Assembly (NCBI GenBank): GCA_965248355.1 | Contig: OZ252098.1 | Location: 1,390,098 to 1,454,097 of the forward strand | Source: Candidatus Latescibacterota bacterium | GTDB taxonomy: Bacteria; Latescibacterota; UBA2968; UBA8231 | DNA: 64,000 nt | Direction: 5' to 3' | Part shown: one piece after another, positions 1 to 64,000 of the stretch | Layout: every line of letters begins with the position of its first letter | Position numbering within the stretch: the stretch's first letter is position 1 | Made by a program: the position numbers and the translations under genes | Notes under the pieces: model-generated | Told to the model about the DNA's origin: nothing | Databases searched by the model: none | Seen by the model: the letters and a program-made list of their open reading frames with translations, nothing else

Positions 1-69
1 GCCTGGTCAGGGGCCGGCGATCCCCTCCACCAGGGACTCCGGGCGGCCCTGTTCCTCCTGGCCCTGCTC

Positions 70-867
70 GTGCTGGCGGTGATCCTGCTAAAGGCGCGGC
101 GCCTCATGCCCCTGGAACGGGCCACGGGCGCCGCCGGGGCAGAGACCGGAGCGGCTCCGGCCCTGCCCCTGCGGATCAATCCCGCCGGGGCCTTGCCCGT
201 GGTGGTAGCCCAGGTGTGGCTCGATCCGTCCCTGGTTGCCGCCATCGCCACCTGCCTTCTCGTGGCGCTGGCCGCCCACCTGTACGCGGTCGAGGTCTTC
301 CATCCGCGCGATGCCGTCGAGCGCCTGGGACGGCTCGGGTTCCGCCTCGCCGCAGCCGCCTCCCCGGAGGACGCCGTCCGCCGTCTGCGCGACACTCAGC
401 ACCGTGTCATGGTGCCCGGCACTCTCGGACTCTGCGTGCTGGCGCTGGCGCCATGGATCGCCGCCAGCGGACTGGACCTGCGCCCGGACTGGAGCCTCAT
501 GTGCGGTCTCGACGCGCTGGTCCTCGCCGCCGTGGGCCTGCACCTGCGGCAGCAGGTCCGGAGCAGGAGATCCCTCGCCGGCCGCGAGGTTGCGCCGGTG
601 ATGGCCGCCGAGACCCGGTTCGAGCTAGACCTCGCCGCCGACGTCCTGCGCCGCGCCGGCATCGACAGCCGGATCCGCGACGACCGGGTGATCGCCGCCA
701 CCGGCACCCTCGCCCTCTGGGAGGCGAGCCGGCCGCGGTGGCCGAGCCTGACGGTGTACCCGCATCTCGGCGGCGGTCAGGCCCAGCTGCTGCTGGACGC
801 GGCCGAGGTAGAGGCCGCCGAGGGAGTGCTGCGGGAGGGCGGCCTGGCCGGGTCAGGCGCCGGCTGA
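70..867 (+). CDS. Hypothetical protein, possibly membrane-associated. It may be the C-terminal part of a gene that begins upstream of the window.
   Basis: 265-aa ORF with high GC3 codon bias and hydrophobic segments (LLVALAAHLY, LGLCVLALAPWIAAS). No recognisable catalytic motif. Confidence 0.3.
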   Translation: MLAVILLKARRLMPLERATGAAGAETGAAPALPLRINPAGALPVVVAQVWLDPSLVAAIATCLLVALAAHLYAVEVFHPRDAVERLGRLGFRLAAAASPEDAVRRLRDTQHRVMVPGTLGLCVLALAPWIAASGLDLRPDWSLMCGLDALVLAAVGLHLRQQVRSRRSLAGREVAPVMAAETRFELDLAADVLRRAGIDSRIRDDRVIAATGTLALWEASRPRWPSLTVYPHLGGGQAQLLLDAAEVEAAEGVLREGGLAGSGAG

Positions 868-899
868 GGCGGCCGCACTCGCGGGGAGTGGGCCTCTCG

Positions 900-1286
900 T
901 CACCAGTGCCGATTCACACCGTACCGGTCGAAAGCCCTGTCGATCGACACGATCACCAGATCGCGCGACAGGGCCTGGGCGATGAGCATCCGGTCGAAGG
1001 GGTCGCGATGTGGTCCGGGCAGGCGTCCGGCTCGTTCGGCATCGGCAACGCTGATGGTCAGTTCCTCGAAACCCTGGCTGGCGACGGCGCCGGCGATATC
1101 GAGCGCCACGGCTCCGCTTGCCTCCAGTCTTCCGAGTCGGAACTTGGTGGCGATCTCCCAGGCAGACGCGGCGCTGACAAGGATTTCGTTCGATTCGTCC
1201 GCGATCGTGCGGCGCGCGGGGACCGACAACCGCTCGCTGTCGGCGAGCCACCACAGCAACGCATGGGTGTCCAGCAGCGCCCGCAC
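900..1286 (-). CDS. vapC: Type II toxin VapC (PIN-domain ribonuclease)
   Basis: N-terminal 'LLDTHALLWWL' PIN signature and conserved acidic residues. It sits 2 nt downstream of the antitoxin ORF. Confidence 0.8.
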   Translation of the reverse strand: MRALLDTHALLWWLADSERLSVPARRTIADESNEILVSAASAWEIATKFRLGRLEASGAVALDIAGAVASQGFEELTISVADAERAGRLPGPHRDPFDRMLIAQALSRDLVIVSIDRAFDRYGVNRHW

Positions 1287-1288
1287 TG

Positions 1289-1522
1289 CTACCCGGCTTC
1301 CCAGACCTTCAGTTCGTCCTCCGGCAGCGGGTCGAGAAAACTGTCGGGAACGACGATCTGGCCCTTGAGGACATCGGGCTGCCGCTTGCCTGGGTGCTTG
1401 CAGCGGACGAGCCGTGCGACGGGCTCGCCCCGGCGGGCGATCACGACCTCCTCGCCGGTCTCGACTTGCGCCAGCAGCCGCGAGAGTTGGGTCTTGGCTT
1501 GATGGACATTGACGACAACCAT
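1289..1522 (-). CDS. Phd/YefM-family antitoxin
   Basis: Internal start at 'MVVVNVHQAKTQLSRLLAQVETGEEVVIARRGEPVARLV', a Phd/YefM motif. The ORF track begins further upstream at 1627, but 1522 gives a canonical 78-aa antitoxin immediately upstream of vapC. Confidence 0.7.
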   Translation of the reverse strand: MVVVNVHQAKTQLSRLLAQVETGEEVVIARRGEPVARLVRCKHPGKRQPDVLKGQIVVPDSFLDPLPEDELKVWEAG

Positions 1523-1543
1523 GGCTCTCCGCCTTCTTGAAGT

Positions 1544-1571
1544 GATCTTAGCTAAATAGATAGCTAAGATC
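1544..1571. promoter_or_regulatory. Perfect 11-bp inverted repeat (GATCTTAGCTA-aataga-TAGCTAAGATC), putative VapB/VapC autoregulatory operator
   Basis: The inverted repeat is seen directly in the sequence about 22 bp upstream of the antitoxin start. This is the expected location for a TA operator. Confidence 0.5.
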
Positions 1572-1716
1572 GGGGAAGTCAAGGCAAGACCGCGTACCGA
1601 GCAGCAATCCCCATGCTCCGCCATCACCCGGACGGCATCGCCGGGAACGGGGATTGGCCCGCTCTGCCCGATGGCCTATGATGGACGACGCCCCACCCCT
1701 CGATCCTCCACCACGG

Positions 1717-2751
1717 ATGCTGATGTCCAGAGTGAGACTCGCCCTCGTGGGCTGCGGGGGCATGTCCCGGGCGCACCTGCGCCGGTTCCACGTGCTCTCC
1801 GACCGCCTGGAGCTGGCCGCCGCCGTCGACGTCGATGCCGGCAAGGCCGCCGCCGTGGCCGAGCTGATGCCCGGGGTGCGCGCGGCCTCCGACTACCGCG
1901 AGGTCCTCGACGACGTCGATGCCGTCCTCCTCGTGCTCCCCCACCACGAGCACCACCCGGTGGGGCTCGCGTGCCTGCAGGCCGGCAAGCACGTCCTGCT
2001 GGAGAAGCCCATGGCCATCACCGAGGCCGCCTGCCTGGAGCTGATCGACGCCGGCCGCGCCGCCGGGCGGGTGCTGATGATCGCCTACTGCATGCGCTTT
2101 CACCCCCTCGTGTCGGGCATGAAGCAGCTCATCGACGACGGCGCCGCGGGCGACATCTTCCAGGTCTCGATCTGGACCGAGCAGCTCACCCGCTACCACG
2201 AGGGGCACTGGGCCCTGAAGGCGGCCACCCTCGGCGGCGGCCAGTTCTTCAGCCACGGCTGCCACTACGTCGACATCCTGCTGTGGTACCTGGGGCGGCC
2301 GGTGCGCGGCGTGCATCTGGGCACCAACCGCGGCACCCCCTGGATGGAGCGTGAGGGCACCAGCAACGCCGTCTTCGAGTTCGAGGGCGGCCGCCTGGGC
2401 TACCACTTCGGCACCTGGGGCGCCCGCGGCACGCGCTTGGGCTACGCCTTCCACGCCCACGGCACCGAAGGCATGATCGAGGCCGACATCCGGGGCGGCG
2501 AGCTGCGACTGCTCAGAGACGGGCAGACGGAGGTCGTGGGCCGCCACGAGACGGGCAAGCACACGGAGAACGAGATGGCCCATTTCCTCGACTGCATCGA
2601 GAGCGGCCGGGAGCCGCTCACCGGGGGGCCGGCGAGCCTGCAGAGCCTGCGGGCGATCTGGCGCATGTACGAGGCCGAGGCCGCCGGCGGCATGGCCGAC
2701 CTGAGGGGCCTGGGCCTGGACCAGGTCGACGAGCGCGGGAGGCTGAGGTGA
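1717..2751 (+). CDS. Gfo/Idh/MocA-family NAD(P)-dependent oxidoreductase
   Basis: N-terminal Rossmann motif 'VRLALVGCGGMSRAHL' and the 'EKP' motif. The ORF opens at TTG 1654; ATG 1717 is the chosen start. Confidence 0.75.
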   Translation: MLMSRVRLALVGCGGMSRAHLRRFHVLSDRLELAAAVDVDAGKAAAVAELMPGVRAASDYREVLDDVDAVLLVLPHHEHHPVGLACLQAGKHVLLEKPMAITEAACLELIDAGRAAGRVLMIAYCMRFHPLVSGMKQLIDDGAAGDIFQVSIWTEQLTRYHEGHWALKAATLGGGQFFSHGCHYVDILLWYLGRPVRGVHLGTNRGTPWMEREGTSNAVFEFEGGRLGYHFGTWGARGTRLGYAFHAHGTEGMIEADIRGGELRLLRDGQTEVVGRHETGKHTENEMAHFLDCIESGREPLTGGPASLQSLRAIWRMYEAEAAGGMADLRGLGLDQVDERGRLR

Positions 2752-4022
2752 GAGTCGGGGTCTCCCGCCTCGACATCACCCCCCGGGAGCCGGTGTGGCT
2801 CACCGGGTACGCGAACCGCGATCACCGCTCGGAGGGCTCCTACGCGCCGCTCTTCGCCGGCGCCCTCTACCTGGAGGGGGACGGGGACCGCGCCCTGGTG
2901 CTGACCGCCGACGTCATCGGCTTCTCGCCGCCCTGCGACGCCGAGGCCCGGCAGGCGGTCTGCGACGCCACCGGCCTGCTGCCGCGGCAGGTGGTGCTCA
3001 CCGCCACCCACACCCACTGCGGGCCCTTCTTCTCGCCCTGGAACATGCCCGGCGAGGTCGAGGCCGGGTACGCGGACTGGCTGATCGAGCGCCTCCAGGA
3101 GGCCGCGGTCACCGCCATCGGCGCCGCCGTCGAGGGGCGGGTCGAGTTCTCCCGGGGGCGCTCGGCCTTCGGCGTGAACCGGCGCCTTCCCGATGGCCGC
3201 GGCGGCGTCAGCTTCGCGCCGAATCCCGAGGGACCGATCGACCGCGACCTGGACACCCTGTGGTTCCGCAACGCCGGGGGCGAGCTGCTCGCATCGCTCA
3301 CCGTGTACGGGTGCCACCCCACCAGCATCGGCGGCTACCTCGTGGGCCCGGACTATCCCGGCTTCCTCTGCCGCCACCTGGGGGCCCGCACCGAGGCCCC
3401 AGCCCTCTTCGCAACGGGATGCGCCGGCGACGTGCGGCCCTGGTTCGGCCGCGGCGACCACGACGGCTTCGCGCGTCCCACGCTGAAGGAGCTGGAGGCG
3501 GCCGGGGCGGGCATGGCGGCGGAGGTCCTGGAGACACTCGCCGCGGCCGAGGCTGTCGCCGCCGACGGCCTGCGCATCGATCACATGTACCACCGGCTTC
3601 CCTACGCAGGGCTCCCCTCGATCGGGCGCCTCCAGGAGGCGGCGGACAGCCGCGACGACCACTGGCGCCGATGGGGCGAGATGATGCTGCCGCGCGCGAG
3701 GGCCGGCGGGCTCGCCGACGCCTGCGTCCACGAGATCCAGATGCTGCAGCTGAACCCGGACTTCCGGGTCGTCTTCCTCGGCGGCGAGGTGCTCTCCGAG
3801 ATCGGCCTGCACATCAAGAAGGCCCTCGCCCCCGCCACGACAATGACGGTGGCCTACGCCAACGGCCTGATCGCCTACGTGCCCGGCGCCGCCGCCGTCC
3901 CCCTCGGGGGCTACGAGGTGGACGGATCGTTCCACTACTTCATGAGGCCCGCCCCCTTCACCGCCGACTGCGAGAGGCTCCTCGTCGAGGGGACCGCCTC
4001 CCTGGCCGCCAGCCTGGGTTGA
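2748..4022 (+). CDS. Neutral/alkaline ceramidase-like hydrolase family protein
   Basis: 'GVSRLDITP...GYANR' N-terminal pattern and 'THTHCGP' resemble the neutral ceramidase family. Its start overlaps the upstream stop by 4 bp. Confidence 0.45.
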   Translation: MRVGVSRLDITPREPVWLTGYANRDHRSEGSYAPLFAGALYLEGDGDRALVLTADVIGFSPPCDAEARQAVCDATGLLPRQVVLTATHTHCGPFFSPWNMPGEVEAGYADWLIERLQEAAVTAIGAAVEGRVEFSRGRSAFGVNRRLPDGRGGVSFAPNPEGPIDRDLDTLWFRNAGGELLASLTVYGCHPTSIGGYLVGPDYPGFLCRHLGARTEAPALFATGCAGDVRPWFGRGDHDGFARPTLKELEAAGAGMAAEVLETLAAAEAVAADGLRIDHMYHRLPYAGLPSIGRLQEAADSRDDHWRRWGEMMLPRARAGGLADACVHEIQMLQLNPDFRVVFLGGEVLSEIGLHIKKALAPATTMTVAYANGLIAYVPGAAAVPLGGYEVDGSFHYFMRPAPFTADCERLLVEGTASLAASLG

Positions 4023-4025
4023 GAG

Positions 4026-4934
4026 ATGCCATACGATCCGGAGAACCGCACCTTCGACTGCGACCCCACCCTGAACGACTCCCAGGTCCTCGAGTTCTGC
4101 CGCGAGGGCTACCTGATGCTCCCCGGCGCCGTCCCCGACGAGATCAACGAGCGCGCCTGCCGCTACCTGAACGGGGAGATCCCCGTCGATCCGTCGTGGA
4201 TGCCGGAGGGCCTGACCATCGAGGAGCTCGAGCGCATGCGCGGCACCCACGAGCCGAGCGGGATCCTGCTCGAGGACTGGTTCGTCGAGCACGTGCTGCT
4301 GAACCCCGCCCTGGCCGGGGCCATGCGCTCCCTCCTCGGCGCCCACGTCGGCCTGCCGGTCCTCGTCAGCAACCACAGGGTCGAGTGTCCCGGCGAGGCT
4401 CAACGCTGGCACCACGACGCCGACCGGGTCTTCGGCCCCGAGCTGGAGTTCGCCGAGGTCTTCTACTTCCCCCAGGACACGCCGCCCGAGCTGGGGCCCA
4501 CCGAGATCGCCCCGCGCACCCACATCTCCCGCAGCGACGGCGACTTCACCGGCGAGGGCGTCCTCGCCGGGGGGCCCGCCGGCACCCTGGGCATCCACCA
4601 CCAGAGCATCCTGCACCGCCGCGGCGCCTCCACAGCCACGGGGCTGCGCCACATGCTCAAGTACAACTACTGGCGCACCTCGCCCCCCTGCCGCGACTGG
4701 ATCGACGACCCGGAGTTCGACCCGCGCACCGCCACGTACGGCGGCCACGCCCACTGCCAGTACGTGGCCCACATGTTCTGGTGGCTCCAAGGCAAGGGGG
4801 ACGAGTACCGCATCATCGGGGGCCAGGGCTGGCCCTTCCGCACCCCGAACCAGATCGGCCCGTCCTACGGGTACGGACGGCCCGAGGGATACCAGCCCGA
4901 CTGGCGCCGGAACCCGGACGGGTACTCGCGCTGA
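4026..4934 (+). CDS. Phytanoyl-CoA dioxygenase (PhyH)-family Fe(II)/2-oxoglutarate oxygenase
   Basis: 'HHDAD...H' 2-His-1-carboxylate arrangement and overall PhyH-like layout. Confidence 0.65.
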   Translation: MPYDPENRTFDCDPTLNDSQVLEFCREGYLMLPGAVPDEINERACRYLNGEIPVDPSWMPEGLTIEELERMRGTHEPSGILLEDWFVEHVLLNPALAGAMRSLLGAHVGLPVLVSNHRVECPGEAQRWHHDADRVFGPELEFAEVFYFPQDTPPELGPTEIAPRTHISRSDGDFTGEGVLAGGPAGTLGIHHQSILHRRGASTATGLRHMLKYNYWRTSPPCRDWIDDPEFDPRTATYGGHAHCQYVAHMFWWLQGKGDEYRIIGGQGWPFRTPNQIGPSYGYGRPEGYQPDWRRNPDGYSR

Positions 4935-5019
4935 GGCCAGGGTAGCCGGGGGCCCTTTGCGGGCAGCCGAGTCCCCGTGGGTCTCGTCAGCCCGGGGTGC
5001 CCGACCTCCTACCGAATCA

Positions 5020-5240
5020 GGCCGAGCTTTCCGACCCGGACCTGCTTGCCGGCGACGAGGCGGTAGAGGTACAGCCCCGAAGCGAGGGGCGGCCGGCTTC
5101 GTCGGTGCCGGACCAGACGCGGGTGTGAAGCCGGGCGTCAGGATCTCGCCGCGACCAGTTCGGTGACCCGCTGACCCGCGGTGTTGTGAATGGCCAGAGT
5201 CACCGGCGCGGCCTCCGGCAACTGGAAGCGCAAGGTGGTT
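5020..5240 (-). pseudogene. Degraded C-terminal remnant of a T9SS/FlgD-Ig-like C-terminal sorting-domain protein
   Basis: Minus-strand translation gives '...VTLAIHNTAGQRVTELV...' and 'SGLYLYRLVAGKQVRVGKLGLIR*' across two frames, with an internal stop. It resembles the intact CTD at 62794–63402. The remnant abuts the IS256 left end. Confidence 0.4.
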
Positions 5241-5409
5241 TCGGAGTTTCTTCGCTACCCTCGAAACCGACTTGCCGGACCGTCATGAGCTACTATCGAA
5301 AGGTGTGGAAAAAGAGAAAAGGCGACCCTACCCTTCCTAATTAGCAGCACACCACGAACGGCCCGGGTGACGCCGGGCCTGGAAGGAGAGAGTCGCCGTG
5401 AAGGAATCT

Positions 5410-6774
5410 GGCTCATCCGGGATTACTGTGGGTAGCCCCAACATGTTGTGGTCGCGGGTAGAGGTCGAGTCCGCCGCAATGGAAGTAGATGGCGGTCTGG
5501 AAGTTCGTGCGGTTGCGATAGCCTCGGGCCAGGCGCTTGACCTTCTCCACCTGGGCGTTCACCGCCTCGTTGAGGGCGTTGGTGATCCGGTGTCGCAGGT
5601 AGGTCAGGATGTTGTCCAGGCGCCGCTTCAGCGTGCGGGCCACGGCGATCACCGGCGGCAGACGGCTATGGGTGGCCCAGAAGTACCAGCGTCGGAAGAA
5701 GCGACGGGCCCACCCTTCCCGGCGGTAGGTCCACAGCTGGCGCAGATTCTCCTTCAGGGCCCAAGCGCGGCTGACCTGCAGGTCCATGGACCGCAACTCC
5801 TCGAACCGGGGCAGCAGGGCCTCGGGGATCCGGTCGGGGTGGTAGAGCCACAGATACTTGGTCCCCGTGAGGCACCTCGTCGTGCTGGGCCCGCAGCTTC
5901 TTGTGTTCTTGGCGGCGCACCCGGTCGACGGCCTCATTCATCAGTCGCAGGACGTGGAACTTGTCGAACACGATCTTGTCCTGGGCGTCGGGCACCCAGG
6001 CTTTCACGGCCGCGATGTAGGGGTCGTGCATGTCCAGGCAGATGGCCTCGATCCGCTCCAACTCCTCTTCGTCGAAGGGGAGGAAATACGCCTCCAGACT
6101 CTCCCGGCCCCGACCGTCGGCCACGTGTTCCACGCTCTGGGTCTGCAGGTCGCAGACCAGGGTCATGTACCGGTGGCGCTTGGCGAAGGCCTTCTCGTCG
6201 ACGCCGAGATGGACCGGCACCTTCCACACCTTACGGCGCTGACCCCGGTCCACGGCGCGGCCCATGACCCCCCCACAGCGATCCCAACTGAGCCCGGTGA
6301 GGCGGCTCACCGCCTCGAGGCTGCACTCCTTGGCCAAGTCGATGACGTGGGCCTCCAGGGCCCGGGTCAGACCCGAGCCGGGCTCGGCCCACTCGGAGGC
6401 GATGGAGAGCACGCCGTGGACCCGGCACTGGACCCGGGGCAGGCGGGTATGGACGTAGGTCGGCAGATCGCAGGTGTCCAGATGGCGCCATTCCCGCTCG
6501 GGGGCATGGTCGTAAACGGGACACCAAGCGTCACAGCGCGGGCAGCGCATTTTGACCCCGCGCTCATGGTCCACGTAGACATCGACCCGCTCCTGGTCCT
6601 GGAACCGCACCTCGAGCACGATCCAGGGGCGCTCGATGCGAAGCAGACGGGCATAGAACTGCTTGAGGTCGTCCATGGGCGGCCCTCCCCGATGGCGGTG
6701 GCAAGGGACTGCGAGGCTCGATCCCTATGATACCACAACATCTTGGGGGTCCCCACTCTCAACCCGGATGAGCC
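5410..6774 (-). mobile_element. ISL3-family insertion sequence with 8-bp target-site duplication AGGAATCT
   Basis: 43-bp terminal inverted repeats: 5410–5452 'ggctcatccgggattactgtgggtagcccc...' matches the reverse complement of 6732–6774. The 8-bp direct repeat 'aggaatct' lies at 5402–5409 and 6775–6782. Insertion site is about 30 bp upstream of the IS256 transposase start. Confidence 0.8.
5413..6676 (-). pseudogene. ISL3-family transposase, frameshifted (two overlapping ORFs of 336 and 174 aa)
   Basis: The N-terminal ORF has a zinc-finger motif 'CPRCDAWCPVYD' and a DDE region. The C-terminal ORF carries '...YRNRTNFQTAIYFHCGGLDLYP'. The frame changes around 5860–5940. Confidence 0.75.
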
Positions 6775-6806
6775 AGGAATCTACGCTGGCGTTCCCCCCC
6801 GCGTCC

Positions 6807-7136
6807 ATGCCCAGTTGGGAGACCTTGGAAGGCTGGGCTCGCTCTCAGATCCAGGACCTGCTGCAGCGAGTGTTGGAGGAGGAGGTGACCGAAGTGCTGG
6901 GGCGCACGCGGTATGCGCGCCGATCGGCGGTGGACGGCCCTCCGGGCTCGCGCAACGGCTATGGCAAGCCGCGGCGGCTGTCCCTGATGTCGGGCACCAT
7001 CGAGGTAAGACGGCCGCGGGTCCGGGGGCTGGAAGAGCGCTTTGAGAGCCGCATCCTGCCGCTGTTCCAGCGACGCACCCGCGAGGTGACCCAGCTGTTG
7101 CCCGAGCTCTACCTGCACGGGCTGTCGCAGGGCGAC
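6807..7136 (+). pseudogene. IS256-family (Mutator-type) transposase, N-terminal fragment cut by the IS3 insertion
   Basis: 'NGYGKPRRLSLMSGTIEVRRPRVRGLEERFESRILPLFQRRTREVTQLLPELYLHGLSQGD' is a typical IS256 N-terminus. The reading frame is broken after GD at 7136. Confidence 0.7.
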
Positions 7137-7194
7137 TGGAGTTGCCCCCGTTTGGTGGACATCCCCGATATTTGGGCAAAAGGAGGATGTCCTC

Positions 7195-7509
7195 ATGCCA
7201 CAGTCTCACCGTCCGTATCCGCCTGAGTTCCGCCAGCAGATGGTCGAGCTGGTGAGAGCCGGGCGGACCCCCGAGCAGTTGAGCCAGGAGTTCGAGCCCT
7301 CGTCCCAGGCGATTCGCAACTGGGTGCGCCAGGCGGATCGCGACGAGGGGCGGGGAGCCGAGGGAGTCACCCGCGCCGAGCGGGACGAGTTGCGGCGCCT
7401 GCGCCGGGAGAACAAGCGCCTGCGCACGGAGCGGGAGATTCTGTCAAAAGCCGCCACCTGGTTCGCTCGGGAGGCCGATTCGAGGTCGTCGAGGTCTTCG
7501 GATTCGTGA
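7195..7509 (+). CDS. IS3-family transposase OrfA (HTH)
   Basis: 'ELVRAGRTPEQLSQEFEPSSQAIRNWVRQ' HTH motif and a leucine-zipper-like C-terminus. An RBS 'aaaggagg' precedes the ATG. Confidence 0.8.
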   Translation: MPQSHRPYPPEFRQQMVELVRAGRTPEQLSQEFEPSSQAIRNWVRQADRDEGRGAEGVTRAERDELRRLRRENKRLRTEREILSKAATWFAREADSRSSRSSDS

Positions 7510-9185
7510 GCGCTCACCAGGATCAGTATCCCATCGCCACCATGTGCCGCGTCCTGGGCGTCTCCCCCAGCGGGTACTATGCGTGGCGCCGCCGGCAGCC
7601 GTCGGCGCGCTCCTTGTCCGATGCGCAGTTGACGCCCTTGATCGACCAGGTCCACACGTGGTCGCGAGGCACCTACGGGGTGCCGCGCATGGTCCGGGAG
7701 TTGAGAGCTCGCGGACAGCCCGTCAACCCCAAGCGCGTGGCTCGCCTGATGCGGGAGGCCGGCTTGCAGGGCGTCAGCCGCCGCAAGTCGACGTGTACCA
7801 CGCGGCGCGACGCGGACGCTCCGGCGGCGCCCGACCTGGTCGACCGCGACTTCGCGGCGGCCGGTCCGGACGCGTTGTGGGTGGCGGACATCGAGCGCCA
7901 CGAGGCGCTGTGGCACCGTGCGGTGGTGAAAGGCCACCGCCTTCAGTCCGTCGCAGCGGGCTGACGTAGCTGAGGGCAGCCGGATCCCAGGGGACGCGGG
8001 AGAAGGCGACAAGCCGCCCTGACAAAGCCGGGACGGACCAGCACCGTCAGATGGGCCGGGTCCGGCGAGCGAGACAGGAAGGTGTACGCAAGGAACCAGT
8101 GTCAAACGCCCCTCAGGAGACCCACCAGCTCGAACCTGACGGATCCGGGCTGGGTTGCGGTGCGCACTGGCACCGGAGTGGTGCCGGAAACTCCCGCGTC
8201 GGTCGATGTCGCCGGCAGGGAGGCCACGGGGAAGGACTGCGGCGTAACCGTGGCGATACCGCAGGGGCATAGTTGGGCACCTCCCCTGTCGAACGGTGGA
8301 ACAGGGAACGTGGGAACCCTCCCAGCGGCCCCACCCCGGTCCGCTTCGGGCGGACCGGCGGGAAGGCTCGTCGCCAGCTGATGCCGAGGGGAGGGGGCGG
8401 AGGGGCCGTAGTAGTCCGAGGCCGGGAAAGCCGGTCACATGGCGAAGGACCCCAGCGTGTTCGCAGCCACGATACATCCCATGGAGGCCGCTGATGAACA
8501 TCGGCGCACCGTGGCCCGACCTCGAAGAGGCCGAGCCCCGGGTACGAGGAATGCAATCGAAGCTGCACCAGTGGGCGGTGGCCACTGAGCCGCCACCCAT
8601 CGGCATGAACACGGGGAGAGCCGGATGCGGCGAGAGTCGCACGTCCGGTTCGGAGGGCGGACCGCAGAAACCCACTCGTTGCGAAACGAACAGGGCGCTG
8701 CGGTCCGACCCTACACCTACGTGCCGACGTGGTCTGGATTCCTGTATCTGGCCGTGGTCCTGGACGCCTGGAGCCGGCGCGTGGTGGGGTGGGCCATGGC
8801 CGGTCATCTGCGGACGGAGTTGGTCGTGCAGGCCTTGGACATGGCCCTCGGGCAACGACGTCGTCCGGAGGGGGTGATTCATCACTCGGATCAGGGATGC
8901 CAGTATTCGTCGCTGGCCTTCGGGCGCCGTTGCCGGGAGGCCGGGGTGCGGCCGTCGAGGGGCTCGGTGGGCGACTGCTACGACAACGCCCTGTGTGAGA
9001 GCTTCTTCGCCACCCTCGAGTGTGAGCTGCTCGACCGTCGCTGCTTCCCGACGCATGAGGTCGCCCGCCGCGAGATTTTTGACTACATCGAGTCTTGGTA
9101 CAACCGGCATCGCCGTCACTCGGCCCTCAACTACGAATCGCCGATGAACTTCGAACGCGCCCATGTCCAGCCGCAGGTTGCCTGA
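7506..9185 (+). CDS. IS3-family transposase OrfB (integrase/DDE), split by an 822-bp intron-like insertion
   Basis: Exon 1 (7506–7892) ends '...DALWVADI' and exon 2 (8715–9185) starts 'TYVPTWSGFLYLAVVLDAWSRRVVGWAM...' (rve domain). Exon 1 is in the −1 frame relative to orfA. The insertion is a multiple of 3 (822 bp) but contains stops. Removing it gives a canonical 286-aa OrfB. Confidence 0.7.
7893..8714 (+). mobile_element. ORF-less (intron-encoded-protein-deleted) group II intron inserted in IS3 orfB
   Basis: Canonical domain V at 8618–8651 (GAGCCGGAUGCGGCGAGAGUCGCACGUCCGGUUC: AGC triad, GNRA loop). A domain-VI-like helix (ggaccgcag/ctgcggtcc) has a bulged A 7 nt from the 3' end '...CCCUAC'. 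The boundaries exactly restore the OrfB frame. A vestigial ORF from 8494 encodes the RT/maturase N-terminal motif 'RVRGMQSKLHQWA' and then runs into domain V. The 5' end is GAGCG rather than the consensus GUGYG. Confidence 0.7.
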
Positions 9186-9403
9186 TGCGGGATCTGTTCG
9201 CCATGAAGCGGATCTTCCCGGGCCCTCCCGGGACCAGCCGGTGCTCTCCCGACCACCCGGTCTCTCGCACCGGGCCGGGGCGCCACACCGGTACCCCGAG
9301 CTCCACCCGGGCTCCGGGGCCGGGGTACTCCCACTCTACAACTTCCACATTCGGCAAAACCTGCCGAAAGCACTTAACTGTCCACCGTACGGGGGTAGCT
9401 CCA

Positions 9404-10254
9404 GACTTCGAGTTGGCCTTGCGGGGTCTGCTGGGGGGCGCCCCTGTCGGCCTCGTCCATCGCCCGTCTGCGGGCCACGTGGGAAGAGCAGTTCGAGACC
9501 TGGCAGCAGCGGCGGCTGGACGACCGGGAGTTGGTCTACGCTTGGGCCGACGGTATCTACGTGAAGGCCGGCCTGGAGAAGGACAAGGCGGCGTTGCTGG
9601 TCGTCATCGGAGCCCTGAGCGACGGCCGCAAGGAGATCCTGGCGATCCGTGCTGCGCGATCTTCGGGACCGCGGGCTGCCGGCGCCGCGGTTGGTGCTGG
9701 CCGATGGCGGCCTGCCGATCTGGAGCGCCGTCGACCAGGTCTGGCCCGAGGCCGCGCAGCAGCGCTGCTGGAATCACAAGATCCTCAACGTGCTCAACGA
9801 CCTGCCCAAGCGCGTGCAAGGCGCCGCCCGGGCGCTGCTGACGCAGATCCCCACGGCCAAGACCCGTCTGCAAGCCCAGAGACGACGCGACCGCTTCGTG
9901 GCCCGCTACGGCGAGGCCTATCCGGCCGCGTCGGCCACCCTCGAGCGCGACTGGGAGCGCATGGTCACGTTTTGCGACTTCCCGGAGGCGCACTGGAGGC
10001 ACCTGCGCACCACCAATCCGGTGGAGAGCCCCTTTGCCTCGGTCCGTTTGCGGACCAACGCGGGCAAACGCTACAAGCGGGTACAGGGAGCCACCGCCCT
10101 CATCTGACGCGTGCTGAGGGTGGCCGAGACACGATTCCGCAAGCTCAACGCGCCGGAGCTCCTGCCGGCGGTCTACGCCGGACGGAGATGCCAGGACGGC
10201 CAACCCGTCCAAGGGTTGTCCTCCACCGAGGAAGGAATCAAGAGGGCCGCCTGA
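9404..10254 (+). pseudogene. IS256-family transposase, C-terminal portion (frameshifts and an in-frame stop)
   Basis: Three frames carry, in turn, 'DFELALRGLLG', 'LVYAWADGIYVKAGLEKDKAALLVVIGALSDGRKEILAI', and 'CWNHKILNVLNDLPK...FPEAHWRHLRTTNPVES'. A TGA lies at 10105–10107 where a W is expected. The conserved tail 'RVLRVAETRFRKLNAPELL...' continues to 10254. Confidence 0.7.
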
Positions 10255-10627
10255 TCTCGTTTACACACCTTTTGACAGGACCTCCCGTCAGCGATTTGCC
10301 TGACGCCGCTGCAGGCCTTCAAGAAGGGGGTCCCAACCAAGCCCCGAGCCAAGGAGGCTGCCATGCAGAAAATCGCCGCCTAACCCTCATCCCCGAGCAG
10401 GGGCGAGTGTCAGGTCATTACCGTCACTGTAAACCCCGAGCCCAGGTCATTACCATCACTGCACACCAGTTCGTTAACCCTCTGGCGCTCGCGCAGGGCC
10501 TCCAGAGCCACCTTGGCTCCTTGACCTGTGCCGAATGCGTCTTCTTCCTCGCCATCCAGGCCCCTCCGGACAGTGGTTCGGTGCACGCAAAGTCTCGCTT
10601 AACCACCTGTCCAGGACTTGGGGTGCA

Positions 10628-11809
10628 TCACTGCCGCCGAGTTCTACCTGCGTTCTCACACAAAGACCGCAGTTCCTTAACTCGATCCAGCATGTCCAGA
10701 TCCCTGTAGGCATTCATCGCACCGTGCCATTGGGAAATGGCCTCTGGCACTCTGCCTATCCGGACGAGAAAGTAACCAAGGCTTGAACGCGAGTGTGCCA
10801 CTCCCTCCTGATTCCCCTCTAGTTGGAAAGCCTGCACTGCGGCACGCCACAGCTTCTCCGCCTCTCTCACATCCCCGCTTTCAGTACTTAATGATGCTGC
10901 GCGCGCATACACCACTGCCGGTGCCCTCTCCCCCGCAGCCTCGTAAGAGTGTAATGCTTCAATCACCAGTCGGTCCGCTCTACGGGCCTCCCCTGATCTA
11001 TCACATATCCAGGCTAACCTCACGGCCGCCACTGCAACGTGCAATGGGCGCTGCAGAAGTCGCAAGACCCTGAGTGCTTCCTCGAACCTGCCCCGAGCCG
11101 ACTCCCACTCCCCCCGTTCTGCGTGAATGTTGCCAATCTGCAAAGCCGTTAGGCCTTGAACGACCGACGGCTCCGCGTCTCTCAGCAGAGAGATCGCTCT
11201 GAGTAGAGCGCGCTCTGCCTCAGTCTCTCGCGATGACTCTAGGAAAAGCATGGCCAAGTCATGATATCCTCCACCCCTTGCCTCCTTACTCTCCTGTAGG
11301 CGGATCGCTGCCCTTAGCCGCTTCTCTGCCTCCAGCAGGCGACCCTGCCGTCGATATACATTGCCCAAGTTCTGTTCATCTACGGCCTGTGCGGCTCGAT
11401 CTCCAACCCCTCGGTGCCATTCGAGTGCGTATCCATGAAAAAGCTCCGCATCGTCCAAGTTCCCCTCAGAGCTTGCCAGCCATCCTAGGAAGCTGTAGTT
11501 GGCGGCAAGCCGGCCCTTGTCCTCTAGGTTCTTGTTGATCTCATAGGACTCCCAGACAAACTTCTCCGCCTGGATGCGGTTTCCTCGAGCCTCCTCTAGG
11601 TAGGCAAGCTCCAGGCACGCATCCGCAAAAATCCGCATCTCCTTCCCTTCAGAGGCAATCTCTCGGACTCTGCTCGCAAGCTCAGAACACCTTGCTAGGC
11701 CCCCCGCTTGCCTCTCTTGCTCCGCCTCCTTCAACCACTCCCTCAATTGCTGGACAGAACCAGATACGCGCTCCCTCTCAAGCCTTCGTGATTTGATGGA
11801 TCGACTCAC
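10628..11809 (-). CDS. TPR-repeat protein
   Basis: Repeated 34-aa units with W/LG/Y...A...A...P patterns through most of a 393-aa ORF. Local GC is about 56%. Confidence 0.55.
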   Translation of the reverse strand: MSRSIKSRRLERERVSGSVQQLREWLKEAEQERQAGGLARCSELASRVREIASEGKEMRIFADACLELAYLEEARGNRIQAEKFVWESYEINKNLEDKGRLAANYSFLGWLASSEGNLDDAELFHGYALEWHRGVGDRAAQAVDEQNLGNVYRRQGRLLEAEKRLRAAIRLQESKEARGGGYHDLAMLFLESSRETEAERALLRAISLLRDAEPSVVQGLTALQIGNIHAERGEWESARGRFEEALRVLRLLQRPLHVAVAAVRLAWICDRSGEARRADRLVIEALHSYEAAGERAPAVVYARAASLSTESGDVREAEKLWRAAVQAFQLEGNQEGVAHSRSSLGYFLVRIGRVPEAISQWHGAMNAYRDLDMLDRVKELRSLCENAGRTRRQ

Positions 11810-12337
11810 TGTCTATTGCCCATAGCCCAAACTGACTGCGAAGATTGGACATTCCGCTACGTCGAGGATACCTGGCGTTCTTGAAGAAAAAGAGAAGAGA
11901 GGATGGCCTCTTCCTTTGGGACGAAGAGTTGCACGGGGACGGAATGAACACGGGCTACCCACCAGCAACCCCACCCTGAGGACGCTCACCGCTTGCCGGC
12001 ATTCGCACTGACCCGTCTGAGCCGGACTTCGGCGCCGTCGATGGCGGAACGATTCTCAAGCAAGCGGCCGGTCCATGCGAACCCGCCGTCGGGGAGAGCT
12101 CCTGCGGTGCGGACCATGAATCCGGGTGGGAGTGCTACAAGCGAGTCCAGAGGGCGACGAGCTCTCATGTGCCGGGTCCTGAGAGTGGAGCAACGATTCC
12201 GGAAGCCCAACGCCCGCGAAACTCTTGGCTGCAGATCTGCGCCGGTCGGAGATACCAAAGGCGGCCAACCGTTCCAGCAGGGGGCCTCAACCAAGGAACG
12301 AAGTCGAGGGTCGCCCGATCTCCTTCTTGGCCACACC

Positions 12338-13855
12338 TCAGAACGGCGTCCAATCTGGGTCCCTGTCTTCCCCAGGATGGTCGACAATATGCTCTTCGGC
12401 ACCCCCCCCTATCGAGATCACGTAGATATCAGAAGCCCCTCCGTCTGCCGAGGAATAACCTGCGAAAGCTACCCGTGTGCCATCCGGTGCCCATGTGGGC
12501 GACCTTCTCAAGGACCTATCGACAGTGAGTTGTCTGGCCCCTCCGCCATCGGCCGCCATTACCCACACATGGCTCTCGGCGGGCCTGAGCTGCTCGATAA
12601 AAGCGATTTGTGTGCCGTCAGGCGACCAGGAAGGATCCCAGACAGGCCAGTCGTTGGTGGAGAGGCGCCGGACATCACCGCTTGGTAGCTGAATGCGAAA
12701 GATGGCCGAGAGGGTGTCCCGCAAGCTGACATAGGCGATGGACCGGCCGTCCGGTGACCACCTCGGATTGAAGGCACTCACCGGATCAATGGTTAGCTGC
12801 TCGGCGTCGGTGCCGTCGGCCTTCATCACAAAGATATCCGTGTTGTAGAAGCCACTTCCTTTCCGTTGCTCGCGCTCACCGTGACGATCCGATGCGAAGG
12901 CGATTAGCCGACCGTCAGGCGACCAGCAGGGATGCCCGTCCCACGCCTCGTGCTGGGTGAGGTTTATCGGCTGGCTGCCATCGGCGCGCATCAGGTAGAT
13001 CTCGGCGTTCCCATCCCTAAACGAAGTAAATGTCACTCTCAACCCGTCAGGCGACCGAGATGGATGAACTCCGTTCCCCGCCCCCGCTCCGTTTGGAGCA
13101 GGCTTCGTGCTATCCGGTTGCGAGCCATCCGATAGGGCGGTCATACTCAGAGCGGCGGACAGATCGGTGACCTCTCCTGTCTCCAGATCGAGAGAGTATA
13201 GTTCGAGATCGCCTCCAGGGATCGACCCGCTCCGCCGGCTTGAAGAGAACAGCAACTGCGTCTCCCTCAAAGGCGCGACATCGTCATTGGTGAAGCCTGA
13301 CCACTCCGGGGGTGCCTCGAAGTCCACGGTGACGCCCCGTTCACGCAACCCGGCCAGAAAGACCGCCGTTTCCCTGCTCAGCGGATTGCCAGCCAAACCC
13401 AGGCTCTGGAGGCTGTCCAGTCCCGCCACCGCCGACACATCCCGCACCCCATTGTCCGCTAGCAGCAGCACCTGCAACCGCTTGAGCGACGCCAGCGCCG
13501 AAATGTCCTCGATCCGGTTGCTCTCCAGATCGAGAAAGCGAAGCTGCTGCAGTCCAGCCAGGGGAGAGATGTCGATGATCTCGTTGTGGGAGAGGTCCAG
13601 GGCCTCGAGCCGCGTAAGCTGTTCGATCCCGCCCAACTCGGCGATGCCCCGGTCCTCGGCACTCAGGGCGGTCATCTCCGCGCCCGCTTCAGACTCATGG
13701 ACCGCCGCCTGCAGCGCCGAGTCCCGGAAGGCTAAGGCAACTCGGCCGGTTCCACCCGGGTCGGGTCCGCCTGGTCCACGACGGCTTGACTCGCAGCACG
13801 TAAGGGCGATCAATACAAGAAACCCCGTTGCCTTGATGCCCCATGTCGGCGCCAT
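12338..13855 (-). CDS. Secreted leucine-rich-repeat plus PD40/TolB-like beta-propeller protein
   Basis: Signal-peptide-like start 'MAPTWGIKATGFLVLIALTC'. LRR units 'LDLSHNEIIDISPLAGLQQLRFLDLESNRIEDISALASL...'. The C-terminal half has repeated 'SP/WSPDG..IAF' PD40 motifs. Confidence 0.6.
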   Translation of the reverse strand: MAPTWGIKATGFLVLIALTCCESSRRGPGGPDPGGTGRVALAFRDSALQAAVHESEAGAEMTALSAEDRGIAELGGIEQLTRLEALDLSHNEIIDISPLAGLQQLRFLDLESNRIEDISALASLKRLQVLLLADNGVRDVSAVAGLDSLQSLGLAGNPLSRETAVFLAGLRERGVTVDFEAPPEWSGFTNDDVAPLRETQLLFSSSRRSGSIPGGDLELYSLDLETGEVTDLSAALSMTALSDGSQPDSTKPAPNGAGAGNGVHPSRSPDGLRVTFTSFRDGNAEIYLMRADGSQPINLTQHEAWDGHPCWSPDGRLIAFASDRHGEREQRKGSGFYNTDIFVMKADGTDAEQLTIDPVSAFNPRWSPDGRSIAYVSLRDTLSAIFRIQLPSGDVRRLSTNDWPVWDPSWSPDGTQIAFIEQLRPAESHVWVMAADGGGARQLTVDRSLRRSPTWAPDGTRVAFAGYSSADGGASDIYVISIGGGAEEHIVDHPGEDRDPDWTPF

Positions 13856-14027
13856 GTTTGGGGCAATTCCAGACTTGCCCCTACAGGCGTCTTCTTCTCT
13901 CCCCCCGTGCGTCCCTTTCCGAAACCGTCTTGAACCCGTACAAATTGGATACAAGCCGATCATGCGGGGACCTCATGCCGATGGCTGGAACCCGCACTCG
14001 AGGGTACCCCTCCCACCTCGCTCTTCC

Positions 14028-15680
14028 TTAGAAGCTTCCACACTCCGGTTCCTCTATGTCCAATACGAAGCCTAGCTGAGTTGCTAGGCCTCGTCGCACT
14101 TCCCCAAGCCCTGCTCTAATCTCGGACGCTCTCACTCTCCGGGCAATTCGGCCATCTAGCCTAGCTATCAGGCTAATCGAATCTTCCGTCGCGCTCCCCT
14201 CCTCCCCCAACGAATGAAGAACCTCCCGCAGCAATGCAGTTCCCTCTAGGACCCGAAGCCGTGGATTTCTCTTTGCCCTAGCAAGCAATTCCTCTCTGCG
14301 CTGGACCGTCTCTTCTCTTCCTGCTCCAACGGGTACTAGGCTCCTGTATAGAGAATCAACCGAGACTCCCCTAGCCTCCGCTGCCGCTCCTACTGCGTAT
14401 GCTTCCGCAAACTGACTAGTCGCCCTAACTATCTCCCGGTACACCATGTGATCGTGTTCACACACTTCCTCCATAGGTAGATCTGATGTTGAAACAGTCC
14501 CCTTCGCAGATACCGCAAGGGTATCAAGGCGCCGACTCGTGGCCAGCAGCCCTGGTCCATCGCCTTCCACCGCACGTGCCATGCTAGCCCTCAAGACCCC
14601 GACCGTAATCTCACCGCGCACTCTCCTACCATTGACAAAAACGGTGGGCGTAGCACGAACGTCACATGCATGCCCAATTGCCATGTGGACACTTAGAGCA
14701 TCGCTCAATTCTCCCTTGTCTCGCACCTCTTCATAGCCCTGCGAAGCTATCCCTGACTCCTCTATCACATCCCAAACGACGCCTTGATCAAGCATCCCTC
14801 GATGGCCCATCAGACGGTCATGGAATTGCCAAAACACTCCCCGTTCCTCTGCAAAAATGGCCGCCTCATGCGCCGGAAAGGCGTTCTCATGAAAGGGTAG
14901 GGGAAAATGGATCAGTTCAAGCCTGACCATTCCCGGATCCTCACTAGCTAACACTTGCACCACGGAGTCAGCCCTAGCGCAGAACGGGCACTCGTAGTCG
15001 TAGAACACGGTCAATCTAATGGGCGCTCCGACGTCGCCAAACCCTGGGGCCACCTCCACCGGGCTTCCGAGGGCCTCACACCTAGGGCCCAGGGGTCGCC
15101 TTATCAGATACCGCACACCAAAGCTCTCGCGAAGCTTGCGCAGAAGAGAAGCTCTCTCACTCCGCAAGTACTTTGCCGTCAGGGCCTCACGCACCAAGAC
15201 TAGGAACCCCCGACTGGGATCATCCCAAACTCCCAGCCGGCTCAACAGCCGTCCCCGCTCCCTAGCGCTTGACGTATCAAACCTTCCTGAGGACCTCAGA
15301 TCCTCAATAATCCCCCACAGCCGCTTTTCCACCTCGACATGAATTGCACTTCCCAGATTGTTGGCGGCCAGCTCATCGGAGAACAGAACGGAATCCACTA
15401 GCTCCACTTGGCGATCGAAGATCGAGTCCTTCGTGGAAATCACCCGAGCATCCTGCACCATCTCTTCATAAATTTCCAGGTCACCTACTCGGCCCACAAA
15501 CCGAGACTCAGCGAAGCTCCGCACTCCCGACCCCGAGCCTGCCAAGAGCAAAACGACCAGCCACACCAACGGCAGCCGGCCCACTCGACCTCCTGGAGTG
15601 AGAAACGCCCGGAAATACCTACCCGCCTCTCCGCAGCAATGCCGATGCCCATGGTTCACCTTCCCCCTGGCTTCTTCCAT
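14028..15680 (-). CDS. DsbA-like thiol:disulfide oxidoreductase (thioredoxin-fold) protein with an N-terminal TM segment
   Basis: Thioredoxin 'YDYECPFCA' (CPFC) active site. An N-terminal TM 'LPLVWLVVLLLAGSG' follows the chosen start 'MEEARGK'. Confidence 0.55.
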   Translation of the reverse strand: MEEARGKVNHGHRHCCGEAGRYFRAFLTPGGRVGRLPLVWLVVLLLAGSGSGVRSFAESRFVGRVGDLEIYEEMVQDARVISTKDSIFDRQVELVDSVLFSDELAANNLGSAIHVEVEKRLWGIIEDLRSSGRFDTSSARERGRLLSRLGVWDDPSRGFLVLVREALTAKYLRSERASLLRKLRESFGVRYLIRRPLGPRCEALGSPVEVAPGFGDVGAPIRLTVFYDYECPFCARADSVVQVLASEDPGMVRLELIHFPLPFHENAFPAHEAAIFAEERGVFWQFHDRLMGHRGMLDQGVVWDVIEESGIASQGYEEVRDKGELSDALSVHMAIGHACDVRATPTVFVNGRRVRGEITVGVLRASMARAVEGDGPGLLATSRRLDTLAVSAKGTVSTSDLPMEEVCEHDHMVYREIVRATSQFAEAYAVGAAAEARGVSVDSLYRSLVPVGAGREETVQRREELLARAKRNPRLRVLEGTALLREVLHSLGEEGSATEDSISLIARLDGRIARRVRASEIRAGLGEVRRGLATQLGFVLDIEEPECGSF

Positions 15681-15688
15681 CTTGCTTT

Positions 15689-16474
15689 TCACTCCGTGAA
15701 ACGAATACCCAAGAAGGTTGCTGGGGCGAACAGCAAGGGCCCGGTGTCGGCCCATGTACTCCAATCTGAGAATTCTGGCCAAAATGAGTGCGCCGCGAAA
15801 TTTCCTCTCCAGATCTCACCTCTCGGTGCACCCGCCACGAAGAGGTCGCTAAACGGAATAGCCATCTCAACTACCCAGCTCTCCCTCATCCTCCCTACCC
15901 CAGTCAAGAGACCCTTCGCGTCCCACCGCACTCCATCCAAGAATGCCATCTCCACTAGAGTCTCGTCAGAAGGCGTTCCATCCCTTCGAATCTGCTCCAC
16001 CGCCTGCTCTGACGGCCACCACCTATCGTATACCAGATTGTCTGCATTCACACAGATCTGGAAGAAAGGACCACTTCCACTAGCTTCTGGCTCCAGGAAG
16101 ACTTCCACATCATCACTAGATAGCGCAATTTGCTCATCATCGCGCGCAATCCCTGCTCGTTTCACTTGCCCCTCAACACGATAGGGTGTCTGAAAAGACA
16201 CATAGAAATACGTAGAGTCAAACTGAACACACACATTCGTCCGAGCCATGGGCACGATGGCGCGGCCTGAGGTCGTCACCTTCAGATCAATACAACTTGC
16301 CCCTCCCCATTCCCCCGCACCTAGATCACCATCCACTCTTACCCCCTCAACGGCCACAGGCACTACCAAGTGCGGAGTGACTGTCCCGTCCATTGGCTTG
16401 CTCTCACCACTGACCATCCCGACTGAGCAGATGATCCCCCCGACAAGGGCCAATAGTACCGCATCCTTCCCCAT
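15689..16474 (-). CDS. Hypothetical secreted protein (possibly CBM9/DOMON-like)
   Basis: Start chosen at 'MGKDAVLLALVGGIICSVGMVSG' (signal-peptide-like). The long ORF extension upstream would overlap the neighbouring gene. Confidence 0.35.
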   Translation of the reverse strand: MGKDAVLLALVGGIICSVGMVSGESKPMDGTVTPHLVVPVAVEGVRVDGDLGAGEWGGASCIDLKVTTSGRAIVPMARTNVCVQFDSTYFYVSFQTPYRVEGQVKRAGIARDDEQIALSSDDVEVFLEPEASGSGPFFQICVNADNLVYDRWWPSEQAVEQIRRDGTPSDETLVEMAFLDGVRWDAKGLLTGVGRMRESWVVEMAIPFSDLFVAGAPRGEIWRGNFAAHSFWPEFSDWSTWADTGPLLFAPATFLGIRFTE

Positions 16475-16628
16475 CGCCAGTTTCCTCCCCTCTCTCCTTA
16501 CCGCCAGTTCCAACCCAGACGCCGAGGAGGCTCCCCCGGAAAGCAAGAAGAGGCGCGCGCGCTTTCCGACGGAGCCTCCCTTTTGGGCGTGCTCTGGCAA
16601 GTCTTGTCCTGGAACCTCCCAGATCCCC

Positions 16629-16934
16629 CTAAGGCACCAACACGCACTCCCAGTGGCAGAACATATCCACCATCGTATTTGGGCAATAGTAGGCATCTCC
16701 ATTGCTACAGGAGTCCAGCACTGGTTTCCAACTGTATTGGGAATTGCAGTTGTCGTCACACTGCTGCTGCGCCGTGCCGTATATGTCCGCAGGCACGTCG
16801 CAGTTGTAGGTGCTGCAACTCAACGCCGCGCCGCACCGATACGTCAAGGGCGTCTCACCACAGGTCGGGTTGTTTCCAGCAACAGGTACGGCCACGCCGA
16901 CATACGCGGCTGCCAACCCCAACCCAGCCATCAT
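16629..16934 (-). CDS. Small cysteine-rich secreted protein (12 Cys in about 80 mature residues)
   Basis: Signal-peptide-like 'MMAGLGLAAAYVGVAVPVAG' followed by a Cys-dense mature region (CGETPLTYRCGAALSCSTYNCD...CDDNCNS...CSNGDAYYC...FCHWEC). Confidence 0.4.
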   Translation of the reverse strand: MMAGLGLAAAYVGVAVPVAGNNPTCGETPLTYRCGAALSCSTYNCDVPADIYGTAQQQCDDNCNSQYSWKPVLDSCSNGDAYYCPNTMVDMFCHWECVLVP

Positions 16935-17113
16935 TCGGGAGACAACCCCCCGATTCTCCCTTGGGTCACCAGAAACGATTGCCATGTGCGTACTTCCCTC
17001 CCTCTTCTAAAGGGTTATGTGGAAAATGCCTCTCCAAAAAAGCGCGCGCCTCATAACCAGAATTCCCTCACTCACAGTCCAAGTGGTTGGCCTAGCCTTC
17101 TCAAGGCCAATCC

Positions 17114-18220
17114 CTAATCGTTCACTCCGTTCACTCTTGGATGATTCCTAAACACCACGGCCGCATCTTCCAAGAGTGCAGCCGAAGGCTGCACGTAGAT
17201 CTCGTGCAGATCCACTAGGGAAGGAATCCTCAATTCCTCTGGAGTCAACTCGTCTCCGAGAATGGCGGAGACCCACAGTGGAATCAGTAGGAACCGTTCA
17301 TCTCGGTGAATCTTCGCCATGTATTCTATTGCGCGATGCCACCTCGCCATCTGACTTCCGGCTCCTCCACTGCGTCTGCCTTCCTGATCATGATACAAAT
17401 GGTAGGTCCTAGCTTCTGATACATGGACGACGCCTACATCCGCCTGCATCAACCTGTACCCCAGCTCCCATCCCTCACTGAATTCAATCTGCTCATCAAA
17501 TCCCCCTACCTCCAGAAACGCACTTCTTGGCACCGTCACATTATGAGGAAAAAAAGCCACCCAGGCAAGTCCGCTGTCTGGCCAAGCCAGGAGAAGTTCC
17601 TCAATTTGCTTCTGTAGTACATCCTGCCCTGGAAAAGGATAGGCACCTTGCACGGACCTAGATCGTATCTTCTCGAAGTAACCTGTCACCATCTCAGGCG
17701 AGACCCGGACATCCAAAGATCCATCCCTCAAGTGTCGCTTCACAACGCTGGAGATGACGACATCCGCCTTCAATTCCCCACTCGTAGGGTCATCGACAAA
17801 CTCCAAGGTCGGTATACACCACAGACCTCCGGTCAACGCACAATGCCGGCGCATGTCGACAGTCCCCAAATAGACTTCCAACCATCCTGGGTCCGGAAGC
17901 GCGTCCCCATCCAAGAACATCACACACTCGCCTCGCGCCACAGACGCACCCACATTCCGAGCCTTACACCTCCCCTCTCTCTTGGAAAGACGCACTTGGC
18001 GTATCACTAGACCTTGGGACTTCCAATACTGCACCCTGACGTGGCTATTGTCATCGCATCCATCTAGGACCACTACAATCTCATACAGTTGCCTGCTGAC
18101 CGTCTGCGCACTAAGGCCAGCAAGAACCAAATGCAGTCGATTCTCCTGATTATGTGTAGCAATTACCACACTGGCCAGAGGACTCAATCGAGAATCTCCG
18201 CCTCCAGGTGGGTCCACCAA
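17114..18220 (-). CDS. Family-2 glycosyltransferase (GT-A)
   Basis: 'SVVIATHNQENRLHLVLAGLSAQT' and 'FLDGD' (DxD). The start was moved to a TTG or GTG near 18215–18220 to avoid a 112-bp overlap with the upstream gene, and is uncertain. Confidence 0.55.
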   Translation of the reverse strand: MVDPPGGGDSRLSPLASVVIATHNQENRLHLVLAGLSAQTVSRQLYEIVVVLDGCDDNSHVRVQYWKSQGLVIRQVRLSKREGRCKARNVGASVARGECVMFLDGDALPDPGWLEVYLGTVDMRRHCALTGGLWCIPTLEFVDDPTSGELKADVVISSVVKRHLRDGSLDVRVSPEMVTGYFEKIRSRSVQGAYPFPGQDVLQKQIEELLLAWPDSGLAWVAFFPHNVTVPRSAFLEVGGFDEQIEFSEGWELGYRLMQADVGVVHVSEARTYHLYHDQEGRRSGGAGSQMARWHRAIEYMAKIHRDERFLLIPLWVSAILGDELTPEELRIPSLVDLHEIYVQPSAALLEDAAVVFRNHPRVNGVND

Positions 18221-20664
18221 GCCGAATCTTGGCTCTTCTTTGCGTCCGGCCTTGTCCACAGAACGTGGGGTATCTGTTTCACCGCGTTTGAGCAAACCAC
18301 TCGATGGAGGTCCAGACTGCCAAAATAGTACTCTTCGAAGGGGGCCTCCTCTTGTTCAGCTTCAGTCCTCAATCGTCTACTCTTGCAGTTTCTCCCGTTC
18401 ATCCCACCCAGTCCGATAACCATGCTGTGGAACTCCACAGAGAGCCATCTCCCTTCGACGAACACCTCCGCCCAAGTGTGAGCGAACGGTGTCTCCCTCC
18501 AGCCGCCACACACGAATCTGTGTCCCAGTGGATATCCAAGTAATGCTCCGCTGACCTCTCGAGCAGGGATGCCTGCCAAGCGACAGAGGGAAATGAAGGC
18601 TCGAGCAGCGGTTATGCAATGCATCCCGGAACCCCCATCCAGTGCCTGATAGGTGCTACACTCCAAGCACTGGCAGGTTTCCTCTGTCTTCTCGAAGCGC
18701 TTCCCCTGCCTTATGAAGTCGTACAATGCCCGCGCCTTCTCAATGTCGCTCCCCGACCCAGCAACCCCCACTAGCACCTCTCTGATCCGCCGATCGTCCG
18801 CAATGGAAGGTGGCACCGACATGAACTCCCCACTGTACGGCGCTGCCAAGAGACCCACTTCCATTTCCCCGCTCCGAAGTGCGTTCACTCTCAAATCGCA
18901 GCAGTAGCCCACCTCCGCTGAACCACCCGGCTCCAAGTCTACCCCAAATCCATAGAAGAGACCGCAGGCCGAGAGTAGATGATTCCGCATCGCCTCTGGT
19001 TCCACCGACCGCAGTTTGATGTCCCGTTGTCGTCTATGCTGAATCGGGAATGGCACGAAGAGCAGAACTCTCCCGGAGGAAGTGCCAGCCTGCACCGATA
19101 CCCTATATTTGAGTCTCAGCACACAGCTGTCTTGTCTAGTCTGGACAGATCCCCGTTCTACAAAGAGGAAGCGTTGTCGCCTTGCCATTTGCGCGCGATA
19201 CTCCGCCTCGAAGAACGTCGAACTGTTTCGGTGCAACCAGTTCCACGATCGCAACAGGTCGTACGGGGTGGCAGACTCTTGACTAGAGGGCATACCCGCT
19301 CTCCTGGCCTCTGCAAGTAGTCTATGAACCTCACCCTTGCTTCCGAGCAACGGGTGCCCAATTCTCAGATATTTGACAAAGGTTGTCTCAGAGACTCGAT
19401 GTAAGCCGCCAGAGACCCCACTACGGGGATCCTCCTTAGGGTCGACCATTTCCTCAATCACTTGGGATACTCGGTCTACATTGTCCCACTCCCTGACGTG
19501 TCTCGAGAAGGCTCTGCATCGCTCCTCGTACTCCTGATTTTCGATTACGCGATCAACTGTCTTTCTAATTTCCTCTGCATTGGTCCACTGATTCCACTCC
19601 AGCTTAATTCCGAGACCAAGGCTACCTACTCGGTTTAGGTGGTACTCTTGATCAAGATGATCCGCCGCCCCGACAACCGGCACCCCACTCCGAAGAGCAT
19701 GGTATACGGTACCGGCGCCCCCTACCGTGATGACTGCAGATGCCTCTGCCGTAATCCAAGAAGCCGGTAGAAAATCCACTATCCGCACATTTCTAGATGG
19801 TGTAGTGGGAGCAGCCTCCCGGCTCCTGGGGCCTAACACGGTGCAGATAACACGATAGCGCTCCGAGAGCACGGAAAGGGTGTCTATCAGAAACCCCTCA
19901 AGAGCATGTCCCGTGCTGCCGCAATTGAGATAGATTAGGGGCAGGGTTGAGTCCCATCCATTTGAATCCAGGGTGACCACCTGGCGTGGCCGAGCAGGAA
20001 GGTCCAGCAGAGGTCCCACATAGTAGGCTCCCTTCCATTGGCCGGTAGGGTGGAACTGAGGCACATCCGCCACTAGAAGGCAGCTGCGCTTTCTCTTCGC
20101 CGGAGACGAACGGCATCTCCTCAAGTACTCCTCAAACGGCCCCGGCTCTGTCTCGAACCAGGTGGGAAGTTGAATCCTGTGACCGTAACTTGGGCTATTG
20201 TACGCGGCCTCGACCATGGCTAGATGGAGTCCCATGAGGCCAGCCGAGATTTGAAGGGTGGGCCGCATGTCACCAATTACGACATCGGGTCTGGTGTCCT
20301 CAATAACATCTCGTTCTGACTCAACGCAGGCATCGATGGACTCCATGTCGTAGAAGTCATACCTTGCAGATTTTATGGATCTGTCCATGGCTTCCTGAGA
20401 AAGGCTCTTCACATGCCGTACGGGGAAACCATGGTCCTTCACCATTGCAGAATTCACTCCGACACCGGCAAACTCAACATGGTGGGTTCGCCTGCGCAAG
20501 AATCGCCCGATCTTTATTGGGCGCAACGTATGCGCCAAGGAGTCACCATGAAAGAACACCAGGACTTTGAGTCGCCGCGAAGGAACACCGGAAGAAGTGA
20601 ATCTCGGGATGAGCCTTTCCAGGCTCTTCTTGGCTCTCTGGGCCAACTGGGCTGATTGGATCAC
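18184..20664 (-). CDS. Fusion protein: GT1 (MGT/UDP-glycosyltransferase-like) N-terminal half plus a transglutaminase-like cysteine-protease domain C-terminal half
   Basis: GT1 C-terminal domain 'VDFLPASWITAEASAVITVGGAGTVYHALRSGVPVVGAADHLDQEYHLNRV'. C-terminal transglutaminase core 'CQCLECSTYQALDGGSGMHCITAARAFISLCRLAGIPAREVSG...HTWAEVFVEGRWLSVE' (Cys-His-Asp). Local GC is about 52%. Confidence 0.55.
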   Translation of the reverse strand: MIQSAQLAQRAKKSLERLIPRFTSSGVPSRRLKVLVFFHGDSLAHTLRPIKIGRFLRRRTHHVEFAGVGVNSAMVKDHGFPVRHVKSLSQEAMDRSIKSARYDFYDMESIDACVESERDVIEDTRPDVVIGDMRPTLQISAGLMGLHLAMVEAAYNSPSYGHRIQLPTWFETEPGPFEEYLRRCRSSPAKRKRSCLLVADVPQFHPTGQWKGAYYVGPLLDLPARPRQVVTLDSNGWDSTLPLIYLNCGSTGHALEGFLIDTLSVLSERYRVICTVLGPRSREAAPTTPSRNVRIVDFLPASWITAEASAVITVGGAGTVYHALRSGVPVVGAADHLDQEYHLNRVGSLGLGIKLEWNQWTNAEEIRKTVDRVIENQEYEERCRAFSRHVREWDNVDRVSQVIEEMVDPKEDPRSGVSGGLHRVSETTFVKYLRIGHPLLGSKGEVHRLLAEARRAGMPSSQESATPYDLLRSWNWLHRNSSTFFEAEYRAQMARRQRFLFVERGSVQTRQDSCVLRLKYRVSVQAGTSSGRVLLFVPFPIQHRRQRDIKLRSVEPEAMRNHLLSACGLFYGFGVDLEPGGSAEVGYCCDLRVNALRSGEMEVGLLAAPYSGEFMSVPPSIADDRRIREVLVGVAGSGSDIEKARALYDFIRQGKRFEKTEETCQCLECSTYQALDGGSGMHCITAARAFISLCRLAGIPAREVSGALLGYPLGHRFVCGGWRETPFAHTWAEVFVEGRWLSVEFHSMVIGLGGMNGRNCKSRRLRTEAEQEEAPFEEYYFGSLDLHRVVCSNAVKQIPHVLWTRPDAKKSQDSAWWTHLEAEILD

Positions 20665-20689
20665 TTTAGAAGTCCCTATTCCAGGCTCA

Positions 20690-20800
20690 TTCCGGGAATA
20701 CTCCTCGAGGCTCTCCCGGCCCCGGCCGTTGGCGACGGTTCCACGCCCGATGGACCGACTCCACGGTACCAGAGCATCTTGGGGCGCCCAGAGCCAAGAG
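20690..20800 (-). pseudogene. ISL3-family transposase fragment
   Basis: The nucleotide sequence 'ctctcccggccccggccgttggcgacg' and the translation '...GRGRESLEEY' parallel the ISL3 copy at 6090–6120 ('DGRGRESLEAYF'). Confidence 0.4.
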
Positions 20801-21389
20801 CGGGGTGACGTCTACGTGTACCATGAGCGCCGGAATCTCCCCCAACCGGGGAATGGCGCCATTCTGAACACGCGCGGCCGCCCCCCAAGTGCGTAATCCG
20901 CGGCCATCTTGGAGGTGCTAGGCCGAGCCCCGATGTGGGCGTCAGTGCGATGGGATCGATCAGATTTCCCACCCTGTGCGATTGAATGTCATGGCTCGCC
21001 ATCTGGCCTAGGCAGCCCTGGAAAGGGGACGCTGGCTTGAGAAATAGTAGCTATGGTGTGGCCTCTGACATTAAAGAGGCTCCGAGGGGAGGTCCTGTGC
21101 AATCGAGAAACCGAAATTAGGCGGTCCTTCTCAATCTCTACCGGTTGGCCGTCCTGGAACCTCCTTATATAAACCTCGGGCTAAGAGGTCCGTCAAGGGA
21201 CCACCCAGATTCGCGCACCCCGGATTTGGTCGGGGTCGGTGGTACCGGATCGGTTCTCCCCCTCCTGAGATGAGGTGCACCGAGAACGGGGACCTGCACC
21301 GCAAACCCCGGAGCGGCCCCCGGTCCAGCCAGTGACGCTTGGCGAACGAGGGAATGGGTGTGAGGGATGGTCTTGGCCTCCTTCCGCTC

Positions 21390-21540
21390 CACGTGTCATT
21401 CGGCCAGTTGCTGCTCCATGTCCCGGAGGCCGAAGCTACGGCCATTGATCTGCAGGACATCGCAGTAGTGCAGCAGTCGATCCCAGATGGCCGTGGCCAG
21501 ACCCGTCGGCAGCATCTCCGGCCATTGGCGGATGCTCTTC
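21390..21540 (-). pseudogene. IstB-like (IS21 helper ATPase) C-terminal fragment
   Basis: Minus-strand 'MLPTGLATAIWDRLLHYCDVLQINGRSFGLRDMEQQLAE*' matches the IstB C-terminal pattern 'AILDRLLHH..V..I.G.SYRL'. Confidence 0.35.
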
Positions 21541-21570
21541 TTGGAGGTGATCGATCAGGGTGCTGGCGCG

Positions 21571-22749
21571 CTGCTAGTGTCATGTCGTAGAAATTACTGT
21601 ACATCTTCATGAGGATGCTGTAGGTTTCTCTTATTCTCTTTCCGAAAGGAGAAACCTATGGCGAGGGGACGACCGTTACCGGCGATAGAGTTGAGTCCGT
21701 CGGACCGGGACCAATTGGAATCGATGGCCAGATCACGGAGTCTCCCCCACGGGTTGGTGCGCCGAGCCGAGATGGTTCTGCTGGCCGCCGACGGCTGGCC
21801 CAATCAGGCGGTCGCCGCCGCGGTAGGGGTGACGCGGGCGACTGTGGGCAAGTGGCGGCGACGCTTTCTCGAGGGCGGGCTGCCGGGCTTGCATGATGAG
21901 CTGCGTCCGGGGGCGCCGCGATCGATCACGGATGAGCAGGTCGCCGAGGTGGTCTACAAGACCCTGAAGACCAAGCCCAAGGACGAAACCCAGTGGTCGG
22001 TGCGCTCCATGGGCCAGGAAACCGGCCTGTCCAAGGATGCGGTACATCGCATTTGGCGCACCTATGGTCTGCAACCCCACCGACACAAGCACTTCAAGCT
22101 GTCCACCGATCCCTTCTTCGTGGACAAAGTACGGGATATCGCCGGGTTGTACCTGAATCCCCCGGAGCACGCCATGGTTCTGTGCGTGGACGAGAAGAGC
22201 CAGATCCAGGCCTTGGAACGAACTCAGCCGATGCTGCCCTTGGGCTTGGGATACGTGGAAGGGGTTACGCACGACTACAAGCGGCACGGCACCACCACCC
22301 TGTTTGCCGCCTTGGACGTGGCCACCGGCGAAGTGATGACCCAGTGCAAATCCCGGCATCGTCACCAGGAATTCCTCCAGTTCCTACGCCACATCGAGAC
22401 CAACGTGCCCGAGGATCTCGATATCCATCTCGTCGTCGACAACTACGCCACCCATAAGCATGCCAAGATCAAGCGATGGCTGGCCAACCGTCCCCGGTTT
22501 CACGTTCACTACACCCCCACGTATGCTTCGTGGCTCAACCAAGTGGAGATCTGGTTCGGGATCATCACGCGCCAGGCCATTCGGCGCGGGTCGTTTCGGA
22601 AGGTCCCGGAGCTGGTCGAGCGGATCGAACGGTACACCGACAAGTGGAACGCCAAGGCCCGGCCCTTCGTCTGGACGGCGACGGCCGATTCCATCCTCGC
22701 CAAGGTCAAACGACTTTGTGAGCGAATCTCTGCGACATGACACTAGCAG
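21571..22749 (+). mobile_element. IS630/Tc1-mariner-family insertion sequence, intact
   Basis: Terminal inverted repeats 'ctgctagtgtcatgtcgtagaaatt' at 21571 match the reverse complement of 'gaatctctgcgacatgacactagcag' at 22724–22749. A single 360-aa transposase ORF lies inside. Confidence 0.7.
21658..22740 (+). CDS. IS630-family transposase (DDE_3)
   Basis: Winged-helix N-terminus, '[12 protein letters not shown]' and '[17 protein letters not shown]' DDE-region motifs. RBS 'aaaggag' upstream. Confidence 0.85.
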
Positions 22750-22846
22750 TCCGTTGGAAAAAGGCGAGGGATGAGGGAGGTACCAACTCCCCTCGTACGG
22801 GTCCTTTACTAGATTAGGCAGGCCACGTACCCAAGGAGCCGGATCG

Positions 22847-24284
22847 ATGTCGCTGAGCCGACGACCCGAGAGCCAGCAACAGGAGATGTGGGTGCCGACC
22901 CACACGCTGCCGGAGGCGCCGGGGTGTCCGTTCTACACGCAACTGATTCAGTTGCTGCTGGCGGCGCATGGGTTTGACCGCTTTGTCGAGTCTCGGTGCG
23001 CCCCGTATTACGCCGAGACGCTGGGCCGGCCGAGCATCGCGCCGGGGGTCTATTTCCGCATGCTCTTGATCGGCTACTTCGAGGGCCTGGGCTCGGAGCG
23101 GGGCATCGCCTGGCGGGTGGCCGACTCGGTGTCGCTGCGCCGTTTTCTGGGCTACGCCCTGAGCGAGGCCACGCCGGATCACTCGAGCCTGACGCGCATT
23201 CGTCAGCGTCTGCCGTCGGAGATCTACCAGGAGGTGTTCAACTGGGTGCTGACCGTGCTGGCCAAGGAGGGGCTTTTGAAGGGCAAGACCCTGGCGGTGG
23301 ACGCCACGACCCTGGAGGCCAACGCCGCCCTGCGCAGCGTCGTGCGGCGGGACACCGGGCAAGGCTACCGCGAGTACCTGGAGGACTTGGCCCGGGCCGA
23401 AGGAATCGAGACGCCGACGCGCCAGGACCTGGCCCGGCTCGACAAGAAACGGCCGCGCAAAGGCTCCAACCAGGACTGGAAGCATCCCCGAGGATCCGGA
23501 GGCCCGCATCACCAAGATGAAGGACGGGCGGACCCACCTGGCGCATAAAGCCGAACACGCGGTCGATCTGGACACCCAGGCCTTGGTGGCGGTCCAGGTG
23601 ACCGGCGCCGACGAGGGAGACACCTCGTCCCTGTCTTGGACGCTGATCCAGAGCGATCTGAATCTGCAGGCCGTGTCGCAGGATCCGAAAGCCAAGAACC
23701 ATCTGCATGGCCAACCGATGTCGGAAGTGGTGACGGACAAAGGGGTATCACAGCAACGACACGACCAAGAGGCTGAAGGGCGCTCAGATTCGCGGCTACC
23801 TGTCCGAGCCCGACCGGGGGCGCCGTCGGTGGAAGGACCGGGCCGCCCAGGCGGCCGTGTATGCCAATCGACGCCGGATTCGAGGGCCCCGGGGCCGCGC
23901 CCTGCAACGGCGTCGAGCCGAATGCGCGGAACGCAGTTTCGCTCACACCTACGAACGCGGGGGGCTGCGACGGACGCACCTGCGGGGCCACGCCAACATC
24001 TACAAGCGGCTGAGCCTTCATGGCAGCGCCTTCAATCTGGGCTTGGCCATGCGGAAGCTCACCGGCTGCGGGACCCCGAGGGGTCTGCGGGCACTGGGGG
24101 CCGTTTTTTCGGTCTTCAAGGCGGGTTTGCAGGTCGCTCGGGCCCTCTCGCGTCGCGCCGGCGGCCTCTTCCTCACCTGGGTCCGGGATCGATTCCTCAT
24201 CCGTTGCCGCCGCCTTCACCCAGAGCGACCGGACGTGATCCAAAACGTGGCTTTCTCAACGGGCTGCTAGACCTCATGTATTGA
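22847..24284 (+). pseudogene. IS5/IS1182-family transposase, frameshifted (at least 3 frames)
   Basis: Frame 1 has the DUF772-like N-terminus '...YFRMLLIGYFEGLGSERGIAWRVADSVSLRRFLG'. Frame 2 has 'KDGRTHLAHKAEHAVDLDTQALVAVQVTGADEGD'. Frame 3 has '...AVYANRRRIRGPRGRALQRRRAECAERSFAHTYERGGLRRTHLRGHANIYKRLSLHGSAFNLGLAMRKL'. Confidence 0.65.
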
Positions 24285-25152
24285 CCGGTACATAAAGGTC
24301 TAGCGATGATTGATGACCTTGAACAGTAGGTGGGCCTTTGCGACCGGTCCAGGGCCCGGCAATCACGTCGGCGCTGTCGACGCTCCAGCACCAGAACTTC
24401 TCCGCGTACCCCACCACCAGGCGCGTGCCCTCGTCGTGGTCGACGTAGGGCGGGCGCGCCGGGCTGTACATGGTGTCGGTGAGGTCGCGGACCAGGGCCG
24501 TCTCCACGCCCCACTTGGTCATCTGCTTGATGCCGAAGCTGCGGTGGAGGACGCACATGTTGGTGTGCACGCCGAGGATCAGCATGCGGGTCACGCCGCG
24601 GGCCTGCAGGCAGGCGTAGACCAGGCGGCCGTCGTCGGAGATCAGGTCCCGCTCCGGATCGATGTCGATGCCGGGGTGCTGGCTCTTCCAGGCCTTGTAG
24701 GAGTCGTTCTCGGCCACGGTGGTGCCGTTGTCGGCGGCGTCCACCGGCAGGGGCGGGTCGTACTCGGCCGCCTCCCCGCCCGGGGCGAAGAGCTGCCCCA
24801 CGAGGGAATCGGGATCCTGGGCCGCCGCCGGCAACTCCTCCGCGGGATCTGCCGGCTCCGCCTCCAGGGCACGGAGGCGGGCCGGGTGCTCCGCGTAGAA
24901 CTCCATCGTGCCCGAGGGCGCGTGGACGATCTGCACCCCGGCGGCGCGAGCCACCGTCACCGTCTGATTCATGCGCGGCACCAGCGGCTCCATGCGCTCG
25001 CGGGCGCCGCGGCACCAGTGGCTGTCCCAGACGTCGCACAGCAGCAGGGCCGTGGCCGCCGTTGGCCACGCGGCCTCCTCCGTTACCGTGCGCCACACGC
25101 GGTGGCCGCCCTCGTCGAGGGTCAGCCGCTGGCGGCGCAGGTGGAGGTTCAT
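24274..25152 (-). CDS. Isochorismatase-family cysteine hydrolase
   Basis: 'LLLCDVWDSHWC' and 'LILGVHTNMCVL' motifs. Confidence 0.55.
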   Translation of the reverse strand: MNLHLRRQRLTLDEGGHRVWRTVTEEAAWPTAATALLLCDVWDSHWCRGARERMEPLVPRMNQTVTVARAAGVQIVHAPSGTMEFYAEHPARLRALEAEPADPAEELPAAAQDPDSLVGQLFAPGGEAAEYDPPLPVDAADNGTTVAENDSYKAWKSQHPGIDIDPERDLISDDGRLVYACLQARGVTRMLILGVHTNMCVLHRSFGIKQMTKWGVETALVRDLTDTMYSPARPPYVDHDEGTRLVVGYAEKFWCWSVDSADVIAGPWTGRKGPPTVQGHQSSLDLYVPVNT

Positions 25153-25153
25153 C

Positions 25154-26314
25154 TTAGAAGGAGTCCTTCACGTCCATGGTCCGGGACGGCCCCTCCTTGA
25201 CCCTGGAGGTGGCCACGCGCTTCTGCAGCTCGTCGTAGTAGAGGTCGGCGTCGACGGGGATATCGACCCAGCTGTCGGTCCAGGTGGACAGGAGCATGGC
25301 GTTGAACAGCTCGACGCTGTGGATGCCGTCGAGGCCGGGGGCCAGCAGCTCGGTCTCGCCGCCGTCGCGGATCGACTGTACCCAGTTGGCCGTGATCGTC
25401 CGGTGCTCGCCGTCGCCGCCAGCGGGCGGCACCTGGCAGGTCCACACGTCGGGGCTGCCGAAGCCGCCGGGGTACTCCTTGAGAAAGCGGCTCACCGACT
25501 GCTCGGTGCGGTGGAAGACGATGCCGCCGTCCTCAGCGACGATCTTGCCGCGGTCGCCGGTGATCTCGAGGCGGTTGGTCCCCGGGGCGTCGCCGGTGCC
25601 GGTGACGAAGACGCCCGTGGCGCCGTTGGGGTACTCGACGAAGGCGGTGACGTCGTCCTCCACCTCGATGTCGTGGTGCTTGCCGAAGTAGCAGAAGCCC
25701 CGCAGGCGCGAGGGCATGCCGCAGACCCACTGCCACAGGTCGAGGTTGTGGGGGCACTGGTTGGCGAGCACGCCCCCGCCCTCGCCGGCCCAGGTCGCCC
25801 GCCAGCCGCCGGAGTCGTAGTAGCTCTGGGCGCGGAACCAGTTGGTGATGATGTAGTTCGTGCGCTGGATCTCCCCTAACTCGCCGGAGGAGACCAGCTC
25901 CTTCAGCTTCCGCGTCTGGCCGCGGGCCCGCTGGTTGAGCATCAGGGCGAAGACCGTCCCCGCCTTCTCGGCGGCGGCGTTCATCTGTTTCACCTGGCGC
26001 GTGTACACGCCCGCGGGCTTCTCCGACATGACGTGCAGGCCGGCCTCGAAGGCGGCCACGGCGATGGGCGGGTGCAGGTAGTGGGGGGTGGCGATGAGCA
26101 CGGCGTCGATCTCGCCCGATCCGATCATCCCCTCCGGGGTGTCGAAGCGCTTCACGCCGTCGCCCAGGCTGCTCTCGGCCCACGCGAGCCTCTCGGGGCT
26201 GGCGTCGGCCACCGCGGCGAGCCGGCCCGCCGGGATCTGCCCCTTCGAGAGGTACTCGCAGTGATTGCCCCCCATGCCGCCGATGCCGGCGACGCCGATC
26301 CGTACCTCGTCCAT
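25154..26314 (-). CDS. Gfo/Idh/MocA-family oxidoreductase
   Basis: 'VRIGVAGIGGMGGNHCEYL' Rossmann motif and an 'EKP' motif. Confidence 0.75.
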   Translation of the reverse strand: MDEVRIGVAGIGGMGGNHCEYLSKGQIPAGRLAAVADASPERLAWAESSLGDGVKRFDTPEGMIGSGEIDAVLIATPHYLHPPIAVAAFEAGLHVMSEKPAGVYTRQVKQMNAAAEKAGTVFALMLNQRARGQTRKLKELVSSGELGEIQRTNYIITNWFRAQSYYDSGGWRATWAGEGGGVLANQCPHNLDLWQWVCGMPSRLRGFCYFGKHHDIEVEDDVTAFVEYPNGATGVFVTGTGDAPGTNRLEITGDRGKIVAEDGGIVFHRTEQSVSRFLKEYPGGFGSPDVWTCQVPPAGGDGEHRTITANWVQSIRDGGETELLAPGLDGIHSVELFNAMLLSTWTDSWVDIPVDADLYYDELQKRVATSRVKEGPSRTMDVKDSF

Positions 26315-26346
26315 CCTGTCTCTCCTGTTTTCTTCCGGTGGTCAGG

Positions 26347-27237
26347 TCAGCCGGCGGCGGAGCCGAGGCGCCCCGGCGCGCCGACGGGTTGGCCGGAACG
26401 GCAGACGACCGGGAAATGGGGTCCCGCCCCGGCCATGGGAGCCCCGTCCGGCAGCTCGACGAACTGCTTCATCACGTGGTTGCCGCTGGCGTCGTAGCGG
26501 GCCTCGCCGGTCATGTAGTGGATGGCGATCGCCCGCCGCGGACGCCCCGAGGTGTTGGGGGGCGAGCCGTGCCAGGTCAGGGAGTGGTGGAAGGAGATCT
26601 CCCCCCGCCTCACCGGCCAGGGCCGCGGCTTCACCTGCGTCACGTCGGTGCCGTCGGGCGGCTCGAAGGCCTCGATGGCCGAGAAGTCGGCCAGGCTCTC
26701 CAGGTGGCGCTGGGTGCGCAGGAACTCGATCTGGTTCCCCCACCGGTGGCTGCCGGGAACCATCCACATGCAGCCGTTCTCCTCGTCGGCGTCGTCCATG
26801 GGGATCCACGCCGAGACCGGGGTCATGGGCTTGATGATCGGCCACAGGGGCGCGTCCTGGTGCCAGTTGGTGGGCCCCCCCGCCGCCGCCGGCTTGTACT
26901 GGATCTGGTCGTGCCACACCTGCAAGTCCCGCTGCCCCGTGAGCTGACTGACCGCCTTGACGATGAAGGGATGGTAGATCAGGCGCTCGAAGGCCGGCGA
27001 GGCCTCCCAGATGTTGACGATCTGCCACACCGGCGACGGGCTGACCCCTCCGCCCCGGGACTTCATGTCGTGGAACAGCACCGGCCGCGGCTGCCCGTCG
27101 GCGAAGCCGTCGGGGCCGATCTCCAGGATCGCCTCCAGGCCCTCGGTGATCTCGTCGACCTCGCTCTGCCGCAGGACGGGTCCGCTGTTGAGGAACCCGT
27201 CCTGGTGGAACCGTTCGATCTGTTCGGGAGTGAGCAT
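26347..27237 (-). CDS. Phytanoyl-CoA dioxygenase (PhyH)-family oxygenase (second copy, not a duplicate of 4026–4934)
   Basis: Start 'MLTPEQIERFHQDGFL' at ATG 27237, plus 'WHQDAPLW' and 'H' motifs. The 993-aa track ORF is an upstream-extended artefact. Confidence 0.7.
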   Translation of the reverse strand: MLTPEQIERFHQDGFLNSGPVLRQSEVDEITEGLEAILEIGPDGFADGQPRPVLFHDMKSRGGGVSPSPVWQIVNIWEASPAFERLIYHPFIVKAVSQLTGQRDLQVWHDQIQYKPAAAGGPTNWHQDAPLWPIIKPMTPVSAWIPMDDADEENGCMWMVPGSHRWGNQIEFLRTQRHLESLADFSAIEAFEPPDGTDVTQVKPRPWPVRRGEISFHHSLTWHGSPPNTSGRPRRAIAIHYMTGEARYDASGNHVMKQFVELPDGAPMAGAGPHFPVVCRSGQPVGAPGRLGSAAG

Positions 27238-27432
27238 CGGGCAAGTGTACGCCGGCGGGATGAGATCTTCAATCGCCCAGCGGGCACCCTTGTATCCCCC
27301 GTGGCGCGGCCCTTCGTTCTTCCGCGCGCGGGGACCGGCGCCGCGGGGGATCGCACCCCGGACGGACGCCCCACCCTCTCCCCCATTCCAGATGGAAGGC
27401 CTCCCGTGACCGAATCGGACTGGCTCCGCTAC

Positions 27433-29352
27433 ATGTTGCCCCTGCCCCGGCAGGTGTCGATCCCGGGCTCCGTGAGTCGCTCTCGAAAGGCGGTCCGGGT
27501 GACCGCCGCCGGACCGGCCGACGAGGTCCTGGAGGAGGCCGTGGATCTCCTCACCGAGGCGGTGGGCCACCGCTGCGAGGGGGAGGCGCAGCTGACGATC
27601 ACCCTCGGCCGGATCGGTGATCTCGAGGCCGTGCCGGATGAGCGCCTGGCCGGTGCCCGCAACCCCGGGCAGGCGTACGTGATCACCGCTCCCTCGGAGG
27701 GCGAGATCGTCATCGCCGGGGGCTCGAGCGTCGGCGCCCTCTACGGCGCGGTCACCCTGGCTCAGTTGCTGGACGCATCGGCCGGCGCCGACCCCGTCGA
27801 GGCGCCCCTCGCCGAGATCGTCGACTGGCCGGAGATGGAGGAGCGCGGCGTCTGGAACTATCCCGACGCGCCCCGCTGGGTCCCGTGGATGGCCGGCCTC
27901 AAGCTCAACTACGGGAAGATGGCCGGCACCTCCCTCGGCCAGGTGGAGCGCGGCCGGCCGGTTGCGGCAGAGATCGACGCCGACCTCATGGTGCGCGCCC
28001 GGCGGCGGGGATTCGCCTACGTCCCCTTCATCTCGCACCTGAACTTCCTCCACGACAGCGGGATCTTCCGCGCCTGGCCGGAGCTGGCCGGCCAGGGGGA
28101 CGCCGCCCTGGCGGGGCGCTACTTCGCTCACAAGGAGGGCAACCAGCACCGGGCGCCCTGCGCCTCGCAGCCGGTCCTCGTCGACCTGCTGGCCGAGTGG
28201 ATGCTCTCCATCGCCGAGCAGGGGGCCGGCGAGATCAGCTGCTGGCTCAGCGAGCGCCCCTGCCAGTGCCAGTGCGAGCGCTGCACGCCCGTGGGCCAGT
28301 TCGTGCTGGAGACCCGCGCCTTCGTCGCCGCCTGGCAGCGCGCCCGCCAGCGCTTCCCGGGCCTGGTGATCCGCATCTTCTCCTCCACCACCACCCCGGA
28401 GCAGGACGACCGCGTCCTGGCCGAGCTGCCGGAGGAGGTGCGCTTCGAGCGCGCCTGCGCCACGGCCATGGAGCGCTGGCGCAACCTGCCGCGGGACCGC
28501 TTCGCCAACCCCTGCCTCGACGCGGCCGCCGCCGCCGGCCGCTGGATCGCCAGCTACGACGTGCCGCTGCAGGCCTACGGCAACGTCGACACGCCGGAGT
28601 TCAAGGTGCCCCAGTTCTCGGCCCAGCGGGTGCGGGACTTCGTGGCGCAGCTGGCGCGGCGGGGATACGCCGGCGCCTACGGCATGATGGCCTGGAGCAA
28701 CATGACCCGCGAGACCAGCGGGCTCTGCGTCTGCGCCCTGGCCGAGTACGCTTGGAACCCCGGCGGCCGCGGCGTCCGGGAGTTCGCCGAGGCCTGGGCC
28801 ACTCGCGAGGGCTTGTCGGACCCGGCCGCCGTCGGCGCCTGGGCGGAACTGATAGGCGAGGTCGAGTTCGACGTCTACGACTCCGACTTCCCCATGTGCT
28901 GGTCCTGGGGGCACGCGGCGGCCATGGTCGAGGAGGGGCAAGCGCCGCGCTTCGGCGACGGCATGTTCCGCCACTTCTCGGACGAGGAGGACTTCGAGCG
29001 AAAGCTGGAGACCTGCCGGAGGGCGGCCGAACTGGTGGAGGGGTTGGAGCGCGGGGACCTGGCGCTGGCCACGGAGGTGGTGGGCTCGTACGTGGCCCTG
29101 ATCCGCGCGGTCTGGAGGATCGCCCACGAAATGGCCCACGCCGACCGGACTTCGGAGGCCGGTCAGCGCGGGCTCATGAAGGGCGTGGAAGAGCTGGAGG
29201 AGGCCGGCGAGGCCAACGTCGAGGCCATCCGGGCCTGGCGCTCGCACTTGGGGCCGGAGCCGTGGAACCAGCGGGTCCACGACGCCATGGCCGGCACCCG
29301 CGACACGGTGCGGCGCATCGCCGGCCACGTCCGCGACCGCTACATCTACTGA
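27433..29352 (+). CDS. Glycoside hydrolase family 20-like (beta-N-acetylhexosaminidase N-domain-like) protein with no signal peptide
   Basis: 'MLPLPRQVSIPGSV...' and 'AEIVDWPEMEERGVWNY' resemble the GH20 domain-1/TIM-barrel entry. An unusual 'CWLSERPCQCQCERCTP' Cys cluster is present. The first 365 aa of the track ORF lie antisense to the PhyH gene and are rejected. Confidence 0.4.
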   Translation: MLPLPRQVSIPGSVSRSRKAVRVTAAGPADEVLEEAVDLLTEAVGHRCEGEAQLTITLGRIGDLEAVPDERLAGARNPGQAYVITAPSEGEIVIAGGSSVGALYGAVTLAQLLDASAGADPVEAPLAEIVDWPEMEERGVWNYPDAPRWVPWMAGLKLNYGKMAGTSLGQVERGRPVAAEIDADLMVRARRRGFAYVPFISHLNFLHDSGIFRAWPELAGQGDAALAGRYFAHKEGNQHRAPCASQPVLVDLLAEWMLSIAEQGAGEISCWLSERPCQCQCERCTPVGQFVLETRAFVAAWQRARQRFPGLVIRIFSSTTTPEQDDRVLAELPEEVRFERACATAMERWRNLPRDRFANPCLDAAAAAGRWIASYDVPLQAYGNVDTPEFKVPQFSAQRVRDFVAQLARRGYAGAYGMMAWSNMTRETSGLCVCALAEYAWNPGGRGVREFAEAWATREGLSDPAAVGAWAELIGEVEFDVYDSDFPMCWSWGHAAAMVEEGQAPRFGDGMFRHFSDEEDFERKLETCRRAAELVEGLERGDLALATEVVGSYVALIRAVWRIAHEMAHADRTSEAGQRGLMKGVEELEEAGEANVEAIRAWRSHLGPEPWNQRVHDAMAGTRDTVRRIAGHVRDRYIY

Positions 29353-29377
29353 AAGCGGCGGCGGACGCCGGCCGGGA

Positions 29378-29815
29378 TCAGCCGGCCACGGCGGCGTGTA
29401 TCTCCGTCCAGTCGTCGAGGTTGTTGAGGTTCACCGCGTCCTTGATCGAGCCGTCGTCGGCGACCCCGGCGGCCGACAGGATGGCGCCGCGGGTGTCGTC
29501 GTCGTGGTCGTAGCCTCGGATGGCGGCGTTGGAGGCCTCGATCTCCCCCTGGGGGATGCTGCCGCCCCGCTGCTGAACGACCCAGGCCTCGAACTGGGCA
29601 TAGGTGGGCAGGTTGGACTTGATGTAGCCCACGGCCGCGTCGCGGTCGACCGACAGCCCGTCGAGGACCATCTGGTCGAAGCCCTGTCCGCACTCGTCGT
29701 ACCCGTCCTCGAGCTGTCCCTTGGCGCTCAGCAGTACCTTCGACCACAGCCTCGGCAGGTGGATGGCCCCGAGGGGACCGGCCAGGTCCGAGCTGATCAG
29801 CGGAATCGTGCCCAT
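29378..29815 (-). CDS. Hypothetical protein
   Basis: Start chosen at 'MGTIPLISSDLAGPLG'. No recognisable motif. Confidence 0.3.
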   Translation of the reverse strand: MGTIPLISSDLAGPLGAIHLPRLWSKVLLSAKGQLEDGYDECGQGFDQMVLDGLSVDRDAAVGYIKSNLPTYAQFEAWVVQQRGGSIPQGEIEASNAAIRGYDHDDDTRGAILSAAGVADDGSIKDAVNLNNLDDWTEIHAAVAG

Positions 29816-29952
29816 AATGGTTCCTCCGGTGTGAGTGGGGCGGAGAAATAGGGCGGCCCGGTCGCGGGCGTCAAGCATCGGGCTTGCCGGGCACGCGGCA
29901 GCCTGCTATGGTGCACGCAACCCGATATCGACCCGACACCAGGAGCGCGGAC

Positions 29953-30933
29953 ATGCACGCCGGCACCCAGCAGTTCAACACCAGCGATCACGATCTCGAG
30001 TTCCTCGCCCGCCACGGGGTGACCGCCAAGAGCGAGAACCACATCACCTTCCACCGGGAGTTCGGGTGGGACGTGAAGGAGCTGATCGAGAAGAAGGAGA
30101 AGTGCGCCCGCTTCGGCGTCGACCTGGAGATGGTGGCCATCCCCGTCCACTCCCTCGGCGTCGACGGCTGCAGCACTCCCAACTACATGCGCGGCCGGTA
30201 CGACGAGGGCGACCAGGAGATCGAGCTGGTCTGCAACATGATCCGCCAGGCCGCCGAAGCCGGCATCCCGGCGGTGAAGTACTTCCTGTGCGAGATGGAG
30301 AACCAGCGCACCGAGTCGACGCCCCCGGGACGGGGCAACTCACAATACAGCACCTGGAACCTGGAGAAGGCCGACGACTCGCCGCGCTACGACGAGCCGG
30401 TCACGGCCGAGCAGAACTGGGAGCGCATCACCCATTACCTGGAACGCGTCGTGCCGGTGGCCGAGGAGTGCAAGGTGCGCATGGCCTGCCACCCCTGCGA
30501 CCCGTGGCTGCCGCCGGGCTTCAAGGGCGTCGACCGCGTCCTCGGGGGCCCCGAGGGCTTCCGGCGCTTCATCACCATCTGCGAGAGCGACTACCACGGC
30601 GTCAACCTCTGCCTGGGCTGCATGGCCGAGGCCTCCACCGACCCGCGCAACGAGGTGCCGGAGATCATCCGCTACTTCGGGTCGCGCGACAAGATCTTCC
30701 TCTGCCACTTCCGCAACATCGTCGGCGGCCGCAACAAGTTCCAGGAGGTGTGGCCGGACGAGGGCGTCATGAGCATGCACCGCAACATCGGCGCCCTGAA
30801 TGAGGTGGGCTATCCGCACATGGTCGTGCCCGACCACGCCCCCGGCCACCCCGACTCCGACGGCTACCAGGCCTGGGCCTACGAGTTCGGCTACATCCAG
30901 GCCATGATCCAGTCGGTGACCGACGAGGACTGA
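29953..30933 (+). CDS. uxuA: Mannonate dehydratase
   Basis: 'VRMACHPCDPWLPPG...', '...LCHFRNIVGGRNKFQEVWPDEG...', 'MVVPDHAP' align with the UxuA motifs 'VRMAVHPDDPP', 'THLRS', 'MRPDHG'. Confidence 0.65.
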   Translation: MHAGTQQFNTSDHDLEFLARHGVTAKSENHITFHREFGWDVKELIEKKEKCARFGVDLEMVAIPVHSLGVDGCSTPNYMRGRYDEGDQEIELVCNMIRQAAEAGIPAVKYFLCEMENQRTESTPPGRGNSQYSTWNLEKADDSPRYDEPVTAEQNWERITHYLERVVPVAEECKVRMACHPCDPWLPPGFKGVDRVLGGPEGFRRFITICESDYHGVNLCLGCMAEASTDPRNEVPEIIRYFGSRDKIFLCHFRNIVGGRNKFQEVWPDEGVMSMHRNIGALNEVGYPHMVVPDHAPGHPDSDGYQAWAYEFGYIQAMIQSVTDED

Positions 30934-30955
30934 GCGCCCCGAGAGGCGCGGCTCT

Positions 30956-33493
30956 CTACAGAGCCGAGGCGCGCCTCGTCAGCTCGGCCCGGGCCTCGGC
31001 GAAGAGGGCGATCAGCCGCGCCCGCACCTCCTCGTCCCTGAACACGCCGATGCGCTCGGCCCAGGCGACGCCGCCCTCCATGTGGGTGAGCAGGTACTCC
31101 CCGTCGCCCTCCTCGAAGGCGCCCCTCCGGCCGACGTCGACGTAGACCGGCGACGAGTGGGCCATCACCGGCCCGGCGTCGGTGGCGTACGGCCCCCAGC
31201 AGCGGGCGGCGATCCAGCAGGGCTTGCCGCACTCGATCTCCGTCTTCAGGGTGATCGAGCGATCGCCCTCCCCCGCCGTCTCCCGCTCCCGGGGGACGCC
31301 GTTGACCACCAGCTCCACCGCGGTCAGGGGCCAGACGCTCCAGGCCCGGGCCTCCACCTCCACGGTGCCGCCGTTGCCGGGCAGGTCGAGCTGGCCGCCC
31401 ATGGGCACGCCGTCGACGCGCAGGTCGATCATGGCGCCGGTGCTGGCGAAGGTCTGACCCGAGCGCACCGCCCGGCACCAGTTGTCGAAGGTGAACTCCC
31501 GGCCCTCGGCGAGGCGGGCATAGGTCCGCGAGCCGCCGAGGATGCGGCCGTTGGACATCTTGTCCGTGCCCCCGACGATGGGCAGCTTCTGGCCCACGTT
31601 CAGCCACCGGTAGTAGCCGCGCTCGCCCTGCCCGATCCGCTCGCCCTCCCAGATCCAGCACATCTCCGCGGCGTCGGCCTGGCCGAGGACGATGTTGGCG
31701 GCGTTCTCGAAGTCGGGGACCGGCATGTGGGGCATGATGACGAGGCCGCCCTGGGCGCGGCACTGCTCCGCCCAGTCCGCCATCAGCGCCTGGATCTCGC
31801 CGCCGACCCAGTCCTCCTGGGGGCCTCCCGTGCACATGGGCGCCACCAGTTCCCGCAGGCCGAGCAGGCTGATGTGGCCGAGCACGTGCTGGCGGTTCTC
31901 CTGGCTCACGTAGACGAGGTGGTTCTCCGTCGACGTGGGCGCCACGCCGCCGGTGAACTCCTCCCAGCTGGTGAACAGCCGCCCCCACTGGCTGGCCAGC
32001 AGGTGCACCACGTTCAGGTCCTCCCCCTCGGCCTCCAGCACGCTCGACTGGGAGGAGAGAAAGTGGACGTGGGTGTCCCCGGACCAGTAGCCCTCGGCCT
32101 TCATGTCGAAGGCGCGCTGCACGGCCAGGGTCAGGTGCCGCTGCCCGGGCTTGATCTCCAGCTGCCGGCGCGCCGGCTCGTACTCGAAGCCGCGGGCCAC
32201 CTCGACGAAGCTGGCCCCCACGGGCAGCTCGATCTGGCAGGTCCCGTCGATGTAGGCGTACGGGGTGCCTCCCGTCTTGCAGTCGCCGCCCATGTCCTCG
32301 AACCAGGCGATGTTGACGTCGGCCTGGTGGCCGTGGGGGGCGAGGTAGACCCCCTCCTTCGAGCGGAAGTGGACGCGGCAGCCCACCGGGTCCCCCGTGT
32401 CGGCGTCGACGACGCGCACGTGCACCCACTGCCGGCCCTCGCCGTCCACCACCTGGACGCGCACGGGTCCGGACTCGGCCTCGCCCCGCTCCAGGACCTC
32501 GCCCCAGCGGAAGCCGGCGGCCGCCTCCCCCGAGGTCACCTCCAGGTTGGCCAGCGGCGAGCCGTGGACCTCGACCTGGCCTCCCGGGCCGACCTGCTGT
32601 CCGCCGCGGCCCCAGCCGGTCTCGTCGGTGGTCAGGAAGTCCGGGCCGGGAAGGAACAGGTCGTCCTGGCGCGCGATCACCCCCCGGTCCACGCCGACCT
32701 CCGGGGCTTCCTCGCCGCCCTCCACCGTCACCGCCACGGTGCGCCGCGCCTCCCAGTGGAAGGGGTCCTCCTGCTCCTGGCACAGGGTGACGGCGCCGAG
32801 GACCAGGGGCGTGGGCGTCGCCGCCTCCAGGACCACCTCGGCGATCTCCGCCTCCGGGCTGGGCACGGCCAGGTCGAAGAGCCACCAGCCCGTCAGGTCG
32901 CCGCCCATGGCGCCCGTCCCGCCGGCGGGACGGCCGTCGGCCCGGTCGTAGCGCGAGTACACGCCCACCTGGGAGCCGCCGTACCCGAGGGCCGGCTCGT
33001 GGAGGCCCACGGAGTCGAAGTGCCGGCCGTTGCGGCACAGGAAGGGATGGTGGCCCCAGGGGGCGTTGATGTCGTGGATCTCCCAGCGCCGGCGCAGGGG
33101 CTGCGCGGACTCGGAGCCATCGGCGAAGCGGACGACGTAGCGGCCGAGGGCCTCGCCCGCCCCCTCGAGGGTGGCCCACTCCCCGTCCACGGGAGCGCAG
33201 GCGTGGGCGAAGAGCAGGCGGCGGGCCCGGGCGCCCACGGGGATGACCACCCGCGACTCGGCGGCCTCCCCGGCCGCGGCGACCACGAAGCGCCGCTCGG
33301 CGTCGGCTTTCGCCAGCTGGAAGGGGACGCCGAGGAAGAGGCACTCGCCGGCCGGCAGACCATCCAGAGGCGTGGCGTGCGGATCGTCGCCGGAGTGGGG
33401 CCACAGCCAGCGCCCGCCGAGATCGATGTTCCCCGTGCCGGCGTTGCAGAGGCTCGTCAGGTCCAGAGGTTGGAAGGAATCGTTCATTGTCAT
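30956..33493 (-). CDS. Two-domain protein: N-terminal domain of unknown function (about 430 aa) plus C-terminal PHP-domain metal-dependent phosphoesterase/hydrolase (CehA/McbA-like)
   Basis: 'YWSGDTHVHFLSSQ' PHP motif and downstream His/Asp ligand pattern. RBS 'aaagga' before the chosen start. Confidence 0.5.
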   Translation of the reverse strand: MTMNDSFQPLDLTSLCNAGTGNIDLGGRWLWPHSGDDPHATPLDGLPAGECLFLGVPFQLAKADAERRFVVAAAGEAAESRVVIPVGARARRLLFAHACAPVDGEWATLEGAGEALGRYVVRFADGSESAQPLRRRWEIHDINAPWGHHPFLCRNGRHFDSVGLHEPALGYGGSQVGVYSRYDRADGRPAGGTGAMGGDLTGWWLFDLAVPSPEAEIAEVVLEAATPTPLVLGAVTLCQEQEDPFHWEARRTVAVTVEGGEEAPEVGVDRGVIARQDDLFLPGPDFLTTDETGWGRGGQQVGPGGQVEVHGSPLANLEVTSGEAAAGFRWGEVLERGEAESGPVRVQVVDGEGRQWVHVRVVDADTGDPVGCRVHFRSKEGVYLAPHGHQADVNIAWFEDMGGDCKTGGTPYAYIDGTCQIELPVGASFVEVARGFEYEPARRQLEIKPGQRHLTLAVQRAFDMKAEGYWSGDTHVHFLSSQSSVLEAEGEDLNVVHLLASQWGRLFTSWEEFTGGVAPTSTENHLVYVSQENRQHVLGHISLLGLRELVAPMCTGGPQEDWVGGEIQALMADWAEQCRAQGGLVIMPHMPVPDFENAANIVLGQADAAEMCWIWEGERIGQGERGYYRWLNVGQKLPIVGGTDKMSNGRILGGSRTYARLAEGREFTFDNWCRAVRSGQTFASTGAMIDLRVDGVPMGGQLDLPGNGGTVEVEARAWSVWPLTAVELVVNGVPRERETAGEGDRSITLKTEIECGKPCWIAARCWGPYATDAGPVMAHSSPVYVDVGRRGAFEEGDGEYLLTHMEGGVAWAERIGVFRDEEVRARLIALFAEARAELTRRASAL

Positions 33494-33512
33494 CCTTTCG
33501 GTTCGTGCCAGG

Positions 33513-34481
33513 TCATCCGGCTCCGAGCACTCGGGCATAGTGGTCCAGGGACAGGTTGCCGCCGCTGAGCACCCCCACCACCCGCCGTCCCGCCAGCCGC
33601 GGGCCCAGACGCGCCGCCGCCGCCAGGGGCGCCGCGGCCGCTCCCTCGGCCAGGAGCCGGGCGTCGCGGGCGTACCAGCGGATCGCCTCCTCGATCTCCT
33701 CGTCGGTCACGAGGACGAGGTCGTCGAGGTGGCGCCACAGGATCTCCATGGTCATCTCGAAGGGCACGCGCGTGGCCAGGCCCTCGTGGACGGTCCGCAT
33801 CTCCGCCTCCACGTCGAGGCGGCGCTCCGACCAGGCCCGCCAGACCGCGGGGGCCGCGGCGGACTGCACGCCGATGACCTCGATCTCCGGGTTGCGGGCC
33901 TTGGCCGCCAGGCAGGTCCCCGCGGCCGCGCTGCCGCCGCCAACGGGCACGAGGATCACCTCCGTCCCGGGCGCGGCCTCGAGGATCTCCACGGCCATGG
34001 TGCCCGCCCCCGCGATCAGCTCGGGCTCGTTGGCCGAGTGCACGTAGCGTCGCCCCTCCCGCCGGGCCACCTCCTCCACCTCGACCCGCGCCTCGTCGAA
34101 GTCGCGGCCGTGGCGGCGCACCTCGGCGCCGAGGCGCTCCATGGCCTCCAGCTTGGCCGGGTTGGCGCCCTCGGCCGGGGCGTAGATCACCACCGAGGCG
34201 CCGAATCTTCCGCCGGCCCAGGCCATGGCCTGGCCGTGGTTGCCGGTGCTGGCGCTGATCAGGCCGCCGGCGAGCTCGGCCTCCGACAGACGCCCTACAA
34301 GGTTGACGGCGCCGCGGACCTTGAAGGCGCCCACGGGCTGGAAGCTCTCGCACTTGACGGCGTAGTCGCAGCCGAGCCGCTTCGACAGGGCCTCGCTGCC
34401 GATCAGGGGCGTGGGCGCCAGGTGCTCCTTCAGGAAGGACCTGGCCGCGTCCACGTCGGCCGCCGTGGGAAGCCGGGTCAT
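33513..34481 (-). CDS. PLP-dependent threonine/serine dehydratase-family enzyme (fold type II)
   Basis: Lys motif 'SFQPVGAFKVRGA' and 'STGNHGQA'. About 320 aa, typical of catabolic dehydratases and racemases. Confidence 0.7.
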   Translation of the reverse strand: MTRLPTAADVDAARSFLKEHLAPTPLIGSEALSKRLGCDYAVKCESFQPVGAFKVRGAVNLVGRLSEAELAGGLISASTGNHGQAMAWAGGRFGASVVIYAPAEGANPAKLEAMERLGAEVRRHGRDFDEARVEVEEVARREGRRYVHSANEPELIAGAGTMAVEILEAAPGTEVILVPVGGGSAAAGTCLAAKARNPEIEVIGVQSAAAPAVWRAWSERRLDVEAEMRTVHEGLATRVPFEMTMEILWRHLDDLVLVTDEEIEEAIRWYARDARLLAEGAAAAPLAAAARLGPRLAGRRVVGVLSGGNLSLDHYARVLGAG

Positions 34482-35257
34482 GGCCGGTGCTCCCGGACCG
34501 CGGCCAGGGCTTCGGCCAGGTGGCGGCGGTAGAGGTCCAGGTCGAGGCCGACGGCGAGGATGCGGTAGCCCTTGTCGAGCAGCTCGCGAGCCTCCTCCGC
34601 GGTGGCGGCGAGGCGGCCCAGGGCCTTGCCCTCGGCCTCGCAGGCGCGGCGCACTTCCTCCTCGGCGGCCAGGTAGTCGGGGTGGTCGAAGAGGCCCGGG
34701 CGGCCGCTGAAGTTGGCCAGGTCGAACTGGCCGATCCAGAGGACGTCGATCCCCTTCACGGCGGCGATCTCCGGGGCGTTCCGGACCCCCCAGGGGCTCT
34801 CGATCTGGGCGATCACGAGGGTGCGCTCGTCGGCCTGGCGCATCTTCTCTTCCAGCGCCTCGTCGGCGCGGTAGTCGTCGTGGGCGACGCCGAAGGCGGC
34901 TCCCCGGCGTCCGGCCATGGGGTAGCGGCAGAACCCGGCCAGGCGCCGGGCCTGGTCGGCGTCGTCGACCATGGGCGCCATGACGCCGAGGGCGCCGGCG
35001 TCGAGGACCCGCGCCGCGAAGTGGTACTCGGCGGCCGGGATGCGCACGAAGGGCACCGCGCCGGTCCCGCCGCAGGTGGCCACGAGGCCGCGGATCGTCT
35101 CCATCGACCAGGCCGTGTGCTCCATGTCGAAGAGCACGAACTCGGCGCCGGCGTTGTCGGCGAGGCGGGCCACGCCGGTGGTCCCGAACTCCATCACCAT
35201 GGTGCCGAAGGACCGGCCGCCCTCCAGCAGGCGGCGCTTGACGGGGTTCTCTCTCAC
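34478..35257 (-). CDS. HpcH/HpaI-family class II (pyruvate/2-oxoacid) aldolase
   Basis: 'DMEHTAW...VRIP...YPMAGRRG' pattern parallel to HpaI/GarL. GTG start at 35257 preceded by GGAGG. A 4-bp overlap couples it to the upstream gene. Confidence 0.7.
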   Translation of the reverse strand: MRENPVKRRLLEGGRSFGTMVMEFGTTGVARLADNAGAEFVLFDMEHTAWSMETIRGLVATCGGTGAVPFVRIPAAEYHFAARVLDAGALGVMAPMVDDADQARRLAGFCRYPMAGRRGAAFGVAHDDYRADEALEEKMRQADERTLVIAQIESPWGVRNAPEIAAVKGIDVLWIGQFDLANFSGRPGLFDHPDYLAAEEEVRRACEAEGKALGRLAATAEEARELLDKGYRILAVGLDLDLYRRHLAEALAAVREHRP

Positions 35258-36300
35258 TCGCCCCTCCGGCGGCGGGCGCAGGCCGCCAGCTTCGCGCGGA
35301 ACGGTTCCGCCTCCAGCACCTCGCCGTTGACCACGTGGCCGGGGGCGCGTCCCTCGGAGACGGCGAGGATGCCGGCGAAGGCGCTCTCCCCCATCATGCG
35401 GAAGCTCTCGTCCGTCCAGGCCAGGGAGTGGGGCGCCAGGATCACGTTGTCGAGCAGGAGCAGGGGATCGCGAGGATCGACGGGTTCCTCCTCGAAGACG
35501 TCGAGGGCGGCGCCGGCGATGGCGCCCTGCCCCAGGGCCGCGGTCAGCGCCGCCTGATCGACGATGGGCCCGCGGGCGACGTTGATCAAGTGGGCCGTCG
35601 GCTTCATCCGGTCCAGCTCCGCGGCGCCGATGAGGTGGCGGGTCTCCGGGGTCAGGGCACAGCAGATGAGGACGAAGTCGGCCTCCCTGAGCAAGTCCGC
35701 CAACGACACCAGCCGCGCCCCCAGCCCGGCGGCGGCCTGCTCGTCGGCGAAGGGATCGGCGGCCAGCAGGGTCATCTCGAAGGGCGCGCACAGCCGGCAG
35801 ACCTCGCGGCCGATGTTGCCCAGCCCCACCACGCCGAGGGTGCGCCCCCGCAGGCCGAGGCCCATGTGGTCGACCCTCTCCGGCCAGCGCCCTTCGCGGG
35901 TGAGCCGGTCCTTGGCCGGCAGCCGGTGGGCCAGGGCCAGGAGGAAGGCCATGGCGGCGCTGGCCACGGGACGCCGTACGCCGTCGGGGGTGATGGTCAG
36001 GGCCACCCCGGCGCGCGTGCAGGCGTCCACGTCCACCGAGTCGTAACCGACCCCGATGCGGGCCACCACCGCCAGCCGGCCGGCGTCCGCCAGGGTTGCC
36101 GCCGAGATCCTCGGGGCCAGGACGAGCAGGGCGTCGCAGTCGGCGACGGCCTCGGCCGGCACCTCGTCGGCGCCCTCCTCGAGGCAGTGCCACTCGACGC
36201 CCTCGGTCCGGTCCAGCGGGGAGAGGTCGATATCGGGAAAGGCCTGGCGGCCGTCGGGCCGCAGGAAGTCCATGGTGAGACCGACGCGAAACATCCTCAT
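35254..36300 (-). CDS. D-isomer-specific 2-hydroxyacid dehydrogenase (NAD-binding)
   Basis: 'GVVGLGNIGREV' NAD-binding motif and 'HLINVARG'. Confidence 0.75.
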   Translation of the reverse strand: MRMFRVGLTMDFLRPDGRQAFPDIDLSPLDRTEGVEWHCLEEGADEVPAEAVADCDALLVLAPRISAATLADAGRLAVVARIGVGYDSVDVDACTRAGVALTITPDGVRRPVASAAMAFLLALAHRLPAKDRLTREGRWPERVDHMGLGLRGRTLGVVGLGNIGREVCRLCAPFEMTLLAADPFADEQAAAGLGARLVSLADLLREADFVLICCALTPETRHLIGAAELDRMKPTAHLINVARGPIVDQAALTAALGQGAIAGAALDVFEEEPVDPRDPLLLLDNVILAPHSLAWTDESFRMMGESAFAGILAVSEGRAPGHVVNGEVLEAEPFRAKLAACARRRRGE

Positions 36301-37037
36301 CCTCCTCCGGAACGGATTCGGGCCTCGGCCTCGCCCAGGGCCGCGGCGTTGTCCCAGGCGGCGATCAGATCGGCCCGGGCCCGCTCGGTTTCCCCGCCGA
36401 GGCGCCCTGCTTCGGCGACGAGGGCCGGCAGGGCGCGGACGACGTTGTCCACGATGGTCACCGTGGCGGCGCGGGCCGTGCGCGACAGCGGGTTCAGGTC
36501 GACGGTCAGGACCTGGCGGCCCATGCGGCGCAGGGCCTCGCAGCGGTCGCCGTCCTCGAGGGGGACGAAGATCACGTCCGCCTCGAGCAGTCCCTCGGGG
36601 TGCACGTGGCGGCGGTTCGAGTCGAGCCCCTCGAGGGCGGTCCCGGCCTCGGGCAGCAGGACACGCTCGGCGCCGTGGGCCTCCAGGTGGGCGGCGATGG
36701 CGCGCTCCCGCTCGCGGGAGCCGTGGAAGATGTTGACCTCGAGGGGAGCCCCGGTGAGCCGGGAGAGCCGCACCAGCTCCCCGGGGACCAGGGCGGCGGC
36801 GTTGCCGTTCACCGAGAGCACCGGTTGGCCGGCGGCCAGCAGCCAGGCCGCCGCCGCTTCGCAGGCGCGCCGGGCCCAGGGTCCGCTGCGCTCGCCCAAG
36901 AGGTAGTCGCAGGCCTCGCCGCGGCCGTGGGCGATCAGCCCGTGAGGCGAGGTGATGCCCGCCTCGACGCCGGCCACGATCAGGTCCCGCGTGAGCAGGG
37001 AGGCGCGGCGCGGATGGCTCTCGGGGACGTCGGTCAC
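36297..37037 (-). CDS. Conserved hypothetical protein; possibly an archaeal-type 4-phosphopantoate–beta-alanine ligase (PPS, COG1701/DUF137)-like ATP-dependent ligase (tentative)
   Basis: At 246 aa it matches PPS proteins in size and sits next to a short GHMP kinase, which is the archaeal PoK/PPS arrangement. The assignment rests on length and context, not on a verified motif. Motifs present: 'HGRGEA', 'SVNGNAAALVP'. Confidence 0.3.
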   Translation of the reverse strand: MTDVPESHPRRASLLTRDLIVAGVEAGITSPHGLIAHGRGEACDYLLGERSGPWARRACEAAAAWLLAAGQPVLSVNGNAAALVPGELVRLSRLTGAPLEVNIFHGSRERERAIAAHLEAHGAERVLLPEAGTALEGLDSNRRHVHPEGLLEADVIFVPLEDGDRCEALRRMGRQVLTVDLNPLSRTARAATVTIVDNVVRALPALVAEAGRLGGETERARADLIAAWDNAAALGEAEARIRSGGG

Positions 37038-37879
37038 GGCTCGATGAGCCCGACGCGGCGGGTCGACAGGGCGGTCTCGGTGGAGCCCGGGAAGGGGACG
37101 TCGCTGAAGACGGCGTTGCCGAGCATGATCATGGAGGCTTGGCCGCCGCGCCGGGTCACCTCGTCGACGGCGGCGCGCACCCCTTCGTGGGCCATGAGGC
37201 CGCTGCCGGACGCGAAGGCCCGGGACTCGCGGATGACGCTGCCCAGGTCCAGGGACGGCGCCTCGCGGAGACCCCCCAAGGCGGCCAGGGCCGAGTCGGC
37301 GGCGGCGTTGATCCGCCGGCGGCGCTCCGGGTCGGAGAGGATGTCCCGCGTGCGGATGGGGCCGAAGTGCCGGTAGTGGATGGAGGCCCCGGGGGCCAGG
37401 GGCATGCGCTGGGCCGCGAGGGGGTCTCCGGCGACGAGCTTCACCAGGCAGCCGCCGTGGTACTGGGCGCAGACATCCCCCAGGCCGGTGAGGTTCTCCA
37501 CCTCGGCCACGTGGGCGGCGGTGGCCAGGGCGCGCTCGGACAGCCCCAGGTCGAGCAGGGCGTTGGCCGCGTAGGCCGCGGCCAGCGAAGAAGCTCCGCT
37601 GAGGCCGAAGCCGCTGCTCAGGGGCAGGGGCGTCTCGACGTCGACGGCCAGCCGCTGCCCGGGCGCGACCCGCTCCAGCACGGCCGCCACCGTGGGGAAC
37701 TCGATCTCCTCGCCGTTGAAGGTGATGCCGCCGCCCCCGCGGCGGACCGAGACGGTGGCCCCCTCGCGCACGGTGAAGCCGAGGCCGAGGGAGTGCATCC
37801 GCGCCGGGTCCTCGTGGGGGATCACCTTGAAGACGCCGGAGATGTTTCCCGGCGCGAAGGCGGCCGCCGCCTCAGCCAT
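37034..37879 (-). CDS. GHMP-family small-molecule kinase (pantoate-kinase-like in size and N-terminus)
   Basis: GHMP ATP-binding loop 'PLSSGFGLSGASSLAAA'. N-terminal 'APGNISGVFKV'. 281 aa. Confidence 0.65.
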   Translation of the reverse strand: MAEAAAAFAPGNISGVFKVIPHEDPARMHSLGLGFTVREGATVSVRRGGGGITFNGEEIEFPTVAAVLERVAPGQRLAVDVETPLPLSSGFGLSGASSLAAAYAANALLDLGLSERALATAAHVAEVENLTGLGDVCAQYHGGCLVKLVAGDPLAAQRMPLAPGASIHYRHFGPIRTRDILSDPERRRRINAAADSALAALGGLREAPSLDLGSVIRESRAFASGSGLMAHEGVRAAVDEVTRRGGQASMIMLGNAVFSDVPFPGSTETALSTRRVGLIEP

Positions 37880-38561
37880 GGACGGCCTCCGGCGCCAGCC
37901 GCTGCGCCTGCAGCCAGCCCGGCAACCGGGCGACTCCGTCGAGCAGGGCCAGGGGCGCGTAGGGGGCGAAGGCCGGAGCCCCGGTGGTGCCGCTGAGGAC
38001 GGCCACGAAGCGGATCGCCCCCCGCCGCGCCGCCTCGGCGTCGGGAAGGCTGTCCCCCACGTAGAGGGACTCGGCGGCGTCGACCTGGAGACGGTCCAGG
38101 GCCAGGTGCAGGCAGCCGGGATCCGGCTTGTGCTCGGAGACGTCCTCGGCCCCGATCACGGCCCCCACGAGGTGACGCAACCCCTCCCGGTCGAGGATCC
38201 CCTCGATGCGGTAACGGTACTTGGTGGAGGCGATGGCGCAGGCCAGGCCCCGGGAGCGCAGTTCCTCCAGCACGCCGGGGACGGCGTCGTAGACCACGGT
38301 GCCCGCGGCCATGACCTGGTCGGCGCGCTCGAGGAAGAGCCTTCCGAACTCGACGCTGCGCCCCCGCTCCGCCTCGCCGTTGAGTGCGGCCAGGATGTTG
38401 GGTACGGAAAGGCCGATGGTGCGCCGGATCTCCTCCTCCCCGGACAGGTCGAGGCCCATGCGCCGCTGGGCATAACGCACGCAGTCGATGACGCCCACGG
38501 AGGAGTCCGCCAGGGTGTAGTCGAAGTCGAAGAGGACCGCCTTGAGCGGCGTCAGGCCCAT
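37872..38561 (-). CDS. HAD-superfamily phosphatase (phosphoglycolate-phosphatase-like)
   Basis: Motif I 'LFDFDYTL', 'KPDP' and 'GDSLPD'. Confidence 0.7.
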   Translation of the reverse strand: MGLTPLKAVLFDFDYTLADSSVGVIDCVRYAQRRMGLDLSGEEEIRRTIGLSVPNILAALNGEAERGRSVEFGRLFLERADQVMAAGTVVYDAVPGVLEELRSRGLACAIASTKYRYRIEGILDREGLRHLVGAVIGAEDVSEHKPDPGCLHLALDRLQVDAAESLYVGDSLPDAEAARRGAIRFVAVLSGTTGAPAFAPYAPLALLDGVARLPGWLQAQRLAPEAVHG

Positions 38562-38566
38562 GCCGG

Positions 38567-39379
38567 TCACGCTTCGGCCGGCGAGGCCGTGGCCCCCGCC
38601 TGGGCGCCGGCGTTCACCCCCAGCCCGCGGCGGTAGGCCTCCAGGGGCAGCAGATCCTCGGGGCCCACGTTGCCGATGTTGGCCTGGGGGCCGAAGCGGT
38701 CGATCAGGTCCCGGCGCATGCTGTGCACGTGATGCTCGCTCACCCCGGCGATCCACGGGCCGGGCAGCTCGAACATCACCTTCTCCAGGCCAACGGAGTC
38801 GACGATCCCGTCGATGTCGGCCGCCGTCCCCGCGTCGCCGCGGATCAGCTCCGCCGCCTCCACCAGAAGCAGGCTGGCTCCCGCCTCCATGCACGCCCTG
38901 GCGTCGTCGGCCAGGGGTACGGCGTTGGCCAAGCCTTCCTTCTTGCCCACCTCCCCGAGGACCTTCAGCCCGAACTCCTCTACCGCCCGGACGATGACCC
39001 GCTCCTTCCACCGCAGCGTCACCGGGGCCAGGTTGTCCGAGACCTCCACCCAGCGGTAGCCGGCCTCGACACAGGCCGGGAGGTAGCGTTCCAGGAGGCC
39101 GTGGACCTCGGCGTACTCCAGGAACTGCCCCCCGGGGAAGGGCTCCACGTGCCACGACAGGTAGCGGTCGATCTTCTCCGTCAGCAGCTTCGCCGGGTGC
39201 AGCCGCGAGAGCCCCACGGCGATCTTGGCGAAGTCGAAGCAGTCGGCCCCGACCGCGATCAGGTCCCGCTGCCGGTGCGGCCCGAGGCCCCAGTCGATGA
39301 CCATTGTCAGCCCCGAGGCGCGCGGCTTGGCGGTGCGCTCCGGGGCCAGATGTCCGTCGAGTCCGTCGAAGGGATGCAC
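38567..39379 (-). CDS. comA: (2R)-phospho-3-sulfolactate synthase (ComA family)
   Basis: 'KPRASGLTMVIDWG...DFAKIAVGLS...FPGGQFLEYA...WVEVSDN...VLGEVGKK...VMFELP' follows the ComA family pattern, including the diagnostic 'KPR..GLT.V.D.G' N-terminus and 'EVGKK'. Confidence 0.75.
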   Translation of the reverse strand: MHPFDGLDGHLAPERTAKPRASGLTMVIDWGLGPHRQRDLIAVGADCFDFAKIAVGLSRLHPAKLLTEKIDRYLSWHVEPFPGGQFLEYAEVHGLLERYLPACVEAGYRWVEVSDNLAPVTLRWKERVIVRAVEEFGLKVLGEVGKKEGLANAVPLADDARACMEAGASLLLVEAAELIRGDAGTAADIDGIVDSVGLEKVMFELPGPWIAGVSEHHVHSMRRDLIDRFGPQANIGNVGPEDLLPLEAYRRGLGVNAGAQAGATASPAEA

Positions 39380-39443
39380 TTCGCGGTCCTTCGTGGTGGG
39401 TTTGGAAGCGCGCTAACCTACGAAAAGGCCCCCTACTCCGTCA

Positions 39444-39481
39444 CGGCACTTGCCGCGTTCCCCCGAGGCCCGCGATGTTTC
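39444..39481. promoter_or_regulatory. 38-bp bipartite motif R1 (CGGCACTTGCCGC–N15–GCGATGTTTC). Putative operator/FCB-type promoter (TTG...TAnnTTTG-like) upstream of the helicase gene.
   Basis: A near-palindromic 13-mer plus a conserved 10-mer at fixed spacing. The same architecture recurs at 47087–47124. Confidence 0.4.
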
Positions 39482-39543
39482 TGACCGCCGCGGGCGACCG
39501 AGAGCCCGCCGGCCGGTTCCGGTCCGAGTAGGAATGACCATCC

Positions 39544-42500
39544 ATGGAAACAGGCTCTACTCTCCCATGTCTCTCGCTGGACCTCGAGGTCGGAAAGCAG
39601 GACCGTCGCATCCATGCGTTCGCCGCGATCCGATCGGATACCGACGACCGCCTCGTCTTCAACGGCGGTAACCTCGCCGCAGAACTGGCAAGACTGGACG
39701 ATCTCGCGCACGGTGCCGACTTCCTGCTGGGCCACAACCTGGTCCTCTTCGACCTGCCGCATCTGAAAGCCGCGAAACCCAACCTCCGGCTGTTGCGGTT
39801 GCCGGCGGTGGATACGCTGTGGCTCAATCCCCTCGCCTTTCCGCGTAACCCCTATCACGGTTTGGTCAAGCATTACCAGGACGGACAACTCAAGCGAGGG
39901 CGGCTGAACGATCCCGAACTCGATGCCCGGCTCGCGCTCGACGTCTTTCGTGACCAATGGCGCGCTCTCGGCTCCGCTTCACCGGATCTCTTGCTCGCGT
40001 GGCATTGGTTGACAACGGCGGGCGATATCGGGGACGGCTTCGACAGATTCTTCTCCTCGCTGCGTGAGTCTCCCCGGCCCTCGGACGCGGAAGCCCGCGC
40101 GGCGATAGAGGGACGGTTGGCGGACAGCGCCTGCCGGACCCACGGGCGCGAGGCCACGACAGATCCGGCCCTCTTTGGCTGGGCGCTGGCCTACGCCCTC
40201 GCCTGGCTTTCGGTGGCCGGTGGCAACTCTGTCATGCCGCCGTGGGTACGCCACCAATTCCCCGAGGCGGGACGACTGGTTAGCCGGCTGCGGGATACAG
40301 CTTGTGGAGACTCCGCCTGCGTGTGGTGCCGGGAGCGGCATGACGCCCGCAGGGAACTCTCCCGCTGGTTCGGCTTCAACGGCTTCCGTCCCGAACCTTC
40401 GAGCGCGGACGGAAGCCCGATGCAGCAGTCCATCGTTGAAGCGGCGATGGCCGGGGAGCACGTCCTCGGGATCCTTCCCACCGGCACCGGAAAGTCGCTC
40501 TGCTACCAGATCCCGGCTCTTTCGCGTTACGACAAGACCGGCGCCCTTACAGTGGTGATCTCACCCCTGGTCGCGCTCATGGCGGACCAGGTGGCGGGAC
40601 TGGAAGCACACGGCATCGGGTCGTGTGTCGCCATTAACGGCCTTCTGTCCATGCCCGAGCGGGCCGATGCGCTGGACCGGGTGCGGCTCGGAGACGCCGG
40701 ACTGGTGCTCGTCTCGCCCGAGCAGCTGCGCAGCCAGTCCTTCCGCCGCGTGCTGAACCAGCGCGAGATCGGCGCCTGGGTCATGGACGAAGCCCACTGC
40801 CTGTCGCGATGGGGGCACGACTTCCGACCCGACTACCGCTACGTGGGGCGCTTCATACGCGAGAAGGCGGGATCGGGGCCTGTCCCGCCGGTGTTGTGCC
40901 TCACCGCGACCGCGAAGCCCGATGTCGTCGAGGACATCGCCCGGTACTTCCGAGACTCCATCGGAGCGGAGCTCACAGTCTTCGACGGCGGAGCCCAGCG
41001 CACGAACCTCGAGTTCGTGGTGGTTCCGACCACCGGTGGCGAAAAGTTTTCTCACATCCACCAGATCCTGATGGCTGACCTGCCCCAGGACACGCCCGGC
41101 GGTGCCATCGTCTACTGTGCGACCCGGCGTCAGACCGAAGAGGTGGCGGAGTTTCTGCAGATGAAGGAGATCGCGGCGGACCACTTCCACGCGGGTCTGC
41201 CGCCCGAGACCAAGAAGAGCGTCCAGCTACGCTTCATCGCGGGCGAGCTCCGGGTGATCGCCGCCACCAATGCCTTCGGCATGGGCATCGACAAGCCGGA
41301 CGTGCGGCTGGTGATCCACGCCGACATCCCGGGCTCGCTCGAGAACTACCTGCAGGAGGCGGGGCGCGCCGGGCGGGACCGGGAGACCGCGCGCTGTGTG
41401 CTGTTGTACTCGACGGACGACGTCGAGCGCCAGTTCGGGATGTCCGCCCGGTCGCGCCTCACGCGCCGGGAAATCCACGGCATCCTGCGGGCGCTCCGGA
41501 ACCTCGACCGGAAGAAGCGTCTGAAGGGCGAGGTGGTTGCCACCGCGGGCGAGATCCTCCTGGAGGAGGACGAGAAGGTATTCGAGCGGGACTCAGCCAC
41601 CGACGATACCCGGGTGCGGACCGCCATCGCCTGGTTGGAGGAGGCGGTGCTGCTCACCCGTGAGGAGAACGAGGTGCGGGTGTTTCCCTCGTCCCTTCGG
41701 GTGAGTTCGGTGGAAGAAGCCCGAGCCAAGATCGAGAGCTCGCCCATTGCGGACGCCTACCGCCACCAGTTCCAGCTCATCGCTGAGAAGCTGATCGACG
41801 CCGACCCGGACGAAGGCATCTCCACCGATGAGCTGATGGGCGTGTCTGGCTTGAGCCCCGAAGGTGTACGCGCCGCCCTCTACGACCTGGAGCGCCTCGG
41901 CATCGCGAGGAACGAAACGGCGCTCACCGCCTTCGTCCATACCGGGGTGGAGAGAAGCTCGCTGAAGCGTCTTGACGAGGCGGAGAGTCTTGAGAAGGCA
42001 TTGATCGAGCACCTCCGTCTTGCTGCGCCGGACATGGGTAAGGGTGAGTCCTGGGCTCTGCATTTACGAGTCGCGTCGCAGGTTCTGCGAGATGCTGGGG
42101 TTGTCGATCCTCTTCCCGAGCGGCTATGGCGCATTCTTCGCAGCATTGCCGCTGACGGCCGCGGCGAGGGGGGCGGCTCTGGGAGCCTCGGGATCCGGAA
42201 GCGCGATGCGGAGACCGTGCAGGTAACACTGCAACGCGACTGGCAAGCCCTGGAGGAGACCGCATCGCGGCGCCGTGCGGGGTCGAGACGCCTGCTGGAA
42301 CACCTGCTCGCCGGCCTGTCGCCTGGGAGCCGGGGCACGGATCTCCTGGCCGAGACCACCCTGGGAGAGCTCATGGGCGCGCTAATGTCCGACTTGCTCC
42401 TCAAGAGCAGGCTCAAGAGTCCTGAGAAACTGCTGGACCGAGCTCTCCTGTGGCTGCACGAGCAGGAGGTCATCCGCCTCCACAAGGGTCTCGCGGTCTT

Positions 42501-44748
42501 TCGCCCCGCCATGACCATCCGGCTCACGGACGAGAAGCCGGGGCGGGGATTCGCCACGGCCGACTTCGAGCCGCTCAGACTGCACTACGAGGGGCAGGTT
42601 CGGCAAATCCACGTCATGGTGGAATTCGCGCGGCGGGGTCTGGAGGCCATGGCGGAGGCGCTTCGTCTGGCCATGGAATACTTCGGCATGAACGAGGAGG
42701 AATTCCTGCACCGCTGGCTTCCGGAACGGAGTCGAGAGATCGCCCGCGAGACCACCCCGGAATCGTGGCGGACCATCGTCGAGAGCCTCAAGAACCCCGT
42801 CCAACAGCGGATCGTTGCGGATGATCGAGAGCAGACGAACGTGCTGGTTCTCGCCGGTCCTGGTTCAGGAAAAACGCGGGTGCTGGTGCATCGCATCGCC
42901 TACCTGGTGCGGGCCAGACGCGAGAATCCCCGCGGCATCCTGGCCCTTGCCTACAACCGGCACGCGGCGGTGGAAATTCGGCGGCGCATCTTGGGATTGA
43001 TCGGTGATGAAGCCCGGGGGGTGACCGTGCTCACGTGCCATGCGCTGGCCATGCGACTGGTGGGAGCCAGCTTCCAAGAGCGAGAACGGCGGCGGCTCGA
43101 CGACGATGCATTCCGGGAGGTGTTGCGCCAGGCAGTAGCACTGCTGCGCGGCGAGGGGCTGGAACCGGAGGAAGCGGACGAACAGCGAGAACGACTTCTT
43201 GCGGGCTTCCGCTGGATCCTTGTGGACGAATACCAGGACATCGCTGCGGATCAGTACGAGTTGATATCGGCCCTGGCCGGACGGACTCAGAGAGATGAGG
43301 ATCGCAAGCTCACCCTCTTTGCAGTAGGGGACGACGACCAGAACATCTACGCCTTCAATGGCGCGTCGGTCGAGTTCATCCGCCGCTTCGAAGCGGACTA
43401 CGGTCCGAAGCCCACCTACTTGACCGACAACTACCGCTCCACCGGCCACATCATCGCTGCGGCCAATGCATTGATCGAGCCGGCGCGCGAACGGATGAAG
43501 ACCGGATATCCCATCTGCATAGATCGGCCTCGTGCGAAGAACCCACCGGGCGGCGACTGGCGGGAACTGGACTCGGTCGCTCAAGGCCGTGTGCAGGTTC
43601 TACCAGCGCTACACGATCCGATCATACAAGCGCAGGTTGCGATCACGGAGTTGCAACGCCTCGCTACCCTAGCTCCCGACTGGGACTGGTCCAGGTGCGG
43701 GGTCGTCGCGCGGGAATGGAAGTACCTCGATCCGGTACGTGCATTCTGCGAAGTAAATGGTCTTCCGGTCCAGATGGGAAACGAAGACATCCCGAGCTTC
43801 TGGCTCCTGCGAGACACCCGGACGATGGTCGAATGGCTGCGTGGACGGGATACCTCCTTGGTGAACAGCCCCGACCTCCGTGATTGGGTGAATGCACGTC
43901 CTTCAGGACCCTGGGTCGAGCTTCTTCAGGAGGCTCTGGATGAACATGAGCTTGAAACCGGAGCAGGTGCGGAAGTGAGGGTGGACCCCTTCATCGAGTG
44001 GCTGGCCGAGTGGGGCCGGGAACTTCGTCGCCGCCAGCGCGGGCTCCTGCTGTTGACCGCACATCGCGCCAAGGGATTGGAGTTCGACCACGCGGCCGTG
44101 CTTGACGGAGGCTGGAACAAGATCGACGTCGACAAGGGGGAGGACGAGGACGCGCCAAGACGGCTCTACTACGTGGCCATGACCCGCGCCCGGAAGACCC
44201 TTGCTCTGATTCGATTTCCCGGGCCGCATCGGCTGCTTGATGAATTGCAGGGCAATCCCTCGGTGCTGCAACGAGACGCCGGGTGGCCTGACTTCGCGAG
44301 GGAACCTGAGGCCCCGGCGTATTCGGGGCGATCACGCCCGCACCACGCCCCTGGCGGCTTGCTGCCGGAAACCCTGGAACTCGCGCGTCAATATCGACGG
44401 CCGGGCCTGCGCAGGGTCGATCTGGGATTCGCGGGGCGTCTTCGGCCCAACCATCCGGTGCATCGTGCGATCTCCGCCCTGTCGTCCGGCGATAAGCTGG
44501 AGACACGCGTGACCGAGGCGGGACGTTGGGAATTGCTCGACCTCTCAGGAAGGGTGGTGGGGCGCCTTGCCCGTGACTTCAAACCCCCACCGGGAACGCA
44601 GTGCAGGTCCGCAACAGTTCTGGCCATCATGTCCTGGAGCCGTGACCTGTCGGACTCAAAATACCACGACAGCATACCGTGCGATTCCTGGGAGGTCGTG
44701 GTGCCGGAGTTGGTGTTCGAACCAGTGGCGAGCAACCCGGAAGGTTGA
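39544..44748 (+). CDS. Giant tri-domain nuclease-helicase: DnaQ/DEDDh 3'-5' exonuclease + RecQ-family SF2 helicase + UvrD/PcrA-family SF1 helicase (1734 aa)
   Basis: N-terminal exonuclease 'LDLEVGKQ...FLLGHNLVLFDLPHL'. RecQ motifs 'LGILPTGTGKSLCYQIPAL', 'DEAHCLSRWGHDFRPDY', 'ATNAFGMGIDKPDVRLVIH'. UvrD motifs 'VLAGPGSGKT', 'ILVDEYQD', 'YRST', 'TAHRAKGLEFD', 'YVAMTRAR'. Confidence 0.8.
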   Translation: METGSTLPCLSLDLEVGKQDRRIHAFAAIRSDTDDRLVFNGGNLAAELARLDDLAHGADFLLGHNLVLFDLPHLKAAKPNLRLLRLPAVDTLWLNPLAFPRNPYHGLVKHYQDGQLKRGRLNDPELDARLALDVFRDQWRALGSASPDLLLAWHWLTTAGDIGDGFDRFFSSLRESPRPSDAEARAAIEGRLADSACRTHGREATTDPALFGWALAYALAWLSVAGGNSVMPPWVRHQFPEAGRLVSRLRDTACGDSACVWCRERHDARRELSRWFGFNGFRPEPSSADGSPMQQSIVEAAMAGEHVLGILPTGTGKSLCYQIPALSRYDKTGALTVVISPLVALMADQVAGLEAHGIGSCVAINGLLSMPERADALDRVRLGDAGLVLVSPEQLRSQSFRRVLNQREIGAWVMDEAHCLSRWGHDFRPDYRYVGRFIREKAGSGPVPPVLCLTATAKPDVVEDIARYFRDSIGAELTVFDGGAQRTNLEFVVVPTTGGEKFSHIHQILMADLPQDTPGGAIVYCATRRQTEEVAEFLQMKEIAADHFHAGLPPETKKSVQLRFIAGELRVIAATNAFGMGIDKPDVRLVIHADIPGSLENYLQEAGRAGRDRETARCVLLYSTDDVERQFGMSARSRLTRREIHGILRALRNLDRKKRLKGEVVATAGEILLEEDEKVFERDSATDDTRVRTAIAWLEEAVLLTREENEVRVFPSSLRVSSVEEARAKIESSPIADAYRHQFQLIAEKLIDADPDEGISTDELMGVSGLSPEGVRAALYDLERLGIARNETALTAFVHTGVERSSLKRLDEAESLEKALIEHLRLAAPDMGKGESWALHLRVASQVLRDAGVVDPLPERLWRILRSIAADGRGEGGGSGSLGIRKRDAETVQVTLQRDWQALEETASRRRAGSRRLLEHLLAGLSPGSRGTDLLAETTLGELMGALMSDLLLKSRLKSPEKLLDRALLWLHEQEVIRLHKGLAVFRPAMTIRLTDEKPGRGFATADFEPLRLHYEGQVRQIHVMVEFARRGLEAMAEALRLAMEYFGMNEEEFLHRWLPERSREIARETTPESWRTIVESLKNPVQQRIVADDREQTNVLVLAGPGSGKTRVLVHRIAYLVRARRENPRGILALAYNRHAAVEIRRRILGLIGDEARGVTVLTCHALAMRLVGASFQERERRRLDDDAFREVLRQAVALLRGEGLEPEEADEQRERLLAGFRWILVDEYQDIAADQYELISALAGRTQRDEDRKLTLFAVGDDDQNIYAFNGASVEFIRRFEADYGPKPTYLTDNYRSTGHIIAAANALIEPARERMKTGYPICIDRPRAKNPPGGDWRELDSVAQGRVQVLPALHDPIIQAQVAITELQRLATLAPDWDWSRCGVVAREWKYLDPVRAFCEVNGLPVQMGNEDIPSFWLLRDTRTMVEWLRGRDTSLVNSPDLRDWVNARPSGPWVELLQEALDEHELETGAGAEVRVDPFIEWLAEWGRELRRRQRGLLLLTAHRAKGLEFDHAAVLDGGWNKIDVDKGEDEDAPRRLYYVAMTRARKTLALIRFPGPHRLLDELQGNPSVLQRDAGWPDFAREPEAPAYSGRSRPHHAPGGLLPETLELARQYRRPGLRRVDLGFAGRLRPNHPVHRAISALSSGDKLETRVTEAGRWELLDLSGRVVGRLARDFKPPPGTQCRSATVLAIMSWSRDLSDSKYHDSIPCDSWEVVVPELVFEPVASNPEG

Positions 44749-44899
44749 GCAACGTCTTGCGGAACAGCTGCGGTGCCCCGGTGCCTGCGCTCGGATTCGC
44801 TCAAGCGGCGGCTGCCTCGGGGCGATTTTCCATCCGCCGCCCGCAAAGCTACCTTCCCGGCAGGCGTCTCGACCCGGCGCCGATCCCGAGGAGGCCGCC

Positions 44900-45808
44900 A
44901 TGACCATCACAGCCGACGTTCAGACCCTTCCGCAGCGCATCCTCGGCAAGACCGGCGAGCGCGTCCCCGTCCTCGGCCTCGGCTCGGCCTGCGGAGGACT
45001 GGGCCTGGGCGACGCCGAGGCGATCGAGCTCTACGAGAAGGCCATCGACCGCGGCGTCACCTACATCGACACCGCCCCGGGCTACGAGCGCGCCCAGCGG
45101 CAGCTCGGACACGTGGTGCCCCGCCGCCGCGACGAGCTCTTCCTGGTCACCAAGTCGCCCACCGCCGACGGCGCCGAGGCCGTGCGCCTGCTGGAGCAGA
45201 ACCTGCGCGATCTCGGCACCGACGCCGTGGACCTGTGCTACGTCCACTCCCTGGGCAACTACGACGTCGACCAGGTCCTGGCCCCCGACGGCGCCCTCGC
45301 CGGTTTGCGAGAAGCCCAGAGGCGGGGGCTGACCCGCTACGTCGGCTTCACCGCACATCACAAGACCGGAAGCTCGGAGCGCGTCCTCCGGGAGGCGGAG
45401 GTCGACGTCATCATGGTGGCCCTCAACTTCGTCGACCACCACACCTACGGCTTCGACCGCACCGTGCTGCCCCTGGCCGCCGAACGCAACGTCGGCGTGG
45501 CCGCCATGAAGGTCTACGGCGGCGCCGAGGCGATGGAGTACCAAACGCGGGAGGACGAGGACCAGCGCCCCTCCGCCCTGGAGGCCAGCGCCCCCGCCTT
45601 CGATCACGAACGCGCCCTGCGCTGGGCCCTCGGCCTGCCGGGCGTCAACGTCGCCGTGGTCGGCATGTACTCCGAGGAGGAGCTGGACCGCAACATCGAG
45701 TGGGCCCGCCGCTGGCAGCCGCTGACAGCGGAGGAGGAGGCGCAACTGCTGGAGGAAGGCCGGCGTATCGCCCGCTCCTGGGGCGACCACTACGGGGATA
45801 CCACATGA
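44900..45808 (+). CDS. Aldo/keto reductase-family oxidoreductase
   Basis: 'RILGKTGERVPVLGLGS...' with strong SD 'GAGGAGG' upstream. AKR-like 'IDTAPGY', 'HHKTG'. Confidence 0.7.
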   Translation: MTITADVQTLPQRILGKTGERVPVLGLGSACGGLGLGDAEAIELYEKAIDRGVTYIDTAPGYERAQRQLGHVVPRRRDELFLVTKSPTADGAEAVRLLEQNLRDLGTDAVDLCYVHSLGNYDVDQVLAPDGALAGLREAQRRGLTRYVGFTAHHKTGSSERVLREAEVDVIMVALNFVDHHTYGFDRTVLPLAAERNVGVAAMKVYGGAEAMEYQTREDEDQRPSALEASAPAFDHERALRWALGLPGVNVAVVGMYSEEELDRNIEWARRWQPLTAEEEAQLLEEGRRIARSWGDHYGDTT

Positions 45809-46755
45809 CAACGCCCAAGGGCCAAACAGAACACGCACTGATCGGCGAAGTCGAAAAGCTGATCGATGAAGGAGCGCGGCTCTACGAGAAGGAAACGGAG
45901 GAGTTTCCCCGCCTCCACTTCGACCGGCATCTCTACCAGCCCCTGTTGGTTGAGAAGAGCGACAAGGTAAAGACGGCGCCCCCGGCGTTGAACCAGAGCG
46001 AACAGCGGTTCGTGAAGGATCTGAAAGCCCACTGGAAAGCCGAACGCGACCGATCCCTCGCCGGGATGGAACTGTTCCTCCTGCGGAATCTGAGCCGTGG
46101 GGTCGGCGTTGGCTTCTTTGAGACAAGAGGCTTCTATCCTGACTTCATCCTCTGGATCAAGAAGGGGGAGCAACAGCACATCGTCTTTGTGGAGCCGCAC
46201 GGAATGATCCACGCAGAAGCATACCAGCACGACGACAGGGCCCGGCTTCACGAAAGGCTGGCGGAGTTGACAAGGGAACTCGGCAATGAGAATGTGACCT
46301 TGGACTCCTACATCATTTCCGCAACTCGTTACGACGACCTTCGCAAGAGGTACGACGACGGTTCATGGGACATGGAGAGATTTGCAGGGGCGCATATTCT
46401 GTTTGCGGAAGACTGCTACATCAAGAGGATCTTTCAGGGAGTTTGCCAGGCAAGGCTGCACTTCCCTGAAGACAGAATCGCCGAATTCTGCCGGCGCCAT
46501 CACATCCGGCGCATGGCCCTGTTCGGCTCGGTTCTCCGCGACGACTTCACCTCCGAAAGCGACGTCGATGTGCTGGTGGAGTTCGCGCCCGGCCAAACGC
46601 CGGGACTGGCCTTCATCACCATTCAGGACGAGTTGTCGGAGATATTCGGCCAGCGAGTGGATCTGCACACCTTCAGCGGAATCGAGGGAAGCCGGAACCG
46701 GTTGCTTCGGGAGGAGATTCTCAAGTCTGCGGAGATTCGGTATGAGCAGGCGTGA
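45805..46755 (+). CDS. Fusion of an uncharacterised N-terminal domain (about 200 aa) with a C-terminal MntA-type minimal nucleotidyltransferase (antitoxin-like)
   Basis: C-terminal 'RRMALFGSVLRDDFTSESDVDVLVEF' MNT signature (GS...D.D). The N-terminal part has no recognised motif. ATGA overlap with the AKR stop. Confidence 0.6.
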   Translation: MTTPKGQTEHALIGEVEKLIDEGARLYEKETEEFPRLHFDRHLYQPLLVEKSDKVKTAPPALNQSEQRFVKDLKAHWKAERDRSLAGMELFLLRNLSRGVGVGFFETRGFYPDFILWIKKGEQQHIVFVEPHGMIHAEAYQHDDRARLHERLAELTRELGNENVTLDSYIISATRYDDLRKRYDDGSWDMERFAGAHILFAEDCYIKRIFQGVCQARLHFPEDRIAEFCRRHHIRRMALFGSVLRDDFTSESDVDVLVEFAPGQTPGLAFITIQDELSEIFGQRVDLHTFSGIEGSRNRLLREEILKSAEIRYEQA

Positions 46756-47086
46756 TGACCGGGTAAGCCTGGTCGATATGCTCATCTACGCCAGGGAAGC
46801 CGTCGCCTTGTCCGGGCAGAAAAGTCTGAAGGACCTGGAAAAGGATCGGGTTGTTCAGCTCGCCCTGCAGAAACTGGTGGAGATTGTCGGCGAAGCGGCC
46901 AATCGCGTTTCCCAGGAGACACAGCAAGGTCATCTGGAAATCCCTTGGCCCCAAATCATCGGAATGCGCAACCGCCTGGTTCACGGCTACGATGAGGTCA
47001 ATCTCGAGATCCTGTGGAAGATTGTTGAGACTGACTTCCCTCCACTCATCCAGCAACTGGAAGAGATCGTTGGAGACGAGCCATAG
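46742..47086 (+). CDS. hepT: HepT-like HEPN (DUF86) toxin
   Basis: 'RNRLVHGYDEVNLEILWKIV' R-x4-6-H HEPN motif. Overlaps the MNT gene by 14 bp. Confidence 0.7.
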   Translation: MSRRDDRVSLVDMLIYAREAVALSGQKSLKDLEKDRVVQLALQKLVEIVGEAANRVSQETQQGHLEIPWPQIIGMRNRLVHGYDEVNLEILWKIVETDFPPLIQQLEEIVGDEP

Positions 47087-47124
47087 CGGCACTTGCCGCC
47101 CCGGACCGGGGGCGGCGATGTTTC
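47087..47124. promoter_or_regulatory. 38-bp bipartite motif R2 (copy of R1 architecture) immediately after hepT
   Basis: 'cggcacttgccgc' + 15 nt + 'gcgatgtttc', identical in spacing to R1. Confidence 0.4.
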
Positions 47125-47139
47125 GGGCGAGGGCGATCC

Positions 47140-47594
47140 TACCACCACAAGACCGGAAGCCGGAACGCGTCCTCCGGGAGGCGCAGGTCGACGTCATCAT
47201 CGTAACCCTCAACTTCGACGACCACCACACCTACGGCTTCGACCGCACCGTGCTGCCCCTGGCGGCGGAGCGCAACGTCGGCGTGGCGGCCATGAAGGTC
47301 TACGGCGGCGCCGAGGCGATGGAGTACCGCACCGGTGAGGACGAGGACGGGCGCCCCTCCGCCCTGGAGGCAAACGCGCGGGACTTCGACCACGAGAGAG
47401 CCTTCCGCTGGGCCCTCGGCCTGCTTGGCGTCGGGGTCGCCGTGATCGGCATGTACTCGGAGAAGGAGCTGGACCACAACATCGAGTGGGCCCGCCGCTG
47501 GCAGCCGCTCACGGCGGAGGAGGAGGCGCAATTGCTGGAGGAGGGCCGGCGCATCGCCCGCTCCTGGGGCGACCACTACGGGGACCTGCTGTGA
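47140..47594 (+). pseudogene. Orphan, roughly 90%-identical duplicate of the 3' 455 bp of the AKR gene (45353–45808)
   Basis: Nucleotide and protein alignment: 'RVLREAQVDVIIVTLNFDDHHTYGFDRTVLPLAAERNVGVAAMKVYGGAEAMEY...' vs copy 1 '...REAEVDVIMVALNFVDHHTYGFDRTVLPLAAERNVGVAAMKVYGGAEAMEY...'. No 5' half. Confidence 0.7.
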
Positions 47595-47836
47595 CCCTCT
47601 CCGCTTTGCGGCGGGAGCCGCCCGAGGGCCGCGCCGACTTCGTCAGGGAGATCGCCGACGACGTGAGCCGGCGCATCCGCGAGGGCCTCGTGGCCGAGGC
47701 CGAGGCCCGGGAGTTGGCCGCGGGTCTGCGCTTTCAGGCGGGACTGCTGCTGCCGGGCCGCCTGGAGGCGTTCGACCGCATCTACGGCTCCCGCTTCGAG
47801 CGCCTGATCCGCCAGTTCCTGCGCGGGGAGAGCTGA
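47591..47836 (+). CDS. Hypothetical small protein (GTG start overlapping the AKR-fragment stop)
   Basis: 81-aa ORF with coding-like codon bias. No motif. Confidence 0.3.
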   Translation: MTLSALRREPPEGRADFVREIADDVSRRIREGLVAEAEARELAAGLRFQAGLLLPGRLEAFDRIYGSRFERLIRQFLRGES

Positions 47837-47964
47837 AGGCGACGGCGGTGGTCCCTATGCGTTCGGGTATCGTCGACACCAGCCGGCCCGTCTTGCGAGG
47901 TAGGAGGACAGCGCCGAGCGTTGATGAAGTTGGCTCATCGATCGGATGAGGGAAGCTCGGGTTT

Positions 47965-48756
47965 CTACGGTAACAGAACTGGCTTCAGATCAAACCTGTT
48001 CCCATCGGTGCTCATTTGATAGAGTGGTATATCGGGCATTTCCTTGAGAAGAGCAAGAACCGTCTCGATGTCTGAACGGGAAGCACGTATACCGAAGGTG
48101 ATGGACCGTACGCGTGCATCCGTACTCTTTTCACGGACGAGTTCTCCGGGCTCTTTTGAAAAGAAAACTAGCCGCCACTCAAGCTCGTACCTCCAGCACG
48201 GAGCTTTCGTGTACAGAATCTTATTCATGAAGCCCACAGGGTCTTCAAAGAAACTGAGATCCTCGGTTATTGGACGCCTGTTACTGTATTCGACCCTCCT
48301 GCATGCACTTCCTCCCAGGTCGTTGTTGGGCGTGCGTTCGTATTCGATACAGATACCCCTGTGGTTGTCGGCGTAGTGAGACCACATAAGCACTTCGAAC
48401 GGCGTAGCACTGAGCGAAGCAACACCACAAGTCCGTATTGCTTCCTGCATCCACGAGAGGGCTTCAATCATCTTCTGTCTCTCGTCATGCACATTGTCAA
48501 CGGTGTAGTTCTCCGGTTCGCCCTTGGATCGTGCGCATTCGTTCAAGTGGGCGGCAATGTCCGCGTCCGAAAATGAAGGCTTGAAGACAGAAAGTGTATC
48601 AAAGGGATCATTGAATGAGCGGGGCTTGGCGAGCCAGAGAATCCCTTTGACCAAGCTCGATATGGAATGTTTGTCAATGGGGCAGTACCTAAACAGTGAA
48701 GTAGGGTTGTCCGAAGAGATTTCCTCTCTTGAAATCAAGACTGCATTCCTCCTCAA
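47965..48756 (-). CDS. DUF2971-family protein (low-GC)
   Basis: 'LMWSHYADNHRGICIEY' DUF2971 signature. GC is about 50% against a 70% background. Confidence 0.5.
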   Translation of the reverse strand: MRRNAVLISREEISSDNPTSLFRYCPIDKHSISSLVKGILWLAKPRSFNDPFDTLSVFKPSFSDADIAAHLNECARSKGEPENYTVDNVHDERQKMIEALSWMQEAIRTCGVASLSATPFEVLMWSHYADNHRGICIEYERTPNNDLGGSACRRVEYSNRRPITEDLSFFEDPVGFMNKILYTKAPCWRYELEWRLVFFSKEPGELVREKSTDARVRSITFGIRASRSDIETVLALLKEMPDIPLYQMSTDGNRFDLKPVLLP

Positions 48757-48831
48757 AGAAAGTGCCTGGCAAGGAGAGGCTTGGATTTCCTCTTCGCAGT
48801 CCTGACGGTTCCGCCGCCCCGGCGGTAACCC

Positions 48832-51504
48832 TCAGAACGCCGTCGCCGAGACCGCCTTGGCGATCATCAGCGTGGCGGCGCAGAACATGCCCACCAGGGA
48901 CATGCCCACCCCGAAGCCGACGGCCAGGACCATGGCGTACTGGCGCCACTGCTGGCGGCCGTAGCGCGGCCAGAAGTAGTGCTTGGCGATGAGGGCGCCG
49001 ATGACCTCGGTGAACATGGCGAAGAAGGTCGCCGCGCCCGCCGAGGCCACGCCCCGGATGAAGCCCCAGACGAAGAACATGGGCATGCCGAGGAACCCGA
49101 GGATCGAGTAGAGGCCCAGGCCGAAGACCAGGCCCACGACCATGATGGGCCACTTCACGCCCTTCGTGGGGTGGCCCAGGTCCTCGTCGATCTCGCCGTC
49201 GCCGTCGTCGTCCTTCTGGTTGAGGACCTCCTCGTCGGCCAGGCCGTCGAAGTCCTCGTCGCGGCCGTCGCCCGTCGACTTCGGGTCCTTCCAGAAGATC
49301 TGGAAGAACATGGGGGTCTCCAGCGAGCCCTGGAAGAAGTCGCCCCGGAAGCCGGGATGCGTGTCCAGCTCGAAGAGACAGACCACCTCGCGGTCGTGCC
49401 AGGCCTCCGGCAGGCGCACGCGCAGCATGGTCTCGGCCTGGGCCACCACGCCGCCGTCGGCGGGAGACAGCCGCAGGGGCCGCGGCAGGTCCGGGTTGGT
49501 CCTGCTGTCCGGGGGCGGCTCGAGCAGGACCGGCTGCTGCCGGTCGGCGCCGGCGCCGGGGAAGTCGGTGTAGAAGTACCCCGTCGCCGACCAGGGCCCG
49601 TAGCGCCGCAGCCCGGGATTCTGGATCTGCACCTCGTCGGAGACCCGGACGCGCCAGTAGTAGAGGGAACGGTCCTTCAGGTTGGCCGGGCTCCAGGCCA
49701 CCTCTCCCGGGGGCAGGACGCGGCCCTCCACCTCTTCCCCCGCCTCGTAGGTGAGGCTGTACTGGGTCGCCGAGAACCGCACCGCCTCCTGGAAGGCGCG
49801 GGCGGGCCAGAAGGTCTGCACGTAGGGGTAGGCGTCGGAGGGGATGGGAGCCAGCTTCCACAGGAAGCTCCAGTACATCAGGCTGGCGCCGAGGACGATG
49901 GGCACCATGACCAGCTCCGCCTTCAGCAGGCTGGTGAAGCGCATCCCCGTCAGCTCGATGATGCGGAAGGTCTCGGCGTTGCCGCCGAAGTCGGCCCCCG
50001 CCAGGGGCACGAACCAGATCTCGACGCCGCGGTACCCGGTGAGAAAGACGATCGCCTCGTGCAGGTGCGGGATCTGCACGTTCTGCCCGATCAAGCCGTC
50101 CAACCGCGCCGAGACGAAGGACATGATGGGGGCGTAGACGAAGGCGAGGACCAGCATCACCACCAGGATGCCGGTGGTGACCAGCGACGGGAACAGGGTC
50201 TTGGCCAGGAGGAGGGGATAGGCGGCGGCGAGGAAGAACAGGCTGAGGCAGATCCACACCGGGAAGTCGCCCCGGTTGAGATGCTTCACGCAATAGCCGC
50301 GGATGCGGGACGGCTCATGGCACTCCGGGTGCCGGCAGACGTCGGGGTCGTGGCCTTGGGCCTCCGCCTCGGACCGGTCCTCCCGGTGCTCCCGGGTGCC
50401 GCGCACCACCTGCACCAGGGAGATGATGGTGGTGGCGAAGATGACGCCCAGCCCGAAGGGCTGCCAGAAGTCGACGCCGGCGGTGATCTGCGTCTGCACG
50501 GCGCCCATGCCCGGCACCCAGTGGGGCATGAACCCGTAGTGGTGCAGCAGCGGCGACAGGACGATGAAGGAGACGACCGCGGCGAAGGAGCCCATGACGC
50601 TGTAGAACGGCAGCAGCAGGCCGGCGAAGATCGGCGACAGGCTGAAGCTGATGGCGATCGGCGTGGCCCCGAGGTAGCGCCCCAGGGTCGGGGTGAGGTC
50701 GGCGAAGGGGATGGGCAGGATCGTGACCTTGGTGCCGGCGAAGACCTCGGTGAGGGACGGGATCCCCACGTAGACGAAACCGAAGACGAGGCCGATCGCC
50801 CCCCCCATGGTGAAGCAGGGCCACTTCCAGGTCTGCTTCTCCGAGCCGCTCTCCTCGGCCAGGGCCATGGCCCCGAGGGCGGCCTGGGGCGCCGTGGGGA
50901 AGGGCAGGCGCTCGCGGTCGGAGACCAGCCGGAAGAGGACGTACCCGGAGGTGAACCAGGTGATGCGGCCGACGATGATGCCCAGCACCAGCAGGGCGAT
51001 GGGCAGGGCCCAGTCCATGTGGAGGAAGGTGCGCTGCAGGATCGCCTCGGAGTCGGGCGGCGGCGAGAACCACCCGTACCCGAGCCACTTCAGGCCCACC
51101 AGCTTCTCCGTGAGGCCGAACTGGGCGGCCTCCTGGGAGCCGACGAAGTACTGCCGCCAGATCAGCTGCAGGAAGGTGCCGGTCTCGGCGCGCACGATCA
51201 GCTGCGAGGCGACGTAGGTGAGCAGGAAGATCTCCTGCCGCCTCAGGGTCGTGAAGGAGCGCTTGGCGATCTCCAGGAAGAGGATCACCGTCACCCACTG
51301 GGCCGCGTCGCCGATGCCGATGCCGGTCACCAGCGACAGGTACATCTGGCCCGGGGTCATGATGAAGGCGATGAACAGCACCCCCACCAGGGTCTTGATG
51401 GTGTACCCGTGCTCGAAGCGTTCCGGCGCCTGCAAGAGATCCCGGTATTCGTTGATCTCCTGGTACTGGCGCTCTCGCTTCGTCTGTCGGGATTTTTCCG
51501 CCAT
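48832..51504 (-). CDS. 890-aa polytopic membrane protein (at least 12 TM). Possibly an OPT-superfamily transporter with an inserted cytoplasmic Cys4 zinc-ribbon and a large extracytoplasmic domain.
   Basis: N-terminal 'YTIKTLVGVLFIAFIMTPGQMYLSLVTG' resembles the OPT-family entry motif. 'CRHPECHEPSRIRGYCVKH' is zinc-ribbon-like. Many hydrophobic helices. Confidence 0.45.
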   Translation of the reverse strand: MAEKSRQTKRERQYQEINEYRDLLQAPERFEHGYTIKTLVGVLFIAFIMTPGQMYLSLVTGIGIGDAAQWVTVILFLEIAKRSFTTLRRQEIFLLTYVASQLIVRAETGTFLQLIWRQYFVGSQEAAQFGLTEKLVGLKWLGYGWFSPPPDSEAILQRTFLHMDWALPIALLVLGIIVGRITWFTSGYVLFRLVSDRERLPFPTAPQAALGAMALAEESGSEKQTWKWPCFTMGGAIGLVFGFVYVGIPSLTEVFAGTKVTILPIPFADLTPTLGRYLGATPIAISFSLSPIFAGLLLPFYSVMGSFAAVVSFIVLSPLLHHYGFMPHWVPGMGAVQTQITAGVDFWQPFGLGVIFATTIISLVQVVRGTREHREDRSEAEAQGHDPDVCRHPECHEPSRIRGYCVKHLNRGDFPVWICLSLFFLAAAYPLLLAKTLFPSLVTTGILVVMLVLAFVYAPIMSFVSARLDGLIGQNVQIPHLHEAIVFLTGYRGVEIWFVPLAGADFGGNAETFRIIELTGMRFTSLLKAELVMVPIVLGASLMYWSFLWKLAPIPSDAYPYVQTFWPARAFQEAVRFSATQYSLTYEAGEEVEGRVLPPGEVAWSPANLKDRSLYYWRVRVSDEVQIQNPGLRRYGPWSATGYFYTDFPGAGADRQQPVLLEPPPDSRTNPDLPRPLRLSPADGGVVAQAETMLRVRLPEAWHDREVVCLFELDTHPGFRGDFFQGSLETPMFFQIFWKDPKSTGDGRDEDFDGLADEEVLNQKDDDGDGEIDEDLGHPTKGVKWPIMVVGLVFGLGLYSILGFLGMPMFFVWGFIRGVASAGAATFFAMFTEVIGALIAKHYFWPRYGRQQWRQYAMVLAVGFGVGMSLVGMFCAATLMIAKAVSATAF

Positions 51505-51672
51505 CAGGCCACCTGTCGCAGGGCGAGATCAGCCAACAAGAGTTTCGCGCCAGCGAAACTCGCAACAAAGCCGCGCAGCGGCTTTGCGATCTCCTGGTAC
51601 TGGCGCTCGCGCTTCGTCTGTCGGGGTTTTTCCGCCATCAGGCCGCCTGTCGCAGGGCGGGATCAACCCACA
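51461..51672. repeat. Tandem direct duplication (about 85 bp ×2, 45-bp spacer) of the 5' end and leader of the 890-aa gene, with hairpins in the spacer
   Basis: 51461–51545 and 51590–51672 are roughly 90% identical. Copy B encodes a decoy 'MAEKPRQTKRERQYQEI...' start. The spacer holds a 9-bp-stem hairpin (gagtttcgc/gcgaaactc) and an 8-bp-stem hairpin. Confidence 0.6.
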
Positions 51673-51693
51673 CGCGCAGCGGCTTTGCGCGTT

Positions 51694-54600
51694 TCACGAG
51701 ATCTCCTCCACCGGGTCCAGCTCCAGCTCGCCCGCCGGCAGGGACACCTCCCGGCAGTGGACGGCGTGCTCCTCCTGGATATCCGTCTTCAGCGTCTGCC
51801 ACACCAGGAACCGCTTCCGCATCTCCAGCATGAAGCCGAGGTTGAGGCGCTGCCAGAAGGCCACGGGCCCGCTCACGCGCTCGATGTAGAGCTGGATCTC
51901 GCAGATCGACGGATTGCCCGTGGGCGCGATGGTGAACTGCAGGTACTGGCTCACCCCCATGTCGAAGGGCGCCAGCCACAGCAGCAGCTGCACGGCGCGC
52001 TCCCCCTCCTCGACGACGATGCGCGTGCGCTCGGTGTACATGTGCCCCACCGATTCGTGGCCGTACGAGCAGAAGAAGGAGTGGAGGTACCCGCACAGGG
52101 AATCCACGGCCTTCACGTTGACGGTGAAGGGGAAGGGAAAGCGCCAGACGTCGTCCTCGGGATCGGGCAGCTGCCAGCGGCGCACCACGTCGGGGACGGC
52201 CAGCTGCGCCGCCGTCCGGGCGGGGTAGACGCTGGACAACAGGACCACGGCGATCACCAGCAGGGCCGAGCCGATGGCCGCCGTGGAGGAGTAGTTGAGG
52301 GAGACCCCGCCGAGCAGGCCCAGGGAGAGCAGCACCTTGCCTCCCACCTGGCCGAGGACGTAGCCGATGACCACGCCGAGGACGCCGTAGACGCAGGACT
52401 CGGCGACGAAGAGGAAGGCGATGTGGACCGGCGCCAGCCCCACCGAGGAGTAGACGCCGATCTCGCGGAAGCGCTCGTAGACCGCCCCCATCATGGTGTT
52501 GAGGACGATCAGGGCGGCGATCAGGATGGGGATGACGAGGGCGCCGAGGCCCTCCACGCTGGTCAGGCCGATGCTGCTGTAGGCGTAGGTCCTCGGCTCG
52601 CCCTCCTCGTCGGGCATGCCCACGAAGAGGCGGAAGTTGGCCCGCGTGAGGTACTCCTCGATCAGCTGACGGCTCGGCACCTCGTCGTCGAAGGAGATGG
52701 CCACCGACATGAGCTCCGCCCCCAGGCTCTCCAGCCGGGCGTAGGGCATGACGGCCAGCCGGGCGGCGGACAAGTGCTCGTAGCCGACGTCGATGTCGGC
52801 GTCCATGAAGAAGTCGTTCATCATGAACATCTGGTCGAGGCCGGGCATGTTGAACTGCTCGAACTGCTCCTTGGCCGGCGTCAGGGGCTCGTTGTTCAGG
52901 TCCCGCACCTCCTCGAAGAGGAGAGGATCGTAGATCCCCACGACCTGCCACCCCTGGCCGAAGACGCGCACCAGGGGCCCCTCCCCGCGCTCCACCTCCT
53001 CCTCCGAGATGCCGAGCTGCTCCGCCAACGGCGCCGCCAGGATGGTGCTGCTCTCGCCGGGATCGACGAACCAGCGGCCGGCGGTCAGGGCGCGGTCGAT
53101 GCCCGTCACCTCGGGCTCGGCCGGCGTCAGGCCGAGCACGCCGAGAGCGTCCGCCTCCCGCCCCCGGAAGCGCATGGGGATGTAGCCCTCTTCCTCGAAA
53201 CCCATGGTCATCCAGGTGCGCGCCACCACGGTGCCGGCCTCGCCGAAGTGGGAGTGGAGGTAGTCGTAGACCGGCGGCTCCCAGGACCACCAGTGGATGT
53301 CGTGCATGAGGACGCCGCGGTAGAGGGGCTCCCAGTCCTTCTCGAAGCCGACGAAGCGGATGGCCGGCTTGAAGGAGGTGAAGGAGAGGACGGTGAAGGT
53401 CAGCATGGTGATCGTCGTCAGGGTCAGGCCGGTGCGCAGCACCCGGCGGCGCATGTTGGAGATGCCGAGCATGAAGGCCACGTAGGCGGTGCCGGAGCGG
53501 CTGAGGTCGCCGCTGGCGGTGCCCGCCGAGCGCTGGCGCAGCTCGGCCATGTAGGCGTTGAAGCGGGAGACGACGAGGGTGATGACGAAGATGGCCATGG
53601 CCATCACCATGAGCGCCAGCAGCACGATCACCGGGTGGGCCAGCTCGAAGGCCGGGTGCACCTGGGACAGGATCACCCAGATGACGAGCATGATGGCGGT
53701 GAACCAGGCGATCTGGCGGCGGATGTCGGGGGCCGCGAAGAGCAGGCGCTCGGCGAAGAACGCCGCCGGCACCAGGAGGGCGACGAAGAACACGAGGCCG
53801 GTGATGATGTCGTTCTGGGTGCTGCGCACGTCCGGGTAGGCCCGGTACTCCAGGCCGATCGCCTCGCGCACGTACTTGGCGTAGCGCCCCCAGTCGAGCC
53901 CGGCCATGGCCTCCTCGGCCTTCTCCACGGCCACCAGCGCGCGCTGGTGCAGAGCGTCGAGGCGCGGGTTCTCGATGGCGAACTCGCGCATGCGCTCCAT
54001 GCGCACCTCGTCGAGGCGCCACATGTCCCGCGTCGACTGCAGGGTGGCGTACGGGATCATGCGCCGCCGCGACAGGTCGAAGCCGGCCCCCTGGGCGCTC
54101 AGCTCGTCCACGGCGCCGGTGTTGTTGAGCAGCACCATCGACTTGTCCACCAGGCGCAGCGGCTCCTCCGGCGGTCCGTAGAGGACCATCATGCGCTCGA
54201 GGAAATCGCCCATGACGTAGCCGTACTGGCGGGGCACGGCGCCGCGGTCGTCCAGCACCTTCATCCCCCTGTGGGAGTTGCCGAAGGTGAAGTGGAACCC
54301 GGCGTGGATGCGGTCGTGGATCTCGATGCTCTCGGTCTCGAAGAGGATCGTCGTCCACACCGTCTCCGCCTTGGTCAGGCCCTGCCGCCAGGCGCCGATC
54401 TTCTGGGCCCGATCGCCGAGGTCCGTGGCGTAGGTGATCTCCCCCGTCTCTTCATCGAGGAGGAAGGCGTGCACCTCCATCCTCCCCCGGGACAGGCCGT
54501 TGACGGCGTAGTTGCCCTCGTCGTCGGCCAGGGCGATCCAGGGGCGCCACATGTCGGGGTAGTAGTCGTGGAGGAGGACCACGGCGCCGTGGGGCACCGG

Positions 54601-56511
54601 GTCCTCGGGCGTGGCCGAGCGCCTCGGCAGCAGCCGCAGCCGGCCGTCGATGGCGACCCGGCCGTCGGGCAGGTTCTTGTCGTGGGCGGGACCGAGCTTC
54701 TCCCACTCGGACCCGAAGAGGCCGGGGTCGGCCAGGGCCCGGGTGAGGACGTGGTTGATCATCTCGCTCTGGCGGGCCACGTTGCCGAAGTCGACCCGGT
54801 CGGGGCGGTCCAGGGGGCTGTCGAGGGCCGACCGCCGGTCGGTGGTGGTCACCAGGTTGAGGGCCACCAGACCCACGTCGCGGGCGATCTCGCCGTCCTC
54901 GCGGTAGACGTCCTCGTCGAGGTAGCTGTCCCACGACAGGCCCTTGATGGGGCTGACGAGGTTGACGAGGCCCCGGGGCTCGCGTCCGAGATCCGCGGCC
55001 GCGCCGGCGGCATGGCGCGAGAAGCTGCGCCCGAGGGCGACGAAGAACCGGCGGTGGGCGGACGCACGGGCGCTGTGCACCAGACCGACCTGGTCGGACT
55101 GGCTCGACAGGTCGAGGGCCAGGAAGAGATTGATGTCGAGGCTGTCCGGCTCCAGGCGGATGCCGAGGGAGTCCGGCTTGATGCGCCGGCGCTTCAACTG
55201 GGCCCTGAGCCGCGGCAGGTCGACGGACTCGAGGACCGGTCCGCCGGCCGTGTCGCGCAGCCGCACCCCCAGGGTGTCGAGGGGGATGGCGAGGGCGTCG
55301 GTCTGCCGGACCAGCTTGTCGACCTTCAGGGAATCGGCGACGAAGCGCTTCGGCATGCGGCCGCGGAAGGGGGCCAGCCGGCGCGCGTGCTTGTTGAGCC
55401 ACTGGAACAGCCCCCTGTCGCCCTGGAAGTGGGAGCCCGTGGCCACCAGCACCACCGAGCGCGCCGGCGGGTGGTCGCGCAGGTGGCGCGCCAGCTCGAG
55501 GAGGGCGGCGATGCCGCAGGCGCTCTCGGCGGCCGGCGCCTCCGAGGGAACCACCGAAAGCCCGTCGTAGTAGGCGTGGACGGCGACCAGCTCCTCGGCA
55601 AGGCCGGGCGTGGTGCCGGGCACGCGGCCCCATATCGCCCAGGTCGTGTGCCTCTCGAAGTCCATGCGCGCCCGCAGATGCACGGCGATCTCGCCGTCGC
55701 CGAGGCGCTGCCGCAGACGCAGGGCCGCCTGCCGCCCGAGCCAGAACCTCGGCACGTCGACGGGGGTCCAGCTCCACTTGGTGCGCGACTCGAAGTTCGT
55801 CGTCTCCTCGGGCTCGACGAAGATGATCGCCTGGGCGCCGAGAGCGGCCGCGTTCTTCCAGTTCGTCCAGGTGTTGAACTCCATGAGGACGACGGCGCCC
55901 TCCATGGCATGGCCGTTGAAGTCGGCGTGCTCCCCGGCGCCGCCGTAGAACAGGTGCCCGCGCCGGCCCTCGGGCCCGAGGGTGTTGGTGCGCACCAGGT
56001 TCGGCCACAACGACTGCAGCGGGATCCTCTCCACCACGCCGCCGCCCTCGTCGAGCAGCTCCAGGGAGGCGCCGTGGTCCATGGGCACGACGATCTCGTA
56101 GGGCTCGCGCTGCACCTCGCGGACCCCCGCGGCGCGCAGCTCCCGCTCCACGAAGTAGGCGGCGAAGCGGTCGCCCGGGTAGCCGGCGATCCGCGACCCG
56201 TGGGAGGAGAGCTGGCGGATGGTGTGGGCGATCCGGCCGAAGGCGTCGCCCTCCGCGGGGGCCGCGGCCTTGGCCGGGGCCGTCTCCGCGGCGGAAACCA
56301 GGGCCGGCGCTGCGAGGGCGGCCAAGGCCAGCGCCGACAGGAGCGCCAAGGCAGCGCGCCGGCCGCTCCGGGGGCGCGGCCCGGGAGGGACCGGTGGCGC
56401 GAGGGCCGCCAGGCCGGTGAGAACCCGGCCACTCCAGAGGCGCGGCCGAGGAAGGGGCGGCGGCGCGGCGTCCCAAGCCGCGGCGCGGTGGAGGCGCATC
56501 CCGGCCTTCAT
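51694..56511 (-). CDS. About 1605-aa membrane protein: signal/anchor + PA/M28-peptidase-like domain + large extracytoplasmic region + C-terminal FtsX-like (MacB-type) permease module
   Basis: Start at ATG 56511 (ATGA overlap with the upstream gene). 'ESACGIAALLELARHL...VVLVATGSHFQGDRGLFQW' is M28-like. 'RRRVLRTGLTLTTITMLTFTVLSF' is FtsX TM1. C-terminal 'ERFREIGVYSSVGLAPVHIAFLFVAESCVYGVLGVVIGYVLG' is FtsX TM2–4. The 1908-aa track ORF carries a 303-aa N-terminal antisense extension. Confidence 0.55.
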   Translation of the reverse strand: MKAGMRLHRAAAWDAAPPPLPRPRLWSGRVLTGLAALAPPVPPGPRPRSGRRAALALLSALALAALAAPALVSAAETAPAKAAAPAEGDAFGRIAHTIRQLSSHGSRIAGYPGDRFAAYFVERELRAAGVREVQREPYEIVVPMDHGASLELLDEGGGVVERIPLQSLWPNLVRTNTLGPEGRRGHLFYGGAGEHADFNGHAMEGAVVLMEFNTWTNWKNAAALGAQAIIFVEPEETTNFESRTKWSWTPVDVPRFWLGRQAALRLRQRLGDGEIAVHLRARMDFERHTTWAIWGRVPGTTPGLAEELVAVHAYYDGLSVVPSEAPAAESACGIAALLELARHLRDHPPARSVVLVATGSHFQGDRGLFQWLNKHARRLAPFRGRMPKRFVADSLKVDKLVRQTDALAIPLDTLGVRLRDTAGGPVLESVDLPRLRAQLKRRRIKPDSLGIRLEPDSLDINLFLALDLSSQSDQVGLVHSARASAHRRFFVALGRSFSRHAAGAAADLGREPRGLVNLVSPIKGLSWDSYLDEDVYREDGEIARDVGLVALNLVTTTDRRSALDSPLDRPDRVDFGNVARQSEMINHVLTRALADPGLFGSEWEKLGPAHDKNLPDGRVAIDGRLRLLPRRSATPEDPVPHGAVVLLHDYYPDMWRPWIALADDEGNYAVNGLSRGRMEVHAFLLDEETGEITYATDLGDRAQKIGAWRQGLTKAETVWTTILFETESIEIHDRIHAGFHFTFGNSHRGMKVLDDRGAVPRQYGYVMGDFLERMMVLYGPPEEPLRLVDKSMVLLNNTGAVDELSAQGAGFDLSRRRMIPYATLQSTRDMWRLDEVRMERMREFAIENPRLDALHQRALVAVEKAEEAMAGLDWGRYAKYVREAIGLEYRAYPDVRSTQNDIITGLVFFVALLVPAAFFAERLLFAAPDIRRQIAWFTAIMLVIWVILSQVHPAFELAHPVIVLLALMVMAMAIFVITLVVSRFNAYMAELRQRSAGTASGDLSRSGTAYVAFMLGISNMRRRVLRTGLTLTTITMLTFTVLSFTSFKPAIRFVGFEKDWEPLYRGVLMHDIHWWSWEPPVYDYLHSHFGEAGTVVARTWMTMGFEEEGYIPMRFRGREADALGVLGLTPAEPEVTGIDRALTAGRWFVDPGESSTILAAPLAEQLGISEEEVERGEGPLVRVFGQGWQVVGIYDPLLFEEVRDLNNEPLTPAKEQFEQFNMPGLDQMFMMNDFFMDADIDVGYEHLSAARLAVMPYARLESLGAELMSVAISFDDEVPSRQLIEEYLTRANFRLFVGMPDEEGEPRTYAYSSIGLTSVEGLGALVIPILIAALIVLNTMMGAVYERFREIGVYSSVGLAPVHIAFLFVAESCVYGVLGVVIGYVLGQVGGKVLLSLGLLGGVSLNYSSTAAIGSALLVIAVVLLSSVYPARTAAQLAVPDVVRRWQLPDPEDDVWRFPFPFTVNVKAVDSLCGYLHSFFCSYGHESVGHMYTERTRIVVEEGERAVQLLLWLAPFDMGVSQYLQFTIAPTGNPSICEIQLYIERVSGPVAFWQRLNLGFMLEMRKRFLVWQTLKTDIQEEHAVHCREVSLPAGELELDPVEEIS

Positions 56512-57230
56512 GACGCGCCGGTCCGCCTTCGGAAGCAGGCGTCCCAGTCGGCGGTGGGCTCGAAGCCGAGGATGCGGCGCGCCTTCTCGAAGGTGTAGAT
56601 CCCGGGGCCGCGGAAGGAGAGGACGTTGAAGCTCTGGAAGTCGTCCGGGATCTCCTCCGCCTCCAGGGCCAGCCGGCAGATGTGGTGCAGGTCCTGCCAG
56701 ACCACGGTGAAGGCGGGCGCGTCCCGGGGCTCGGCCGCGGGCTCCGGCGCCGGGCCCAGACCGTTGAAGACGAAGTAGGCGGTCTGGATGCCGTGGGCCT
56801 GGGCGAAGACCCGGCAGATCTCGGCGCTCAGCCACTTGGAGAGGACGTAGCAGCCGGTGCCCGGCGCGGCGGGCGCGTCGTCGACGCCGAAGTCGTGATC
56901 GTAGGCCGAGCGCACGGCCTGGGGGCCGGAGTGGATGACCTTGCGGATGCCCAGCTCGGCGGCGGCCTTCATCACGTGCCAGGCGCCGGCGGTGTTGACG
57001 TCGAAGCTGTCCACGGGGTGCTCGCGCACGACCGTGAAGTTCATGATCGCGTCCATGCCCCGGGCCGCCTCCAGCACCTGCTCGTAGGAGCGCACGTCCA
57101 CCCTCTCCACAGGGCGGCCCTCCGGGTGGTCCTGCACGTCGGTGAGGCGCAGCTCGTAGTCCTTCTCCAGGCCCGGGGTGAGATAGGGCCCGACCAGACC
57201 GGAGGCGCCCAGGAAAAGGATCTTCTTCAT
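56508..57230 (-). CDS. NAD(P)-binding epimerase/dehydratase-like (atypical short SDR) protein
   Basis: 'MKKILFLGASGLVGPYL' Rossmann motif. About 240 aa. Confidence 0.55.
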   Translation of the reverse strand: MKKILFLGASGLVGPYLTPGLEKDYELRLTDVQDHPEGRPVERVDVRSYEQVLEAARGMDAIMNFTVVREHPVDSFDVNTAGAWHVMKAAAELGIRKVIHSGPQAVRSAYDHDFGVDDAPAAPGTGCYVLSKWLSAEICRVFAQAHGIQTAYFVFNGLGPAPEPAAEPRDAPAFTVVWQDLHHICRLALEAEEIPDDFQSFNVLSFRGPGIYTFEKARRILGFEPTADWDACFRRRTGAS

Positions 57231-57997
57231 GCGCCGGCTCCGGCCGCCCACTGGCGGTGGAAGTCGTGCCGGGGCTCGAAGCCCATCTCGCGAATACCGT
57301 CGAGGAGGAACTTCGGGTGCGGGGGCTGATGGCAGACGTGCCGCACCTGCCAGCGCCCCACCCAGTTGCGGGACCCCGCCCGGTCCCGGCCCAGGGCCAG
57401 CTCCACGGCGGCGGCCGCATCCCGCGGATCGAGCCAGGTCAGGTCCGGTTCGGTGCCCTCGGCGACTTCGTCCTCGCGGGCCAGGCGTCCCAGCCGCAGC
57501 ACGGTGACGGTGACGGCGTGGTCGCGGGCGAACTCCCGGGTGACCTGCTCGGCCAGGTGATACGCCAGGCGACTCATGGCCGTCCCCGGCCGCGGACGCT
57601 GTTGCTCGGAGACGTACACGTCGTCCGGGACCTCGTGGAACACCTCCAGGGAGCTGCAGTAGACGAGGCGCGACACACCCGACTCGACTGCGGCCTGCAG
57701 CAGGGCGCGGGTCCCGCGCGTGGCCCGGTCGAGGAGGGCGCGCTCGCACTCGTAGGAATCGGCGGGCGGAAGAGCGGGAGGCCCGGCCGGGCCGGTATGG
57801 ACGATGGCGTCGACCCCGGCCACCGCGAGGCAGGCGCCGTCGGCATCGTACAGGTCGGCGTCGACGACCTCGAGGCCGGAGGCGTCCGGTGCTTCGGCGC
57901 CCGGGGGGCGGGCGACCCGGAGCCGGTGATCCCCGGAGAGCCTGTCCAGGAGGACGCGGCCCATGCGGCTCGTACCCTCGGATACAAGAATCCGCAT
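57227..57997 (-). CDS. NAD(P)-binding domain protein (NmrA/epimerase-like)
   Basis: 'MRILVSEGTSRMGRVLLDRL' Rossmann-like N-terminus. ATGA coupling to the downstream gene. Confidence 0.5.
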   Translation of the reverse strand: MRILVSEGTSRMGRVLLDRLSGDHRLRVARPPGAEAPDASGLEVVDADLYDADGACLAVAGVDAIVHTGPAGPPALPPADSYECERALLDRATRGTRALLQAAVESGVSRLVYCSSLEVFHEVPDDVYVSEQQRPRPGTAMSRLAYHLAEQVTREFARDHAVTVTVLRLGRLAREDEVAEGTEPDLTWLDPRDAAAAVELALGRDRAGSRNWVGRWQVRHVCHQPPHPKFLLDGIREMGFEPRHDFHRQWAAGAGA

Positions 57998-58113
57998 GTC
58001 GGGGACAACTCCGGTGAGGATCCGCGCTCGGGCCCGCGCGCGAGTTGGGGAAGGGCTGCCGGCAGAGTGAGTTACGCCGGAAGCGGCAACCTACCGACGC
58101 CCCGGAGGGGCTG

Positions 58114-59319
58114 TCAAGCCAAGGGGCCCGGGCCCGCGGCGGGGTCCTGTCCGCAGAAGTTCAGGGCGGTGGCCGCGTAGACCCGCGCCACCCGCACCAG
58201 CTCGGCCACGGGGACCCGTTCGCCGGTGGTGTGGGCCCCGGTCGCCGCCGGACCATGGGTGATGGCGGGGATCCCGGCTTGCGCGCAGAAGCGGTTGCCG
58301 TCATCGAGGAAGGGCTTGTCCGCCCAGGGCAGGGCGGCGCCGTCCATGGCCTCCACCGCGCCTTGGAAAGCCCTCACGAGGGGGTCCTCCGGGCGCAGCT
58401 CGAAGGCCTCCCCCACGATCTGGAACTCCACCCGGGCCTCGGCGCCGAAGCGGGAGGCCACGGACCCGGCCAGGGCCGCCAGCTCCTCGCGGACCGTCTC
58501 GCCCCGGCCTTGGGAGACCCATCGGCGCGTGCCCTGGAGCCGGCAGGCCACCGGGGCCTGGTTGAAGATCTCCCCCGACCCGAGCTTGCCCACGAAGACG
58601 GAGTCCCGGCCGCTCACCTCGTGGCGGGTCTGGCTCAGGCGCGCGTCCAGATCTCTAAGCTCCCCCACCAGGGCGGCCCCGGCGGCGACCACGTCCGGGG
58701 TCTCCGGGGGCCGCAGGACCTCGTGCACGGCCTCCCCCGGCCGGGTCAGGCGGATGTCGAAGACGCCCATGCCGCGGCCCGCTCCCGGCAGCCGGTCGGC
58801 CAGGTACTCGGGCAGGAGCACGCCGTCGCCCACGTATCCCTCCCGGATGAGGGCCGCCAGCTGACGGCCGTCCCCCCAGGGAGCCTCGTGGTGGTCGTGG
58901 GCGGTGAGCAGGATCCCGCCGGCCCGCGGCAGGCCGGAGTCGCGCAGGGCGCGCAGGGCCTCCACGGCGGCGGCGATTCCGCCCTTCATGTCCGCCGACC
59001 CCGAGCCCGTGAGCACGCCGCCGCGGACGGCCGGCGGCTCGAAGGGCAGGTGCACGATGTCCAGGTGGCCGTTGAACTGCAGCCAGCGCCCCGGGGCGCC
59101 GCTGTCGAGACGGGCGACGACCGCCGGCGACTCCGGCCAGTCGGCGGCCGGACGCTCCACCTCGAAGCCGTCCGCCCGCAACCGCCGGTCCAGCCGCTCC
59201 GCCGCTTCCCCGGCGGATCTCGTGGGGCTGGCCGCGGCGACCAGGTCCACCGCGGTCTCCAGCAGGCGAGTCTCGTCGACGGCCTCGGCCACGGCGCGGT
59301 GATCAGCAGCGCCGGTCAT
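58114..59319 (-). CDS. M20-family metallopeptidase/deacylase (ArgE/DapE/ACY1-like)
   Basis: 'GSGSADMKGGIAA' motif. Strong SD 'GGAGGAGGAG' before ATG 59319. Confidence 0.7.
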   Translation of the reverse strand: MTGAADHRAVAEAVDETRLLETAVDLVAAASPTRSAGEAAERLDRRLRADGFEVERPAADWPESPAVVARLDSGAPGRWLQFNGHLDIVHLPFEPPAVRGGVLTGSGSADMKGGIAAAVEALRALRDSGLPRAGGILLTAHDHHEAPWGDGRQLAALIREGYVGDGVLLPEYLADRLPGAGRGMGVFDIRLTRPGEAVHEVLRPPETPDVVAAGAALVGELRDLDARLSQTRHEVSGRDSVFVGKLGSGEIFNQAPVACRLQGTRRWVSQGRGETVREELAALAGSVASRFGAEARVEFQIVGEAFELRPEDPLVRAFQGAVEAMDGAALPWADKPFLDDGNRFCAQAGIPAITHGPAATGAHTTGERVPVAELVRVARVYAATALNFCGQDPAAGPGPLA

Positions 59320-59387
59320 GCTGTTCTCCTCCTCCACGGCCTCTCCCCTTTCACTGTCACGGGAACTTTGGTAGTCTAAGCCGCACC

Positions 59388-60977
59388 ATGCGCCCGACAC
59401 CACCACCCTACGGCATCATCTACAACTGGGACGGGGCCCCTCACGGGTACGACGAGGTCCCCCAGTCTATGGAGTCCTTCCTGGAGCGCGTCTACGCGCC
59501 GGTGGAACAGACCCAGGTGGGCGCCCTGTTCTGGTGCGTCGGCGAGCACGGGGCGCGCTGGCCCTCGACCGTCCTGGAGCAGCTCGGCGACATCCACTCG
59601 CGGCGCTACGAAGGGGCCGGCCCCCTGGCGCACACCGAGAACATCCGCCTCATGGTCGAGCGCGGGGAGGACCCGCAGGCGGCGCTCATCGAACGCGGCC
59701 GCAGCCTGGGGCTGCAGGTCTACGCCTCGATGCGCATGAACGACAACCACTTCAACGGCGCCCAGGTCTCCGACCTGCCCACCCTGCACCACACGGAGAT
59801 GACCGACCTGCGGCGCCAGCACCCCGAGTGGCTCCTGGGCTCCCGCACCTCCGAGTGGTTCGCCCTCTCCTGGGACATGTCGGTCCCCGAGGTGCGCCGC
59901 CACCGGCTCGAGCACATCCGCGAGGTCTGCGAGCGCTACGACTGGGACGGCGTCGAGCTGGACTGGCAGCGCCACGCCTTCCACCTGCCCGCCGACGACG
60001 CCTTCCGCCTGCGCTACGTCCTCACCGACCTGCAGCGGGCCGTGCGCCGCTGCGCCGACGAGATCGGCCGGAAGCGCGGGAGGCCGCTGTTCGTGGCCGT
60101 GCGGGTCGCCGGCAACCTGCACATGTGCGAGCAGCTCGGCTACGACCTGCCCGCCTGGCTGGAGGAGGGTCTGGTGGACCTCGTCGCGGCCGGCGGCGGG
60201 GCGGCCACCGACCCCGACGTGGACGTGGCCGGTTTCACCGACCTCTGCAGGACCCATGGCGTGCCCATGTACCCCGGCTTCGACGGCGGCCTCCCCGACC
60301 CCTGGGTCGGCCCCGAGCCGGCCGATGACAAGGACCGGCTGCGCACCCGCGCCATCGCCGCCCGCCACTGGCACCAGGGCGCCGACGGGATCTACGCCTT
60401 CAACTGGCACGCCGGCCGGAACAACCGCCGCGAGCTGCTGAACCAGGTCGGCAGCCCGGAGAGCCTGGCCGCCACCGACAAGGTCCATGCCGCCACCCAC
60501 CGGTTCCTCCAGCACGAGGGGGATTGGCGCGGCGCCTACAGCAACGACCGCGTGCGGGGCACGGTCCCGGTGGCCCTCAAGGAGACGATCACCGAATCCG
60601 GCCCGCTGATCCTCCTCGACGTGGCCGACGACTTCGAGACCCACCCGCCCCGCGCCCTGGAGCTGCGCCTCCACCTGAGCGAGTGGGCCCGGGGCGACGA
60701 GGTCACCGTCCGCTGGGACGGCGCCGAGCTGCCGGCGCCCACCGTGACCTACGACACCACCGGCGATCCCCACGGGATCTCGGGGGTGCAGGCCGCCGCG
60801 TGGGTGCGATTCGCACTGGCCCCCGGCCAGGTGAAAGGTGGGCGGCATGGCGTCGAGGTCATCCTGCGGCGACGTCATCCGCAGATGGCCTGCGATCTCG
60901 TGTTGACCGACGTGGAGCTGGTGGTGGCCTACTCGGAAGGCCTGGCCGGCACCCTGCTGGAAGCCGCCGGCTCCTGA
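59388..60977 (+). CDS. Hypothetical TIM-barrel glycosidase-like protein (GHL10/DUF4015-like?)
   Basis: 'RMNDNHF', 'DGVELDWQRH' patterns. No signal peptide. Confidence 0.35.
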   Translation: MRPTPPPYGIIYNWDGAPHGYDEVPQSMESFLERVYAPVEQTQVGALFWCVGEHGARWPSTVLEQLGDIHSRRYEGAGPLAHTENIRLMVERGEDPQAALIERGRSLGLQVYASMRMNDNHFNGAQVSDLPTLHHTEMTDLRRQHPEWLLGSRTSEWFALSWDMSVPEVRRHRLEHIREVCERYDWDGVELDWQRHAFHLPADDAFRLRYVLTDLQRAVRRCADEIGRKRGRPLFVAVRVAGNLHMCEQLGYDLPAWLEEGLVDLVAAGGGAATDPDVDVAGFTDLCRTHGVPMYPGFDGGLPDPWVGPEPADDKDRLRTRAIAARHWHQGADGIYAFNWHAGRNNRRELLNQVGSPESLAATDKVHAATHRFLQHEGDWRGAYSNDRVRGTVPVALKETITESGPLILLDVADDFETHPPRALELRLHLSEWARGDEVTVRWDGAELPAPTVTYDTTGDPHGISGVQAAAWVRFALAPGQVKGGRHGVEVILRRRHPQMACDLVLTDVELVVAYSEGLAGTLLEAAGS

Positions 60978-61329
60978 CGGCCGCCCGACGCCTGGGCGCC
61001 TGAGACCCGTTGCAACCCCCTCTCCGTTGAAGATCACCGCCCTCGAGCTGACGCCGGTGCGCACCCACCGCGAGATGGGACGCCGCGCCCCCAGCGATCC
61101 CGAGCCGGCCGAGTCCCGCCACGTGGTCGTGCAGCTCCACACCAACGCGGGCGTGACCGGGCTCGGCGAGATGTCGGATGTGGGCTGGGAGTTGGACGCC
61201 GGATCCGCCGCCCGCCTGCAGGCCGCCCTGGAGCCGCTGCTGCTCGGCGCCGACGCCTGGCGCCGGGGCCCGCTGCTGGAAGAGCTATCGCGCCGTCCCT
61301 GGGGGAAGTGTACCCCGTCAACTGGACAG

Positions 61330-61810
61330 GAATTGGGCTTGTACAAGCGAGAGTCTCGAGGGGAGGGTCCAGTTCGGCGAGGAATTCTTCAAAGCTCATC
61401 GGGCCCAGATGTAAGTATTGAATGCGCCCTACGGGCATGGTAAAGGTGTGGGAGCCCGCGGCGACAACCGGCAACTCGGGGTGGTCCTCGAGGAAATAGC
61501 GCAGGGCGGGCAGGGCGTGGGGGGTCGCCTGGATTTCGTCGAGGAAGAGTATGCTGCCCGGTGCCAACAGCGGTTGATCCAGGAGCCCTTGGAGTTCCCG
61601 GCGGATGTGCCTCAGGTCCAAGGTCTGGAACACGGGGTCCAGGTCCGGGTGGCGCTCGAGGTTGATTTCGTTGAGGTGCAGGTGATTGGACTGGGCGAAT
61701 TGTCGCACCAGGGTGGATTTGCCCACTTGACGGGCCCCGCGGATGACCAGCGGCTTTCGCTGTGGAGCGGCCAGCCATTTGGCCAGAGCGCGTTCAGCCG
61801 ACCTGTACAT
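61330..61810 (-). pseudogene. N-terminal fragment of a COG1373-type AAA+ ATPase (AAA_14/DUF4143 family), embedded antisense in the enolase gene
   Basis: 'MYRSAERALAKWLAAPQRKPLVIRGARQVGKSTLVRQF...ILFLDEIQ...YLHLGPMSFEEFL' (Walker A 'GARQVGKST', Walker B 'FLDE'). Truncated after about 160 aa. Confidence 0.5.
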
Positions 61811-61820
61811 GATGAATAAG

Positions 61821-61865
61821 AATGCCCCCGTTTTCGTGCGTATAGCGTACGAAAACGGGGGCATT
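61821..61865. terminator. Perfect 17-bp-stem hairpin (aatgcccccgttttcgt...acgaaaacgggggcatt) followed by TTTT, candidate bidirectional rho-independent terminator
   Basis: The inverted repeat is read directly in the sequence. T-rich tracts lie on both sides. Confidence 0.45.
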
Positions 61866-62793
61866 TTGCAAGGAGGGCGCCGAGCTGCCGGCGCCCACCG
61901 TGACCTACTGCTGGAGGAGCTGTCGCGCCGTCCCTGGGAGCACCAGGTCCTCTGCGGCATCGACATGGCCGTGCACGACGCGGTGGCGCGTGAGCTCGGC
62001 GTGCCTCTAACCGCCCTCCTCGGGGGCGCCTTTCGCGACCGCGTCCCCTTCGCCTATCCCCTCGCCTGCTGCCGGGACGAGGCGACGTGGCGGCCAACCT
62101 CGACCGCATCGAGCGCCGCCTCGGCGAGGGGCATGGCGCCTTCCGCTACTACTTCGGCGTCGACCTGGATTGTGACGAGAGCCTCCTCGACCGGGCCCGC
62201 TCCCGCTGGGGCGACGGCCTGACGCTGACCGCCCTCGACGCCAGCGGCCGCTTCTCGCCCGCCGACGCCGTGGCGGCGCTGAAACGCCTGGCGCCCTTTG
62301 CTCCGGACGTCTTCGAGTCCCCGGTGCGCGGCCGGCACCGTGCGCCGGCGGAGGACTTCCTGGCGGTGAAGGCCGAGATCGACGTGCCGATCTCCGAGCA
62401 CACGGCCGACGAAGCCTCAGCCCTGCGGATGGCCCGGGCCGGCGCCGTGGACGTCTTCAACACCGGACTCGGGTACGCCGGCATCGAGCCCTGCCGCCGC
62501 ACCTTCGCCATGGCCCGCCAGTTCGGTCTGGGAACGCTGATGGGCAGCACCGTGGAGATGTCGATCGGCACCGCCGCGAGAGTCCACGTGGCGGCGGCCA
62601 CGGCGAACCTCGATCACGGCTGCTACATGGCGGGCCCCTTGGTGTACCACGAGGACCTAACCGTGGAGCCGGTCCGCTACGAAGAGGGGCAGGTGCTGGT
62701 GCCCGACGGCCCGGGGCTGGGCGTCGAGCTGGATCCCGAGAAGCTGCGGGCGCTGCAGATCTGAGCGGCGCTATTCGATGCGGCTCCAGCCTC

Positions 62794-63402
62794 TCATCGA
62801 AGCAGAGTCAGTTTCCTCATCTTGACGACATCGCCCGCGACGAGACGGGCCAGGTACACCCCGCTGGCAAGGGATTCGTGCCCTTCGGTGTCCCACACGG
62901 CCTCGTAGGCGCCGGGAGAGTGCATCCCGTTGGCCAGAGAGGCCATCGGCTGACCGAGGGCATTGTAGATGGTCAGCGTTACCTGACCGTCCCGGGAGAC
63001 CGTGTAAGGAATCCTCGTCTCGCCGTTGAAGGGGTTGGGATAGTTGCTGTGCAAGGCAGATACGGACGGTTCGGAGAGATGGTGCACAGCTGTCCTGGCA
63101 GGGAGGTAGAGGGCGATGCTTTCTGGACGTTCGTTGTTTCGCCCATAGAGGAAGTGTTCAAAATAAACGGAATGCGCATCTATTTCGTCCCTGTCCAACC
63201 GATGGAGACTCACCCAATCCGCCGCCTGCAATGGGCCCAGCGGACTCGATTGCCAAGTCATCCAGTATACCCGATCACGAGCCAGGGCGATGGGAGTGCG
63301 GTCCCATACAAGAAAGCCATGTGGGTCTCGGTAAAGGCTTTCCCTTTCACCGCCATCCGAATCAATCCTCCACAATCCCTTTTCGTCTGCCCAGTAGATC
63401 AA
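62794..63402 (-). CDS. T9SS/FlgD-Ig-like C-terminal sorting-domain protein with YWTD/NHL-like repeat, 5'-truncated by the IS5 insertion
   Basis: C-terminal '...PNPFNGETRIPYTVSRDGQVTLTIYNALGQPMASL...SGVYLARLVAGDVVKMRKLTLLR*'. The ORF abuts the IS5 end at about 63430. Confidence 0.55.
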   Translation of the reverse strand: MIYWADEKGLWRIDSDGGERESLYRDPHGFLVWDRTPIALARDRVYWMTWQSSPLGPLQAADWVSLHRLDRDEIDAHSVYFEHFLYGRNNERPESIALYLPARTAVHHLSEPSVSALHSNYPNPFNGETRIPYTVSRDGQVTLTIYNALGQPMASLANGMHSPGAYEAVWDTEGHESLASGVYLARLVAGDVVKMRKLTLLR

Positions 63403-63440
63403 CTCTTGTTGACCATCAACAGCAATGTCGTGAACCTATC

Positions 63441-63998
63441 TCAAAATTGAAATTGCTTAAGTAAAATCAGGATGGAGGCAAGTTGGACGAAGCCAAGAAA
63501 ATTCTCCGGATACAATTCCCAGCGAGTGATCACTCGACGCTGCCATTGAAGCCAAGCGAAGAATCTCTCCACCATCCAACGCCGCACATAGCGACGCAAT
63601 CGGCGTCCGTCCTGAGTCTTTTTCTTGGTTCGGTTCTGGCGATGGGGAGCGATCATCTCGACCCCTTCTTTCTTCAGCTCCTCATCTAACGGGTCGCTGT
63701 CGTAGGCTTTGTCTCCAATCAAGTTCTTGGGTTTGTCTTCGATCAGGTAGAAGTCAAACGTCAACTGAACCAGCGTCACTTCATGATGGTTCGCTGCATG
63801 CGTGCTCACCGACAAGGGAAGCCCATGGCGGTCCACGATCCCCATGACTCGTACGCCCTTGCCTCGCTTGGTGTGGCCGATATCGGCACCTCCACCCTTG
63901 GCCGCCGAGAACATGCCATCAATGAAAGCTTCCGATTCGTCCAAGTCCCCTTGCTCGTGAAGAGTCTGGGCCAGGTCCACGAGAACTTCGCGTAACAC
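63441..63998 (-). CDS. IS5-family (IS427/IS5 group) transposase, partial (N-terminus beyond the window edge)
   Basis: 'IGDKAYDSD...ERFFAWLQWQRRVITRWE' DDE_Tnp_1 C-terminal motifs. GC is about 50%. Confidence 0.75.
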   Translation of the reverse strand: MLREVLVDLAQTLHEQGDLDESEAFIDGMFSAAKGGGADIGHTKRGKGVRVMGIVDRHGLPLSVSTHAANHHEVTLVQLTFDFYLIEDKPKNLIGDKAYDSDPLDEELKKEGVEMIAPHRQNRTKKKTQDGRRLRRYVRRWMVERFFAWLQWQRRVITRWELYPENFLGFVQLASILILLKQFQF

Positions 63999-64000
63999 CC

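What the first reader, a model, noticed from the sequence alone, without database searches (positions are those of the whole stretch)
18184..20664. GT1 glycosyltransferase fused to a transglutaminase-like cysteine-protease domain (826 aa)
The N-terminal half has an MGT/UDP-glycosyltransferase-like C-domain motif. The C-terminal half has a transglutaminase Cys-His-Asp core ('CQCLECSTYQ...H...D'). I am not aware of a characterised enzyme coupling glycosyl transfer with transglutaminase or protease chemistry. It may act in maturation (glycosylation plus cross-linking or proteolysis) of the adjacent Cys-rich secreted peptide.
Basis: partly seen in the sequence, partly recalled or inferred. Interest (0 to 1): 0.55.

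Follow-up and report, generated by a model that had tools for sequence, protein, structure and literature searches.

The report
Glycosyltransferase fused to transglutaminase-like enzyme
This is one real gene that joins a sugar-transferring enzyme to a transglutaminase-like Cys-His-Glu module; it belongs to a conserved but unstudied family that travels with a second glycosyltransferase, a TPR protein and small, highly variable leader-bearing peptides, so it probably marks an undescribed pathway for maturing secreted peptides.

Summary
ORF 18184-20664(-) is one 826-aa gene. Residues ~30-410 form a complete GT-B/GT1 glycosyltransferase, and residues 421-826 form a bacterial transglutaminase-like 'putative cysteine protease' module. 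One detail needs correcting: the catalytic residues are C683 (GMHC), H729 and E744. They are not the 'CQCLEC' motif, and the acid is Glu, not Asp.

The fusion is not an artefact. About 100 protein clusters of ~830 aa share it, mostly in Latescibacterota and Gemmatimonadota MAGs. Its neighbours are conserved: a GT2 directly downstream (67/77 loci; stop and start overlap in the window) and a TPR protein (58 loci, sometimes fused to GT2). Small ORFs with conserved leaders and highly variable, even-numbered-Cys cores lie within 10 kb, and enzyme clades match leader classes exactly.

The same C-terminal module is also fused to GT2 and GT4 enzymes elsewhere. One such relative sits in a LanB lanthipeptide operon with a GG-leader precursor.

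In the window, the genes lie in a 19.4-kb IS-rich insertion that a close relative lacks.

My best reading is a cytoplasmic glycosylation and processing enzyme for exported peptides. The chemistry of the transglutaminase module is unresolved, and no characterised member was found.

The parts
18184..20664 (-). GT1-transglutaminase-like fusion gene, 826 aa, GTG start, TGA stop at 18184-18186
19435..20577 (-). GT-B (GT1) glycosyltransferase domain, residues ~30-410. Conserved H39/H45 (FFHGDSLAHT), D132, G313-G318 and D338-Q339-E340 nucleotide-sugar motif
   Evidence: Pfam; Foldseek to YjiC/CalG/OleD at TMt 0.7-0.8; profile hits to PDB GT1s; conservation
18187..19404 (-). C-terminal module, residues 421-826: helical region, beta-sandwich and transglutaminase core. 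Follows a low-confidence linker at residues 411-420
18433..18762 (-). Transglut_core (PF01841), residues 635-744. Catalytic codons: C683 = 18616-18618, H729 = 18478-18480, E744 = 18433-18435
17114..18187 (-). GT2 (GT-A) glycosyltransferase, ~357 aa. Its TTG start overlaps the fusion gene's TGA stop (TTGA), with a GGAG 8 nt upstream. Soluble, with no TM-like segment
16629..16985 (-). Candidate substrate: 118-aa ORF with an N-terminal extension, a hydrophobic segment and a core containing 10 Cys. SD GAGGGAGGG lies 7 nt before the ATG
   Evidence: no homologues
15689..16477 (-). ~262-aa exported protein with a weak, sub-threshold CBM9_1 similarity; start inferred at MGKDAV
14028..15782 (-). DsbA-like thioredoxin-fold protein with an N-terminal hydrophobic anchor; true start uncertain
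12338..13963 (-). LRR plus PD40 beta-propeller protein; not found in the homologous loci
10628..11809 (-). TPR_12 protein, homologue (28% identity) of the TPR partner found in 58 loci and sometimes fused to GT2
4938..24363 (.). 19.4-kb strain-specific insertion carrying the island and IS elements: ISL3 5666-6676(-), IS3 7506-9185(+), Mutator fragment 9649-10107(+), IS630 21658-22740(+), DUF772 22847-23548(+)
   Evidence: empty site in L079; Pfam; GC 0.57 against 0.69-0.70

Best explanation
The 826-aa protein is a soluble cytoplasmic bifunctional enzyme. It belongs to an uncharacterised, RiPP-like pathway that modifies small exported peptides.

Proposed mechanism:
1. A precursor is made with a conserved, signal-peptide-like leader and a variable core. 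In the window this is the 118-aa ORF 16629-16985.
2. Before export, the leader is recognised by the three-part cytoplasmic machinery: the GT1-TGase fusion, the translationally coupled GT2, and the TPR scaffold.
3. The GT2 and the GT1 domain add sugar(s) from nucleotide sugars to Ser/Thr-type acceptors.
4. The C-terminal Cys683-His729-Glu744 module performs acyl-enzyme chemistry on the peptide. Most likely this is endoproteolytic trimming of leader or N-terminal sequence, as transglutaminase-like proteases do for lasso peptides.
5. The peptide is exported and its even number of cysteines is oxidised to disulfides by the DsbA-like or thioredoxin partners.

Shown here: the domain identities, intact catalytic residues, the conserved GT2/TPR partnership, recurrence of leader-bearing peptides, the match between enzyme clades and leader classes, and recurrent fusion of the module to GT enzymes, including inside a LanB operon.

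Inferred: that the peptides are the substrates, that they are glycosylated, the acceptor residue type, and the reaction catalysed by the transglutaminase-like module.
For: - Both domains are intact. Catalytic and nucleotide-sugar residues are invariant or >=90% conserved in 52 family members, including the window protein.
- GT2 lies directly downstream in 67/77 loci, with stop-start overlap in the window. The TPR partner is present in 58 loci and is fused to GT2 in five.
- Leader HMMs find 48 class-1 and 30 class-2 small ORFs in 42 loci, often several per locus. Class-3 peptides lie immediately upstream of the fusion gene in the remaining mixed clade.
- Leaders are far better conserved than cores: 57% against 28% identity overall, and 88% against 44% within a locus.
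- On an NJ tree of 59 fusion proteins, the four clades carry only leader classes 1a, 1b, 2a and 2b respectively, even when paralogous systems share one genome.
- The Cys count is even in 64/64 distinct cores, and thioredoxin or DsbA genes co-occur.
- The enzymes have no TM-like segment, whereas the peptide and accessory proteins have N-terminal hydrophobic segments.
- The C-terminal module is independently fused to GT2, to GT4, and occurs alone. The window's GT2 is homologous to the GT2 that is fused to the module elsewhere.
- One GT2-TGase relative overlaps a LanB dehydratase gene next to a GG-leader, Ser/Thr/Cys-rich precursor, with no other protease in the operon.
- An IS-flanked island in a different genomic background keeps exactly this set: fusion gene, GT2, TPR, a leader-bearing Cys-rich ORF and a DsbA-like gene.
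Against: - There is no experimental or expression evidence of any kind.
- In classes 1 and 2 the peptides lie a median of 4-6 kb from the enzyme genes. They pair most tightly with FG-GAP or ABC-2 genes, so the link is at locus level, and the clade-to-leader match could partly reflect inherited synteny.
- Leaders of classes 1-3 already end in AxA-type motifs typical of signal peptidase I, so a dedicated leader protease is not obviously needed.
- Fourteen of 59 full-length loci show no recognisable peptide within the fetched DNA.
- The window's peptide has no homologues and was not found as a called gene. Its coding-potential support is only moderate.
- The GT2 is not detectably related to the glycocin enzymes SunS/ThuS.
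- One relative lies beside an NRPS condensation domain and sugar-tailoring enzymes, so the module is not restricted to ribosomal peptides.
Confidence: 0.5

Rival explanations
1. Same pathway, different chemistry. The Cys-His-Glu module is not a protease but an acyl-transfer or transamidation catalyst: a true transglutaminase, deamidase, amide-bond-forming ligase, or PNGase-like glycoamidase. It would cross-link, cyclise, lipidate or edit the glycopeptide.
Against: The closest structures (3isr, TgpA) have no defined reaction. No conserved Gln/Lys pair is evident across the peptide classes. The LanB-linked relative has a GG-leader precursor and no other protease, which favours proteolysis there.
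Confidence: 0.17
2. The enzymes glycosylate larger secreted or surface proteins encoded in the same loci (FG-GAP/FlgD_ig, T9SS-type proteins; in the window the LRR-PD40 or CBM9-like proteins). The small peptides are co-located partners of those proteins and not substrates.
For: FG-GAP/FlgD_ig genes fill the class-1 loci, and 34/40 short peptides sit directly upstream of one. Some leader-bearing ORFs are long forms with a T9SS-like C-terminal domain. TPR domains commonly bind protein substrates of glycosyltransferases (my own knowledge, e.g. OGT).
Against: Class-2, class-3 and window loci lack FG-GAP genes but keep small peptides. Class-3 peptides are the gene immediately upstream of the fusion gene. 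The LanB-linked relative points to small peptides.
Confidence: 0.15
3. The fusion protein, GT2 and TPR build or tailor a non-peptide glycoconjugate (a glycolipid, a secondary-metabolite sugar chain or an exopolysaccharide). The transglutaminase-like module would have an anchoring or regulatory role.
For: The GT1 domain resembles small-molecule natural-product glycosyltransferases. The GT2's best NCBIfam hits are EpsD and MftF, both far below their cut-offs. The relative P0249 lies with DegT, a GMC oxidoreductase and an NRPS C domain.
Against: None of the three proteins has a TM-like segment, and no flippase, polymerase or polyprenyl-phosphate enzymes are in the island. The catalytic triad is invariant, so the module is not merely structural. 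This reading does not explain the enzyme-clade to leader-class match.
Confidence: 0.13
4. In this particular genome the gene is a decaying passenger of an IS-mediated insertion and does nothing.
For: The island lies in a 19.4-kb IS-rich insertion absent from a close relative, and transposases have replaced the upstream neighbourhood. No transporter is present, and the fusion protein has a single database cluster.
Against: The ORF is full length with every family-invariant residue intact. The stop-start coupling to GT2 is preserved. All seven island genes are intact and co-oriented.
Confidence: 0.05

Closest known systems
Bacterial transglutaminase-like 'putative cysteine proteases' (COG1305-type: PDB 3isr from Cytophaga hutchinsonii; TgpA periplasmic domain, 6g49/6g4h)
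   Different: Those proteins are stand-alone or membrane or periplasmic proteins with no glycosyltransferase. The acid residue here is Glu. An extra helical region (421-500) and a C-terminal extension are present. Their own reactions are also undefined.
Lasso-peptide B/B2 leader peptidases (McjB, MEROPS C96; transglutaminase-like)
   Same: A transglutaminase-fold Cys protease used inside a RiPP pathway to remove a leader (PMC10885120). This is the precedent for the proposed role. A relative of the module lies in a LanB/GG-leader cluster.
   Different: Pfam assigns PF01841, not the lasso-type Transglut_core3, and no RRE/PqqD or lasso cyclase is present. The protein is not a member of that family.
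Glycocin systems (sublancin SunA/SunS/BdbA/BdbB/SunT; glycocin F)
   Same: Disulfide-rich ribosomal peptides, a GT2 glycosyltransferase associated with TPR repeats, and thiol-disulfide oxidoreductases in one locus.
   Different: SunS and ThuS are not detected as relatives of this GT2. The cores have an even number of Cys, so no spare Cys is available for S-glycosylation. Leaders resemble signal peptides instead of GG-type leaders. No C39-ABC transporter is present. An additional GT1-TGase enzyme is present. The phyla differ.
GT1 natural-product glycosyltransferases (YjiC, OleD, CalG1-4, MGT family)
   Same: Full GT-B fold and the C-terminal nucleotide-sugar motif.
   Different: Only 15-20% identity. 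The score is far below the NCBIfam MGT cut-off, 58 against 260 bits. The protein carries a 400-aa transglutaminase-like module, and the presumed acceptor is a peptide, not a macrolide or flavonoid.
Cytoplasmic glycosylation of Sec-exported proteins (HMW1C/HMW1, autotransporter heptosyltransferases, GtfA/B with serine-rich adhesins). Comparison from my own knowledge
   Same: Precedent for soluble cytoplasmic glycosyltransferases modifying a protein that still carries its export signal.
   Different: Different GT families, large adhesin substrates, and no transglutaminase-like partner.

Membership tests
CAZy GT1 / GT-B nucleotide-sugar glycosyltransferases | Two Rossmann-like lobes (GT-B fold) | tested here: met
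   The AlphaFold2 model matches YjiC, CalG1-4, OleD and SpnG at Foldseek E 1e-16 to 1e-18 and TM 0.7-0.8 to target
CAZy GT1 / GT-B nucleotide-sugar glycosyltransferases | C-terminal nucleotide-sugar binding signature | tested here: met
   EryCIII-like_C, UDPGT and Glyco_tran_28_C are above the Pfam cut-offs. G313-G318 and D338-Q339-E340 are conserved at >=90%
CAZy GT1 / GT-B nucleotide-sugar glycosyltransferases | N-lobe catalytic His (with Asp partner) | tested here: inconclusive
   H39, H45 and D132 are >=90% conserved in the FFHGxSLAH and D-M-R-P-T motifs. Which His is the base was not established
Macrolide glycosyltransferase subfamily (NCBIfam TIGR01426 MGT) | Score above the curated cut-off (260 bits) | tested here: not met
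   58 bits, and the C-terminal 115 residues only
Transglutaminase-like superfamily (PF01841) | Pfam model above the gathering score | tested here: met
   54 bits against a 23-bit cut-off, residues 635-744
Transglutaminase-like superfamily (PF01841) | Cys-His-Asp catalytic triad | tested here: met
   C683 and H729 are invariant and align to TgpA's Cys and His. The acid is Glu744 in place of Asp, and the position is E in 24 and D in 8 of 32 relatives
Transglutaminase-like superfamily (PF01841) | Papain-like alpha+beta core fold | tested here: met
Lasso-peptide B2 protease (C96 / Transglut_core3) | Match to the lasso-type model, with an RRE and a lasso cyclase in the cluster | tested here: not met
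   Only PF01841 is reported. No PqqD/RRE or Asn-synthase-like cyclase is among the annotated neighbours
Glycocin biosynthetic system | SunS/ThuS-type GT2 S/O-glycosyltransferase | tested here: not met
   phmmer of the GT2 against all PDB sequences at E<=1 lists chondroitin synthase and ppGalNAc-transferases but not SunS or ThuS
Glycocin biosynthetic system | Thiol-disulfide oxidoreductase in the cluster | tested here: met
   A DsbA-like gene in the window; AhpC/TSA-type thioredoxins in homologous loci
Glycocin biosynthetic system | GG-type leader and a C39-peptidase ABC transporter | tested here: not met
   Leaders resemble signal peptides. No C39 or ABC_tran gene is in the window island
RiPP pathway (generic) | Precursor with a conserved leader and a variable core, often in multiple copies | tested here: met
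   Leader identity 57% against core 28%, and 88% against 44% within a locus; up to 5 copies per locus
RiPP pathway (generic) | Modifying enzymes encoded with the precursor and specific to its leader | tested here: inconclusive
   Co-location within 10 kb and an exact clade-to-leader-class match. However, the median distance is 4-6 kb for classes 1 and 2, and no binding data exist
RiPP pathway (generic) | A post-translationally modified product | not testable with these tools
   Needs mass spectrometry of expressed peptides

The most novel reading that the evidence does not exclude
The GT-TGase module defines a new class of ribosomal peptide natural products from Latescibacterota, Gemmatimonadota and relatives. 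In this class a Sec-type signal peptide also serves as the RiPP leader. Cytoplasmic GT1 and GT2 enzymes, held together by a TPR scaffold, glycosylate highly variable cores. A Cys-His-Glu transglutaminase-fold domain, repeatedly fused to different glycosyltransferase folds, carries out a processing step coupled to glycosylation that has not been described, such as glycosylation-dependent cleavage or transamidation. The products would be diversifying, disulfide-knotted glycopeptides with toxin or signalling roles, each paired with cognate partner genes.
Probability: 0.3. Interest if true: 0.85.

Novelty: new variant of a known kind. Interest (0 to 1): 0.66.

Why it matters
If the reading is right, this gene marks an unexplored peptide-maturation system in phyla with almost no cultured members and almost no known natural products. 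Three things would follow:
- a new enzyme architecture, a glycosyltransferase hard-wired to a transglutaminase-fold catalytic module, which evolution has assembled at least three times with different GT folds;
- a large reservoir of highly variable, disulfide-rich and possibly glycosylated peptides, reminiscent of conotoxin diversification;
- a possible case of a signal peptide acting as a RiPP leader.

It would also give the very large and functionally opaque family of bacterial 'transglutaminase-like putative cysteine proteases' a concrete, testable substrate. The IS-flanked seven-gene island in this window is a naturally minimised version of the system, which makes it a convenient unit for heterologous expression.

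Tried and rejected
- Two-gene or assembly artefact: rejected. The ORF is continuous and about 100 homologues are collinear with it.
- 'CQCLEC' as the active site: rejected in favour of C683.
- SunS/ThuS-like GT2 (glycocin): recalled from memory, tested and not supported. S-glycosylation of a spare Cys is disfavoured because the Cys count is even in 64/64 cores.
- Lasso-B membership: not supported by Pfam or by gene context.
- Homologues of the window's peptide: none found.
- Curated families for any peptide class: none in Pfam or NCBIfam.
- Further Cys-rich peptide classes in the remaining clades, by all-against-all clustering: only an antisense artefact turned up. Inspecting the immediate upstream ORFs instead found the Cys-free class 3.
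- Literature: four searches found no description of the fusion or the peptide families. 'TglA Streptococcus pyogenes' returned nothing.
- Single-sequence PDB search of the C-terminal half: only spurious MppJ hits. A profile was needed.
- Promoter and terminator scan of the island: at chance level.
- AFDB fold search: library unavailable.
- Look-up of the exact 734-aa database entry: not on record.
- Relative orientation of the two active sites: could not be examined because model coordinates and PAE are not exposed.


Full report
1. The observation

The minus-strand ORF 18184..20664 (GTG start, 826 aa) is present as described. Pfam finds GT1-type C-lobe models above their curated cut-offs: EryCIII-like_C at 279-384, UDPGT at 281-388 and Glyco_tran_28_C at 244-382. 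It also finds Transglut_core at 635-744. NCBIfam gives only sub-threshold matches to macrolide-type glycosyltransferases.

An AlphaFold2 model built on 52 homologues is confident (pLDDT 86, pTM 0.75), with a low-confidence linker at residues 411-420. Residues ~30-410 superpose on YjiC, CalG1-4, OleD and SpnG at TM 0.7-0.8 to target and match them by profile.

The invariant residues are C683 (GMHCITAARAF), H729 and E744. A profile alignment to TgpA places them on its Cys, His and Asp. Across 32 members of the wider superfamily, position 744 is Glu in 24 and Asp in 8. The 'CQCLEC' motif is not invariant.

2. It is one gene and a conserved family

A search of 5.8 billion proteins returns about 100 clusters of ~830 aa. 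They are 36-42% identical to the window protein over 93-98% of its length, and they carry both Pfam domains. A scan of one genome per species gives 74 loci. Most are Candidatus Latescibacterota; some are labelled Gemmatimonadota, Planctomycetota or Poribacteria. A single chromosome often holds three to seven copies. The window protein is a lone deep branch of the family.

The public record of this genome calls only 734 aa. That removes the conserved FFHGxSLAH motif of the N-lobe, whereas the 826-aa start matches the family.

3. Conserved partners

- GT2. A GT2 gene lies directly downstream in 67 of 77 loci, usually with a 3-13 nt overlap. In the window the fusion gene's TGA overlaps a TTG start (TTGA) preceded by GGAG.
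- TPR. A TPR_12 protein is present in 58 loci. It lies next to GT2 or upstream of the fusion gene, and in five loci it is fused to GT2 as a protein of ~860 aa. The window's copy is 10628-11809.
- Location in the cell. None of the three proteins has a transmembrane-like segment, whereas the small ORF, the 262-aa protein and the DsbA-like protein do.

4. Small leader-bearing peptides

Homologous loci carry small ORFs with an N-terminal leader (a hydrophobic stretch ending in an AxA-like motif) and a variable C-terminal core.

| Class | Leader or motif | Loci | ORFs found |
|---|---|---|---|
| 1 | '...SSSG[LH]...RQGLxLGW...' | 23 | 48 |
| 2 | 'MKKRII...LPQKAEA' or 'MKRIF...LLPNQAKA' | 19 | 30 |

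A locus holds up to five copies. Further properties:
- Leaders are much better conserved than cores: 57% against 28% (class 1) and 54% against 28% (class 2). Copies within one locus show 88% against 44% and 79% against 42%.
- All 64 distinct cores have an even number of Cys: 4, 6, 8 or 10.
- A third class, with no Cys and in most members a shared C-terminal 'SYVQxG...WPxPxxE' motif, lies immediately upstream of the fusion gene in the clade that lacks classes 1 and 2.
- No peptide class matches any Pfam or NCBIfam model.
- On an NJ tree of 59 full-length fusion proteins, four clades carry only leader classes 1a, 1b, 2a and 2b respectively, although paralogous systems coexist in one genome.

Caveats:
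- Class-1 and class-2 peptides lie a median of 5.7 and 4.0 kb from the fusion gene.
- 34 of 40 short class-1 peptides are followed within 600 nt by an FG-GAP/FlgD_ig gene.
- Class-2a peptides sit in repeated cassettes with ABC-2 permeases.

The window's 118-aa ORF (16629-16985) has the same architecture and 10 Cys. Its codon-usage score equals that of the island's confirmed genes and is the best of its six frames, and a strong Shine-Dalgarno sequence precedes it. It has no detectable relatives.

5. The module recurs with other glycosyltransferases

An exhaustive phmmer search of 1.84 billion representatives with the C-terminal half gives 257 hits. Besides the GT1 fusions, many proteins of 680-770 aa carry the whole module after an N-terminal GT2 domain. 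One 984-aa protein carries it after a GT4 domain, and a few proteins of ~414-440 aa are stand-alone. The triad is kept in 31 of 32; only the GT4 fusion has lost Cys and His.

The window's separate GT2 is homologous (27-32% identity, E down to 1e-39) to the GT2 that is fused to the module in those relatives. So the two are fused in one lineage and translationally coupled in ours.

Contexts of the relatives:
- P0293 overlaps by 4 nt a full-length LanB lanthipeptide dehydratase (E 7e-154). It is followed by a 422-aa unknown and another GT2. A divergently transcribed 59-aa ORF has a GG-ended leader and a Ser/Thr/Cys-rich core. No other protease is in the operon.
- P0249 follows a DegT aminotransferase and a GMC oxidoreductase, and precedes an NRPS condensation domain.
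- P0252 lies between a stand-alone GT1 and a GT2.

The module is therefore a recurrent partner of glycosyltransferases in peptide natural-product settings.

6. Genomic setting in the window

The island (10628-20664) has all its genes on the minus strand and a GC of 0.57, against 0.69-0.70 in the flanks. It holds, in transcription order: the fusion gene, GT2, the peptide ORF, the 262-aa protein, the DsbA-like protein, LRR-PD40 and TPR.

It sits within window 4938-24363, together with ISL3, IS3, Mutator, IS630 and DUF772 transposase genes. In a close relative (flanks 95-96% identical) the two flanks are about 35 bp apart, so this is a 19.4-kb strain-specific insertion. The flanking chromosomal gene's named relatives are Latescibacterota and Gemmatimonadota MAGs. 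The island's GC matches the median of the Latescibacterota loci, 0.58.

7. Interpretation

The best-supported model (confidence ~0.5) is a soluble cytoplasmic enzyme that, with GT2 and the TPR protein, glycosylates and processes small exported peptides before export. The conserved signal-peptide-like leader would act as the recognition element, and disulfide formation would follow outside the cytoplasm. For the Cys-His-Glu module I favour proteolytic trimming. The reasons are the analogy with the transglutaminase-like lasso-peptide proteases (PMC10885120) and the LanB/GG-leader relative.

That step is the weakest part of the model, because the leaders already carry AxA-type motifs. The rivals are transamidation or ligase chemistry, glycosylation of the larger FG-GAP/T9SS-type proteins, a non-peptide glycoconjugate, and a silent passenger gene.

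8. Novelty

Automated pipelines already label both domains. I found no curated family, solved structure or paper for the fusion, its partners or its peptides. I rate it a new variant of a known kind, a RiPP-like glycopeptide maturation system. There is a plausible (~0.3) more novel reading in which it defines a new peptide natural-product class. Interest: 0.66.

Noticed in passing
window 4938-24363: A 19.4-kb IS-rich insertion (ISL3, IS3, Mutator fragment, IS630 and DUF772 transposases) carries the island. In the close relative L079 the two flanks are about 35 bp apart at 95-96% identity.
   Followed up: yes
window 20389-20664 (first 92 codons of the fusion gene): The public record of this genome calls the gene at 734 aa. 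That omits the conserved FFHGxSLAH motif of the GT1 N-lobe, so the annotated start is probably too far downstream.
   Followed up: partly
L072/L078, L001, L002 and other class-1 loci: Small Cys-rich peptide genes form two-gene cassettes with FG-GAP/FlgD_ig (T9SS-type) genes: 34 of 40 have such a gene starting within 600 nt downstream.
   Followed up: partly
L077 13613-22447: A module is repeated three times: ABC-2 permease (~545 aa), a ~180-aa protein, a 59-60-aa class-2a peptide, and a ~273-aa protein. The layout resembles toxin/immunity cassettes. No ABC ATPase was detected.
   Followed up: partly
L001 656-4863; L002 4271-7241; L078 5900-8762: Class-1 loci also carry one or two Peptidase_A24-like membrane proteins (just above the Pfam cut-off), a ~200-aa protein with an FMN_bind-like SGATFS motif, and two AhpC/TSA-type thioredoxins. 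Class-1 leaders have a conserved SSSG motif ahead of the hydrophobic stretch.
   Followed up: no
L073 5032-5805; L008 3747-4424; L053 3916-4908: Long forms exist: a class-1 leader, then repeated Cys-rich cores, then a T9SS-like C-terminal domain.
   Followed up: no
L085 4164-12636 (also L086): A lanthipeptide-type cluster: a GG-leader precursor (59 aa, minus strand), full-length LanB, GT2-TGase, a 422-aa unknown with weak similarity to the module's non-catalytic part, and a GT2. No LanC, LanP or LanT was recognised.
   Followed up: partly
L082 2219-8172 (also L083, L084): The GT2-TGase relative lies in an operon with a DegT-type sugar aminotransferase and a GMC oxidoreductase, followed by an NRPS condensation domain. 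A 52-61-aa ORF lies upstream.
   Followed up: partly
L087 2724-5678 (P0252): The GT4-fused version of the module has lost the catalytic Cys (Ser) and His (Leu), so it is probably a non-catalytic derivative. It is flanked by a stand-alone GT1 and a GT2.
   Followed up: partly
window 15689-16477; L077 3294-4064: The 262-aa exported protein next to the window's peptide has a weak, sub-threshold CBM9_1 match (E 0.0025). A bona fide CBM9 protein lies upstream of the fusion gene in L077.
   Followed up: no
window 12338-13963: An LRR plus PD40 beta-propeller protein with a lipoprotein-like N-terminus lies inside the island. It has no counterpart in the homologous loci, and its codon-usage score differs from the other island genes (-0.08).
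   Followed up: no

Follow-up and report, generated by a model that had tools for sequence, protein, structure and literature searches.

Seven overlapping genes around a predicted phosphopantothenate module in a Latescibacterota bacterium: one pathway or a mosaic operon?

Seven minus-strand genes of a Candidatus Latescibacterota bacterium (GenBank assembly GCA_965248355.1, contig OZ252098.1) line up a ComA-like enzyme, a HAD phosphatase, an archaeal-type pantoate kinase (PoK), a phosphopantothenate synthetase (PPS), a 2-hydroxyacid dehydrogenase (2HADH), an HpcH-type aldolase, and a PLP-dependent enzyme (PALP), raising the question of whether they serve one pathway. A sequence-only reading of the window (the whole 64,000-nucleotide stretch analyzed) had proposed that all seven lead to one sulfonated or pantoate-like product. 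Here, we report profile searches and a comparison of about 170 related loci, which oppose that proposal: the modules vary independently, PoK-PPS lies beside CoaBC or PanB elsewhere, and both the ComA-like gene and the 2HADH-HpcH pair occur apart from it. We somewhat favor a tightly packed, probably cotranscribed, functionally mosaic operon, which would combine phosphopantothenate synthesis with a separate sulfolactate module and an unrelated 2-oxoacid cassette; we infer the substrates of every module but the first, as well as the lack of metabolite flow between modules.

Table 1. Genes of the block (33513-39379) and two flanking genes, in window positions
Product	Coordinates	Strand	Length (aa)	Family matches
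ComA-like protein	38567-39379	-	270	PF02679
HAD-IA phosphatase	37872-38570	-	232	HAD_2, phosphoglycolate-phosphatase-like
GHMP kinase, PoK type	37034-37879	-	281	NF040725 (best match)
PPS (4-phosphopantoate--beta-alanine ligase, phosphopantothenate synthetase)	36297-37037	-	246	PF02006, NF010324
D-isomer-specific 2HADH, glyoxylate/hydroxypyruvate-reductase-like	35254-36300	-	348	PF02826, PF00389
HpcH/HpaI class II pyruvate aldolase	34478-35257	-	259	PF03328
PALP, fold-type II PLP enzyme, Ser/Thr dehydratase/serine racemase type	33513-34481	-	322	
CehA/McbA-family metallohydrolase-domain protein	30956-33538	-	860	NF038032 (domain residues 483-801)
Aldo/keto reductase (AKR)	44567-45808	+		PF00248

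The reading frames and their junctions bear out the coupling of the seven genes (Table 1). In gene order from ComA to PALP, the overlaps measure 4, 8, 4, 4, 4, and 4 bp and are of the GTGA/ATGA stop-start type. HAD and HpcH were too long in the mechanical ORF list; their real starts are GTG codons overlapping the upstream stop codon, with an alternative for HAD at ATG 38561 (5 nt past the ComA stop), as called in relatives. Neither a terminator-like nor a sigma-70-like site was found on the coding strand within the block, which is probably transcribed as one unit. All seven family calls made from the letters were correct, every Pfam match exceeding its gathering score (PF02679, 165 bits for ComA; PF02006, 218.5 bits for PPS; PF03328, 117 bits for HpcH), and conservation of the neighborhood across relatives was likewise borne out. 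PoK, ComA, HAD, 2HADH, HpcH, and PALP each score under the NCBIfam equivalog cut-off.

The kinase and the 246-residue protein had been taken for an archaeal-type pantoate kinase/PPS pair, and the profiles and structures agree. For the kinase, NF040725 (methanogen pantoate kinase; 143 bits; cut-off, 380) leads the NCBIfam matches, and the best PDB match is Thermococcus kodakarensis pantoate kinase 6jbc (Pfam GHMP_kinases_N, 46.5 bits). PPS passes NF010324 (phosphopantothenate/pantothenate synthetase; 318 bits; cut-off, 227), aligns over its full length with T. kodakarensis PPS 3wdk (216 bits), and, like the kinase, stays under the archaeal equivalog (NF041123, 287 bits; cut-off, 300). The genes are adjacent, as in the archaeal phosphopantothenate route, and invariant residues are kept: PPS retains 70 of the 80 columns invariant in a reference set of CoaBC-linked or T. 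kodakarensis proteins (the 10 departures are mostly conservative), and PoK retains 43 of the 46 invariant in CoaBC-linked PoKs; neither is more diverged than stand-alone bacterial pairs.

Over the roughly 170 loci, PoK-PPS is the sole near-invariant pair. Of the 57 metagenome loci whose upstream DNA suffices for a judgment, 50 pair PoK with PPS, and ComA was present in only 3 of 80 loci; at other loci, PoK-PPS adjoins CoaBC (DFP plus Flavoprotein; seven loci) or PanB (three loci). With these neighbors and the retained columns, the pair behaves as an ordinary CoA module. PoK would phosphorylate D-pantoate to 4-phosphopantoate, which PPS would ligate with ATP to beta-alanine, giving 4'-phosphopantothenate; this archaeal-type route would be how the organism obtains the CoA precursor. 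Bacterial PoK/PPS is already known, having been reported in place of PanC/CoaX in sponge Entoporibacteria of the Poribacteria (PMC7883664). The window's host is likewise of the sponge-symbiont guild but comes from another phylum, Latescibacterota, which the literature searched did not link to PoK or PPS, and its pair differs from the archaeal and entoporibacterial ones in being joined in an operon with ComA, HAD, 2HADH, HpcH, and PALP.

What surrounds the pair changes by whole modules. Related loci read ComA-HAD-PoK-PPS-2HADH-HpcH-PALP, ComA-S15 hydrolase-HAD-PoK-PPS(-2HADH-HpcH)(-PALP), ComA-PoK-PPS-PALP, PoK-PPS-PALP, PoK-PPS-GH2-HpcH, or PoK-PPS alone, and ComA(+HAD), 2HADH-HpcH, and PALP were gained and lost independently. 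These comparisons bear on an integrated hybrid pathway, in which ComA and HAD would supply a sulfonate and the aldolase and dehydrogenase a hydroxy acid that PoK phosphorylates and PPS ligates, with a sulfonated, pantothenate-like compound as the product, a new metabolite or cofactor. Overlaps do join all seven genes, and no description of this combination was found in the literature searched. The ComA-PoK-PPS(-PALP) adjacency is kept at PPS identities down to about 60% (a divergence of about 40%), and ComA-linked loci fall into two separate clades of a neighbor-joining PPS tree; chance or inertia alone accounts less easily for such persistence, and on the strength of the two clades we retain a real sulfonate-CoA link as a very slim chance. 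Yet PoK and PPS retain nearly all residues invariant in CoaBC-linked proteins, ComA, HAD, 2HADH-HpcH, and PALP are each missing from some loci, and Poribacteria have PoK and PPS (PMC7883664) with their ComA-like genes unlinked to them. The operon makes no amine, which leaves PPS nothing to join to a sulfonate, and dephosphorylation by HAD followed by kinase phosphorylation of one small molecule would be futile. We regard the hybrid pathway as very improbable.

The ComA-like protein falls short of TIGR03849 (156 bits; cut-off, 280) and matches Methanocaldococcus jannaschii ComA (PDB 1qwg) at 91 bits; it keeps the family-wide invariant residues, including EVGKK (1qwg positions 133 to 137). Its clade (at least 58% identity) holds only Latescibacterota and Poribacteria, with the next relatives at 30% or less, and is separate from the methanogen enzyme. 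ComA is joined to PoK-PPS in some Latescibacterota lineages only; in Poribacteria it stands alone, behind a sulfatase gene, and it is likewise on its own at three further loci (L091 to L093). The protein looks like a working synthase, one not tied to PoK-PPS. HAD (HAD_2, 116 bits; best NCBIfam match PGP_bact, 102 bits; cut-off, 180) is found at some ComA-linked loci and not at others. A sulfolactate module of the ComA/ComB kind is formed by Bacillus subtilis YitD/YitC. Methanogen coenzyme M (CoM) biosynthesis has such a module too (PMC5695019), and the window resembles it in having a PF02679 enzyme with the conserved catalytic signature, a phosphatase gene directly behind it, and a predicted conversion of PEP plus sulfite to phosphosulfolactate and sulfolactate. 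Under the mosaic reading, the ComA-like enzyme would most likely form (2R)-phosphosulfolactate, which HAD would dephosphorylate to sulfolactate, possibly a sulfite sink or sulfonate metabolite.

That this is not a CoM pathway, as the sequence-only reading had argued, holds: ComB, ComC, ComDE, and the aspartase/fumarase enzymes of Xcb are all lacking from the operon. The window phosphatase is a HAD of phosphoglycolate-phosphatase type, unlike methanogen ComB, and none of the operon proteins was seen to match the ComB family. The bacterial XcbABCDE CoM pathway (PMC9457059) shares two features with the operon, a ComA homologue as its first enzyme and a PLP enzyme of fold type II, but the operon has neither the aspartase/fumarase-superfamily XcbC/XcbD nor the XcbA reductase, and its PLP enzyme is of dehydratase/racemase type, not XcbE/DcyD type. 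Separately, the D-specific 2HADH was considered as a ComC substitute acting on (2R)-sulfolactate and was rejected as being of the wrong stereochemical class.

PALP (Pfam, 249 bits) has threonine dehydratase NF004771 as its best NCBIfam match (255 bits; cut-off, 317) and Schizosaccharomyces pombe serine racemase and TdcB as its best PDB matches. At most Latescibacterota loci an ortholog follows PPS, directly or past 2HADH-HpcH, with or without ComA. It may deaminate or racemize a beta-substituted amino acid. At three loci of one lineage (L019, L032, and L035) the serine racemase-like PALP is followed by another PLP enzyme, a member of the CuyA/XcbE/D-cysteine-desulfhydrase family, so that sulfonate-type genes flank PoK-PPS on both sides; this addition can also be counted in favor of the hybrid pathway. 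It further suggests an operon for sulfite or sulfonate handling, in which the PLP enzyme would cleave or racemize a cysteate-like amino acid, ComA and HAD would trap sulfite as sulfolactate, and PoK-PPS would only be cotranscribed. D-Cysteate sulfo-lyases of the CuyA type require a racemase partner, and CuyA/CuyB cysteate degradation, which releases or handles sulfite, also uses a PF00291 enzyme (PMC11193023); the sulfatase gene of Poribacteria points the same way. However, the window has neither a CuyA-type gene nor a PF01177 racemase, its own PALP is of the serine/threonine dehydratase type, a sulfatase yields sulfate rather than sulfite, and turning cysteate into sulfolactate would spend PEP without obvious gain. 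We consider this operon function quite improbable.

The remaining pair behaves differently again. 2HADH (PF02826, 2-Hacid_dh_C, 197 bits; PF00389, 69.5 bits) best matches archaeal glyoxylate reductases in the PDB (about 200 bits), and HpcH matches HpaI, YfaU, and GarL (about 96 to 109 bits). A self-contained, noncanonical phosphopantothenate operon is conceivable, in which HpcH replaces PanB and joins 2-oxoisovalerate to a C1 aldehyde, giving ketopantoate, the D-2HADH replaces PanE/IlvC and yields D-pantoate, PoK and PPS follow, and ComA, HAD, and PALP are bystanders. Translational coupling is seen for the cassette, which has been inserted precisely at the junction of PPS and PALP; the D-2HADH would yield the D/(R) configuration that D-pantoate has, and HpcH matches YfaU (PDB 2vws) at 107 bits, YfaU-type aldolases accepting formaldehyde and 2-oxoacids. 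Entoporibacteria also lack a classical KPR gene (PMC7883664). Against this, the same cassette occurs elsewhere (L175/L176; 2HADH, 68% identity; HpcH, 59%; 4-bp overlap) beside BNR_2 and GDPD genes, with no PoK, PPS, or ComA within 6 kb; HpcH homologues adjoin BNR_2, GDPD, or GH2 genes at L175, L177 (HpcH alone, near BNR_2), and L107; those of 55 to 60% identity occur widely (in Chloroflexota, for instance), also across phyla for which no use of PoK/PPS is known; many ComA-PoK-PPS loci lack the cassette; and canonical PanB adjoins PoK-PPS elsewhere. We judge the noncanonical operon unlikely. 2HADH-HpcH is an independent, portable cassette, which under the mosaic reading would make 4-hydroxy-2-oxoacids from pyruvate plus an aldehyde or split them into these, would also act on 2-oxoacid/2-hydroxyacid pairs, and would most likely be tied to sugar-acid or glycan catabolism. 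It resembles the HpaI/HpcH, YfaU (RhmA), and GarL systems with glyoxylate/hydroxypyruvate reductases in its structure matches and coupling, but its operon here is one of vitamin and sulfonate genes, not of sugar-acid genes, and it misses every equivalog cut-off.

The gene just downstream had been called a PHP phosphoesterase; its position stands, and the protein has no match in the Pfam search and carries a CehA/McbA-family metallohydrolase domain instead (NF038032, 147 bits; cut-off, 80). The gene overlaps or abuts PALP and probably shares its transcription unit, the true start probably lying slightly downstream of 33538; orthologs of 55 to 98% identity lie near PoK-PPS at many Latescibacterota loci. 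On the other side, an AKR gene (PF00248, 90 bits, ORF residues 146 to 392) is separated from ComA by a helicase gene in the window. In close relatives (L001 to L007), an AKR gene is found upstream of ComA in divergent orientation, and in L001 and L002 the two are direct neighbors.

The block at 33513-39379 on the minus strand held seven genes joined by overlaps of, in order, 4, 8, 4, 4, 4 and 4 bp, with an eighth gene abutting the last (see table). Pfam and NCBIfam confirmed all seven family calls of the sequence-only reading: a ComA-like protein, a HAD phosphatase, a GHMP-type pantoate kinase (PoK), a phosphopantothenate synthetase (PPS), a D-isomer-specific 2-hydroxyacid dehydrogenase (2HADH), an HpcH/HpaI class II aldolase (HpcH), and a fold-type II PLP enzyme (PALP). 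The downstream protein that it had named PHP was found to carry a CehA/McbA metallohydrolase domain. Two over-extended ORFs (HAD and HpcH) were re-set to GTG starts overlapping the preceding gene's stop codon. Chance or low-complexity ORFs were ruled out by the GC3-rich codon signature (0.94-0.96 for block ORFs where the GC3 filter gave a value; GC around the locus high, 0.69-0.75) and by orthologs for 8/8 genes. A promoter and terminator scan of the block found no sigma-70-like or terminator-like site on the coding strand. ComA, HAD, 2HADH, HpcH, and PALP missed the NCBIfam equivalog thresholds for every substrate assignment. Every part of the block is a known family, and the literature searched yielded no description of this gene combination. 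The earlier proposal of a single hybrid pathway was not supported by the comparative data, which show modules varying separately, and we lean towards a mosaic operon of separable modules.

Positions of features in the window and in homologous loci (L-numbers) from other genomes or metagenomes
Feature	Locus	Position	Strand	Remark
ComA-like	window	38567-39379	-	ORF
HAD	window	37872-38570	-	GTG start over upstream stop codon (alternative: ATG 38561)
PoK (GHMP kinase)	window	37034-37879	-	ORF
PPS (246-aa protein)	window	36297-37037	-	ORF
2HADH	window	35254-36300	-	ORF
HpcH	window	34478-35257	-	GTG start over upstream stop codon
PALP	window	33513-34481	-	ORF
860-aa protein, eighth gene	window	30956-33538		abuts PALP; CehA/McbA metallohydrolase domain (NF038032)
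UxuA-like	window	29884-30933		
Helicase fusion	window	39544-44748	+	1734 aa
Aldo/keto reductase	window	44567-45808		
890-aa protein	window	48832-51504		no hit
1908-aa ORF	window	51694-57420	-	
Transposase ISL3	window	5666-6676		
Group II intron RNA match	window	8616-8714	+	RF00029
ORF 3' of intron match	window	9531-10709		
Low-GC island	window	~10000-21500		
TPR protein	window, island	10628-11809	-	
LRR plus PD40 beta-propeller protein	window, island	12338-13963	-	
DsbA-like protein, GT2	window, island		-	
GT1-transglutaminase fusion	window, island	18184-20664	-	
Transposase DDE_3	window	21658-22740		
Transposase DUF772	window	22847-23548		
Second PLP enzyme	L019	13670-14707		
Second PLP enzyme	L032	13776-14810		
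Second PLP enzyme	L035	13700-14734		
CehA/McbA-like ortholog, split	L001	13551-16084		ORFs of 317 and 527 aa
2HADH-HpcH cassette with BNR_2 and GDPD genes	L175	2445-6786		
HpcH with adjacent BNR_2 gene	L177	5474-7849		
ComA-like with preceding TIM-barrel and sulfatase genes	L024	7496-10795		
526-539-aa protein region	L003	4519-8509		
526-539-aa protein region	L006	4382-8481		

The 246-aa product, previously listed as a putative ligase, proved to be a true PF02006 protein (218.5 bits; cut-off, 26.4) that also exceeded the NF010324 cut-off (318.4 versus 227 bits) and aligned end to end, over residues 1-242, with Thermococcus kodakarensis PPS (PDB 3wdk; 216 bits). The archaeal PPS equivalog NF041123 (287 bits; cut-off, 300) and, for PoK, the methanogen pantoate kinase model NF040725 (143 bits; cut-off, 380) were missed but were still the best hits; the best PDB match of PoK was the T. 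kodakarensis pantoate kinase 6jbc. Searching with the window PPS recovered 80 metagenome loci, 57 of them long enough upstream to judge PoK, which lay 5' of PPS in 50; ComA was present in just 3 of the 80. Among 144 ORFs scanned from PoK-PPS loci without the other operon genes (called with a simple GC3 heuristic, by which some loci were mis-called), the recurrent neighbor families were CoaBC (DFP plus Flavoprotein; 7 loci) and PanB (ketopantoate hydroxymethyltransferase; 3 loci). The window PPS was identical at 70/80 columns invariant in CoaBC-linked PPSs plus the T. kodakarensis enzyme, the window PoK was identical at 43/46 columns invariant among CoaBC-linked PoKs, and the departures were mostly conservative. 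Stand-alone pairs were also found in a Planctomycetota MAG and an 8.9-Mb genome. PoK and PPS are predicted to be an ordinary CoA module, in which PoK would phosphorylate D-pantoate and PPS would join 4-phosphopantoate to beta-alanine, giving 4'-phosphopantothenate for CoA. No other CoA genes were found elsewhere within the 64-kb window.

Thomes and Lescure described PoK and PPS in sponge Entoporibacteria, in which PanC and PanK were not detectable (PMC7883664). The bacterial PoK/PPS route is already published for Poribacteria; we did not find it described for Latescibacterota, and the literature searched held no paper connecting pantoate kinase with that phylum. If the mosaic reading is true, the PoK/PPS route to CoA reaches from sponge Poribacteria to Latescibacterota, with PoK-PPS loci in other bacterial MAGs, e.g., Planctomycetota, pointing in the same direction; the route would lose value as a domain-separating marker, and "GHMP kinase" annotations in these MAGs would be corrected.

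The neighboring 2HADH-HpcH pair could be taken to complete a pantoate-to-phosphopantothenate operon, with HpcH replacing PanB and the D-specific 2HADH replacing PanE. D-Pantoate would be the stereochemically right product, and classical KPR is missing in Entoporibacteria (PMC7883664), but the same cassette also occurs in independent, catabolic-looking contexts, and we regard this replacement as unlikely. No block protein matched PF02548 KPHMT (PanB) or a PanE- or IlvC-type reductase in Pfam or NCBIfam. HpcH matched PF03328 (117 bits; cut-off, 25) and missed the substrate-level equivalogs HpaI (118 versus 369 bits) and GarL (114 versus 407 bits); in PDB matches it resembled HpaI, YfaU, and GarL, and 2HADH resembled archaeal glyoxylate reductases. 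HpcH homologues at 55-60% identity were very numerous, Chloroflexota MAGs among them. In L175 and L176, 2HADH (68% identity to the window protein) and HpcH (59%) overlap by 4 bp behind BNR_2 and GDPD genes, and PoK, PPS, and ComA were all absent within 6 kb of the cassette. A solitary HpcH sits beside a BNR_2 gene in L177, and L107 has the order PoK-PPS-GH2-HpcH. These contexts mark 2HADH-HpcH as a portable cassette, whose neighbors point to glycan or sugar-acid catabolism; the two enzymes would convert into one another a 4-hydroxy-2-oxoacid, a 2-hydroxyacid, and the pair of pyruvate and an aldehyde. The recurrent company of BNR_2 (sialidase-like) and GDPD genes, beside the cassette or HpcH alone, hints that some released sugar acid may be processed through a class II aldolase.

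The ComA-like protein matched PF02679 (165.4 bits; cut-off, 25.2) over profile positions 1-240 of 243, fell below the cut-off of the equivalog TIGR03849 (156 versus 280 bits), and scored 91 bits against Methanocaldococcus jannaschii ComA (1qwg). In an alignment of the latter with 23 other bacterial or archaeal homologues and with the window's clade, the family-invariant columns, among them D30, K43, G74, G75, E79, E103, S105, E133, G135, E168, E205, N224, E237, and R240 (1qwg numbering), held the same residues in 13/13 clade members. The pairwise alignment to 1qwg showed the EVGKK motif to be kept, including the residue aligned with Lys137, the proposed proton donor, and the clade has an indel pattern in common with the archaeal enzyme. 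Retention of these features makes PEP plus sulfite chemistry plausible: ComA would add sulfite to PEP and HAD would remove the phosphate to give sulfolactate. HAD was closest to phosphoglycolate phosphatases (NCBIfam), a type that would suit 2-phospho-hydroxyacids, phosphosulfolactate being one.

Among the species-representative genomes scanned, the ComA clade comprised 26 loci at >=58% identity, with the next relatives at <=30%, labeled Latescibacterota, Gemmatimonadetes/Gemmatimonadaceae, or Poribacteria and, for one MAG, just "bacterium." The nearest were Candidatus Latescibacterota MAGs, some labeled Gemmatimonadaceae (ComA identity, 82-88%); judged by accession style (OZ…, CBD…), several are taken to come from sponge metagenome projects. 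In Poribacteria, PoK-PPS was not within 10 kb of the ComA-like gene, and these loci count as one observation because they are closely related to one another. Xylose-isomerase-like TIM-barrel and sulfatase genes always precede ComA-like there (L024 and 10 other loci of L018-L034), with four Laminin_G_3 genes upstream in most. Three other genomes had a solitary ComA-like gene beside squalene-synthase-like genes or glycoside hydrolases. A clade limited to Latescibacterota and Poribacteria and probably making sulfolactate bears on sulfonate exchange in sponge holobionts.

CoM biosynthesis, archaeal or bacterial, was rejected. ComB, ComC, and ComDE of the archaeal pathway were matched by no operon protein or annotated window ORF. 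The bacterial pathway (XcbA-E) includes two aspartase/fumarase-superfamily enzymes and an XcbE-type PLP enzyme; XcbA/C/D were absent, and the operon has no Lyase_1 protein. PALP was not of the XcbE type; threonine dehydratases lead the best 25 NCBIfam families listed for it, and XcbE is absent from them. ComC enzymes take both (R)-sulfolactate and (S)-malate as substrates (PMC5695019). The 2HADH, of a D-specific family, was ruled out as a ComC substitute by stereochemistry. By our own CIP argument, (2R)-sulfolactate would call for another class of dehydrogenase than the D-specific one, since ComC-type enzymes pair that substrate with (S)-malate. A tie to the "archaeal-like" islands of H4MPT or methanofuran genes was set aside, as the window and related loci contained no C1-transfer genes.

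Around PoK-PPS, composition differed by whole modules between relatives. The window order, ComA-HAD-PoK-PPS-2HADH-HpcH-PALP-CehA, recurred in L001, L002, L011-L013, and L033 (L096 is cut after HpcH). An unknown gene precedes ComA and a CocE/NonD hydrolase follows it, ahead of HAD-PoK-PPS-2HADH-HpcH-PALP, in L003-L005 and L014, and the same order without 2HADH-HpcH was found in L006, L007, L015, L098, and L099. Shorter forms were ComA-PoK-PPS-PALP-PALP2 (L019, L032, and L035), PoK-PPS-PALP (L009), and PoK-PPS alone (many loci). The inserted hydrolase of L003 and L006 scored 362 bits against TIGR00976. The conserved 526-539-aa protein before ComA in these two loci lacked both Pfam hits and predicted transmembrane segments, and it was rejected as a sulfonate transporter.

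Most Latescibacterota loci, whether or not they had ComA, carried a PALP ortholog 3' of PPS, either immediately or with 2HADH-HpcH in between. The window PALP scored best with Thr/Ser dehydratase and serine racemase, which does not support a cysteate sulfo-lyase, and it would deaminate or racemise a Ser/Thr-like amino acid. In a single Latescibacterota lineage, ComA-PoK-PPS-PALP has a second PLP enzyme behind it. This enzyme scored best with CuyA (D-cysteate sulfo-lyase; 226 bits) and the CoM enzyme XcbE (203 bits) and missed the cut-off of 450 in each case. The serine-racemase-like PALP beside it might do, with PLP, what the CuyB racemase does. As an account of the operon, sulfite trapping built on a cysteate-type lyase seems improbable to us.

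In a neighbor-joining tree of PPS (distance-based, without support values), two clades were ComA linked and unlinked loci fell between them. This linkage in two PPS clades is the strongest argument for a functional link. A hybrid pathway joining all modules towards a sulfonated cofactor draws on it and on the added CuyA-like gene, but the modules are dispensable and PoK and PPS are unchanged, and we give it very little credence. The gene families, their order, and the spread of the modules were observed, and the chemistry is inferred. We see no chemically sensible hand-over between modules: the only amine for PPS is beta-alanine, supplied from outside the operon; taking a phosphate off sulfolactate only to put one back on would be a futile cycle; and a D-specific dehydrogenase is unfit for (2R)-sulfolactate. 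Because ComA-PoK-PPS-PALP recurs in two PPS clades of Latescibacterota, one with the CuyA/XcbE-like enzyme, sulfite/sulfonate chemistry might be truly coupled to the phosphopantothenate branch in a so far undescribed pathway; we hold this, too, to be highly unlikely. Examples could be synthesis of a sulfonated pantothenate/CoA-like metabolite or the release by HAD of a vitamin or sulfonate for exchange with the sponge host; if such a minority reading were true, a new cofactor-like metabolite bearing a sulfonate would come to light. The probability left beside the mosaic operon and its three rivals goes to other functions. Under the mosaic reading, tightly overlapping operons in compact high-GC genomes can be module mosaics, for which a one-pathway reading overstates novelty.

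Downstream of PPS/PALP, a syntenic backbone shared with PoK-PPS across Latescibacterota consists of an HDOD-domain gene and the CehA-like gene (L003, L006, L009, and L107). The HDOD gene runs in the reverse orientation, and frequent further members are genes for a sulfatase and a DUF3392 membrane protein. For the 860-aa protein, the L002 ortholog is intact (866 aa) and that of L001, on a 1.16-Mb contig, is split, whether by a frameshift (pseudogene) or by faulty assembly. The UxuA-like gene lies near the block in both the window and close relatives. Upstream, a fusion of a RecQ-like DEAD/Helicase_C module with a UvrD helicase separates ComA from the aldo/keto reductase; it looks like a ~5-kb insertion, since L001 and L002, which are the closest relatives, have the reductase directly next to ComA. 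Beyond it, the 1908-aa ORF matched in Pfam only an FtsX-like permease C-terminal region and, weakly, Peptidase_M28.

Eukaryote-like repeat proteins and several transposases are also encoded in the window. The group II intron match scored 63 bits (gathering score, 40); no intact reverse transcriptase was seen, and the ORF 3' of the match had no Pfam hit. The low-GC island (GC 0.55-0.62 versus 0.68-0.75 in the flanks; GC skew strongly negative), with its eukaryote-like repeat proteins and transposases nearby, looks horizontally acquired.

Follow-up and report, generated by a model that had tools for sequence, protein, structure and literature searches.

The gene pair considered here lies on the minus strand of a 64,000-nucleotide stretch of DNA (the window), within a co-directional operon whose order is comA, HAD phosphatase, pantoate kinase (PoK), phosphopantothenate synthetase (PPS), 2-hydroxyacid dehydrogenase, HpaI-type aldolase, PLP enzyme, and an 860-aa metallohydrolase. 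In that order, the features are:

38567..39379, minus strand: ComA-family (phosphosulfolactate synthase-like) protein, first operon gene; PF02679, 165.4 bits
37872..38561, minus strand: HAD-superfamily phosphatase (phosphoglycolate-phosphatase-like), 229 aa; PF13419, 116 bits
37034..37879, minus strand: PoK-type GHMP kinase, ATG start, 281 aa, N-terminus MAEAAAAFAPGNISGVFKV
36297..37037, minus strand: PPS (4-phosphopantoate--beta-alanine ligase), GTG start, 246 aa
35254..36300, minus strand: D-isomer-specific 2-hydroxyacid dehydrogenase, 348 aa; PF02826, 197 bits, and PF00389, 69.5 bits; 4-bp overlap with PPS
34478..35257, minus strand: HpaI/GarL/RhmA-type class II (pyruvate) aldolase, 259 aa; PF03328, 117 bits; 4-bp overlaps on both sides
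33513..34481, minus strand: fold-type II PLP enzyme, serine/threonine dehydratase-like, 322 aa; PF00291, 248.9 bits
30956..33538, minus strand: 860-aa protein with a C-terminal CehA/McbA-family (PHP-type) metallohydrolase domain (NF038032, 146.9 bits, residues 483-801); last gene of the co-directional block

The two open reading frames of 281 and 246 aa described in the first-pass annotation, together with their 4-bp overlap, were recovered on the minus strand at exactly 37034..37879 and 36297..37037. Specifically, the GTG start of PPS and the TGA stop of PoK share the four bases GTGA (junction: ...gag ccG TGA cc...), an overlap that would translationally couple the kinase and ligase steps. 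The GC3 of the two ORFs is 0.96 and 0.93, against a GC2 of 0.54, which is the coding signature of the host, and both are therefore taken to be real genes rather than spurious ORFs. Spurious ORFs are frequent in DNA of 75% GC. The recruitment of the pair next to comA, also claimed earlier, holds in that comA belongs to the same operon, but the two are not directly adjacent, because the HAD gene lies between them (its start confirmed, 5 nt from comA and overlapping PoK by 8 bp) and places comA two genes upstream of the kinase. A promoter and terminator scan of 29-40 kb revealed nothing exceeding the shuffled background, and a profile search of the 64-kb window found neither PanC nor PanK (CoaA/CoaX).

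By profile, sequence, and predicted fold, the closest relative of the 281-aa protein is PoK, which identifies it as a pantoate-kinase-type GHMP kinase (COG1829, EC 2.7.1.169). It matched the general family PF00288 in Pfam at 46.5 bits, and its two best NCBIfam matches were pantoate kinase models (142.8 and 66.8 bits), not unrelated GHMP subfamilies, at scores far below the equivalog cut-offs of NF040725 (380 bits) and NF041122 (500 bits). The best PDB sequence match was the Thermococcus kodakarensis PoK structure 6JBC (E 3e-13), followed by a mevalonate kinase (2.6e-4). The AF2 model (pLDDT 94.9) likewise retrieved 6JBC as its top Foldseek match (E 5.6e-22, TM 0.84), with the runner-up, a homoserine kinase (TM 0.71), 7 orders of magnitude behind. 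Identity to the solved T. kodakarensis enzyme is only ~24%, and the kinase is identical at 48 of the 56 archaeal-conserved columns. In T. kodakarensis PoK, Ser28, Ser104, His131, Glu134, Asp143, Arg155, and Thr186 were reportedly implicated in catalysis or pantoate binding by Tomita et al. in 2012. Ser30, Ser94, His123, Glu126, Asp135, and Thr177 of the kinase described here align with Ser28, Ser104, His131, Glu134, Asp143, and Thr186, and these six are invariant in nearly all 58 aligned sequences, while Arg155 is replaced by Lys in this kinase and in every other archaeal or bacterial sequence of the aligned set.

The 246-aa protein is, as judged from its sequence, a clear member of the PPS family (PF02006/COG1701, EC 6.3.2.36). 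It scored above threshold against PF02006 (218.5 bits, Pfam cut-off 26.4) and against the NF010324 subfamily (318.4 bits, NCBIfam cut-off 227), and fell 13 bits short of the cut-off of 300 for the archaeal equivalog NF041123, a model of 213 positions built from archaeal sequences. The alignment with the solved PPS structures 3WDK (T. kodakarensis) and 4MB0 (T. onnurineus) is full-length (residues 1-242, 215.7 and 214.3 bits, E about 1e-62). Further, the protein matches archaeal PPS at 92 of the 101 columns that are at least 90% conserved there, and the remaining nine positions carry mostly like-for-like substitutions. The proposal that these ORFs represent a PoK/PPS pair was thus borne out by profiles, solved structures, structure prediction, and conserved residues.

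The ComA-family protein scored 156 bits against the TIGR03849 equivalog (cut-off 280) and 91 bits against Methanocaldococcus jannaschii ComA (1QWG), and it keeps the EVGKK motif, which we take to be the motif of the catalytic lysine (presumably Lys137 in M. jannaschii ComA); many bacterial relatives share 57-70% identity with it. The best NCBIfam matches of the HAD phosphatase (PGP_bact, 102 bits), the dehydrogenase (glyoxylate reductase and PGDH), the aldolase (TIGR02311 HpaI, 118 bits), and the PLP enzyme (threonine dehydratase PRK06110, 255 bits) all lie under cut-off. In related loci, the PLP enzyme gene is the commonest neighbour of both PPS and ComA. A Pfam search gave no match for the 860-aa protein, copies of which, 58-98% identical, occur near PoK-PPS in Latescibacterota-type loci.

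We consider it likely that the two proteins are orthologous to the CoA-pathway enzymes of archaea and make 4'-phosphopantothenate. The kinase would phosphorylate the 4-hydroxyl of D-pantoate at the expense of ATP, and the ligase would adenylate the carboxylate of 4-phosphopantoate and condense it with beta-alanine (ATP to AMP + PPi), yielding 4'-phosphopantothenate without free pantothenate as an intermediate. We infer these substrates, and a role in CoA synthesis in this genome, from the observed family membership, fold, residues, gene order, phylogenetic placement, and contexts. The canonical function appears the most likely because the family adjoins CoA genes elsewhere, in archaea and in Blastocatellia: PanB-CoaBC-PoK-PPS was found in 8-12 archaeal loci, and PanB-PPS-type III PanK (CoaX), with no adjacent PoK, in one Blastocatellia locus (L062). 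The characterised systems of T. kodakarensis (TK2141/TK1686; 6JBC, 3WDK) and Methanospirillum hungatei involve the same two families and, where clustered, the same gene order, and the T. kodakarensis proteins share the full-length PPS alignment, the kinase fold, and the catalytic and substrate residues. They differ in that the host here is bacterial and in that the archaeal partners are PanB and CoaBC, whereas here they are ComA, the HAD phosphatase, the dehydrogenase, the aldolase, and the PLP enzyme. When both enzymes are compared with their archaeal and Poribacteria counterparts, the conserved residues prove unremodelled, leaving no residue-level sign of repurposing. Counting against the canonical reading are the equivalog shortfalls (142.8 versus 380 bits for PoK, 287 versus 300 bits for PPS) and the translational coupling of the pair to genes without a known role in CoA synthesis, those of ComA and the HAD phosphatase. 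We found no enzyme assay of any bacterial PoK or PPS member in the searchable literature.

The earlier description of the pair as rare in bacteria proved overstated. A scan of GTDB species yielded 533 confirmed loci, and the best 80 of these 533 are mostly bacterial (Poribacteria, Latescibacterota, and Gammaproteobacteria). In 11 loci from archaea and in more than 40 from bacteria, PoK is followed by PPS. PoK-PPS forms the constant core, around which ComA, HAD, dehydrogenase, aldolase, and PLP enzyme vary between loci, and most PoK-PPS loci are without ComA. Close relatives of the pair already carry PoK/PPS annotation. Further, a bacterial case is published: sponge-associated Candidatus Poribacteria carry PoK/PPS, reported as the only phosphopantothenate route in genomes lacking PanC and PanK (Thomes and Lescure 2020, PMC7883664). 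The Poribacteria proteins belong to the same bacterial clade, likewise come from sponge symbionts, are 53-57% (PoK) and 57-68% (PPS) identical to the pair described here, and are encoded by adjacent genes in many loci. Poribacteria nevertheless represent a lineage separate from the Latescibacterota/"Gemmatimonadaceae" MAGs, and none of their roughly 60 PPS loci has ComA, HAD, aldolase, or PLP enzyme beside the pair. The host in our case is an uncultured, probably sponge-associated bacterium of the kind whose public MAGs are labelled Gemmatimonadaceae or Latescibacterota.

Horizontal acquisition from archaea, as the first-pass annotation suggested, is plausible for the pair, but it would be old and would not have included comA. 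PoK and PPS sequences from Poribacteria, Latescibacterota/"Gemmatimonadaceae" sponge MAGs, sponge Gammaproteobacteria, and one Blastocatellia MAG form a single bacterial clade, congruent between the two proteins, that adjoins DPANN/Methanosarcinales-type archaeal sequences. Since the codon composition of the pair matches that of the host, any transfer must be old; a recent one is ruled out by a GC3 (0.93-0.96) equal to that of flanking host genes. Elsewhere in the window, a helicase gene (GC3 0.77) and a 10-21 kb island differ from this host-like GC3. Co-transfer of comA with the pair was rejected, given that 12 archaeal PoK/PPS loci contain no ComA, that the match to M. jannaschii ComA reaches only 91 bits, and that the 57-70% identical relatives are bacterial. 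The bacterial clade of the pair probably goes back to a single ancient acquisition from archaea, after which the two genes would have passed together, by inheritance or exchange, among marine and sponge bacteria.

An extension of the canonical reading, with which it overlaps for the pair itself, holds that the operon is a self-contained (phospho)pantothenate route independent of PanB and PanE, and we regard it as unlikely. In this scheme, 2-oxoisovalerate and formaldehyde would be joined by the HpaI-type aldolase to give ketopantoate, a 4-hydroxy-2-oxo acid. Reduction by the D-2-hydroxyacid dehydrogenase would then give pantoate, PoK and PPS would complete the route, and hydrolysis by the HAD phosphatase could set pantothenate free, which might, for instance, supply the sponge host with vitamin B5. 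The dehydrogenase and aldolase genes do follow PPS with 4-bp overlaps, the corresponding neighbour in the archaeal and Blastocatellia loci is PanB, and an unrelated HAD hydrolase adjoins PPS in 12 archaeal loci. Poribacteria, moreover, reportedly lack ketopantoate reductase, and in one of their subclades a dehydrogenase copy, 52-57% identical, lies 3-7 kb from PoK-PPS. However, an hhalign comparison of the aldolase with PanB, using two shallow 8-sequence profiles, gave a probability of 1.2% and no relationship; many ComA-HAD-PoK-PPS loci (L009, L091-L094, L097) carry no dehydrogenase-aldolase pair; and a GH2 glycosidase between PPS and aldolase at one locus (L044) suggests sugar-acid catabolism. 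ComA and the PLP enzyme would also be left unexplained.

Quite improbable, in our estimation, is a repurposing, within this lineage, in which PoK and PPS, with ComA and the HAD phosphatase, constitute one pathway to a sulfonate-containing, pantothenate-like amide. Either a sulfolactate- or sulfopyruvate-derived dihydroxy acid, formed via the dehydrogenase and aldolase, would be phosphorylated and ligated to an amine, or a sulfonated amine (cysteate or taurine, for example) would be the partner to which phosphopantoate is joined. The tightness of the operon (overlaps of 4-8 bp), the retention of its order from 60% to 95% identity, the presence of the HAD gene only where ComA precedes PoK, and the PoK score under the equivalog cut-offs are all consistent with this idea, as are a second arrangement, PoK-PPS-ComA-x-PALP, at two loci (L141/L144) and a further locus (L007) with the pair near TauD, two sulfite reductases, and DsrE. 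ComA is thus linked to the pair in two differing arrangements. The operon also resembles the ComA-ComB-ComC module of coenzyme M and sulfolactate biosynthesis, in that it combines genes for a ComA-family protein, a phosphatase, and a 2-hydroxyacid dehydrogenase, which on paper could take PEP + sulfite to phosphosulfolactate and on through sulfolactate to sulfopyruvate. Yet the phosphatase is HAD-type and the dehydrogenase of the D-2-hydroxyacid type, neither belonging to the ComB or ComC family; ComA lies under its equivalog cut-off; sulfopyruvate decarboxylase is missing; and where PoK-PPS is absent, ComA is not accompanied by the HAD gene. Nor does the operon contain enzymes leading from sulfopyruvate to an amine (aminotransferase, decarboxylase). 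PoK/PPS is missing from about 20 informative ComA loci, whose gene neighbourhoods are heterogeneous, most PoK-PPS loci have no ComA, and the ComA-linked loci may all be one lineage, in which case the synteny could be merely inherited. The unremodelled residues of both enzymes give no support to the repurposed homologous chemistry offered earlier as an alternative to horizontal acquisition, a possibility that the recurrent ComA linkage keeps alive.

Still more doubtful is the broadest form of this idea, in which the whole comA-HAD-PoK-PPS-dehydrogenase-aldolase-PLP operon is one pathway, with ComA fixing sulfite onto PEP and the kinase and ligase assembling a sulfonated pantothenate-like metabolite in sponge-associated bacteria, such as an antimetabolite of the pantoyl-taurine or pantoyl-cysteate type or a cofactor analogue specific to the symbiosis. 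A catabolic reading, with ComA running in reverse after a sulfolactate kinase, was rejected, since the PoK residues of the kinase are retained and such a route would have no use for an adenylate-forming ligase. In related loci, the gene most frequently found ahead of comA encodes a 526-aa protein, which is absent from the window and had no Pfam, NCBIfam, or PDB match. Finally, it is highly improbable that the PF02006 protein is a pantothenate synthetase acting on unphosphorylated pantoate, with the GHMP kinase serving another substrate: the PF02006 family name spans both activities, and the Blastocatellia homologue sits between PanB and a type III pantothenate kinase without an adjacent PoK, but in this operon translational coupling ties the ligase to a PoK-type kinase with intact conserved residues, and the window contains no PanK gene.

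On the favoured reading, that of an archaeal-type CoA route, this locus adds support for the presence of that route in several bacterial lineages, as Latescibacterota-type sponge MAGs, sponge Gammaproteobacteria, and a Blastocatellia hybrid now stand beside Poribacteria, and it bears on the use of PoK/PPS versus PanC/PanK as a proposed marker separating archaea from bacteria. Should these symbionts have no other route, pantothenate would never occur free as an intermediate, which would bear on vitamin B5 exchange in sponge holobionts. PoK/PPS in bacteria being already known from Poribacteria, the sole new and unexplained aspect is the tight operon with ComA, and only this repeated association with a ComA-family sulfite-adding enzyme may open the way to new biochemistry.

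[quoted passage not shown]

38567..39379, minus strand: comA, encoding a phosphosulfolactate synthase-like protein (PF02679); 5-nt gap before the HAD gene
37872..38561, minus strand: HAD phosphatase; 8-bp overlap with PoK
37034..37879, minus strand: PoK; ATG start, 281 aa, N-terminus MAEAAAAFAPGNISGVFKV; 4-bp overlap with PPS
36297..37037, minus strand: PPS; GTG start, 246 aa; 4-bp overlap with the dehydrogenase gene
35254..36300, minus strand: D-2-hydroxyacid dehydrogenase; 4-bp overlap with the aldolase gene
34478..35257, minus strand: HpaI/GarL-type class II aldolase; 4-bp overlap with the PLP enzyme gene
33513..34481, minus strand: serine/threonine-dehydratase-like PLP enzyme
30956..33538, minus strand: 860-aa protein with a CehA/McbA-type metallohydrolase domain

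The gene comA, described earlier as adjacent to the pair, is actually two genes upstream, with the HAD phosphatase gene in between. The PoK stop codon and the PPS start codon have four bases in common (junction ...gagccGTGAcc...). Spurious ORFs are plentiful in this DNA (70-75% GC), but these two are not of that kind: with GC3 of 0.96 and 0.93 and GC2 of 0.54, they show the strong third-position bias of genuine host genes. Neither panC nor coaA was found within the 64-kb window.

Several other elements lie in the window. Between comA and an aldo/keto reductase (AKR) gene (44900..45793), a plus-strand gene (39544..44748) encodes a 1734-aa fusion of RecQ-type (DEAD/Helicase_C) and UvrD-type helicases; its GC3 is lower (0.77 versus ~0.95). 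In the closest relative (locus L001; L numbers denote loci fetched from other genomes), the AKR gene lies directly beside comA, in divergent orientation. The helicase gene of the window looks like a 5.2-kb insertion. A partial second AKR copy occupies 47163..47579. On the minus strand, a low-GC island (10000..21000; 55-59% versus 70-75%) with strongly negative GC skew encodes TPR, LRR plus PD40 beta-propeller, DsbA-like, GT2, and GT28/transglutaminase proteins, including eukaryote-like repeat proteins such as sponge symbionts typically carry. DDE_3 and DUF772 transposases come after the island (21658..23548), and two further transposases were found:

5666..6676, minus strand: ISL3 transposase
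7195..7964 (HTH part) and 8625..9185 (integrase-core part): IS3-type transposase, parts ~660 bp apart

An Rfam match to group II intron domain V/VI (RF00029, 63.3 bits) at 8616..8714, where the integrase-core part begins, may mark an intron, or what is left of one, within the IS element.

Profile searches upheld the proposed families. Sequence identifies the 246-aa protein as a phosphopantothenate synthetase: it scored 218.5 bits against Pfam PF02006 and 318.4 bits against the NCBIfam subfamily model NF010324 (cut-off 227), falling 13 bits short of the archaeal equivalog model (287 versus 300), and the solved PPS of Thermococcus kodakarensis (3WDK) and T. onnurineus (4MB0) aligned with residues 1-242 (E ~1e-62). 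The 281-aa protein is a GHMP kinase (PF00288), for which the top two NCBIfam matches were pantoate kinase models, at scores far under their cut-offs (142.8 versus 380; 66.8 versus 500). Its nearest solved relative by sequence was T. kodakarensis pantoate kinase (6JBC, E 3e-13), followed by a mevalonate kinase (E 2.6e-4). A confident AlphaFold2 model (pLDDT 94.9, pTM 0.92; 32 homologues as input), compared with the PDB by Foldseek, likewise placed 6JBC on top (E 5.6e-22, TM 0.84/0.80), ahead of a homoserine kinase (E 9.7e-15, TM 0.71).

We then aligned the window proteins with homologues from 89 fetched loci and the T. kodakarensis sequences. Archaeal PPS (13 sequences) is conserved to 90% or more at 101 columns; the window PPS was identical at 92 of them, the nine differences being mostly like-for-like (I/L/V, K/R, T/S, F to C or Y), and PoK was identical at 48 of 56 archaeal-conserved columns. 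Mutagenesis by Tomita et al. in 2012 reportedly identified seven T. kodakarensis PoK residues that matter for catalysis or pantoate binding: Ser28, Ser104, His131, Glu134, Asp143, Arg155, and Thr186. Their aligned counterparts in the window are Ser30, Ser94, His123, Glu126, Asp135, Lys147, and Thr177; six of the seven are essentially invariant in all groups aligned, and the Arg155 position is Lys in all aligned PoK sequences but the one from Thermococcus. No residue-level hint of a changed substrate was seen in the PoK and PPS alignments for the ComA-linked lineage, which argues against the repurposed chemistry that had been offered as one explanation for the pair.

The PPS query gave 7810 matches at E <= 1e-10 among 8000 candidates scored, with named matches at 60-75% identity in Latescibacteria, Gemmatimonadetes, and Planctomycetota MAGs. 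A scan with one genome per GTDB species yielded 533 confirmed loci. Among the best 80 of these 533, the closest came from sponge MAGs assigned either to Gemmatimonadaceae (COS4_bin_9, 91%) or to Candidatus Latescibacterota (85-87%), labels that look inconsistent for seemingly one lineage; next came more Latescibacterota (~71%) and ~60 Poribacteria species (54-62%), along with sponge Gammaproteobacteria/Thiotrichales (60-63%), one Blastocatellia MAG, and archaea from the Woesearchaeota, Nanoarchaeia, and Methanosarcinales (54-61%). A 90%-cluster mate of the window PPS is already annotated [quoted passage not shown], and several relatives of the kinase are named "pantoate kinase" by JGI and NCBI. 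In neighbour-joining trees, built without support values and rooted arbitrarily on Thermococcus, PPS and PoK were congruent, with the same internal groups, and the bacterial sequences formed essentially a single clade beside DPANN/Methanosarcinales-type archaeal ones. Because the trees are congruent and GC3 is host-like, the sequences point to acquisition of PoK-PPS long ago as a unit; the horizontal acquisition from archaea suggested by the first-pass annotation is plausible as an old gain, not as a recent transfer.

The window's gene order is retained in relatives from 95% to ~60% identity (L001-L006, L010-L017, L090, L096, L099, L100, L104), where comA and HAD are frequently separated by a CocE/NonD hydrolase (S15) gene, and comA is frequently preceded by a gene for a 526-aa protein that could not be annotated. 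The latter, a ~526-aa soluble uncharacterised protein (U526), accompanies this ComA subfamily more constantly than any other neighbour and is in every case encoded immediately upstream (L003 4519..6099 plus 17 more ComA loci, such as L090, L109, L116, L133); it has no match in Pfam, NCBIfam, or PDB and is not present in the window. Several close relatives carry the entire operon on a ~1.1-1.2 Mb replicon (L011, OZ220090.1, "chromosome: 2", 1.13 Mb; L001, 1.16-Mb contig; protein entry P0004, 1.18-Mb contig), unlike the window's copy, which is on a 5.5-Mb contig (5,503,661 bp).

Across loci, the operon modules are separable. In some loci ComA-S15-HAD-PoK-PPS stands without the dehydrogenase and aldolase (L009, L091-L094, L097); ComA is missing beside PoK-PPS-PLP enzyme in L008/L072; PoK-PPS is found with an aldolase and the 860-aa protein but without the rest (L038, L044, L055), and U526-ComA-PLP enzyme without PoK-PPS (L109, L133, L134, L138, L156); and PoK-PPS-ComA-RmlC-like-PLP enzyme is an alternative arrangement (L141/L144). 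Some ~20 ComA loci with adequate flanks are without PoK/PPS and have mixed neighbours (M19 and M14 peptidases, GH95, squalene synthase, CobS). In Gammaproteobacteria, PoK-PPS sits amid unrelated neighbours. In sponge Thiotrichales/Gammaproteobacteria MAGs and an 8.9-Mb genome (L007 4997..10732, L085, L088), the two genes immediately before PoK-PPS encode hydantoinase B and hydantoinase A (oxoprolinase-like); in L007 this pair also adjoins genes for TauD, DsrE proteins, and two sulfite reductases. A second Poribacteria locus type has PPS without adjacent PoK, followed directly by a ~641-aa conserved DUF6785/DUF6784 protein (L027 10725..12650 and 26 further loci). Outside the window's lineage, the PoK/PPS family keeps company with the CoA pathway: archaeal loci read PanB-CoaBC-PoK-PPS, and a Blastocatellia MAG has PanB-PPS-type III pantothenate kinase but lacks a PoK beside them (DATCXQ010000094.1, L062 8951..11675), which suggests that its PF02006 enzyme is a pantothenate synthetase standing in for PanC in a bacterium, a hybrid route.

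The canonical function is the best supported and, we think, probable: PoK would convert pantoate to 4-phosphopantoate, and PPS would convert this to 4'-phosphopantothenate. We favour it because PoK-PPS is constant, its residues are conserved, relatives occur with CoA genes, and the Poribacteria orthologues are reported to be those organisms' only route to phosphopantothenate (PMC7883664). Compatible with this canonical function, albeit unlikely, is that the dehydrogenase and aldolase furnish pantoate, taking the place of PanE and PanB. Ketopantoate reductase is reportedly missing from Poribacteria (PMC7883664), and a 52-57% identical dehydrogenase lies close to PoK-PPS in one Poribacteria subclade; however, comparing profiles of the aldolase and PanB revealed no relationship, and the dehydrogenase and aldolase genes are often missing from loci. 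The ComA association is real and recurrent, although it may be limited to the syntenic region of a single lineage; it is the ground for considering recruitment of PoK-PPS into a sulfonate pathway, a reading that we judge improbable. Co-transfer of comA with the pair from archaea was rejected, as ComA occurs in 0 of 12 archaeal loci and the window protein scores just 91 bits to Methanocaldococcus jannaschii ComA, versus many 57-70% identical bacterial relatives.

PoK/PPS in bacteria has been published for Poribacteria only (Thomes and Lescure 2020, PMC7883664), and our literature search found no later paper on the pair in other bacteria. The sole unexplained feature of the window pair is its operon context with ComA; the pair itself is a further bacterial member of an already published exception, not a new system.
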